Positions 1-33,107 of a stretch of 33,107 nt of DNA are shown here, in pieces (the first letter of the stretch is position 1; each line of letters opens with the position of its first letter). The position numbers were made by a program, and so were the translations under genes. Source of the stretch: Nemertoderma westbladi (taxonomy: Eukaryota > Animalia > Xenacoelomorpha); contig JAUCBJ010004114.1 of NCBI GenBank assembly GCA_032718475.1, forward strand, positions 1 through 33,107. Reading direction: 5' to 3'. The notes below the pieces were generated by a model, which had not been told where the DNA came from, made no database searches, and was given only the letters and a program-made list of their open reading frames with translations.

Positions 1-13
1 ATATTGCTATTTT

Positions 14-70
14 CAAGGACTTCTAGAACATAGTATACATAGAATATATACTATGTTCTAGAAGTCCTTG
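14..70. repeat. Perfect 24-bp inverted repeat (hairpin) with 9-nt loop
   Basis: CAAGGACTTCTAGAACATAGTATA (14-37) is the reverse complement of 47-70. TTGCTATTTT occurs on both sides (4-13, 68-77). Confidence 0.85.
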
Positions 71-1400
71 CTATTTTTCACTAGTTTTTTCATCTCACTT
101 AGATATCTTTTATTTCAGGTGTCTGTCTACCTGTAATTTTTCACCAGTGACTAAATTTTATTTCGCAATTTTTCAGATAACAAAATATTCAACCGGGATC
201 GAACTCGAAACCTTTGTGTCATGCTACAATTCACTGCTCGCTCATTGTTCCATCCAACCCCTAGAGAAAAAGATATCAATTATTCGAGTTATAGCTGTTG
301 AATGCTAAGTAATAATTATTCAAGATACATCAAATATTCGAGTTCTGTTGAATGCCAAGTAATAATTATTCAAGATAGATTTATTCATCATAACTGGTTA
401 CAGATGTTTACAAATAGCTTGTGGTAGTAAAAATTATAAATTATTGTTCATTGAATTCTATACTATAGCATATGTCACCAACAAGATTCAATTATTCCAA
501 TGATTTCTGTAGCATAAAAAAATAATGCATATTAATTATTACCAAATTAATCTAACTAATAATAATAATATACTTGTTCTACATACAGTATCAGTACAAT
601 AATGACAGGTTAATTACGTTTGAATATAAGATGGAATGATAATTAATGTTTAGATGTAGGGTATTGATTGTTGTGAGTATGTGCTAGATATAGCAGTAAT
701 AGTGTTATTAGGTAAGTAACATTATGAAACAATGTCTCATGTATACACTGTAGTGTTGCAACTACAGTATGTGTAGGTAAGTCAATGTGTCAGTGTTAAT
801 ATAGTATATTACATTTTTTATAATATATTTCACAAAACTGTAGCCAGGTTGAGATATTATTTACGTTTTTGTAAGTGTAAAGTATTTTAAATTTGAAGGC
901 TTTAAAAAAATACTTTAATTTAATGAATGAGAAAAAGTTGTTTTGAGAATATGAAGCAGTGTTACAAACTAGATGTTATGAGTTGATATTGGTTCTACAG
1001 AGTGATGCTGGGTTTTAGCACTATTAATTTTACAATTTTTTTTTAATTCACTGGCATTGTTCTAGAACTTAATAGAAATGTGAGCTAGACATTGAAGCAC
1101 TATCTAAAGGTAGGTGTGACAATGTGTGAAATATATTTCATGTATTGTGATCAAGTGAGATATTGTTATGATTATGAAAGCTAGTATGTTTAGTTAATAA
1201 AATATTTATTAGGTTATGAAGCTGTTTCTCGTGTATATAAAGTAGTGTTGTAATATATAAGTAGGTAAATAGTTAGTGATATTATTATATATTTATTGTG
1301 AGAAATGAACCAGTGTTTAAGTCTTTAATAATGAATAAGGTGATATTGTAACTATAGAGTAATGCTTGGATCTTAACACATGTTATATTCTATGAATTTC

Positions 1401-4400
1401 ACCGACCGACCGACCGACCGACCGACCGACCGACCGACCGACCGACCGACCGACCGACCGACCGACCGACCGACCGACCGACCGACCGACCGACCGACCG
1501 ACCGACCGACCGACCGACCGACCGACCGACCGACCGACCGACCGACCGACCGACCGACCGACCGACCGACCGACCGACCGACCGACCGACCGACCGACCG
1601 ACCGACCGACCGACCGACCGACCGACCGACCGACCGACCGACCGACCGACCGACCGACCGACCGACCGACCGACCGACCGACCGACCGACCGACCGACCG
1701 ACCGACCGACCGACCGACCGACCGACCGACCGACCGACCGACCGACCGACCGACCGACCGACCGACCGACCGACCGACCGACCGACCGACCGACCGACCG
1801 ACCGACCGACCGACCGACCGACCGACCGACCGACCGACCGACCGACCGACCGACCGACCGACCGACCGACCGACCGACCGACCGACCGACCGACCGACCG
1901 ACCGACCGACCGACCGACCGACCGACCGACCGACCGACCGACCGACCGACCGACCGACCGACCGACCGACCGACCGACCGACCGACCGACCGACCGACCG
2001 ACCGACCGACCGACCGACCGACCGACCGACCGACCGACCGACCGACCGACCGACCGACCGACCGACCGACCGACCGACCGACCGACCGACCGACCGACCG
2101 ACCGACCGACCGACCGACCGACCGACCGACCGACCGACCGACCGACCGACCGACCGACCGACCGACCGACCGACCGACCGACCGACCGACCGACCGACCG
2201 ACCGACCGACCGACCGACCGACCGACCGACCGACCGACCGACCGACCGACCGACCGACCGACCGACCGACCGACCGACCGACCGACCGACCGACCGACCG
2301 ACCGACCGACCGACCGACCGACCGACCGACCGACCGACCGACCGACCGACCGACCGACCGACCGACCGACCGACCGACCGACCGACCGACCGACCGACCG
2401 ACCGACCGACCGACCGACCGACCGACCGACCGACCGACCGACCGACCGACCGACCGACCGACCGACCGACCGACCGACCGACCGACCGACCGACCGACCG
2501 ACCGACCGACCGACCGACCGACCGACCGACCGACCGACCGACCGACCGACCGACCGACCGACCGACCGACCGACCGACCGACCGACCGACCGACCGACCG
2601 ACCGACCGACCGACCGACCGACCGACCGACCGACCGACCGACCGACCGACCGACCGACCGACCGACCGACCGACCGACCGACCGACCGACCGACCGACCG
2701 ACCGACCGACCGACCGACCGACCGACCGACCGACCGACCGACCGACCGACCGACCGACCGACCGACCGACCGACCGACCGACCGACCGACCGACCGACCG
2801 ACCGACCGACCGACCGACCGACCGACCGACCGACCGACCGACCGACCGACCGACCGACCGACCGACCGACCGACCGACCGACCGACCGACCGACCGACCG
2901 ACCGACCGACCGACCGACCGACCGACCGACCGACCGACCGACCGACCGACCGACCGACCGACCGACCGACCGACCGACCGACCGACCGACCGACCGACCG
3001 ACCGACCGACCGACCGACCGACCGACCGACCGACCGACCGACCGACCGACCGACCGACCGACCGACCGACCGACCGACCGACCGACCGACCGACCGACCG
3101 ACCGACCGACCGACCGACCGACCGACCGACCGACCGACCGACCGACCGACCGACCGACCGACCGACCGACCGACCGACCGACCGACCGACCGACCGACCG
3201 ACCGACCGACCGACCGACCGACCGACCGACCGACCGACCGACCGACCGACCGACCGACCGACCGACCGACCGACCGACCGACCGACCGACCGACCGACCG
3301 ACCGACCGACCGACCGACCGACCGACCGACCGACCGACCGACCGACCGACCGACCGACCGACCGACCGACCGACCGACCGACCGACCGACCGACCGACCG
3401 ACCGACCGACCGACCGACCGACCGACCGACCGACCGACCGACCGACCGACCGACCGACCGACCGACCGACCGACCGACCGACCGACCGACCGACCGACCG
3501 ACCGACCGACCGACCGACCGACCGACCGACCGACCGACCGACCGACCGACCGACCGACCGACCGACCGACCGACCGACCGACCGACCGACCGACCGACCG
3601 ACCGACCGACCGACCGACCGACCGACCGACCGACCGACCGACCGACCGACCGACCGACCGACCGACCGACCGACCGACCGACCGACCGACCGACCGACCG
3701 ACCGACCGACCGACCGACCGACCGACCGACCGACCGACCGACCGACCGACCGACCGACCGACCGACCGACCGACCGACCGACCGACCGACCGACCGACCG
3801 ACCGACCGACCGACCGACCGACCGACCGACCGACCGACCGACCGACCGACCGACCGACCGACCGACCGACCGACCGACCGACCGACCGACCGACCGACCG
3901 ACCGACCGACCGACCGACCGACCGACCGACCGACCGACCGACCGACCGACCGACCGACCGACCGACCGACCGACCGACCGACCGACCGACCGACCGACCG
4001 ACCGACCGACCGACCGACCGACCGACCGACCGACCGACCGACCGACCGACCGACCGACCGACCGACCGACCGACCGACCGACCGACCGACCGACCGACCG
4101 ACCGACCGACCGACCGACCGACCGACCGACCGACCGACCGACCGACCGACCGACCGACCGACCGACCGACCGACCGACCGACCGACCGACCGACCGACCG
4201 ACCGACCGACCGACCGACCGACCGACCGACCGACCGACCGACCGACCGACCGACCGACCGACCGACCGACCGACCGACCGACCGACCGACCGACCGACCG
4301 ACCGACCGACCGACCGACCGACCGACCGACCGACCGACCGACCGACCGACCGACCGACCGACCGACCGACCGACCGACCGACCGACCGACCGACCGACCG

Positions 4401-5456
4401 ACCGACCGACCGACCGACCGACCGACCGACCGACCGACCGACCGACCGACCGACCGACCGACCGACCGACCGACCGACCGACCGACCGACCGACCGACCG
4501 ACCGACCGACCGACCGACCGACCGACCGACCGACCGACCGACCGACCGACCGACCGACCGACCGACCGACCGACCGACCGACCGACCGACCGACCGACCG
4601 ACCGACCGACCGACCGACCGACCGACCGACCGACCGACCGACCGACCGACCGACCGACCGACCGACCGACCGACCGACCGACCGACCGACCGACCGACCG
4701 ACCGACCGACCGACCGACCGACCGACCGACCGACCGACCGACCGACCGACCGACCGACCGACCGACCGACCGACCGACCGACCGACCGACCGACCGACCG
4801 ACCGACCGACCGACCGACCGACCGACCGACCGACCGACCGACCGACCGACCGACCGACCGACCGACCGACCGACCGACCGACCGACCGACCGACCGACCG
4901 ACCGACCGACCGACCGACCGACCGACCGACCGACCGACCGACCGACCGACCGACCGACCGACCGACCGACCGACCGACCGACCGACCGACCGACCGACCG
5001 ACCGACCGACCGACCGACCGACCGACCGACCGACCGACCGACCGACCGACCGACCGACCGACCGACCGACCGACCGACCGACCGACCGACCGACCGACCG
5101 ACCGACCGACCGACCGACCGACCGACCGACCGACCGACCGACCGACCGACCGACCGACCGACCGACCGACCGACCGACCGACCGACCGACCGACCGACCG
5201 ACCGACCGACCGACCGACCGACCGACCGACCGACCGACCGACCGACCGACCGACCGACCGACCGACCGACCGACCGACCGACCGACCGACCGACCGACCG
5301 ACCGACCGACCGACCGACCGACCGACCGACCGACCGACCGACCGACCGACCGACCGACCGACCGACCGACCGACCGACCGACCGACCGACCGACCGACCG
5401 ACCGACCGACCGACCGACCGACCGACCGACCGACCGACCGACCGACCGACCGACCG
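1401..5456. repeat. Perfect (ACCG)n tetranucleotide microsatellite, ~1014 units
   Basis: Uninterrupted ACCG run from 1401 to 5456 (4056 bp). Confidence 0.98.
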
Positions 5457-6467
5457 ACTGACCTGACTGACTGACTGACTGACTGACTGACTGACTGACT
5501 GACTGACTGACTGACTGACTGACTGACTGACTGACTGACTGACTGACTGACTGACTGACTGACTGACTGACTGACTGACTGACTGACTGACTGACTGACT
5601 GACTGACTGACTGACTGACTGACTGACTGACTGACTGACTGACTGACTGACTGACTGACTGACTGACTGACTGACTGACTGACTGACTGACTGACTGACT
5701 GACTGACTGACTGACTGACTGACTGACTGACTGACTGACTGACTGACTGACTGACTGACTGACTGACTGACTGACTGACTGACTGACTGACTGACTGACT
5801 GACTGACTGACTGACTGACTGACTGACTGACTGACTGACTGACTGACTGACTGACTGACTGACTGACTGACTGACTGACTGACTGACTGACTGACTGACT
5901 GACTGACTGACTGACTGACTGACTGACTGACTGACTGACTGACTGACTGACTGACTGACTGACTGACTGACTGACTGACTGACTGACTGACTGACTGACT
6001 GACTGACTGACTGACTGACTGACTGACTGACTGACTGACTGACTGACTGACTGACTGACTGACTGACTGACTGACTGACTGACTGACTGACTGACTGACT
6101 GACTGACTGACTGACTGACTGACTGACTGACTGACTGACTGACTGACTGACTGACTGACTGACTGACTGACTGACTGACTGACTGACTGACTGACTGACT
6201 GACTGACTGACTGACTGACTGACTGACTGACTGACTGACTGACTGACTGACTGACTGACTGACTGACTGACTGACTGACTGACTGACTGACTGACTGACT
6301 GACTGACTGACTGACTGACTGACTGACTGACTGACTGACTGACTGACTGACTGACTGACTGACTGACTGACTGACTGACTGACTGACTGACTGACTGACT
6401 GACTGACTGACTGACTGACTGACTGACTGACTGACTGACTGACTGACTGACTGACTGACTGACTGAC
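5457..6467. repeat. (ACTG/GACT)n microsatellite, ~250 units, fused to the ACCG array
   Basis: Junction ...accg actg acc tgac tgac..., then pure GACT to 6467. Confidence 0.98.
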
Positions 6468-6744
6468 ATAATAGTATATCTTTTTACAAGTTTATGTCCG
6501 ATCGGTAGAGCAACTGTATGGGGAAATTATCACAAAAATTTAGCAGCTCAACTCTTCCTATCCCCAGCGCAAATACCAGGGGGGGGGGGGGTGGGTCGAT
6601 CCCGTGTCACAGAACATGGAAAAACACGAAAATGCTTATCAGTCATTTATCAAATGCTTAGAAATAAACATATAAATATGTTTGTTGTTATGTTGATTTC
6701 ATACATATAAAGTGGACAGTCAAAGTGTTAAAAGTTGTAATAAA

Positions 6745-6925
6745 TTAGGACTTTAAGTTTGTTAAACCCGGCCAGTAAAAGCACTGCCTCACCCGGCCGA
6801 GTGTCTGTTCAATGCCTTGGTGGCTGGCTTGTAAATGCCGCAGCAGCGTGAAGGATGACGAGTCAATAGCCATAGAGAACAAGGACAGCATCATCTGTTG
6901 TATGTTCTTGGCGAACTGGCCAGTG
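6745..6925 (-). pseudogene. pol: Ty3/Gypsy pol fragment (RNaseH-integrase linker and integrase zinc-binding region)
   Basis: Minus strand reads HWPVRQEHTTDDAVLVLYGY*LVI and then, after a frameshift, LQASHQGIEQTLGRVRQCFYWPG. This matches the Gypsy pattern YW.VRDEL...DGL.L.G.RLVIP...LH.SHQGI..T..RAR..VYWPG. Confidence 0.8.
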
Positions 6926-7361
6926 GGTTTGATTACATAATAGCAGCATCTGTTGTAAGTTCTTCGCGAACTGGCCAGTGGGTTTGTTTTACATAATAGC
7001 AGCATCTGTTGTAAGTTATTAGCGAACTGGCCAGTGGGTATGATTATATAATTAATAGCAGCATCTGTTGTAAGTTCTTCGCGAACTGGCCAGTGGGTTT
7101 GATTACATAATAGCAGCATCTGTTGTAAGTTCTTGGCGAACTGGCCAGTGGTTTTGTTTACATAATAGCAGCATCTGTTGTAAGTTCTTCGCGAACTGGC
7201 CACTGGGTTTGATTACATAATAGCAGCATCTGTTGTAAGTTCTTGGCGAACTGGCCAGTGGGTTTGATTACATAATTGCAGCATCTGTTGTAAGTTCTTG
7301 GCGAACTGGCCAGTGGTTTTGTTTACAAAATAGCAGCATCTATTGTAAGTTCTTCGCGAAC
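6887..7361. repeat. 55-bp minisatellite, left part (~8-9 units)
   Basis: Unit TAGCAGCATCTGTTGTAAGTTCTT(G/C)GCGAACTGGCCAGTGGGTTTG(A/T)TTACATAA with period 55 (e.g. 7111 to 7166). Confidence 0.95.
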
Positions 7362-7916
7362 TGTTAGCTTATCCAATTCCGCTAACGACCCCATAAAGTG
7401 AGCCGTTAAGCAATATTGGGAACACGAGGTTGATTACCAATATCAACCTCGTGTCACCCCAATAAAGTGGGAAGGATAAACATACGCACAATAGGGGTCA
7501 GGGGTTACACCCCTGAAAGAGAGAGAATAGCAAGGGCGAAGGGAAGCACTTCAGGAGAGGTAAAAGGGCGACAACAGGGTTATTAGCCAATGGGGGGAAG
7601 GCACCGGCTGAGTAACGTAACTTGGCCAACCGTGCAATATATATTATCAGTACAGTAATCATTTCTTTCACTTGTAGTAAGTCAGCTTAGCTAGGGTAGT
7701 ACCGGAACTTCAATTACCGTCTTCGTATACCATCCGTGTATCCAATATCATATCTTATATTTTGTGTTATCATACTTTGTGCCTTATATTATATCCTATA
7801 CTATTATACCCGGAACTATATACAGCGATCAATAAACTCTCTTTAGCTTTCACACACGGCGGGGACGCGTAGATTGAAAACCGGATAAACCGGGATCCTC
7901 CATAGATCCCGTCACA
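7362..7916 (+). repeat. 5' LTR (555 bp)
   Basis: Starts TGTTAG and ends GTCACA. TATA-like AATATATATT at ~7636 and AATAAA at 7831. About 7 differences by eye from the 3' LTR over 494 aligned bp. Confidence 0.93.
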
Positions 7917-7925
7917 GTAATTGAA
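7917..7925 (+). promoter_or_regulatory. Non-tRNA primer-binding site candidate, complementary to LTR-internal 7709-7717
   Basis: GTAATTGAA directly abuts the LTR end, has no TGG, and is the exact reverse complement of TTCAATTAC at 7709-7717. Confidence 0.65.
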
Positions 7926-7997
7926 AGCCAAACTGCTGCCCTAGTTAAACGGTAACTAAAGACCAACAGCCCAAACTGACTGCCAGATACCAGCAAG

Positions 7998-10560
7998 ATG
8001 AGTCAAAAGGGAGAAACGACACCGCCGCGGACCCCGGACGGAGACCTGACGATCCGTGAGGCCGCGACCAGACGGTATAGACCCGCGACGCCGGACCCAT
8101 CGGTAACGGGCGATCCGGCAATCCAAGGTAAGGGGGGCTGTCTGCAACCGGAGAGCGAGTCGAGAGAAGGAGGAGACAAGAAGGGAGAAGAGAAAGACGA
8201 GTCGACGCGGAGCAAGGGTCGACGTACCGATGTCGCTGGCCAGCCACAGGCCGAGGGCGACGGACGGCCCACCGGAATGGCGACGGTGGGGCCGACGGTA
8301 CGACGCCGGACCTGGAGAGAAGGAGGAGATGTCGGCGATGAGGACGTCGGGGTCAGCGATCGACTTTGACGGGCCTACAACGCGACCCGGAAGCTGCTTA
8401 AAGAGGCCAAAGGAGGGGCGAAGATAGATGAGGTAAAGTTGAAGAAAAGACTACATGAGTCGAATGAACATTTCAAATACCTAATGCGCTTTGGACAGAG
8501 AGAACTAGCCGAGAACAGAGCGAGAGGGGTTGCCAGCGAACTGTCTGATCTATGGAAGTGTATGGGTATGCGGGCTAGTGTAGTGTACATAGGGCCATAC
8601 TTAGTCGATGCCCGGGGAATAAAATCAGTGGGTTGGAGGAGACCGCAGGAGGGCGAATCCGAGGTTAACCCTGAAGATTCGGTCTCGTCGGTCGGAGAAA
8701 GTTCCGGGAGGCGGGGGAAAGTTAGTAGGATGGGAAGACGGAGGGAATCCGTCACAACCGATAAGGCTGCTACATCCTCCGCAAAAGGAAGACAGGTGGC
8801 GGCAATAAATCTGGCGTGCGAACTCGATCTGGCGGCGCAGAGTCAGAGAGAATTCGAGAGACGGTTAGAGGAAGTGAGCGCGCTATTAGAGAAGGAGAAA
8901 GAACTAGTTAGAGAAAATAGAGAGAAAGCTGAGAAGGTCGCGAGAAGCTTTAGGGAGCGTGAGGCGAGAGAGCAAAGTGAGCGCAAGGAGCGTGAGGCGA
9001 GAGAGCAAAGTGAGCGCAAGGAGCGTGAGGCGAGAGAAACAGAGTTAATGAAACAGAATTTGCAAGAGGATACAGAGAGAGAGAGAACGGGAAAGCGTGT
9101 GCGGGATGGTATACATACAGGCCCAGATAAGCGAACTTATTGAGTATCAAACCAGAAAGAAACACAAACTGAAAATGGCGCAGATGGGGTTGTCAGAGAG
9201 TGACGCTGGCTCGAGTGCTCTCGAAGAGCCAAGGGCCGTGGATACATTTATTAATACCCCACGTACAGGGACCGCACGACAGACCCGAGTCTGGTATGAC
9301 CGTACGGGCGGGGGGGGGGGGGGGGGGGGTGGGGTAATAATAATAATACAGTAGACGACGTTAATATTAATAGTACCGTATTGGATAATTCTAACCAAAC
9401 CTTTATTCCAGGAAATACTTTACCTAGTAGTAGTAATTTAAACTTAAATACAAATAATCCAAATAATTTAAATAATAGTACGAATTCGAATTTACAAATT
9501 AATCCAAATAATTTAAATAATGATCCAAATCCGAATTTGCAAAATAATTCAAATAATGTACCCACGCAAAATAATTCAAATAATCTTATCTCGAACGAAC
9601 AAAATAATTCTGTTTCTAATTTTGGTGCACAAAATGATTTAGGTGAACTAGGGGACCAAATTGGTTTAACAGGCGACAATCACAGTGGTGCTATTAATGT
9701 GAACGTGTCGGACGTACGCAACCCGGCAGACGGGGGCCTGGTAGGCCACGTAGTTGGTAGGCAGGAGGTGGCGGGGTTGAGCCAACCCGAGGTGGGCCTG
9801 GTAGGCCACGCAGTAGTAGAGAGAGAGGCGGGGGTGAATAGACCCAGCCTTAGTAGAGACAGTGCGTCGACTAGAGAAGGGTGTAGAGGTGAAGTAGGAG
9901 ATGGTGAAGTTAGATGCGGTAGGTGGGGGGGGGGGGGCTACGGGCGCCCCACCACGACAGATTAGTAGCGAGGGGGGTGGGCAGAGAGTGTCCCGCAGGC
10001 GTCGGCGGATAATGTGCGGGCCGAGCTAGGTAAACCGCAACACCCGGCGACGGAGAGTAATAGGGGGATTGCGAGTATCCCCAGCGGCGTGCGATCGAGC
10101 AGAGAGAGGCAGGTTGACGTCGCGAGAGGGCGGACAAAGCGTCGAGCCCGATCAGAAGAGGAAAGAAGAACAGTGGAGTTTAACCGGGAGATGGACGAGA
10201 GATCTCACGAGCGGGAATACTGCACTGAAAAGCGGAAGAGAAGAAGAGAAAAGAAGAAGAGAAGATAGTAGAAAAGGTGTCGCCGCAAACGATAGGAGTG
10301 CGAGGACGGATAGCGGACCGTCGATAGTAGAGATGGAGTTACGGAGTCAGTGGGGTCGAACTTCGGGAGATTGCCGTCGCCCCGGAGAAACGCACCACAC
10401 GCCAAGAGAGGGGTACAGGACGTACCGATACAAAGTCGAGAACAGGAGAGGGGATCGAAGAGAAGCTTCCCGACGGGATATAGCTGCCGATCGAGAGTGC
10501 GGTAGTCGCGGCGAGATTTGAGATTCGCGAAGATTAAACTTCGGTTCGAAAGGGCACTTG
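7998..10560 (+). pseudogene. gag: gag-like N-terminal region, frameshifted and 3'-truncated
   Basis: First ATG after the 5' LTR. Broken ORFs contain a PEDSVS motif (typical of BEL gag N-termini), an E/R coiled coil with 33-bp repeats (EREAREQSERK), and N-rich and R-rich segments. The start MSQKGETTPPRTPD resembles the ORF start after the 27815 LTR. Confidence 0.65.
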
Positions 10561-11669
10561 CAGACAGCAGGACATACTGTAGGCCTTACTGCACATTAGG
10601 GCGGTGCGTTTATTACTTTTTTTCGATTTCATTGTTCTACCGGTGCACAAAAGTTGCCAAATGGTAAAAAAATAAGGCAAAAAAAATTTCATTAAATTTC
10701 GTCTATATCTTCACGGATCCCAAGAGGGTTGAAATTTTGAGCCATCACGATTCACCATAATGAAATTTATAACAATATAACACATTGATGAAAGATCAAT
10801 GACTCAAAAAAGAACTTCCTGCATGCATCAAATGTCATCAAATGGGTCCAAACTTAGTTAGATACCAAAATTTTAATTTTTGGATTAAGGGAAGTAGTGC
10901 CACAGGCACATGACCAGAACCTACTCTTTGGCGCAAGTGATGATTATTCTCAATTTGGGTGATGGACAACTTTTAGTTCTCCTACGGCATTAATATTATG
11001 CTCATTAGAACCGCAATGACCGATTTAGTGGGGGTAGACACCATCAAAACAAGCATAGAGCGAATAGTTCTTAAGATATTACAGAAAATGTTAAGTACCC
11101 CTGCAAACCACCAACGTTAATCTAACGTTGGGTTTATGTTAGACATTCGTTAAAAAATGATAGTTAGAATTTAACCATAAACCTACGTTAAAATACGTTA
11201 GAATTCTGTCAATTTTTAACGTTAATTTTTTACAGTAATTATACGTCAAAAATTTACAAATATCGGACATTTCCAAATTTTTTAACGTTGATTTAACGTT
11301 AATTTTTAACGTTCATTATTAACGTTAATTTAGCATTAAAATACATCAGATTTTAACGATGATTAGTGAATCACTTAACTGATTCATCAATGGATAACAT
11401 GTCTAGCTGACCATCCGCTGACTTTGTTCATTTCTTATTTTGTTAAATTTTTATGATACTTGTGTAACTTTTTAAATATTATTTTTAAATATTTGCCTTA
11501 CTAGTCAGCATCTGTGTACCAGTACCAAGCGTACAGTATAAAAGTACAGTAAGTAAGCGTACGGTAGAAAAAGGGTGGAAAGAAGGATCTAGAAGATGCT
11601 AGTGGGGCTGCAGCCGATAGCGAAGATGAATGAATATTATATATCGATAAAAACTTGGCCCTAATTACT

Positions 11670-12222
11670 TTTCGGTTAACTTTATGAAAGTGGATGTACG
11701 TTTCAGTTAACTTTATGAAAGTGGATGTACGTTTCGGTTAACTTTATGAAAGTGGATGTACGTTTCGGTTAACTTTATGAAACTGGATGTACGTTTCGGT
11801 TAACTTTATGATAGTGGATGTACATTTCGGTTAACTTTATGAAACTGGATGTACGTTTCGGTTAACTTTATGAAACTGGATGTACGTTTCGGTTAACTTT
11901 ATTAAACTGGATGTACGTTTCGGTTAACTTTATGAAAGTGGATGTACATTTCGGTTAACTTTATGAAAGTGGATGTACGTTTCGGTTAACTTTATGAAAC
12001 TGGATGTACGTTTCGGTTAACTTTATGAAACTGGATGTACGTTTCGGTTAACTTTATGAAACTGGATGTACGTTTCGGTTAACTTTATGAAAGTGGATGT
12101 ACGTTTCGGTTAACTTTATGAAACTGGATGTACGTTTCGGTTAACTTTATGAAACTGGATGTACGTTTCGGTTAACTTTATGAAACTGGATGTACGTTTC
12201 GGTTAACTTTATGAAACGGATG
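11670..12222. repeat. 31-bp tandem array, ~17-18 copies
   Basis: Unit TTTCGGTTAACTTTATGAAA(C/G)TGGATGTACG, head-to-tail with no spacers. Confidence 0.95.
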
Positions 12223-12712
12223 AGTCCGGTAGCAACCTACGGGTCTCTGAACTATAGATCTAAGCCTCCCATTGATAAATGAAAATTCCACAAATTTCTA
12301 ATTCCGAATTCCAAAAATTCCACATTTCCAAAGCCTACTTTATAGTGTTATAGAAATTAAATTCAGAATTTCATACAAGAAAAAATCATACATAATTATT
12401 GATTTTTTCATTGATCAATTACACGAGATTATGAATTTAAGCTTATGGTTTTAACACTTGAATTTGTTCAAAATTACATTTCACTGTATGTAACTGGCAA
12501 TTTGAAAATCTATCGTAATGTGATAATAACGTGTATTATTAATATTATATCTAATACATAATTATTATATGTATTATTGATTAATCATACGTAATGTGTT
12601 AATTGTGAGATAATACAATATAATTTTGTCAATATTAAGTGGCAAAGTTGTCTTCGGCCGTTAGGCCAGGGAAAACATTACTCACAAAGTCTGACGACTT
12701 GTTTCCAGATAA

Positions 12713-12942
12713 GGGGGCGTTCATAAAGTATGTCACGCACTAGGGGGAGGGGGGGGGGGGTAGAGCTTTCGTGACATTTTGTGACAGGTGGGAGGGGGGT
12801 GTCGACCTTTGTGACGGTCACGGCGATGCATGCAATTAAATAAATTTACGAAAAGGGGTTTTTTGTGACAGAAGGGGGGGGGGGGGGGGGGGGGGGGTCA
12901 AAAAAATGGAAAATTTGCGTGACATACTTTATGAACGCCACC
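12713..12942. mobile_element. PIF/Harbinger (Tourist-like) MITE, 230 bp
   Basis: 27-bp TIR GGGGGCGTTCATAAAGTATGTCACGCA with one mismatch; TAA on both flanks (12710-12712, 12943-12945). Confidence 0.88.
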
Positions 12943-12959
12943 TAATTCCACCATATATT

Positions 12960-13140
12960 TATTCACCAGAGGATACTCCAGTACCCATTAAAGGACGCCC
13001 TTGAGAAATGCGCCCTAGCTCGTCCCTTTAAAGCGTTCGTCCTGAAACGAAAACTCTCCCGACCCCTTTGCGGGGATCGAACCCATGACCTCTGGAGAGA
13101 TGTTAATTAAAGGCAAAGGATTAACACTACACAAACTACA
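12960..13140 (-). mobile_element. Possible tRNA-derived SINE head
   Basis: Minus strand has the B-box-like GGTTCGATCCC (~13073-13084) with a weak A-box-like stretch upstream. No complete cloverleaf; boundaries are uncertain. Confidence 0.4.
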
Positions 13141-13817
13141 AGGACGGGAAGAACATAAAAAATGTTAGATTTTTGCTTGATCAAATGTGGCGTCGAATGC
13201 TGGACATTGACATTGACATATAGATTATCTATCATTACTAATATCAATATTAATTATAACAACACATTTTGATGCTAACAAATACTATAGTATTTGTAAT
13301 TTCTCTGAATGCTATTTTTAATGCAACTACGGCGACAATAAACCAAGAGGGATTCGAGCTGAGTTTCAGCAGAGTAAATGCAATACAAAAGACCGCAACT
13401 ACTTAAATTTATGCAAAAAAAACCGTAAGTCAACAAGACTTGCGGTTTTTTATCATTAGAATTTAATGAGGATTTCACATCTGGAAATGGCTTGGCGAGA
13501 TCTGTTGTATGCATTTTCAATAATTACTAGAAGTAGCTCCGATGAGAGAAAGCTTTTAATTTAAATGATGTTATTAATTCCATTAGTCATCTGAGGTCAA
13601 CCCACCCTACCCTAACTGTTTAATATGATACTGCCTTCTTAGGTTGTTTCGAGTTATCACTGTCTACCGGTCTGACCGTCAAGATGTAAATTTAGACAGA
13701 GCCAGATAAGATAATAGCAATTGTTTGGAATATGTGATTATTTGACGTTAATTAACGTTAAGGTAATTAAGCGTTAATTATTATAATTATGTTTTTATCA
13801 CTGTCAGTTGTTTGTAA

Positions 13818-14038
13818 TTTTTTAACGTTAAATACAATATATTTTGACGATCCAAACTGATTGTCAGTAATATGTCATTTTTTAACGTTAAACATACAAT
13901 ATATTTTGACGATCCAAACTGATTGTCAGTAATATGTCATTTTTGAACGTTAGACATACAATATATTTTGACGATCCAAACTGATTGTCAGTAATATGTC
14001 ATTTTTTAACGTTAAACATACAATATATTTTGACGTTA
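13818..14038. repeat. 62-bp subterminal tandem repeat, ~3.5 copies
   Basis: TTGTCAGTAATATGTCA recurs at 13861, 13923 and 13985. Confidence 0.9.
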
Positions 14039-15014
14039 ATTTGCGTTAATTTTTAACGTTAAAAGGGCGGCCAAACTAACGTTATTTATATGTATTATTA
14101 ACGTTAATAATTAACGTTGGCATTGTCAGAAAATAACGTATATTAATGCATTATTAACGTTAAATTGTTTGCAGGGACGGCACAAGTCAACATTACTGCC
14201 TTGATGATTCATAGACAAATACACAAAAATGTTACTTCTAATTATCTTAAGGCATCAAAAATAGACACATCACTGCAACAAATTGATTTAGTGTATACAG
14301 AGACCTTCAAAATTAAAGAGTAGTGATTAATTCACTATAGTTTTTGTACAAAATGTGTGGAATGGGTCAACTCAATATCAAGTAGTAATTGGTGGATATA
14401 GTCTTGACATTTTGTAAAATAACTCAAAAACTAATGACTCTACTCTTATTTTGAAGGTGTCATCACCCATTATTTCGATCATTTCTGTGATGTGTCTATT
14501 CTTGATTCCTTGAGATAATTCAATATATCATTTATAGTGTATTTGTCCATATCACATCAAGGCGGTAATGTAGACTTGTGCCGTACTTCACATTTTCTGC
14601 GATATCTCAAGAACTATTCGCTCTACGTTTGTTTTGAAGGTGTCTACCCCCACTAAATCGGACATTGCGGTTCTAATGAGCATAATATGAATGCAGTAGG
14701 AGAAATCAAAGTTGGCCATCGCGAAAATTGAGAATAATCATCACTTGCACCAAATGGTAGGTTCTGGCCATGTGCCTGTGGCACTAGTTCCCTTGACCCA
14801 AAAATTAAAATTTTGGTATCTAACTAAGTTTGAACCCATTTGATGACATTTGATGCATGCAGGAAGTTCCTTTTTGAGTCAGTGATCTTTCATCAATGTG
14901 TTATATTGTTATATATAACGGCATATAACCGGCACTCAGAGCGTCACATGCAGGCGAGGAGACGTAGAGGATATAAAATGTAGATAGAGTAGAGGGAGTA
15001 GATGTAGAGGAAGA

Positions 15015-15655
15015 GGGTATGTATTACCGTTAGCTAGAGGAGTTAGTATGGGTAGTAAGAGGGTACGTAGTACCGTTAGCTAGAGGAGTTAGTAGGGGTA
15101 GTAAGAGGGTACGTAGTGCCGTTAGCTAGAGGAGTTAGTAGAGGTAGTAAGAGGGTACGTAGTGCCGTTAGTTAGAAAGTTAGTAGAGTCAGCAGAGGTA
15201 GAGAGTCAGTAGAGTTGGCAGAAGTAGAAAGTTAGAGAGTTGGAGAGTTAGTAGAGAGTAAATGGAGTTAGCAGAGTTAGTAGAGCTAGTGGAGTAGACT
15301 TAGTAGAGAGTTAGTAGCGGAGTTAGAGTTAGTAGTAGAAGTTAGAGAGTCAGTAGAGTTAGAGAGCTAGGGAGTTAGCAGAGCTAGTGGAGTAGAATTA
15401 GTAGAGCTAATCAGTAGAGTTAGAGAGCTAGGAAGTTAGCAGAGCTTAGTAGAGCTAATCAGTAGAGTTAGAGAGCTAGGGAGTTAGTAGAGCTAGTGGA
15501 GTAGAGTTAGTAGAGCTAATCAGTAGAGTTAGAGAGCTAGGGAGTTAGTAGACCTAGTGGAGTAGAGTTAGTAGAGCCATCTAGCAGAGTTAGTAGAGCT
15601 AGTGGGGTTAGTAGAGTTAGCAGTAAGACAGTAGAGACCATAGAAGTAGTAGCTA
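15015..15655 (+). repeat. Purine/TAG-rich tandem and low-complexity repeats
   Basis: ~46-bp units GAGGGTACGTAGTACCGTTAGCTAGAGGAGTTAGTA..., followed by degenerate TAGAGTTAG/TAGAGCTAG repeats. Confidence 0.85.
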
Positions 15656-15699
15656 GAAAGGGTAGATAGGGTAATAGCACAGAATAGGGGCAAATATCA

Positions 15700-15910
15700 G
15701 GATCACCTCCGAACTACAGAAGGGCCTTCTAGGTGGCTTTCGGAGGTCTGGTAGACCATCCGGGGCTGGAGGGCGAGTCGGTGTAATACAACAGCCGGCA
15801 TCCAGTAGACAGGGAGGTGGATACACAAGAGAGCTGGGAGAAGTTGGAAGCGGATAGACTGGAGGGGAAGCGACTGGAAGAAGTCGCCAGGCGAGAAAGG
15901 CAGAGAGAGA
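15700..15910 (+). pseudogene. Fragment of the accessory (exonuclease/zinc-knuckle) ORF
   Basis: Aligns by eye to ~24267-24480 (GSP.NYRRAF..AF.GLVDHPGL.GESV.YNSRH) with in-frame stops. Confidence 0.85.
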
Positions 15911-16728
15911 GTAGTGGGTAGTAGGAATGAAGCGCATTATGTAGACGAGCATATAATACATAATATAATAATTATAATTATAATATTATAAAAAATTATA
16001 TAATAACTCGTATATATATTATACAGTATGTACCGTAGTCAAGCACAACCTTTTCCAATTAGCTACTGGGACTGGGGACTAATTGACTAGGGTGACAGGA
16101 CGGGACTTAGATGGCTTCCACCAACATGATGTACACATGTGTGGGACCCGAAAAGTGTGTGGTCATTGAACAACAGGGCGGAGTTCAGGATTTACTGTGA
16201 AAGCTCGTATCCTCCGGGATAAGAATCGTGCGGATGGGCACTACCGGGATAAGAGTAGGAGGGGCACTTGGTGGGACCACAGGCATGGAGAGCGAGGAGT
16301 ACGAGAGGAGTATGAGAGGAATGTGAGAAGAGTATGGGAGGAGAACGTAAGAGAGATAGCGAGAGGTGGTGTGGAGATAGTATGGAGAGAGTGTGGGCGC
16401 AATTCAAGTGTGGGGGGGAGAAGTGAGAGGAAGAGTGTGGGACGAGGAGGTCCGAGAGTATGCGAGAGTTAGGGTGAGAGTCGAGGAGAGTTAGGGCGAA
16501 AGTGTTGGGGAAACAAAAGTTGTGTGAGAGAAGCGCACGATCGGCCCGACACGGGACGCCAGACAAACGGGGTAGCATTATCATACCCATAGGGAGCGGC
16601 CTGGAAAGCCGGCTCCGAGAGAAAATAGTTCCACCCCACACCCGATAATAGATCGAGTTTCTCGCGGAATTAAAGCGCACTTTGAGGTTGATGCTATCTT
16701 CTCACCGGGAAGATAGCATGGGGGGGAG

Positions 16729-17296
16729 TGTGAGCAAATCAATTCCGCCTCACCAAACCCCATAAAGTGAGCCGTTAAGCAATATTGGGAACACGAGGTT
16801 GATTACCAATATCAACCTCGTGTCACCCAACAAAGTGGGAAGGAGAAAACACACACACACACGCACAATAAGGGTCAGGGGTTACGCCCCTGAAAGAGAG
16901 AGAATAGCAGGGGCAAAGGGAAGCACTTCAGGGAGGGTGAAAGGGCGACAACAGGGTTATTAGCCAATGGGGGGAAGGCACCGGCTGAGTAGTGATTATG
17001 TGGCCAACCGTGCAATATATATATTACCGGTAACCGTGTCATTCATTCAGTTCAGCTAGTCAGTGCAGTTAGGGTGGAGCGGGAACTTCTATCACTGTCC
17101 GCTACCGCCATCACATGTAATACTTTACCGGTATATCATTCAGCTATCTTCTGTGTCTATGTTCTATTTATTATTTATACATATGCCTATCAACAACATC
17201 GGGACTCTCATTGCAACAAACTCTTTTCATACACGGCGGGGACGCGTAAGATAGAAAACCCAAAAGGATAAATCGGGGTCGACCGATCCCGTCACA
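16729..17296 (+). repeat. 3' LTR of the nested element (568 bp, different subfamily)
   Basis: TGTGAG...GTCACA, preceded by a PPT. U3 is very similar to the 7362 LTR while R is diverged. Confidence 0.92.
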
Positions 17297-20109
17297 CGTA
17301 CCATAAACATACCGGTCGACGAACCGAACACGGACAGGACATATTACTTGCCACTCCACGTGGCTTTAGATCCGAAGAAAGGTAAACTGCGGATGGTAGT
17401 GGATGCATTAAGAGACACAGTAAAGGGAAAGGAAGATAAGTACAGCACTAGAGCCGTCAATATGATTCGACGCGGCTTCTACGTAGACGATGGGATGGAG
17501 TCTGGAAACACGATTGAGGAGCTACTGGACACAGGGCGCAAGGTTCGCGACATCCTTAAAGGATCCGGCTTCAACCTGACCAAATTTCAATCCAGTTCGA
17601 AGGAATTTATCGAGGCGATAAGGGATGAGAGACCAGGATTGACCATGGATAATCCCACAACAGCCAAGCGGCAGGACATGGCGAACAAGAGAATAGAGTC
17701 TCAACAGAAGGCGCTGGGAATCGTGTGGAACAGAGAGATGGATGAACTGAAGTACCAGTTGAGTCAGGAGGGCGCAGATACCCACACAAAAAGGGGTTAT
17801 GTGTCATACACAGCAAGGATATACGATCCCCTAGGCCTAGCATCCCCACTACTAGTCACGGGGAAACAGATACTCAAGAGAGTATACAAGCTAAAGGACG
17901 AGTGGGACACAGAGGTCCCGGAAGAGATTAGAAAGCAGTGGTATAAGTGGACATGGGAACATACAGCATGCCACGAGTGTATTTCCCGGATGGGGACATG
18001 ACGAATCTGGACCTACACATGTTCTCCGATGCGTCGTTGGAGGCATACAGAGTGGCACTCTATTTAGTACAATGAGAGGGGGCTCACAAGCCCAGACTCG
18101 CCTTCAGCAAAGCGAAGTCAACGCCACCAGATTCAGCATCAGTTCCCAAACTAGAATTGACAGCTGCGGGACTAGGAGTTACGGCTACAGCCTACCTAAT
18201 GGACGCTATTCCCAACATAGTGGAGACGCACTACTGGACAGATTCCATGGTAGTGCTTGGTTGGCTACATAATGAAAGGACGAGATACCCTATATTCGTC
18301 GCGAATAGGGTGGACGAAATAAGGGCGACCACAGAACTGGAAAGGTGGCACTACTGCCCAACGGACGAGAACCCGGCGGACTTGTTATCGAGGGGCATGG
18401 TACGCCACACTTTCTTGAAGAAGGAAGTATTGTGGCAACACGGGCCACAGTTTCTGAGTGATAGGGAGGCCTGGCCGCCGATGAGAAAGGTGGACCCGGG
18501 CTTAGGAGAAGTAGTGTCAGAAGGAGAAGAGGGAGACTCAGAGGGAGAGGAGATATACTCCCAGATGGTGAGGGAGATAAGGGACGTGCAACCAAAACCA
18601 GGAGAACTGTGCGATAACCCGACGGATAAACTCCTTAACTACAGTTCTAGTTGGTACAAGACCAAGAAGTTAGTGGCATACTGGAGAGCCTTCCGGAATT
18701 TCCTCAGGGGAGTTGGTAGAGACGTGAAGATTAGAACGACAATAGACCTGGAAGGAGCGGCCAAAGCAGTAATCCGCTACGAGCAGAGGAAGAACTACAG
18801 CGACGAGGTGGAGAGCGTCGGTAAGCAACAGCATCTCCGGCGGGACAGCGAGCGGATCACGCTGTCACCACAACTTAATGACGACGGGATTCTAGTAATG
18901 AACTCTAGGGTGGGATACAACAACAGTATCGTCGTACCACCGAAGCCCATCATCATCCCCACAGGATCGCCAATAGTCCACTAGATTATCTGGGACTCCC
19001 ACAAGTCGATATTGCACGGGGGCACCAACCGAACCCTCACGGAGATAAGGAGGACCTTTTGGGTCAAACAGTTGAGGAAGAAGGTAAAGGCGGTAGCGGG
19101 GCAGTGCCAGACCTGCCGACGAGCGAAGAAGGAGCGAGCCATACAGGAGATGGCACCACTACCAGCAAGTAGGGTAAGACAGCACGACCAGCCATTTACA
19201 CATTGCGGTATGGACATGTTCGGGCCGATAAAGATCAAGGTGATGCGGCACACGGAGAAACGCTACGGTATTATCTTCGTATGTAATAACACGCTGGCGG
19301 TAGGGATAGCACTCGCCCAAGATGCAACCGCATCGGCATTCATTAATGCCTTAGAGAGGTTTAGAGACCGCAAAGGTGGGACGATCGCAGTAATATACTC
19401 AGACAACGGGACCAACTTTGTGGGGGCGGAGAACGAAATGGCAGAGGCCTTGGATATCCTGGAAGGAGAGGAAGTCAGGGCAGCCATGAGGCGACGACAA
19501 GTAAAATGGGAGAGGAGGACGCCGTATGCACCGCATACCCTAGGATGCGTCGAGAGACTAGTGGGTAGTTTGAAGCGTCGGATGACGAAGTTGATGAACA
19601 CCCATATGGTCACGGAGGATGTGCTAAGGACAGTACTTGCGAAGTGTGAGGGTATCATTAATAGCAGACCGCTATATCCAGAGAATGATGACCCTGAATC
19701 GCTAGACGTACTGACACCCAGCCATTTCCTAATGGAAAGGCCAGCGACCATCGATATGCGGGGTGTAGACCCAGATGACATACACTCACGCCAGAGTTGG
19801 AAAGTTGCTAAGGCGATAAGCGCAGAGTATTGGAGGAGATGGGTTGAGGAATACCTACCCACGCTTCACAGAAGAAGTAAGTGGAGGAAGACGAACAGAG
19901 AGCTGAAAGAGGGTGATCTCGTGATCGTCACGGATGATACCATCATCAACAACCAGTGGCGGTTGGCGAGGGTTGTAGGCACTTACTCCGATGAGGACGG
20001 AAGAGTCCGATCGGTAGAAGTGCGGATAGGTGGCAAGATTGGTGCCAAAGACAGGAAAACCTACAAAAGGGCTGTAGGGAAGTGCTGTCATCTGGAAGGA
20101 GCACCTTGA
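17297..20109 (+). pseudogene. pol: BEL/Pao pol: partial RT, RNase H, integrase
   Basis: RT: YYLPLHV..PKKGKLRMVVDA, FYVDD, GFNLTKF, YDPLGL. RNase H: LHMFSDAS, PKLEL.AA, WTDS, FVANRV, ENPAD. Integrase: H..HGG..CQTC, MDMFGP, SDNGTNF, ERLV, WRRWVEEYLPTL. Frameshifts at ~17960-18160 and an in-frame TAG at 18982. Confidence 0.95.
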
Positions 20110-20271
20110 TATAAAGCAAGAGTAGAGTTTAGTCGTCCAAGTTTTGGACTGAGGGGGGCGGGATTGAGGGCGAGACGCCCTTCCCACACAAAAAAAATAA
20201 AATAAAAAAAAATAATAATAATAATAATAACTAGGTACGCAGTAAGTAGGCGGATAGAAGTTAGTTAATTC

Positions 20272-20600
20272 AGTAAGAGAGAGTAAGAGTTAGAGGGTAC
20301 GTAGTACCGTTAGTTAGTTAGAGAGAGTAAGAGTTAGAGGGTATGTAGTACCATTAGTTAGAGAGAGTAAGAGTTAGAAGGTATGTAGTACTGTTAGTTA
20401 GTTAGAAAGAGTAAGAGTTAGAGGGTACGTAGTACCGTTAGTTAGAGAGAGTAAGAGTTAGAGGGTACGTAGTACTGTTAGTTAGTTAGAGAGAGTGAGA
20501 GTTAGAGGGTACGTAGTACCGTTAGTTAGTTAGAGAGTGTAAGAGTTAGAGGGTACGTAATACCGTTAGTTAGAGAGAGTTAGAAGTTAGTAAGAAAGTA
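20272..20600 (+). repeat. 40-44-bp purine-rich tandem repeat after pol (~7 copies)
   Basis: Unit GAGAGAGTAAGAGTTAGAGGGTACGTAGTACCGTTA(GTTA)GTTA. Confidence 0.9.
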
Positions 20601-21101
20601 TGTAGTACTAGTTAGTAAGAGATAGAGGTAGAAGGGTATATATAGTATAGATATCAGTCAGTAGTTAGTAGCGAGAGGGGGGCATATGAGTACAGCTGGA
20701 TAAATCGTGTAGGCCGCGCGACGCATACTGTTGTACTGCACAAGCCCACAGAGTAGGCCAGAATGTGGATTAGGAAATAGAATGATCCATAGGCAATAGT
20801 AAGTAGTAGGACAGTAGAATTCAAATTAGATTAAAATAAAATAAAATAGGGCTGATAAATTAACAAATTACAGTAACAATAGAAAGGAAAATTCTGGAAT
20901 ATAATAAAAGTAACTGACAAAATTCGCAATTTAGGTACAATTTGGTAGCTACAGAAATAATGCAGTGTAAATAGGCTAATTAACTTAGTAATCCAGAGGG
21001 AGATAGGCCATCGAACTGAAATAAACCATCTAAACCTCACTCATCCTATAACGCCTTGGTAAGGCACCACCCAAAGGGTGAGCGATCGGGAAGAGTTCGA
21101 G

Positions 21102-22043
21102 ATGGCAAGCAAACTTGTGCGAAAGAGAAAGGCAGAGCTAGGAGGAAAGGAGATACTGGAGGATTTCACCAAGAGACATCCGGAAGAGAGGACGAGGGGA
21201 TACTATGAGCGGTTAGAAAAGGGTCATGCAGCACGAGCGTTACAGGACCACTTTAGGGAGATGCATGAACAGCGGCTGGTCGGGACCTACGGGACGCCGT
21301 CGCTGGACAACGTGATCTTCGAACATTTCCACTACGTGGTGAAAGTAGACGAGGCGAAGTTCGGGATTCCGAAGTACGCGAGAGAGTCACCGAGGAAAGA
21401 TTGGAAGAGGTTCATAGAGTCCGTCAACAGGGGGGGATACATTTTCCTAGACAACGAAGGGACCGTGGAAGACGAGGAGGGTTCAAGGAGAGGATCGGCG
21501 GGATCGGCCAGAAGCTTACTCCTACATTTGGCCGCGCCAAATGGGGACATTTTCCTGTTTGACCTAGGAACGTATGGGAAGAAGGAGTTCCGGTGGGGCT
21601 TCTTTAACATCAATCAGGAGGCTCACATGGAAATTATCAAACAGAGGCTTCCGTTTACCTACCAGGAAGTGGTGACGGCGGCATCGTATGCCGGGGTGAT
21701 AAATACGCAGAGGTATTTGGATAGGTGGACGCCACAGAACAAAGGAGAGTTTAGGGATTTCTTGGCGGAGCATGTGCCGCAGGCAATGAAGATGATCTTA
21801 TGGGACGCCACCAGGGGGAGACAACAGGGCCACTCGGAGGGGCCACCCGTGAAGCGATATCGGGAGCTGATAACACCGGCACCCAAGGAGCCAACGACCG
21901 GGATCAGTAAGGAGGTGGCGGCGAGAGTCCGAAGACAGAAAGCAGATCCCAGAGGAGTGGCAGTAACCAGGAAACGACCCAGGGAGGAGGACGGCAAAGG
22001 GAAAGACTTGAGGTGGTTCCCAAAGGCTGGTGGAACGAACTAA
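21102..22043 (+). pseudogene. Accessory ORF copy 1, with an in-frame internal deletion of 1608 bp
   Basis: Highly similar to 23310-25862 but joins GTYGKK directly to EFRWGFF at an AGGA microhomology (21583-21586). Keeps ExoI-like FLDNEG but loses the rest of the exonuclease and the zinc knuckles. Confidence 0.85.
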
Positions 22044-23309
22044 GACTTCTGTGTAACATGCCTGGAAGGCACCACGCGAGACGTGCGAACTCTTAAATAC
22101 AAATTCAAATAATGTAAATAATCGAATAAGTGCAATTTGTATGTACGTATGTAGCAATCGGTAATCTAGTAATAAAATATATTTTCGAAGTAAGTACTAT
22201 AGTTATATAACCTTTCTCAACTAGCTACTGGGACTGGGGCCAACTGACTATGGCGCTATGGACGAGACAATAGACAATTTCACACTTCTTGAGTGCGACG
22301 GCACAGGGGGAGGGGTGAGATTCGTCAGGAGTGAGTGAGTAAGAGGAGGGGTCGAGAAAAGTGTGATAGTGCGGAGTGCGAAGAGAGCGTGAGCGCAATT
22401 CAAGTGTGGGGGGGGGGGGGGAGAAGTAAGAGGAAGATTGAAAGACGAGGAGGTTCGGGCGTACGTAAGAGTTGGGGTGAGAGTAGAGTAGAGTTGGAGT
22501 GGCGAAAGTGTTGGGGAAACAAAAGTCGTGTGGGAGGAGCGCGCGATCGGCCCGACACGGGACGCCAGGCAAACGGGTAGCGTTATCATACCCATAGGGA
22601 GCGGCCTGGAAAGCCGGCTCCGAAAGAAAATAGTTCCACCCCACAAACGATACTAGGTCGAGATCCAGCGGAATTGTAGTGCACTAGAGGTAGATGCTAT
22701 CTTCTCACCGGGAGGATAGTAAGAGTAAGAGTAAGAGAGAGTAAGAGTTTAGAGGGTACGTAGTACCGTTAGTTAGAGAGAGTTAGAAGTTAGTAAGAAA
22801 GTACGTAGTACTAGTTAGTAAGAGATAGAGGTAGAAGGGTATATATAGTATAGATATTAGTCAGTAGTGAGTAGCGAGAGGGGGGCATATGAGTACAGCT
22901 GGATAAATCGTGTGGCCACGCTACGCATACTGTTGTACTGCACAGGTCCCACAGAATAGGCCAGAATGTGGATTATAAAATAAAATAATCCATAGGCAAT
23001 AGTAAGTAGTAGGACAGTAGAATTTAAATTAAATTAAAATAAAAATAAGAATAGGGCTAAAAATTAGCAAATTATGGTAACAGTAGAAAAGGAAATTCTG
23101 GAATATAATTAAAGTAACGGACAAAATTGTGATTTAGGGTACTTTTAGTAGCTTCATAATTAAGTAGTGTAAAAAAAAATAGGCAATAACTTAGAAATTC
23201 AGAGAGAGATAGGCCATCGAACTGAAATAAACCATCTAAACCTATCACTCATCATATAGCGCCTTGGTAAGGCACCACCCAAAGGGTGAGCGATCGGGCA
23301 GAGTTCGAG

Positions 23310-25862
23310 ATGGCAAGCAAACTTGTGCGAAAGAGAAATGAGGAGCTAGGAGGAAAGGAGATACTGGTGGATTTCACCAAGAGACATCCGGAAGAAAGGA
23401 CAAGGGGATACTACGACCGGTTAGAAAAGGGTCACGCAGCGCGAGCGCTACAGGACCACTTCAGGGAGGTGCACGAACAGCGGCTGGTCGGGACCTATGG
23501 GACGCCGTCGCTGGACAACGCGATCTTCGAGCATTTCCACTACGTGGTGAAAGGAGACGAGGCGAAGTTCGGGATTCCGAAGTACCCGAGGGAGTCGCCA
23601 AGGAAGGATTGGAAAAGGTTCAGAGAGTCCGTCAACAGGGGAGGATACATGATCCTAGACGACGAAGGGACCGTAGAAGACGAGGAGTGTTCAAGGAGAG
23701 GATCGGCGGGATCGGCCAGAACCATACTCCTACATTTGGCCGCGCCAAATGGGGATATTTTCCTATTTGACCTGGGAACGTATGGGAAGAAGGATGGGCC
23801 GAAGTTGGACCGGCTGCCGAGGGCGGTGCAACTCCTAGTAAGAGAGAATTCGACAACGAAAGTGGGATCGGAGATTCGCGACGACGCGGAGAGAATCATC
23901 GGTCCGGACACCCCCAACCTCCTGGATATGCAGACGGTCTTCATGGCTATGACAGCACCAGACGGGTTGGGACTAGTCGAGAACACAGGCCATAGCGGAA
24001 TGGTGGCGATGGGCCAGCTATTGGGGCTCGTATGTCACAAACCAATGGACTGGGGGAAGTTTAGGGAAGAGTACGGAGCAGAATTAGTGAACTCGCTGAA
24101 GTGGGGAGCGAGGCCGGGAAAACAAGAGGTGTATCAATTCCGAAGAGGAGCGATAAAGGCATATCAGAAGCGATATATCCTGCAGGAGGACTGGATAATT
24201 ATAGGTTTGCATAACCTATTCATGACCATGGTTATCGAGAGGGAACCAGCGGCATTCCTATTATCGGGATCACCCCTAAACTACAGAAGAGCCTTTAAGA
24301 CGGCTTTCGCGGGTCTGGTAGACCACCCGGGGCTGAGGGGCGAGTCGGTGTACTACAATAGCCGACATCTAGTAGATGGGAAGATAGATACGCCGTATCA
24401 AAGATGGGAGCAGCTAGAGACGGATAGACGAGAGGCGAAGCGACTGGAAGAAGTCGTTAGACGGGAGAGGATAGAAGCAGAGGAAAGGGAGGAGGAAGCC
24501 AGGGCACAGGGCTACGGCTTCGAGGAACAGGCGGGCTTAGATGAACTTCATTGGACTTCATCAGGGAGTTCGGCGGAGTCTCTAGGACGAGAACTGGGAT
24601 GGACGGTGGGATCACCGAAACAGTCGACGTCGGGATTGCAAGCGACGCCCATACCAGCGGGCGCCGAGGGCGACAAGCCACTAAGGAAGCTAGGGGAGCT
24701 AGAGGGCGAGAGCCAAGGCAGGAAGGAACATAGTGGATCCACCGGGATACCGGGGTTGGAGCCACTGCCAGAGGAGGATGAAGACGACGATGAGTTCGGA
24801 GAGATGCCGCCCATTGGGAGGATCGGCCACTCAGACACGGACTGGGTTGGCGGGAGGGTGGTGACGGCCAGTGGGGCGAGGGCCTTCTGGGATAGACCCG
24901 GCAAGCGGGCCTGGGTGCACGAGGAGCCGGCGATGGATTTCGCGGGGAGCACTATCAGGTTGGGTGAACAACCGGGGACGGCACCACGAGTAGTATTCGG
25001 GGAGACAATGCCCGAAAGGGGCACGGAGATCGACGTAGATCGGGACACTAACGTCCGGAAGTTCGCTTACCAGCGACTCCACAGACCGCGGAGATTGCTT
25101 GGGACGAAAGACGACGTGGGGCGGGAGACATTGGTACTCGGTTGCGACTACTGTGGGAGACAGACCCACCAGGAAAGGAGCTGTCTGTACCGGTTCCAGA
25201 AGGGAACTAGTTGTCTCTATTGCCGCGAGTCGAGCCACAGGATGGGGGCGTGTCCACGGTTGCATAACCGATGTTCGAAATGTAACTTCCGGGGACATTG
25301 CGGACGCCAGTACGACTGGATGGACGACAAAGAGAAGTTTAGGATCTTCGAGGAGTGGGCCGACATTGGGGCGATGACTCGGTAACGTATGAAGGCCCAG
25401 GAGTTCCGGTGGGGCTTCTTTAACATCAATCAGGAGGCTCACATGGAGATTATCAAACGGAGGCTTCCGTTTACCTACCAGGAAGTGGCGACGGCGGCAT
25501 CATATGCCGGAGTGATAAATACGCAGAGGTATTTGGATAGGTGGACGCCACAGAGCAGAGGAGAATTTAGGGATTTCTTGGCGGAGCATGTGCCGCGGGC
25601 AATGAAGATGATCTTATGGGACGCCACCAGGGGGAGACAACAGGGCCACTCGGAGGGGCCACCCGTCAAGCGATACCGGGAGCTAATAACACCGGCACCC
25701 AAGGAGTCAACGACCGGGATCAGTAAGGAGGTGGCGGTGAGAGTCCGAAGCCAGAAAGCAGACAAGACTAGAGGAGCGGCAGTGACCAGGAAACGACCCA
25801 GGGAGGAGGACAACAAAAGGAAAGACTTAAGGTGGTTCCCAAAGGCTGATGGAACAAACTAA
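23310..25862 (+). CDS. Accessory ORF copy 2: DEDDy 3'-5' exonuclease-like domain, coiled coil/acidic linker, CCHC zinc-knuckle cluster; one in-frame TAA at 25383
   Basis: ILDDEGT (ExoI), LLHLA...IFLFDL, LPRAVQLLV....TKVGSEIRDD (ExoII), LLDMQ, G..AM..LLG...HK, QKRYILQED (ExoIII-like) follow the WRN/EXD/Mut-7/RNase D motif order. CDYCGRQTHQERSC, CLYCRESSHRMGAC and CSKCNFRGH form the knuckle cluster. The first ATG (gagATGg) at 23310 is taken as the start. Confidence 0.75.
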
Positions 25863-26542
25863 GACTGCGGTGTAACATGCCTGGAAGGCACCACGCGAGA
25901 CGTGCGAACTCTTAAATACAAATTCAAATAATGTAAATAATCGAATAAGTGCAATTTGTATGTACGTACGTAGCAATCAGTAGTCTAGTAACGAAATATA
26001 TATATTCGAAATAAGTACTATAGTCATATAACCTTTCTCAATTAGCTACTGGGACTGGGGACCAATGGACTATAATACTACCAGGGACGAGACATTGGAC
26101 GACATCACGCTTCTTGAGTGCGACGGCACAAAAGGGAGGGGTGAAACTCGTCGGGAGTGAGTGGTCACGATAGGGGTTGAGTTGTAGTGCGGAGAGAGCG
26201 CGGAGTATAGAGAGAGTGCGAGCGCAATTCAAGTGTGGGGGGGGGGGAGAAGTAAGAGGCAGATTGAGGAACGACGAGGTCCGAGAGTGTGTAAGAGTTG
26301 GGGTGAGAGTAGAGTAGAGTTGGAGTGGTGAAAGTGTTGGGGAAACAAATGTCGTGTGGGAGGAGCGCACGATCGGCCCAACGCGGAACGCCAGACAAAC
26401 GGGGTAGCATTATCATACCCATAGGGAGCGGCCTGGAAAGCCGGCTCCGAGAAAAATAGTTCCACCCCACACCCGATACTAGATCGGGATCCAGAGGAAT
26501 TGTAGCGCACTAGAGGTGGATGCTATCTTCTCACCGGGAAGT

Positions 26543-27036
26543 CACGAGGTTGATTACCAATATCAACCTCGTGTCACCCCAATAAAGTGGGAAGGAGAAA
26601 CATATGCACAATAGGGGTCAGGGGTTACACCCCTGAAAGAGAGAGAATAGCAAGGGCGAAGGGAAGCACTTCAGGAGAGGTAAAAGGGCGACAACAGGGT
26701 TATTAGCCAATGGGGGGAAGGCACCGGCTGAGTAACGTAACTTGGCCAACCGTGCAATATATATTATCAGTACAGTAATCATTTCTTTCACTTGTAGTAA
26801 GTCAGCTTAGCTAGGGTAGGACCAGAACTTCAATTACCGTCTTCGTATACCATCCGTGTATCCAATATCATATCTTATATTTTGTGTTATCATACTTTGT
26901 GCCTTATATTATATCCTATACTATTATACCCGGAACTATATACAGTGATCAATAAACTCTCTTTACCTTTCACACACGGCGGGGACGCGTAGATTGAAAA
27001 CCGGATAAACCGGGATCCTCCATAGATCCCATCACA
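26543..27036 (+). repeat. 3' LTR of the outer element, missing its first 61 bp and the PPT
   Basis: Matches 7423-7916, ends ATCACA and is followed by the TSD CGAAC. Confidence 0.93.
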
Positions 27037-27814
27037 CGAACTGGCCAGTGGGTTTGATTACATAATAGCAGCATCTATTGAAAGTTCTTGGCGAACTGGC
27101 CAGTGGTTTTGTTTACATAATAGCAGCATCTGATGTAAGCTCTTCGCGAACTGGCCAGTGGGTTTGTTTACATAATAGCAGCATCTGTTATAAGTTCTTG
27201 GCGAACTGGCCAGTGGGTTTGATTACATAATTACTAGCAGCATCTGTTGTAACTTCTTCGCGAACTGGCCAGTGGGTTTGATTACATAATAGCAGCATCT
27301 GTTGTAAGTTCTTGGCGAACTGGCCAGTGGTTTTGTTTACATAATAGCAGCATCTGTTGTAAGTTGTTGGCGAACTGGCCAGTTGGTTTGTTTACATAAT
27401 AGCAGCATCTGTTGTAAGTTCTTGGCGAACTGGCCAGTGGCTTTGATTACATAATAGCAGCATCAGTTGTAAGTACTTGGCGAACTGGCCAGTGGGTTTG
27501 TTTACATAATAGCAGCATCTGTTGTAAGTTCTTGGCGAACTGGCCAGTGGGTTTGTTTACATAATAGCAGCATCTGTTGTAAGTTCTTGGCGAACTGGCC
27601 AGTGGACTTGTTTACATAATAGCAGCATCTGTTGTAAGTTTTTGGCGAACTGGCCAGTGGGCTTGTTTACACAATAGCAGCATCTGTTGTATGTTATTGG
27701 CATACTGGCCAGTGGGTTTGATTACATAATAGCAGCATATGTTGTAAGTTCTTGGCGAACTGGTCAGTGGGCTAGTTTACATAATAGCAGCATCTGTTGT
27801 AAGTTCTTCGCGAA
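27037..27814. repeat. 55-bp minisatellite, right part (~14 units)
   Basis: Same unit as 6887-7361, resuming in phase after the TSD. Confidence 0.95.
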
Positions 27815-28600
27815 TGTAAGCGGATTCAATTCCACCAGAAAATGGGATAGTGGCATTTTCAGCAATATGTTGGAGATATGAGATTAGCAATATTAATCTC
27901 GTATCACAACCAACATTTGGGAGGGGGGGGGGGGCACAAGCCCCGAAGCCACACACAAAGGAAGGTTAGAGGTCAAACCACCTCGGAGGGGACACAGCTA
28001 GTAGAGGCTAGCAGCAGAGGGGAAACACTCCCAGAGAGTGCAAGGGTGACAAGTAGGATATTAGCCAATAAGGGGGAGGAAAGCACGTGATAGGGCACAG
28101 AAGAGCATCCATTAGGTAACAGGCCAAAGTAGCGTAGGAGGTAAAGCAATATTGGTATATCAATCATATATTACCTCTCGTTACCGGTTTATGATTCAAT
28201 TAGCTAGTTACTTAGTTTTAGTGCAGACCGGTAACATTGTTTCACCGTCATCGTATATGGGCTGTTATCATACATTACCATTGCCGGGCCGGTTTGTGAT
28301 TCAACATATACAATCTTTATTGTGCTACTATTATTATACATATATTACAACGCAAGGAATAACATTAACAACGCTTTTCTCCAACGGCCTCGGCCAAGCA
28401 ATCAATACCATCTTAGAGCCTGCGGTGACGCGTATAGCAACCAACCCGGTCGGGATCTCTGATCCTGTCACAGTGAAACAATTGACCAACTGCCATCAAA
28501 CTGTGACTGCAAGAATAAGAGGAGAGGATGAGCGATAGAGAACCCCGATTATCAGAGGGAGAGAGAACGCCGCCGCGGACCCCGGACGATACCAACCAAA
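27815..28600 (+). mobile_element. 5' LTR (27815-28472) plus leader and gag start of a more distant relative; the rest is deleted
   Basis: TGTAAGCGGATTCAATTCC...GATCCTGTCACA. Shares ATTAGCCAAT.GGGGG and GACGCGTA with the other LTRs. Followed by MSDREPRLSEGERTPPRTPD. Confidence 0.85.
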
Positions 28601-29374
28601 CGAACTACTCAAAAAATTCAATGCATTCATTCTTCAGTCCTTGAGTCTCACTCATCGGTTAGTCCAGTTTGCCCATAGCGCTAACGCAGTAGCGATACCA
28701 AAAGTCGAGCTCGCCAACAACACTGCATCAGACAGAGGCGGTGGCCTTGATGGCGAGTTGTTTGAGTACCGGTACAATTACAAAACGTTGCTGGGTATTG
28801 CAGTATTGGGCAGTTCCAGTTGGGGTACCGATTGCAATAGCGGATACTGGAACATGGAATAAAGGTCAGCTGGTACAACCTGACAATATGTCAGTCTGTC
28901 TTAAGTCCGTATAATTTCAAAACTTCCATGGCTGCATGGTTGCCTTTGCCGAGCCTATTGGTGACCAAAAACCAACGACTTGAAGAAGGTACCGGTCATA
29001 GCGTACTCTATTAAAGGCCTTGCAAGCGTGCAGCCTTCAAAATTTATGGAGGCTGGATTATAAACGGTAGCGTACTGCTGTATTGTGTGTGTGCAGGCAT
29101 GGGGAGAGTTCTATAAATTTTCATTTGTTGCAATTTGGTTAATGGATGTAATTGAAGCCTCATCGATAAGCAAAATAAAAAATTTTATGGTAGCTAGTGT
29201 TTTAAGTAGCTTTAGCTAGTAATTTTAACACTGGTTCCGATATCCTACTTCCTTCTATAAATATTTTATAGTAGCTAGTTCTTATTTCTATTTATATAGA
29301 AAATGTTCCAAAACATGTTAGCTATTCATTTTTAAAAATATTCTAGAATATTCATTATTATTTATAATGTTTAA

Positions 29375-30506
29375 GGGGGGGGGGGGGGGGGGTAGCGCAT
29401 TTTCTGACCAAAAAGACGAATTTTTGAAACATATCCTATCTGATGCAGAATTTCATGCTGAATCCAAATATGGAAACCGTTTTCCGATATCTTGCTTAGT
29501 TTTCGAGATATCTGGGATAGAAGATACTGGCTCCGATATATCGCGATATCGGTAAAGGCGATGAAGTTTGGGGTTTGCATTCAATTTCTGCATATTTCTG
29601 TGCTCAGTGGTGCCAATTGGATGTCTCCATGAGAAAGAGCACAAAATTTTAATTGAGAAGGTATTTTTTTATGATTATTGGACCTACTGATCAGTTTATA
29701 AGACAACTTCAAGTCTCCGGAATGAAGCGAATAAGCGACTCTGCGGTCTTTGCGCGATTACACGGAATAGACTTATTGGTCATCGGAGATCTTCAAATTG
29801 TATAATCTCCAGTTCTAGTGGTCGTACGAAGTTCGTTTTAGGCTCATTCGAAAGCTCTTTTCTTAGAGAACAAAGTTACCATTTGATTTAAGACAAAATG
29901 GTTGTAAAGCAACATAACATGAATTTGGGTAAAATATGCCTTGCAAATTTTGTTCAAGTTATGATTGCTCAGGCAGCTTTCAAGAGTTTGCCAAACCAAA
30001 TGGTAACTTTGGTCTCTGAGAAAAGAGCCTTCGAATGAGCCCAAAACGAACTTCGTACGACCACTAGAACTGGAGATTATACATTTTGAAGATCTCCGAT
30101 GACCAATAAGTCTATTCCGTGTAATCCCACAAAGACTGCAGAGTCGCTTATTCGAGTCCCGTCTTCATTCCGGAGACTTGAAGTTGTCATATAAACTGAT
30201 CAGTAGGTCCAATAATCATAAAAAAATATCTTCTCAATTAAAATTTTGTGCTCTTTCTCGTGGAGACATCCAATTAGCACCACTGAGCACAGAAATATTC
30301 AGAAATTGATTGCAAACCCCAAACTTCATCTCCTTTACCGATATCGCGAACCATCGGAGCCAGTATCTTCTATCCCAGATATCTCGAAAACTAAGTAAGA
30401 TATGGGAAAACGGTTTCCATATTTGGATTCAGCATGAAATTCTCCATCAGATAGGATATGTTTCAAAAATTCGACTTTTTGGTCTGAAAATGCGCTACCC
30501 CCCCCC
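29375..30506. mobile_element. Foldback MITE with TTAA TSD (Kolobok-like)
   Basis: TTAA at 29371-29374 and 30507-30510; GG...CC termini; ~510-bp highly similar inverted arms around a ~110-bp spacer. Superfamily inferred from TTAA plus purine-purine start. Confidence 0.88.
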
Positions 30507-30640
30507 TTAATTAATAGGAAGAGGAACCAAAGTTAATATAAATTGAGTAAATCCAGTTTTACTACAAATAAACGAATACGAGTCAATGTTCTCTATAACG
30601 AATACAAGTAAATGTAAATTTTTTTTTTTAATTATGTTCT

Positions 30641-30900
30641 AGAACAAATATTTTTTGTTCTAGAACATTTTTTATAAAAAAATCTGGATTCTATTTAAAA
30701 CGCATGGAATCGTTCTAAAACGTGCTTAAATCAATAAAAAAAATTGAGAAAAAAAATATTATGAAAAAATTTAATTAAAAAAAAAATTTGAAAATTCGTT
30801 TTTTATTGATTTTAAACACGATTTAGGAGGATTCCATGCGTTTTAAATCGAATCCAGATTTTTTTCTAAAAAATGATATAGAACAAAAAATATTTGTTCT
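30641..30900. repeat. ~260-bp imperfect palindrome (small foldback/MITE core)
   Basis: AGAACAAATATTTTTTGTTCTA...TCTGGATT...AAAACGCATGGAATC is mirrored by GATTCCATGCGTTTT...AATCCAGA...TAGAACAAAAAATATTTGTTCT. Confidence 0.8.
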
Positions 30901-31129
30901 TTTTTTTTTTTTTTAATCATTACACCCCAGGCGGGGTAAGAGTCAGTTTAATTATTTCAATATATATAAGTTATAATTATTATAGCACAACATTCGAAAC
31001 CGTAAAATAGGTAGGTACAGTACTAATATTTGTTATTCCCCATTACAAACTGTTTAAAATAACAATACAATGGTGGGCTATGTAAAAAAATATCCGAATT
31101 TGCCCTAGGGAAAATAACCAGTTATTAAT

Positions 31130-32492
31130 TTCCATTTTACAAAATTTCCATTATACATTTCCAAATTTACTTTCCCACCATCACTCTCCCAATTGGAAGA
31201 AAGAAGTAAAAAGCAAAAAAGAAACATACCTTGCTTTAATTTCAGCAAGGCATCCCAGGACCAAACTCAAAAATATAAGGAGTACATTGCGTCTCACCTG
31301 GAAGCCCATCATTACATCTCCGATGCTAAACAAGACTCTGCTCAACACATTTCCGAAAGACTTGCACACCTAACCAAAACCATTATGGAAGCTTCAAAGA
31401 AATTTATTCCATATAGTTAGTTACCCACGACAAAAGAAAAATAGGACACTTGAGAAACAACACAGATCCAGACCACAACAAATTAATTATTCCCTTAATA
31501 AAGGCAAAACAAGAGTGGTTAAAAAGTGGAGGAGACTTGAACACTCAAGAATACCATAAATACCGCATCGCTAAGCTAGAATATGAAGACACCCTGAAGA
31601 GAAAAGCACAACAATCAGAAATATCCTACCAACTTCATGTTAAAGAAATAGCCAACTCAATAAAAGATCCAAAAAAATTCTGGTGAATAGTAAAACCACA
31701 TAAACAAAAACAACAGCTATCTGACACCAATGTGGACAAACTACATAAAGACTACATTACAAATTTCAAATTAGATGTACAAGATGAACATTGCAATGAT
31801 ACCGTCACTCTCCCTGCTGATACACCTTACCCAACAGTTGTTACAGAATCACATATCAATCACAATAATAACACTTCTAAATCGTGGTAAGGCAACTGAC
31901 ATACCCAACATGAAAGCAGAAAATCTTTACCATGGCTTATCTCACAATTTATGTACAATTATGTTTAACAATACAATATGTTTAACTCCATCAACAAATC
32001 AGCAAACTGTCCCTTGATTCTATCCCAAAGCCTCTTAATCGCTGTTCCTAAACCAATGAATGGTAACAACATTTTTGAAAACATGCGCTTTAGAGGCATC
32101 ACCACCATACTCAATGTCATTGCCAAATTATGGGAAACTACAATACTTAAGGAATTAGAATGCCTACAAACGAACGACCTACAACTTGGTTACAAAACTA
32201 AGGTAAACTCGGAGACAGCATACATAACAACAGCTAACCTTATTAAAATCTTTAATCAACAGCATTCCCAGGTGCACACAGTTTGTTTAGACCTCACTTC
32301 AGCCTTTGATAAAAGTATCATATAACCAGCTCTTTTCAAAGCTATATTCATCAGATGTAAACCCAAGAATTGTTTCTGCAATAAAATCATACTACCTGAA
32401 CTCTGTTGCATACATGCGTAATGGGACATATATATATCAGGAAGAAATATCAATAGAACAGGGCGTCCGCCAGGGAGGAGTGTTAAGTTCAC
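31130..32492 (+). pseudogene. Decayed non-LTR retrotransposon (LINE) ORF2 / reverse transcriptase fragment
   Basis: PKKFW*, GKA, AVPK, FRGIT..NVIAKLWE, QLGYK, CLDLTSAFDK and GVRQGGVLS across several frames; cut at 32492 by an LTR. Confidence 0.88.
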
Positions 32493-33053
32493 TGTGACGG
32501 GATCCGAGAGTCCCGGTTTATCCTGGGTGTCTTATTTACGCGTCCCCGCCATGTGTGTGTGAAAAGAGTTCTGAAGTTATTGATCGGTATATGAATATAG
32601 AATATAATAGTAAGTGAATGAAGTATAAGCACAGTTATTTGATATCAAAGGGTAATATACTGAATACTGCTGATTTGATGATGGCGGCAGTGGATGGTGT
32701 TAAGAGTCACCGTTCTGCCCTAACTGAACTGACTAACTAAAGTAAATGAATGAATGAGCACCAACCGGTAATATACTGCTCTGGTTTGGCCATATTACTC
32801 AGCGGATGCCTGCCCCCCCATTGGCTGATAACCTAATTCTCGCCCTCCCATCTCTCTGGGAGTGTTTTCCCCTTGCTGCTGTCATTCTCTCTCTCTCGGA
32901 GGTATGACCGCTGACCCCCATTGTGTGTTCCTCTGGGGTTTGTCGTCCCCGCTTATTGGGGTGATACGAGGTTGATTGGCAATCAACCTCGTGCTCCCAA
33001 TATTGCTTAAAGCTAACTTTGTGGGGTGGTTAGCGGAATTGAATTCGCTAACA
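32493..33053 (-). mobile_element. 3' LTR (561 bp) of another related BEL/Pao element inserted in the LINE RT; the element continues beyond the window
   Basis: Minus strand TGTTAGCG...GATCCCGTCACA, preceded by the PPT AAGGGGGGAG (33054-33063) and the same GCTATCTTCTCACCGGGAAGATAGC hairpin. Confidence 0.92.
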
Positions 33054-33107
33054 CTCCCCCCTTGCTATCTTCCCGGTGAGAAGATAGCATCCACCTTTAG
33101 TGCTATA

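Follow-up and report, generated by a model that had tools for sequence, protein, structure and literature searches.

Putative self-priming by element RNA in a BEL/Pao retrotransposon lineage, with covarying LTR and primer-binding-site sequences

The window analyzed here, a 33,107-nt stretch of a Nemertoderma westbladi contig (JAUCBJ010004114.1), is a nested cluster of BEL/Pao elements. One of these, element A, consists of the following parts.

7357–7361 and 27037–27041, forward strand: target-site duplication CGAAC, 5 bp, inside a 55-bp satellite
7362–7916, forward strand: 5′ LTR of element A, 555 nt, TG...CA
7998–10521, forward strand: gag-region frames of A, from the first ATG, interrupted by stops
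17297–20109, forward strand: pol remnant of A, spread over three frames that cover the end of RT, the Peptidase_A17/RNase H region, and an integrase with DUF5641
23271–25385, forward strand: extra 704-aa frame after pol, with a partial copy at 21063–22043
26536–27036, forward strand: 3′ LTR of element A, 98% identical to the 5′ LTR, with its first ~55 nt missing

BEL/Pao polyproteins were the best protein relatives in the database search (up to 40% identity), and Peptidase_A17, DUF5641, Integrase_H2C2 and rve were matched in 3 of the 10 frames scanned, so the BEL/Pao assignment proposed in the initial annotation holds. In detail, a Pao-type Peptidase_A17 region, an integrase following RT/RNase H and a C-terminal DUF5641 were found, together with TG...CA LTRs, the target-site duplication and a polypurine tract, the last being present before the related LTRs B and C and deleted at the 3′ LTR of A. 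The pol remnant is without its 5′ part, the gag-region frames gave no Pfam match, and no chromodomain match was found among the frames scanned. A deletion between short repeated letters at 26500–26545 removed the polypurine tract of A together with ~55 nt at the start of its 3′ LTR.

The extra frame after pol occurs in two tandem 3′ regions that are 90% alike. A language-model feature search, with a score of 0.94, pointed to a 3′-5′ exonuclease domain (34% of the matched cluster carries PF01612), a Cys/His-rich tail is present, and acidic motifs were recognized by eye. A word search found no relative of this frame, Pfam and PDB searches gave no meaningful match, the search of representatives returned only repeat-like matches, and the predicted model had a pLDDT of 33. 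The frame is therefore regarded as a candidate PF01612-type exonuclease on the basis of that one feature search.

Three further LTRs in the window are related to those of A.

16729–17296, forward strand: LTR B, belonging as 3′ LTR to a related element that is nested in A; a polypurine tract precedes it
17087–17095, forward strand: primer-equivalent segment of LTR B
27815–28472, forward strand: LTR D, 5′ LTR of a divergent family
32493–33053, reverse strand: LTR C, the 3′ LTR of another family of this group, with a polypurine tract before it

The window includes 5′ LTR junctions for A and D only. The gag of D starts at 28528, and a TPPRTPD stretch is common to D and A. Both elements were inserted in the same 55-bp satellite (6887–7363 and 27037–27814) at almost matching registers, following CGAAC in A and GCGAA in D, which possibly reflects a target preference. 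The flank of LTR C was considered as a relic of a binding site and rejected, as contigs show it to be a separate, unrelated repeat that also occurs without the LTR. Within this repeat (32480–32492, reverse strand), five letters continuing the LTR end also fit the LTR end plus the predicted binding site, and eight letters directly match C's own R segment; this could be due to chance or to homology-guided insertion, as described for Tf1 in PMC11042837.

Elsewhere in the window, long inverted-repeat DNA elements lie at 10765–11098/14583–14916 and 29384–30506, the former occupying the place of the missing gag-pol junction of A and of the 5′ part of the element with LTR B. About 5 kb of a 4-bp microsatellite (1266 copies) extends over 1401–6467. 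The window contains 0 tRNA genes.

The sequences at the two 5′ LTR junctions and the LTR segments complementary to them are as follows.

7709–7717, forward strand: candidate self-primer 3′ end of A, TTCAATTAC, with a copy in the 3′ LTR at 26829–26837
7917–7925, forward strand: putative primer-binding site of A, GTAATTGAA, with no spacer after the LTR and no TGG
28236–28245, forward strand: candidate self-primer 3′ end of D, ATTGTTTCAC, aligning with the segment of A
28473–28482, forward strand: putative primer-binding site of D, GTGAAACAAT, the exact 10-nt complement of 28236–28245

The initial annotation had claimed that no TGG-type site follows the 5′ LTR of A, that 7917–7925 is the complement of 7709–7717, and that the 3′ base of this segment forms a pair with the base immediately following the LTR. 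All three claims were confirmed: GTAATTGAA directly abuts the LTR, the complementarity is exact over 9 of 9 pairs, and 7717 pairs with 7917. No TGG-starting tRNA-type site was found after the 5′ LTR of either A or D. By itself, the complementarity in A is suggestive but not decisive, with a chance probability of 0.2% when the LTR is shuffled and 0.5% at random window positions (20,000 draws each). The annotation had further proposed that complementarity be checked in other family members, and D passes this check with changed letters. At the homologous LTR position, 10 of 10 pairs are exact and the binding site is flush with the LTR end, with chance probabilities of 0.035% (shuffled LTR) and 0.12% (random window positions). 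Of the nine positions common to both sites, four carry different letters in A and D, and each of these four is matched on the LTR side; the cognate primer/site duplexes of A and D have energies of −8.2 and −10.8 kcal/mol, vs. −2.1 and −2.7 kcal/mol for the crossed ones. The ends of the 3′ LTRs of A (A3), B and C, used as controls, gave complementarities of 4, 4 and 5 nt. The geometry known from Tf1, in which the 3′ base of the segment pairs with the first post-LTR base, is thus present here and conserved across families. No GT-AG intron splits the primer in A or D, and both primers are contiguous. A further exact copy of the binding-site 9-mer of A lies at 29148–29156, away from LTR ends, with 0.3 copies expected by chance.

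The position of the primer segment within the transcript was then considered from the following motifs of the 5′ LTR.

7586–7591, forward strand: CCAAT box
7636–7645, forward strand: TATA-like box, 73 nt before 7709–7717
7831–7836, forward strand: AATAAA, 114 nt downstream of the primer end of A

The distance from the TATA-like motif to the primer end is 75–78 nt in all four LTR families (D has a second motif at 97), and no TATA-like motif lies 30 nt before the 7709–7717 segment. The spacing of the TATA box and the transcription start is well defined for Pol II; based on this spacing and the position of the TATA-like box, we infer that transcription of A starts near 7660–7672, which would place the primer at the end of a capped piece of RNA about 50 nt long. 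Among distant relatives in metagenome contigs (see below), a TATA-like motif lies 70–170 spliced nt upstream in 4 of the 7 examined. The separation of about 70 nt between TATA-like box and segment that had been annotated initially was measured at 73 nt. The accompanying estimate of a primer ~40 nt inside the transcript gains indirect support from the TATA spacing in all four families and in 4 of the 7 relatives, but the folding of A mildly favors a start at 7709. A primer segment at the poly(A) site was rejected for A and D; in A, AATAAA lies well downstream of the primer end.

Folding of the leader RNA was predicted for both 5′ LTRs, and involves these parts in A.

7688–7699, forward strand: upstream segment of helix P0, predicted to pair with leader 7936–7947
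7718–7725, forward strand: 5′ strand of helix P2, pairing with 7860–7867, directly after the predicted cut
7859–7870, forward strand: conserved U5 motif, followed by a decoy at 7869–7878, an imperfect second partner of the primer segment
7891–7911, forward strand: U5 hairpin with 7 bp that stops five bases short of the LTR end; the prediction recurs in each of the four LTR families

For D (28195–28530), the priming fold itself has the lowest energy when no constraints are set; it comprises the primer/site pair, P2 (28247–28254 with 28422–28429), the 7-bp U5 hairpin, and helices between the 5′ part of the RNA and the leader. For A, the free fold, in which the segment pairs with U5 7869–7878, is predicted at −75.9 vs. 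−71.1 for the priming fold, that is, the decoy is 4.8 kcal/mol more stable in naked RNA. Over 15 start/end combinations, the pair probability of the primer and site in D ranged from 0.0 to 1.0, reaching 1.0 with a start at 28236 and the shortest end, while that in A stayed at 0.0 whenever the RNA began upstream of 7709, and rose to 0.65 only in one combination, a short fragment starting at 7709. This predicted folding of A is a real count against a simple self-priming model. In A, B and C, the decoy pairing shows covariation (17, 11 and 47 of 1000 shuffles as low, respectively), but not in D (436 of 1000). P2 carries one matched double change in D and beats shuffles only there (0 of 1000 as low, vs. 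387 in A, 131 in B and 125 in C). P0 is weak and not family-specific, as 68 and 30 of 1000 shuffles were as low, and 58 and 149 for the crossed pairs. The primer helix, unlike the others, stops exactly at the LTR boundary and is free of G-U pairs in both A and D, and it is the only predicted helix that is both perfect and family-specific in both 5′ LTRs. This is easier to reconcile with a site regenerated from the primer in each cycle than with a helix of purely structural role. Compared with the three-duplex "pretzel" of Tf1, the U5 hairpin is predicted in four of four families and P2 is predicted as well, while the third duplex uses another partner with weak statistics, and A prefers the decoy.

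For LTR C, a binding site was predicted from the LTR of C and fixed before contigs were inspected, three of its letters being shared by design. Among contigs leaving C-like LTR ends, row X1 (3 contigs) agreed with the prediction at 5 of 6 free positions and row X3 (1 contig) at 4 of 6. The prediction was matched at 8 of 9 positions, not 9 of 9, in a comparison that uses the LTR segment of C rather than those of the contigs themselves. The majority row of X1 is built from 3 contigs with an agreement of 0.73, and its continuation resembles the leaders of A and D. None of the 13 loose-end rows listed for C-like ends starts with TGG after the LTR. One loose end in run X5 resembles a template-switching adaptor, so that this run, listed as DNA(?), may be cDNA.

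To place these elements among distant relatives, assembled contig collections were scanned. The LTR-end motif gave 0 matches in viral_contigs and 0 in metagenome_contigs, while the protein scan gave 80 metagenome loci of 31–41% identity, of which the 39 with a gag start and leader were examined; the one distant locus from viral_contigs was left out of the trees. When one GT-AG intron was allowed, self-complementarity of at least 10 nt, at a place resembling an LTR end, was found in 13 of 22 loci of one clade vs. 0 of 17 outside it, with a shuffled null of 19 in 390 trials. The 13 loci represent 10 families, one of them doubtful (L017 resembles chance), and 11 were scored across an LTR intron and two as contiguous. 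In contrast, TGG-type sites were found in 11 of the 17 loci outside the clade. The binding sites of A, D and the ten relative families all differ, each is matched by its own LTR, and none starts with TGG, thus no single host tRNA explains them.

These counts carry conditions. The relaxed intron filter was set after the sequences had been read by eye, the splice-site criteria of the first scan being stricter; L019, L029 and L045, self-complementary by eye, failed the filter and were scored as misses; and an LTR pair gives independent evidence for the LTR end in just 3 of the 10 relative families. The clade was drawn from a quick integrase tree (41 rows, SH-aLRT 96) after five loci of the self-complementary type had been seen, and the trees are without named reference elements (BEL, Pao, Tas, Suzu, Sinbad, Dan, Flow). 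In both free trees, A is a long branch outside the self-complementary clade, but its placement within that clade was not rejected by the AU test (p-AU 0.41), so that one or two origins are possible.

In ten loci (L002, L022, L023, L044, L050, L065, L069, L070, L076 and L080), the site matches the LTR only across a GT-AG intron; introns are 71–157 nt long in the six loci with a clear donor, and the donor is ambiguous in L022, L023 and L044. In L036 (145–326; 6531–7103), the primer is contiguous in the 3′ LTR, while at the same point the 5′ LTR, which is 87% alike, shows what by eye resembles an intron acceptor; this difference looks like intron loss through reverse transcription.

The absence of a tRNA site combined with a binding site exactly complementary to a fixed spot in the element's own LTR makes priming by the element's own RNA likely. 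Given the observed complementarity and geometry, the conservation between A and D with changed letters, and the constant promoter-to-primer spacing, the BEL/Pao lineage of A and D probably initiates reverse transcription by Tf1-like self-priming, as judged from sequence. Covariation in D and the distant BEL/Pao clade lend weight to the self-priming interpretation already offered in the initial annotation, whose proposed pair stands, but which had missed element D, the imperfect U5 partner and the intron-built primer of the relatives.

A possible course can be proposed for A. A transcript beginning near 7660–7672 would carry the primer as the 3′ end of its capped fragment of ~50 nt, and a leader fold would pair 7709–7717 with 7917–7925 beside P2 (7718–7725/7860–7867) and the U5 hairpin. 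Since the segment has an imperfect second partner in U5 in A, B and C, Gag/RT chaperoning would be needed in these to move the segment from the decoy onto the binding site. By analogy with Tf1, the RNase H of RT may then cut after 7717 at the junction of the two helices. RT would copy U5 and the remaining R and jump to the 3′ R via about 140 nt of homology, and plus-strand synthesis would recopy the primer into a new binding site. Because the primer would be recopied in each cycle, the pair would remain perfectly Watson-Crick; the helices on either side of it drift and contain G-U pairs and bulges. A dead-end product was not found in the window.

Two variants within self-priming concern the origin of the primer. 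Transcription could start at or near 7709, so that the primer would be the RNA 5′ end as in Tf1; this has a small but real chance of being right. The folding results suit it, since the priming fold of A is competitive (0.65) only from that start and D reaches 1.0 from 28236 with the shortest end, and the segment of D begins on a C-A step. Against this, the sole TATA-like box lies 73 nt upstream with a spacing kept in four families, none lies 30 nt before the segment, and in the relatives the primer is split by an intron, the nearest TATA-like motif being 70–146 spliced nt ahead of the primer end in the 4 of 7 with such a motif. Quite unlikely is a primer drawn from the 3′ R copy or a second packaged RNA and trimmed by an exonuclease to its AC end. 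The segment does occur in both LTRs, its 3′ R copy would be free of U5 partners, and the extra frame resembles PF01612-type exonucleases in language-model features (0.94). But this assignment was not confirmed by the word, Pfam, PDB or representative searches, most self-complementary relatives showed no extra post-pol frame (one was seen in L065), and trimming would leave that RNA without most of the R that its strand transfer requires.

Among explanations other than self-priming, an RNA switch is unlikely, in which the R segment would alternate its pairing between U5 and the site after the LTR to control packaging, translation or 5′ polyadenylation, with some other primer being used. It would account for the co-variation of the U5 partner in A, B and C, where cognate pairing is better than crossed, for the U5-partner fold being the minimum-energy fold of A, and for AATAAA lying inside the loop closed by P2. 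It does not account for D, which keeps the perfect post-LTR pairing and not the U5 partner (436 of 1000), nor for a post-LTR helix that ends at the LTR boundary with no G-U in A or D, and no alternative site for a primer can be seen; a switch would not preclude self-priming. Priming by a host tRNA half or other small RNA, with the LTR match being secondary, is very unlikely. Such priming exists in some Ty1/copia lineages according to PMC6317226, but A, D and the ten relative families have different sites, each matched by its own LTR and none with TGG, and three 7–9-nt motifs from the sites of A and D were absent from seven supplements of PMC13524379, including a table of 12-nt tRNA-type sites. 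Extremely unlikely is chance complementarity, for which A alone (p about 0.002–0.005) and the fourth exact 9-mer match in the window (29148–29156) leave some room; it is largely refuted by D, which repeats the match at the homologous position with four matched changes, and the relatives (13 of 22 in the clade vs. 0 of 17 outside) speak against it too.

Self-priming has precedents in other groups of retrotransposons. It is described for Tf1 (PMC7175516, PMC10085805, PMC11042837). Taken together, the literature consulted, which also included PMC6317226, PMC5443660, PMC4600332, PMC3601003, PMC3118150, PMC8220671, PMC554778, PMC5408684, PMC4580426, PMC5341516 and PMC13524379, describes self-priming for Tf1/sushi elements and Tcn1, predicts it for TAR copia elements, and gives a tRNA-Tyr site for the BEL/Pao element Achilles. 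In the Tf1 papers, the primer is yielded by RNase H cleavage (PMC7175516), both side duplexes of the "pretzel" use LTR sequence downstream of the primer (PMC10085805), and single-stranded binding-site DNA occurs on about half of the cDNA (PMC11042837). Element A resembles Tf1, Tf2, Tj1 and other Tf1/sushi elements in a post-LTR site complementary to its own LTR, a 9–11-nt duplex and flanking U5 helices, here as predicted. It differs in belonging to another superfamily, in a primer apparently placed about 40–45 nt inside the transcript rather than at nt 1–11, in a post-site sequence predicted to pair upstream of the primer, in a competing U5 decoy, and in that RNase H cleavage was demonstrated in Tf1, while in A it is assumed by analogy. 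Element A is thus a BEL/Pao member that probably works like Tf1, and the Ty3/gypsy chromovirus polyprotein of Tf1/sushi elements is not found in it.

For the plant Ty1/copia elements TAR, Houba and Osr-1, self-priming was predicted from complementarity of LTR and binding site (PMC6317226); these likewise represent a non-gypsy superfamily, but are copia elements of plants. With tRNA-primed BEL/Pao elements such as Achilles, the present elements share the set and order of domains, TG...CA LTRs, a 5-bp duplication, and a polypurine tract adjoining the 3′ LTR. The bdelloid Ty3/gypsy elements Juno and Vesta, whose ORF3 is a DEDDy exonuclease according to PMC5408684, are similar in an extra post-pol frame with a possible 3′-5′ exonuclease, whereas here the frame lies in a BEL/Pao element and the exonuclease assignment comes from one feature search. 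No report of self-priming in BEL/Pao was found in the literature searched, most subscription papers being outside its coverage, and the accessible parts of PMC554778, PMC3118150, PMC8220671, PMC5443660 and PMC3601003 give no priming mechanism for BEL/Pao; the remark in the initial annotation that such priming was not known to be described agrees with this searchable literature.

A broader proposal, possible though somewhat doubtful, is that a large and old part of BEL/Pao has given up tRNA priming in favor of a third independent form of self-priming, using as primer the cut 3′ end of a capped leader of 50–150 nt that is assembled by splicing in many families and that, in the present elements, would be ready-made, held by a U5 decoy, switched by a chaperone and possibly finished by an exonuclease encoded by the element. 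The covarying pair of A and D leads to exact predictions of RNA 3′ ends, at 7717 and 28245. If self-priming is true, a simple new rule would be available for annotation tools, and many BEL/Pao elements without a recognizable tRNA site would be explained. Such elements would lie beyond host control exerted via tRNA supply or tRNA fragments, and tRNA-independent initiation would reach a third superfamily, in animals, with an internal part of the transcript serving as the primer.

What the first reader, a model, noticed from the sequence alone, without database searches (positions are those of the whole stretch)
23310..25862. Env-position accessory gene encoding a DEDDy 3'-5' exonuclease fused to CCHC zinc knuckles
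Seen: a ~850-codon ORF between integrase and the 3' LTR with no obvious signal peptide or env-like transmembrane architecture. It has ExoI DxE (DDE/DNE), KVG..I.DD ExoII and a Y-x3-ED ExoIII-like motif (~23650-24200), then an acidic linker and two CX2CX4HX4C knuckles plus CX2CX3GH (~25143-25300). Established: this motif order is that of WRN-exo/EXD/Mut-7(Nibbler)/RNase D nucleases, several of which trim small RNAs. I recall an exonuclease in a nematode BEL-clade element, so the capture may have precedent (verify), but this domain fusion is unfamiliar to me. Inference: a piRNA/siRNA antagonist, RT proofreader or primer-processing enzyme.
Basis: partly seen in the sequence, partly recalled or inferred. 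Interest (0 to 1): 0.85.

Follow-up and report, generated by a model that had tools for sequence, protein, structure and literature searches.

The report
Retrotransposon gene: exonuclease plus zinc knuckles
A broken copy of a BEL/Pao jumping gene carries, where a virus would keep its envelope gene, an extra gene for a protein with a predicted RNA-trimming exonuclease fold and three zinc knuckles; many related elements keep this gene, some without its cutting residues, so it likely acts mainly by gripping RNA, possibly to blunt the host's small-RNA defence.

Summary
The domain call holds; the intact ORF does not. 23310-25862 is 691 codons, an in-frame stop (25383-25385) and 158 more codons. The stop is private to this copy, and an internally deleted tandem copy lies between it and the integrase. 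The N-terminal domain is a DEDDy exonuclease of the EXD2/WRN group: family profile to EXD2 E 8.5e-11; predicted fold Z 10-12 to NrnC, Nibbler, WRN and RNase D. The fourth acidic residue is Glu here. Three Cys/His knuckles and an unnamed conserved C-terminal domain follow; there is no env character. A motif scan gave 120 metagenome loci. Of 80 with flanks, 62 have the exonuclease domain and 40 also have an integrase upstream; 9 of 9 pols tested are BEL/Pao. Integrase and exonuclease trees agree (rho 0.85). One whole clade has lost the catalytic residues yet keeps dN/dS 0.03-0.45. RNA binding is therefore the likely core function; counter-silencing is my best guess (0.4), untested. DEDDy ORF3s are published for rotifer Gypsy-like elements, and exonuclease plus CCHC for trypanosome RNase D. 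I found no BEL/Pao report. New variant of a known kind.

The parts
7362..7916 (+). 5' LTR of the host element (TG...CA), preceded by the 5-bp target-site duplication; inserted in a 55-bp satellite
   Evidence: 492 of 499 aligned bases identical to the 3' LTR
7980..10540 (+). decayed gag-position region (short broken frames, no Pfam match); the gag label is inferred from position
10765..14916 (.). inserted non-coding element with 334-bp terminal inverted repeats
14917..17296 (+). nested 3' end of a related subfamily: ORF3 remnant at 15694-15900 (71% aa identity to residues 318-387), purine tract, and its own LTR 16729-17296
17297..20109 (+). truncated, broken BEL/Pao pol: RT remnant, Peptidase_A17 region, integrase (H2C2, rve, DUF5641)
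21102..22043 (+). first tandem copy of ORF3, open but internally deleted in frame (about residues 1-161 joined to about 697-850; 4-bp microhomology, no GT at the junction); about 90% identical to the second copy
23310..25862 (+). second tandem copy of ORF3, full length, broken by an in-frame stop at 25383-25385
23562..24260 (+). DEDDy 3'-5' exonuclease domain, EXD2/WRN-like (D117, E119, D192, Y289, E293)
24510..25110 (+). acidic, poorly conserved linker
25143..25298 (+). three Cys/His zinc knuckles with a conserved P-x-L-H spacer and R-G-H
25340..25520 (+). unnamed conserved domain after the knuckles (F-E-x-x-A-D-x-G-x-x-T...W-G-F...Y); the stop falls inside it
26536..27036 (+). 3' LTR, lacking its first ~55 bases and the adjoining purine tract, followed by the 5-bp target-site duplication

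Best explanation
This is a stop-broken copy of a conserved third gene of a BEL/Pao retrotransposon lineage, encoding a protein with a predicted EXD2/WRN-type exonuclease fold, three zinc knuckles and an unnamed tail domain, which likely binds RNA 3' ends and likely serves to blunt the host's small-RNA silencing. SHOWN: the position after pol as a separate frame; the motifs and predicted fold; co-divergence with integrase; purifying selection on both the catalytically complete and the degenerate versions; the decay of this copy. INFERRED: (1) the protein is made apart from Gag-Pol and is soluble; (2) the knuckles and tail grip single-stranded RNA and feed its 3' end to the exonuclease pocket, as TbRND's knuckles do; (3) lineages with D-E-D-Y/H-D/E would trim such ends, while the degenerate clade would only hold them, as Exd1 and Exuperantia do; (4) the target would be small silencing RNAs or their precursors, or the host factors that handle them, over-trimmed or sequestered so that the element's transcripts survive. 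Step 4 is the weakest.
For: Fold and family: atlas feature hit PF01612 at 0.94 (34% of that cluster carry it); a 7-sequence profile hits only EXD2, WRN and Egalitarian, 5 of 5 PDB hits; a 24-sequence profile hits EXD2 at E 8.5e-11; the AlphaFold model (pLDDT 69) has EXD2 and TbRND as top Foldseek hits and Z 10-12 to NrnC, Nibbler, WRN, Exd1 and RNase D. RNA-binding part: the profile matches Lin28, nucleocapsid and TbRND knuckles (best E 3.5e-4), and 13 columns of the knuckle module are invariant in 28 sequences (11 of them are partly forced by the search pattern). Function without catalysis: 23 of 59 complete domains are degenerate; 11 of the 12 with an integrase form one clade (99/99); they are homologous to the complete ones (hhalign 99.8%, E 2.8e-29), with dN/dS 0.03-0.45 in 10 pairs. 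Old, inherited gene: integrase and exonuclease distances correlate, rho 0.85, 0 of 999 permutations as high, 30 elements. Selection in the window's own family: paralogue dN/dS 0.18 and 0.31; 9 of 9 variants shared among copies are synonymous, against 6 of 27 private to this copy. Precedents for RNA roles of such domains: PMC7797062, bioRxiv 2025.08.03.668247.
Against: No activity, substrate, expression or partner was tested. The fold does not tell RNA from DNA substrates: WRN, NrnC and Pol I domains score as high as Nibbler. Nothing here points to small RNAs rather than the element's own RNA. The degenerate clade may have changed function, so one mechanism need not cover all. The degenerate profile alone hits no exonuclease in the PDB. 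In 2 of 42 pol-linked loci the knuckle module occurs without a recognisable exonuclease domain (L047, L059). PMC5408684 found no clear link between DEDDy ORF3 and copy number in rotifers. Most related loci share a few accession prefixes, so the number of independent hosts is unknown. dS is near 1 in many pairs, so dN/dS values are rough.
Confidence: 0.4

Rival explanations
1. The protein handles the element's own RNA: it binds a signal in the genomic or ORF3 transcript and trims, protects, localises or helps package it, in the manner of Egalitarian or Exuperantia, which would get the element into germ cells without an envelope.
For: Fits the dispensable active site and the nucleocapsid-like knuckles. 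Egalitarian is among the profile and fold hits; it binds localisation signals, including that of the I factor, without needing its catalytic residues. Tight co-divergence with pol suits a cis-acting partner. PMC5408684 proposes 3'-end processing of element RNA.
Against: The Egalitarian match is weak (E 0.48) next to EXD2. No motor-binding or RNA signal was identified. Gag already supplies knuckles for packaging (established knowledge).
Confidence: 0.3
2. The protein is a proofreading or end-processing partner of reverse transcriptase, removing mismatches or trimming primer or cDNA ends inside the particle.
For: The fold is shared with Pol I proofreading domains and WRN. 34 of 59 domains keep all four acidic residues. 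The window's element has a non-canonical sequence at the primer-site position that could pair with its own LTR.
Against: A whole clade of open-frame elements lacks the catalytic residues. ORF3 is a separate frame after pol rather than fused to it in the loci listed. 14 of 15 relatives examined show an ordinary TGG-type primer site, in both clades. Relatives are about 10 kb, within the family's normal range, so no genome expansion calls for proofreading.
Confidence: 0.12
3. The protein is a broader counter-immunity or host shut-off ribonuclease that destroys double-stranded or host RNA, as the arenavirus nucleoprotein exonuclease does.
For: Viruses have captured DEDD domains repeatedly, and the arenavirus one suppresses innate signalling (PMC7968707, abstract start in the listing). 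Giant-virus exonucleases match the model.
Against: It needs catalysis, which one clade lacks. A germ-line resident element would pay for general toxicity (inference).
Confidence: 0.1
4. The gene is a captured passenger without function for the element.
For: Both copies in this window are broken; 14 of 62 related loci have the domain and the knuckles in separate frames.
Against: dN/dS well below 1 in all 21 relative pairs that could be computed and in the window paralogues; only synonymous shared variants; retention across integrases of about 30% identity.
Confidence: 0.03

Closest known systems
DEDDy exonuclease ORF3 of bdelloid rotifer LTR retrotransposons Juno and Vesta, also on Athena/Terminon elements (Rodriguez, Kenefick, Arkhipova 2017, PMC5408684)
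   Same: Separate non-env ORF3 after pol; DEDDy/RNase D-like domain; no transmembrane segments; function untested; the same roles (RNA 3'-end processing, silencing) were raised there.
   Different: Those elements are not BEL/Pao (Gypsy-like is my recalled label); their motif is DEED, here DEDD, DEDE, His-type or degenerate; they are described as recent acquisitions, whereas this gene co-diverges with pol over a deep lineage; no triple knuckle or tail domain is described there (only a Cys-His-Cys motif in two families). Direct homology was not tested.
Trypanosoma brucei RNase D (TbRND; PMC7797062; PDB 7C42-7C4C)
   Same: DEDD exonuclease followed by C-terminal CCHC knuckles that bind RNA and raise cleavage; among the top Foldseek hits (TM about 0.52), and its knuckles match the family profile.
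   Different: Cellular guide-RNA trimmer with four knuckles and a 28-residue linker; here three knuckles, a linker of about 280 residues and an extra tail domain, on a mobile element. By sequence the domain is closer to EXD2. Probably convergent (inference).
EXD2 / WRN exonuclease / Nibbler (Mut-7) / Exd1 / Egalitarian group (Pfam PF01612)
   Same: Closest sequence and structural relatives of the domain; the three Exo motifs align. The group includes non-catalytic RNA binders (Exd1; Egalitarian works without catalysis).
   Different: Too diverged for Pfam: 0 of 22 relatives and neither window piece match an exonuclease family, and P0010 only at E 0.2. There are large family-specific inserts between ExoII and ExoIII. 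Knuckles are not part of these proteins (recalled).
Belpaoviridae (BEL/Pao) with an env-like third gene, such as Atlas and Cer13 (PMC8742986, PMC9094657)
   Same: LTR-gag-pol(RT-RH-IN)-third gene-LTR layout and BEL-specific pol domains.
   Different: The third gene is a soluble nuclease-fold protein, not a glycoprotein; the ICTV profile lists only env as a third gene.

Membership tests
DEDDy 3'-5' exonuclease (EXD2/WRN/RNase D group) | ExoI D-x-E | tested here: met
   D117/E119 align with EXD2's D-C-E; D in 39 and E in 42 of 69 aligned rows
DEDDy 3'-5' exonuclease (EXD2/WRN/RNase D group) | ExoII Asp | tested here: met
   D192 aligns with the ExoII Asp of EXD2 and WRN; D in 39, E in 10 of 69 rows
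DEDDy 3'-5' exonuclease (EXD2/WRN/RNase D group) | ExoIII Y-x3-D | tested here: inconclusive
   This lineage has Y-x3-E (window, P0002, P0009, P0010); the column has D in 37, E in 15 of 69 rows. Whether Glu supports catalysis is untested
DEDDy 3'-5' exonuclease (EXD2/WRN/RNase D group) | DnaQ-like (RNase H-like) fold | tested here: met
   Model pLDDT 69; 35 Foldseek hits at E<=0.001, those listed all DEDD domains; best Z 12.1, rmsd 4.5, 160 aligned
DEDDy 3'-5' exonuclease (EXD2/WRN/RNase D group) | metal-dependent 3'-5' exonuclease activity | not testable with these tools
   needs an assay
Belpaoviridae (BEL/Pao) | flanking LTRs of 0.2-1.2 kb, with a target-site duplication | tested here: met
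   555-bp LTR, TG...CA, 5-bp duplication
Belpaoviridae (BEL/Pao) | pol order RT-RNase H-integrase with BEL-type domains (Peptidase_A17, DUF5641) | tested here: met
   window; 9 of 9 upstream pols of relatives pass both Pfam cut-offs
Belpaoviridae (BEL/Pao) | tRNA primer-binding site after the 5' LTR | tested here: inconclusive
   No TGG start after this copy's 5' LTR; host tRNAs were not available; 14 of 15 relatives show a TGG-type site
Belpaoviridae (BEL/Pao) | polypurine tract before the 3' LTR | tested here: inconclusive
   Removed by a deletion at this 3' LTR; present before the two related LTRs in the window
Belpaoviridae (BEL/Pao) | RT phylogeny among reference belpaoviruses | not tested
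env-like ORF3 | signal peptide, transmembrane anchor, homology to a fusion glycoprotein | tested here: not met
   Maximum hydropathy 1.11; 46 of 51 long family ORFs stay under 1.8; no env Pfam match in 22 of 22
Rotifer DEDDy ORF3 (Juno/Vesta) | carried by Juno/Vesta-type elements; DEED motif | tested here: not met
   The carrier is BEL/Pao; the window motif is D-E-D-E
Rotifer DEDDy ORF3 (Juno/Vesta) | common descent of the exonuclease domain | not tested
   rotifer sequences were not obtainable with the remaining tools
TbRND-type RNase D | exonuclease followed closely by four CCHC knuckles | tested here: not met
   three knuckles, a long linker and an extra tail

The most novel reading that the evidence does not exclude
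A deep, unannotated lineage of BEL/Pao retrotransposons carries its own EXD/Nibbler-like anti-silencing factor: an RNA-end-binding protein that attacks or hides small silencing RNAs, and that has evolved inside the mobile lineage from an active nuclease into His-type and catalytically dead decoy forms, repeating the host's own path from exonuclease to Exd1-like adaptor. It would be a transposon-encoded piRNA/siRNA antagonist in animals built from the defence pathway's own enzyme class.
Probability: 0.3. Interest if true: 0.88.

Novelty: new variant of a known kind. Interest (0 to 1): 0.62.

Why it matters
Whether animal retrotransposons encode proteins that fight piRNA/siRNA silencing is an open question, and DEDDy ORF3s have had no assigned role since their report in rotifers. 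This family makes the question testable. It offers dozens of natural open-frame variants on one pol tree, including complete, Glu-type, His-type and dead active sites that can serve as built-in controls. It also shows that the third-gene slot of BEL/Pao is not limited to env, and it defines two domains (the diverged exonuclease and the knuckle-plus-tail module) that Pfam misses, so these genes are invisible in routine annotation. The window copy itself is a dead insertion and matters only as the entry point.

Tried and rejected
No result: Pfam on the two window pieces; single-sequence PDB search; word-index protein searches with the protein and with A1, while the domain alignment returned only 5 family members; single-sequence folding (pLDDT 32); related-locus search with the protein in metagenomes; the DNA pattern in viral contigs (0 matches). 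No whole genome is held. No RNA holder was listed, which says nothing about expression. A closer read-level look at the catalytic codons in the window's own family was not obtained, so their conservation there rests (40 of 457 differences shown, none in those codons) and on the paralogue. Rejected: (a) the short copy as a spliced cDNA, since no register of the junction begins with GT and there is a 4-bp microhomology; (b) the 158-codon frame as a separate gene or the stop as programmed readthrough, since the stop lies inside a motif that is continuous in relatives and is private to this copy; (c) self-priming as the reason for the nuclease, since relatives have TGG-type primer sites; (d) a Nanos-like zinc finger (recalled resemblance), since the knuckle profile hit no Nanos structure and only Air2 at E 7.8, and the atlas gave generic CCHC clusters under 0.9; (e) env. 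P0004 (a generic CCHC hit) was dropped from all alignments, and P0003 and P0007 lack the exonuclease part. L071 is a chance, out-of-frame match. Two of 12 planned 'live' dN/dS pairs failed in the script, and 4 of 5 His-type pairs were saturated or identical. Literature: the nematode precedent was not found, and the paper I recalled is not held.

Full report
WHAT IS IN THE WINDOW. The finding lies in a 19.7-kb composite LTR element, 7362-27036, with TG...CA ends and a 5-bp target-site duplication, inserted in a 55-bp satellite. The LTRs match at 492 of 499 aligned bases. The element is dead. The gag-position region is fragmented, and only remnants of RT, the Peptidase_A17 region and integrase match an open gag-pol of a relative. 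An inverted-repeat element and the 3' end of a related subfamily are nested inside, and the 3' LTR has lost its start and purine tract. Pfam assigns the pol remnant to BEL/Pao (Peptidase_A17, DUF5641).

THE OBSERVATION. The frame 23310-25862 has 850 codons before its final stop, but codon 692 is a stop. Upstream, 21102-22043 is a second copy of the gene with residues of about 162-696 deleted in frame, part of a tandem duplication of the 3' unit. A third remnant (15694-15900) sits before the nested LTR, so the gene is tied to LTR ends in two subfamilies. Contigs of four public runs (at most 3 samples, 3 studies, one organism label) were laid on the gene; 5953, 3738, 3614 and 47 records fit, and three runs cover all 30 bins, so the family is multi-copy. 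At the stop, all covering depth in X1, X3 and X5 and 99% in X2 reads another letter (23, 14, 3 and 24 contigs): the stop is private to this copy. Of the 40 differences shown (of 457), 36 lie in the gene outside the stop. The 9 that are shared among copies are all synonymous; of the 27 carried by this copy alone (at least 90% of X1 depth reads otherwise) 21 change the residue (Fisher p about 5e-5, computed by hand; the tool chose the rows by support). This is an active family under selection and a decaying copy.

THE DOMAIN. Pfam and single-sequence PDB searches give nothing. An exhaustive phmmer search gave 10 hits at E<=0.001; seven show the same exonuclease-linker-knuckle order, two hold only the knuckle part, and one was a generic CCHC protein that I dropped. 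A profile of 7 domains has D, E, D and Y invariant and hits only EXD2, WRN (three entries) and Egalitarian; with 24 domains, EXD2 scores E 8.5e-11. The model folded from the 7-sequence alignment (pLDDT 69, pTM 0.70) matches EXD2, TbRND, RICE, Egalitarian, NrnC, WRN, Pol I and Rrp6, with Z 10-12. The fold is secure; the substrate is not, because RNA and DNA enzymes tie. The fourth acidic position is Glu in the window and three relatives and Asp in most others. The C-terminal module has three knuckles (the third is usually completed by a more distant Cys) followed by an unnamed domain, F-E-x-x-A-D-x-G-x-x-T...W-G-F, in which the stop falls.

THE FAMILY. A degenerate DNA pattern for knuckles 2-3 found 120 metagenome loci (about 300 estimated) and none in viral contigs. 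Flanks came with 80. Of these, 62 have the exonuclease domain, 42 have an integrase upstream on the same strand, and 40 have both. Of the 22 with the domain but no integrase, 16 start within 700 bases of the contig end; L022 has gag and DUF5641 remnants; L052 is uninformative; L008, L032, L072 and L012 are unexplained. Two integrase-linked loci lack a recognisable domain, and 16 loci, mostly short, have neither. All 9 upstream pols tested pass the Pfam cut-offs for Peptidase_A17 and DUF5641; none of 22 ORF3s matches an exonuclease or env family. In 48 of 62 loci domain and knuckles share one open frame. The integrases are only 24-36% identical to the window's, yet integrase and exonuclease distances correlate (rho 0.85; 30 elements). 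Kin share history, so this shows joint inheritance, not co-adaptation. The loci were picked by the ORF3 motif and no ORF3-less outgroup was included, so a single capture is not shown. The window's own branch is long and unplaced. Most loci share a few accession prefixes, and the hosts are unknown.

CATALYSIS IS OPTIONAL. Among 59 complete domains (9 partial ones set aside), 30 have all four acidic residues with Tyr, 4 with His, 2 lost one residue and 23 are degenerate; after collapsing at 50% identity the counts are 19, 1, 1 and 12. Eleven of the 12 degenerate domains with an integrase form one clade (99/99; L015 lies apart). Their domain is homologous to the complete one over 270 columns, and dN/dS is 0.03-0.45 in 10 pairs, against 0.10-0.51 in 10 pairs of the complete type (one of which includes L024, which lost one residue) and 0.18 and 0.31 for the window paralogues. 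Selection thus keeps the fold and the knuckles after the active site is gone.

HOW IT LIKELY WORKS. A soluble protein with a DEDD pocket and RNA-type knuckles, kept without catalysis in one clade, is best read as an RNA-end binder that trims in some lineages. TbRND shows how knuckles feed RNA to such a domain, and Exd1, Exuperantia and Egalitarian show how such domains become binders. Of the possible targets I put host small-RNA silencing first (0.4), the element's own RNA second (0.3), proofreading or primer/cDNA processing third (0.12), and a general anti-immune ribonuclease fourth (0.1). Proofreading is weakened by the dead clade, by the separate frame and by ordinary TGG-type primer sites in 14 of 15 relatives (LTR ends were mapped exactly only for L013 and L023). 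No experiment or expression data support any target.

COMPARISON AND NOVELTY. DEDDy ORF3s are published for rotifer Juno and Vesta elements (PMC5408684; I read parts 1-3 of 5: abstract to discussion, no figures or supplement). Exonuclease plus CCHC is published for TbRND (PMC7797062; passages). The ICTV profile of Belpaoviridae (PMC8742986; whole text) names only env as a third gene, and the BEL/Pao survey PMC3118150 (word search and passages; supplements not read) never uses the word exonuclease. Library searches for BEL + retrotransposon + exonuclease + DEDDy (0 papers), BEL Pao with exonuclease or additional ORF, DEDDy/ORF3, Belpaoviridae + exonuclease, Pao/ORF3/copepod and Cer13 + exonuclease found no BEL/Pao exonuclease. 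PMC5718144, PMC6431247, PMC6338049, PMC5348765, PMC9094657, PMC11662393, PMC11599104 and two preprints were seen as passages or word counts only, and PMC7968707 only as a listing. Subscription papers, Repbase, Dfam and GyDB were out of reach, so the recalled nematode case stays open. Earlier unchecked notes of this scan describe Rrp6-like or DEDDh ORF3s, live and dead, in other LTR elements, mostly Gypsy; I did not test them, and they suggest the theme recurs.

VERDICT. A real, conserved accessory gene, seen here as a pseudogene copy. It is a new variant of a known kind: new carrier (BEL/Pao), new domain set, and a natural series from complete to dead active sites. Interest 0.62; 0.88 if it proves to be a small-RNA antagonist (probability about 0.3).

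Noticed in passing
window 7917-7925 and 7709-7717: The 5' LTR is followed by no TGG primer site; its first 9 bases are the exact complement of a stretch inside the same LTR (18 of 7902 control 9-mers do this). This family may self-prime in the manner of Tf1 (recalled), or the site may be mutated. One instance only; relatives have TGG sites.
   Followed up: partly
window LTRs 7362-7916, 16729-17296, 32493-33053: Three LTR subfamilies each can form a long-range stem in the 3' half of the LTR (-22 to -28 kcal/mol) although the arm sequences differ; covariation was not counted.
   Followed up: partly
window 20528-22713 and 22730-26539: Tandem duplication of the whole ORF3 unit (spacer, gene, 3' region) at about 90% identity inside LTRs that are 98.6% identical, so the two units probably came together by recombination between diverged family members.
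   Followed up: partly
L010, L044, L077, L079; L008, L016, L032, L072: Subgroups with His in place of the ExoIII Tyr (D-E-D-H-D), and with N-E-E-H-N; no pol was found upstream of L008/L032/L072 (910-1908 bases available).
   Followed up: partly
L047:3341-6529, L059:6880-9648, L061: BEL ORF3s that keep two knuckles and the tail but have an N-terminal part that the exonuclease profile does not recognise.
   Followed up: no
L005, L051, L043, P0008, P0014, P0015: Very long ORF3 variants (1100-1600 codons) with unknown N-terminal extensions; L051's gag-pol frame also has about 1000 extra N-terminal residues.
   Followed up: no
window 1400-6480: A 5-kb microsatellite: a 4-base repeat of one type switching to a second type.
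   Followed up: no
window 6887-7361 and 27037-27814: A 55-bp satellite array split by the element's insertion.
   Followed up: partly
window 10765-14916, 29384-30506, 30641-30900: Non-coding elements with long terminal inverted repeats (334, 344 and 102 bp); the first holds a 31-bp tandem array at 11542-12340.
   Followed up: no
window 31969-32325 (-): Fragment with a weak RVT_1 match (E 0.0027), probably a decayed non-LTR element.
   Followed up: no

Follow-up and report, generated by a model that had tools for sequence, protein, structure and literature searches.

Self-priming, in which a retrotransposon uses its own RNA in place of a tRNA, has been reported for the long terminal repeat (LTR) elements Tf1/sushi, Tj1, Tcn1, and TAR (PMC6317226, PMC4600332, PMC5341516, PMC6934838, and PMC5445492). 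In Tf1, the transcript's initial 11 bases anneal to the primer-binding site and RNase H cleaves after base 11 (PMC7175516), and the primer is copied into the cDNA at its 3' end (PMC11042837). Self-priming is predicted for the plant lineages Tcn1 (gypsy) and TAR/Houba/Osr-1 (copia); the criterion, as worded in the relevant part of PMC6317226, is at least 10 complementary bp located 0 to 5 bp after the 5' LTR. In the standard account, BEL/Pao elements are primed by tRNA and their replication is poorly understood, and the ICTV profile of the Belpaoviridae lists an 18-nt site complementary to tRNA-Arg or tRNA-Gly (PMC8742986). No paper on self-priming in BEL/Pao elements was found in the literature searched; an earlier mention is possible in Repbase reports, GyDB pages, subscription journals, or supplements, which lay outside the scope of the search. 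Term look-ups in the accessible text of PMC5443660, PMC3601003, PMC554778, PMC13524379, PMC3118150, and PMC3286476 returned no mention of it.

The window, which is the whole 33,107-nucleotide stretch of DNA that was analysed, is repeat-rich animal-type DNA in which pieces of LTR retrotransposons are nested in each other. Self-comparison and alignment recovered five copies of one LTR family, designated A5, B3, A3, C5, and D3 (Table 1). The LTRs are 555 to 658 bp long, within the BEL/Pao range of 0.2 to 1.2 kb, and run from TG to CA. Identity is 99% between A5 and A3, 70 to 78% among subfamilies A, B, and D, and 56 to 62% between C and the others (58% over 522 columns for A5 and C5). We designated A5 and C5 as 5' LTRs because each is followed by a homologous leader and the start of an open reading frame (ORF), with the peptide TPPRTPD common to both. 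B3, A3, and D3 were designated as 3' LTRs because of the purine tracts that precede B3 and D3 and the CGAAC duplication that A3 shares with A5. These three are followed by host flank, and therefore only two junctions in the window can be tested (n = 2); the 5' junctions of subfamilies B and D lie outside it. A different repeat seems to start near position 28603, where one read-derived contig begins.

The 55-bp satellite in which element A lies is also that of element C; the two have the same orientation and are 1 nt apart in the repeat unit (7357-7362 and 27810-27815), and a target preference is possible. Element A (7362-27036), with a 5-bp target duplication, has within it a B copy's 3' end, a 3' region present in duplicate (20528-22713 versus 22730-26539), and an insertion of unrelated sequence that bears an inverted pair (10765-11098 and 14583-14916). 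Positions 1401-6467 of the window are occupied by an (ACCG)n array of about 1266 copies that is 99% pure.

Table 1. Features of the LTR family in the window
Feature	Coordinates	Strand	Remarks
R-region segment of subfamily C, candidate self-primer, ATTGTTTCAC	28236-28245	+	3' end (AC) faces first post-LTR base
Primer-binding-site position of subfamily C, GTGAAACAAT, offset 0, no TGG	28473-28482	+	exact complement of 28236-28245
R segment of subfamily A, 9 nt	7709-7717	+	complement of 7917-7925
Primer-binding-site position of subfamily A, offset 0, no TGG	7917-7925	+	complement of 7709-7717
5' LTR of subfamily C (C5), TG...CA, 658 bp	27815-28472	+	sits inside 55-bp satellite
5' LTR of subfamily A (A5)	7362-7916	+	target duplication CGAAC common to 3' LTR ending at 27036
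3' LTR of subfamily B (B3)	16729-17296	+	preceded by purine tract; homologous R segment 17087-17095
3' LTR of element A (A3)	26543-27036	+	99% identity to A5; without its purine tract or the initial ~60 bp
3' LTR of subfamily D (D3)	32493-33053	-	preceded by purine tract; homologous R segment 32697-32705
Remnant leader and gag-like ORF start (ATG 28528)	28483-28602	+	homologous to 7926-8060
TATA-like motif, inferred promoter	28166-28173	+	similar motif in other LTRs
3' flank of C segment	28246-28254	+	predicted pairing with U5 motif 28422-28430; alone 39/500, not significant
Conserved U5 motif	28422-28430	+	predicted partner of 28246-28254
Predicted 7-bp U5 terminal hairpin	28451-28467	+	similar hairpin predicted at all five window LTR ends
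U5 sequence resembling A primer-binding site	7869-7878	+	predicted competing partner of 7709-7717
Broken BEL/Pao pol pieces: RT C-terminal part, RNase H, integrase	17297-20109	+	Pfam domains
Extra ORF between pol and 3' LTR	23271-25385	+	candidate 3'-5' exonuclease-like domain and zinc knuckles (lead only)

The coding sequence identifies the group to which the family belongs. Pfam domains at 17255-20106 (PF05380, E = 1e-14; PF17921; PF00665; PF18701, E = 9e-25) occur in the order RT, RNase H, integrase, with the protease and the start of the RT lying outside the window. The same Pao-type domains are carried by 1058 relatives, and the best integrase relatives are BEL/Pao proteins of many animals that are 40% identical to that of the window. 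The pol pieces lie inside the element bounded by the CGAAC duplication and are followed by an extra ORF and then by a 3' region, which is found in front of LTRs A3, B, and D as well; no pol is left in subfamily C. This pol belongs to the LTR family. Judged from its sequence, only its protein places the family in BEL/Pao, and it deviates from the tRNA priming described for the group. The broken ORFs at 7980-10518, searched for gag capsid and nucleocapsid domains, had no Pfam match above family cut-offs.

The extra ORF, of which there are partial copies at 21063-22043 and 15695-15900, encodes two CX2CX4HX4C knuckles and a third, partial one. It had one repeat-like match among representatives and nothing above cut-off in Pfam, in the protein search, or among PDB sequences. 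Its language-model features give, as a lead only, a likeness to clusters of 3'-5' exonucleases (score 0.92 with 163 features in common; PF01612 is present on 50% of members), and its structure model was unusable (pLDDT 35). A role in primer trimming would be pure speculation. Next to LTR D, at 31969-32322, is a fragment with weak similarity to reverse transcriptase (PF00078, E = 0.003, which is below cut-off).

A preliminary description of this DNA had reported that the 10 nt directly after the 5' LTR of subfamily C have their exact complement inside the LTR, between the same conserved flanks as in subfamily A, and this is indeed what the window contains. The match begins at offset 0 after the LTR end at 28472, with 227 nt between the segment and the LTR end. 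A match of this length was reached in 14 of 20,000 dinucleotide shuffles of the LTR, and the 9-nt match of subfamily A was reached in 98 of 20,000. When offsets 0 to 3 and spliced matches were allowed, the frequencies were 4/1000 for C and 15/1000 for A. Under a looser, empirical null, a complement to a 10-mer lies within the preceding 600 nt at 102 of 8667 window positions and a complement to a 9-mer at 145 of 8667; because of these rates each single match is only moderately unlikely. Allowing a splice junction in the window's own LTRs did not lengthen the match, and contigs from four DNA runs over 27815-33107 included none that joins the segment to the post-LTR site. TGG was absent from the first 12 nt following each of the two 5' LTRs (A5 and C5), no tRNA gene was found in the window, and Rfam gave no credible match at 27800-28700.

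The further claim, that the cores differ between subfamilies while the pairing remains perfect at the homologous position, holds in the two LTRs, which are 58% alike. Between A and C, four of nine segment positions differ, the matching four post-LTR positions differ too, and the segment:site cores of the window contain no G.U pairs. As a pattern in the sequence, the weight of the window observation lies in the homologous position together with the four two-sided differences among nine positions. The complementarity after the LTR is a real, non-chance feature. We put at roughly 70% the probability that in this BEL/Pao family an LTR segment primes reverse transcription in place of a tRNA, in a manner like that of Tf1. 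With n = 2 in the window alone, the weight of evidence for functional pairing comes from the relatives.

Eighty metagenome loci were gathered with an integrase alignment, of which 39 were not scanned because they retain little sequence upstream of pol. Of the 41 loci that were looked at, 32 entered a wider scan and 9 were dropped, one as a near copy of another (L024, of L023) and eight for very short leaders (L006, L018, L036, L050, L055, L057, L061, and L067). In seven loci a pair of LTR copies defines the LTR end, and two of these loci (L030 and L072) are self-complementary. L030 matches its 3' LTR copy over 11 nt at offset 0, preceded by a GGAAC flank as in the window (2/1000 shuffles), and L072 matches over 12 nt across a GT-AG junction (0/1000). 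Four of the seven have TGG-type sites, which we take to be of the tRNA type; their self-matches were 4, 5, 8, and 8 nt (845, 295, 17, and 18 of 1000 shuffles). The remaining locus, L062, had a 4-nt self-match. By this measure the 9-nt match of subfamily A taken alone (15/1000) is no stronger than the 8-nt matches in the TGG-type controls L059 and L063. A search for the LTR-end pattern gave 0 matches in viral and in metagenome contigs.

The wider scan set the LTR end according to its score against shuffled leaders, as in six of the eight matching loci, and the search for spliced matches was a later addition. Within an integrase branch of 18 rows, 9 rows reached 11 to 13 nt (0 to 3 of 60 shuffles each), or 8 without L066. 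The matches are contiguous in L020, L030, L035, and L047 and spliced in L008, L023, L070, and L072. In the four spliced loci the match appears only once a predicted intron is taken out, and this suggests that the template was RNA. The other 9 of the 18 rows had no match, several of them having short leaders. Outside the branch 1 of 14 rows scored, with a copy 290 nt upstream of its LTR, and 0 of 14 scored within the LTR. Fisher's exact test gave p = 0.044 when the out-of-branch match was counted and 0.004 when it was not, values to be read with the relatives as kin rather than as independent draws. The matched stretch ends in AC in seven of the eight loci, and a C follows in seven of the eight; both window cases are the same, and neither property was required by the scan. 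The preliminary view that the pairing is functional rather than due to chance is thus supported, both by the homologous place in LTRs that are 58% alike and by the recurrence of the pairing, with other letters, in distant BEL/Pao relatives.

Two matches were set aside. The 13-nt match of L066 has its acceptor outside the LTR, and its 10-nt alternative, while plausible, was not counted. The 19-nt match of L059 was rejected because it is the copy located 290 nt upstream of its LTR.

Several features of individual loci are recorded here. The predicted GT-AG introns, with 11 to 13 nt matched, are 149, 168, 151, and 124 nt long (L072:2079-2790, L023:2024-2440, L070:1-355, and L008:1852-2310, respectively). 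L023, which is spliced, and L047, which is contiguous, are sisters in the trees (support 94 to 96), and the last 7 nt of the segment are common to both. In L030 (120-340; 6694-7103) the 3' LTR has the contiguous 11-nt segment, and in the 5' LTR the last 5 nt of the segment are immediately preceded by a sequence resembling an acceptor. Intron-bearing and intronless LTRs, 88% alike, may therefore be present in this one contig, which is possibly a chimeric assembly. Head-to-tail units with a period of 6138 bp and identical repeats in L024:1-15890 are either tandem copies or an assembly artefact.

All eight rows labelled as self-complementary fall in one integrase branch (SH-aLRT 96) that contains no TGG-type row. 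The window pol is on a long branch. It groups with the self-complementary rows in trees of the RT-RNase H and RNase H pieces (support 78 and 95), and its placement in the integrase tree is unresolved. In an AU test one clade was neither rejected (p = 0.437) nor shown, and the group tested was named after the tree had been seen. A distant locus from the viral collection (L081) distorted the integrase tree through its long branch and was left out of later trees.

The arrangement of motifs within the LTR suggests how such priming might proceed. About 70 nt upstream of the segment there are TATA-like motifs (at 7638-7645 in A), and AATAAA or AATAAC lies 122 nt downstream of it. With the textbook spacing from TATA to start, transcription would begin about 35 to 40 nt upstream of the segment. 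Because of the position of the TATA-like motif, the segment is probably inside R, 35 to 40 nt from the cap, rather than at the 5' end of the RNA. As read from the sequence, its 3' end has the geometry expected for copying U5 by extension. The RNA would fold back, aided by an R:U5 helix and the U5 hairpin, and would be cleaved immediately behind the segment, following AC, with the RNase H of the element as the probable enzyme, as in Tf1. A capped piece of about 45 to 50 nt would then prime minus-strand DNA, either on the same RNA or on a dimer partner, and in the course of plus-strand synthesis the end of the primer would be copied again, to form the next primer-binding site.

This last step bears on the term compensatory change, which had been applied to the differences between the subfamilies. 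The covariation of the two sites stands, but the mechanism that the term implies is probably wrong: under self-priming the site would be recopied from the primer in each cycle, and the covariation is likely to have been copied from primer to site and not built by paired mutations. Recopying would account for site and segment changing together without G.U pairs, and it also fits sites that match only a spliced junction.

A further set of pairings within the LTR complicates the simplest form of fold-back. The flank that had served as a landmark for the segment is itself predicted to pair with the conserved U5 motif, and a U.G pair of this helix in A is an A-U pair in C. The flank:U5 helix alone is not significant in A (52/500 shuffles) or in C, and it was found in 0 of 9 relatives, in which the observed energy was reached in 127 to 490 of 500 shuffles. 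A longer R:U5 duplex that includes the segment was better than with shuffled U5 in the four subfamilies (3, 5, 0, and 23 of 1000 reached it), in windows that were chosen after inspection. For the R stretch, its own U5 was the best partner in four of four subfamilies, by a narrow margin for B and D. Because the duplex includes the segment itself, the segment has two predicted partners. In folding of A, the probability of the segment:site helix was at most 0.02 in 10 of 10 settings, since the segment pairs with U5 instead, and forcing the helix cost 4.8 to 4.9 kcal/mol. In folding of C, the helix had a probability of 0.49 to 0.99 in four of five short settings and at most 0.38 in five long settings with 100 nt of leader added. 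The U5 hairpin is predicted at all LTR ends, and the fold that combines it with the primer duplex is not favoured for A. These results argue against a purely thermodynamic fold-back, and the predicted competing R:U5 helix may gate priming.

The same results are the basis of an alternative in which the pairing is structural. The R segment would switch between U5 and the post-LTR site in the control of polyadenylation, packaging, or translation, and another primer would be used. U5 would be the only partner in the 3' LTR, with the post-LTR site available only at the 5' end. It fits this alternative that in each of the four subfamilies shuffled U5 is a poorer partner for the R stretch than its own U5, that the U5 partner in A resembles the post-LTR site and wins in folding, and that the helix encloses AATAAA at 7831-7836. 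However, a structural switch would leave the element without a primer site, and it does not explain the offset of 0 to 3, the absence of G.U pairs from the window cores, the conserved AC end, or the matches across splice junctions; the flank:U5 helix was found in none of the nine relatives. We therefore consider it unlikely as a replacement for self-priming, although the two could coexist.

Priming by a host RNA, such as a small RNA or a piece of tRNA (a half or an internal fragment), with the match in R being secondary, is less probable still. The relevant part of PMC6317226 describes half-tRNA priming in copia lineages, and the GT start common to the sites could reflect a common primer end. 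Against this, the sites differ at four of nine positions between subfamilies of one genome and at more among relatives, and each matches its own LTR. Cognate segment:site pairs have predicted energies of -7.3 and -10.2 kcal/mol, compared with -1.9 and -2.1 kcal/mol for swapped pairs. Chance, or a single functionless template switch by which a small inverted patch was copied, is very improbable even though a complement of this kind occurs within 600 nt for about 1 to 2% of window positions and a TGG-type control family has an 8-nt match, because the same position is complementary with different letters in LTRs 58% alike, the matches cluster in one integrase branch, and they have in common an end motif of AC followed by C.

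A broader form of the self-priming reading is that a whole BEL/Pao branch has swapped tRNA priming for an internal, capped self-primer that is cut after AC. Some members would build the primer end by splicing an intron in the LTR; in the intronless window family, a U5 decoy helix would switch the RNA between priming and another role. We offer this scenario tentatively, and would sooner doubt it than rely on it in its entirety. Until now, self-priming has been demonstrated in Tf1-type gypsy elements, and two plant lineages are predicted to use it. If the interpretation is correct, self-priming arose in a third LTR superfamily too and in a different form, with an internal primer that is splice-joined in some relatives. 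It would explain BEL/Pao families without a recognisable primer site and might mean that such elements are freed from regulation via host tRNAs or tRNA fragments. It would also provide a simple rule, that the site is the complement of an R segment ending in AC, which can be tested in any assembled animal genome.

The window family resembles the Belpaoviridae (genus Semotivirus) in its LTRs of 0.55 to 0.66 kb, purine tract, 5-bp target duplication, and RT-RNase H-integrase order. It differs from them in lacking the 18-nt tRNA site of the ICTV profile and in having an extra ORF with no family match before the 3' LTR. For the plant lineages Tcn1 and TAR/Houba/Osr-1, which belong to other superfamilies and hosts, at least 10 complementary bp are called for; subfamily C has 10 nt at offset 0, and subfamily A, with 9 nt, is 1 nt short. 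The closest likeness in the proposed priming is to Tf1 and Tf2 of Schizosaccharomyces pombe, Tj1 of S. japonicus, and the Tf1/sushi group of Ty3/gypsy elements, which, as set out in sections of PMC7175516, PMC4600332, and PMC5341516, also lack a tRNA site and have instead a 9- to 11-nt site adjoining the 5' LTR that is complementary to their own R. Those same sections describe a U5 stem-loop at the junction for the Tf1/sushi group, and a U5 hairpin is predicted at the LTR ends of the window family, with the fold that joins it to the primer duplex disfavoured in subfamily A. Unlike the Tf1/sushi elements, which have a Ty3/gypsy chromovirus pol, the window family has a BEL/Pao pol, and thus it would work like Tf1 without being a member of that group. 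The primer of Tf1 is the first 11 nt of the transcript, whereas the segment of the window family is predicted to lie about 35 to 40 nt inside R. Further differences from Tf1 are the predicted competing partner in U5 and, in some relatives, the need for a splice junction to complete the match.
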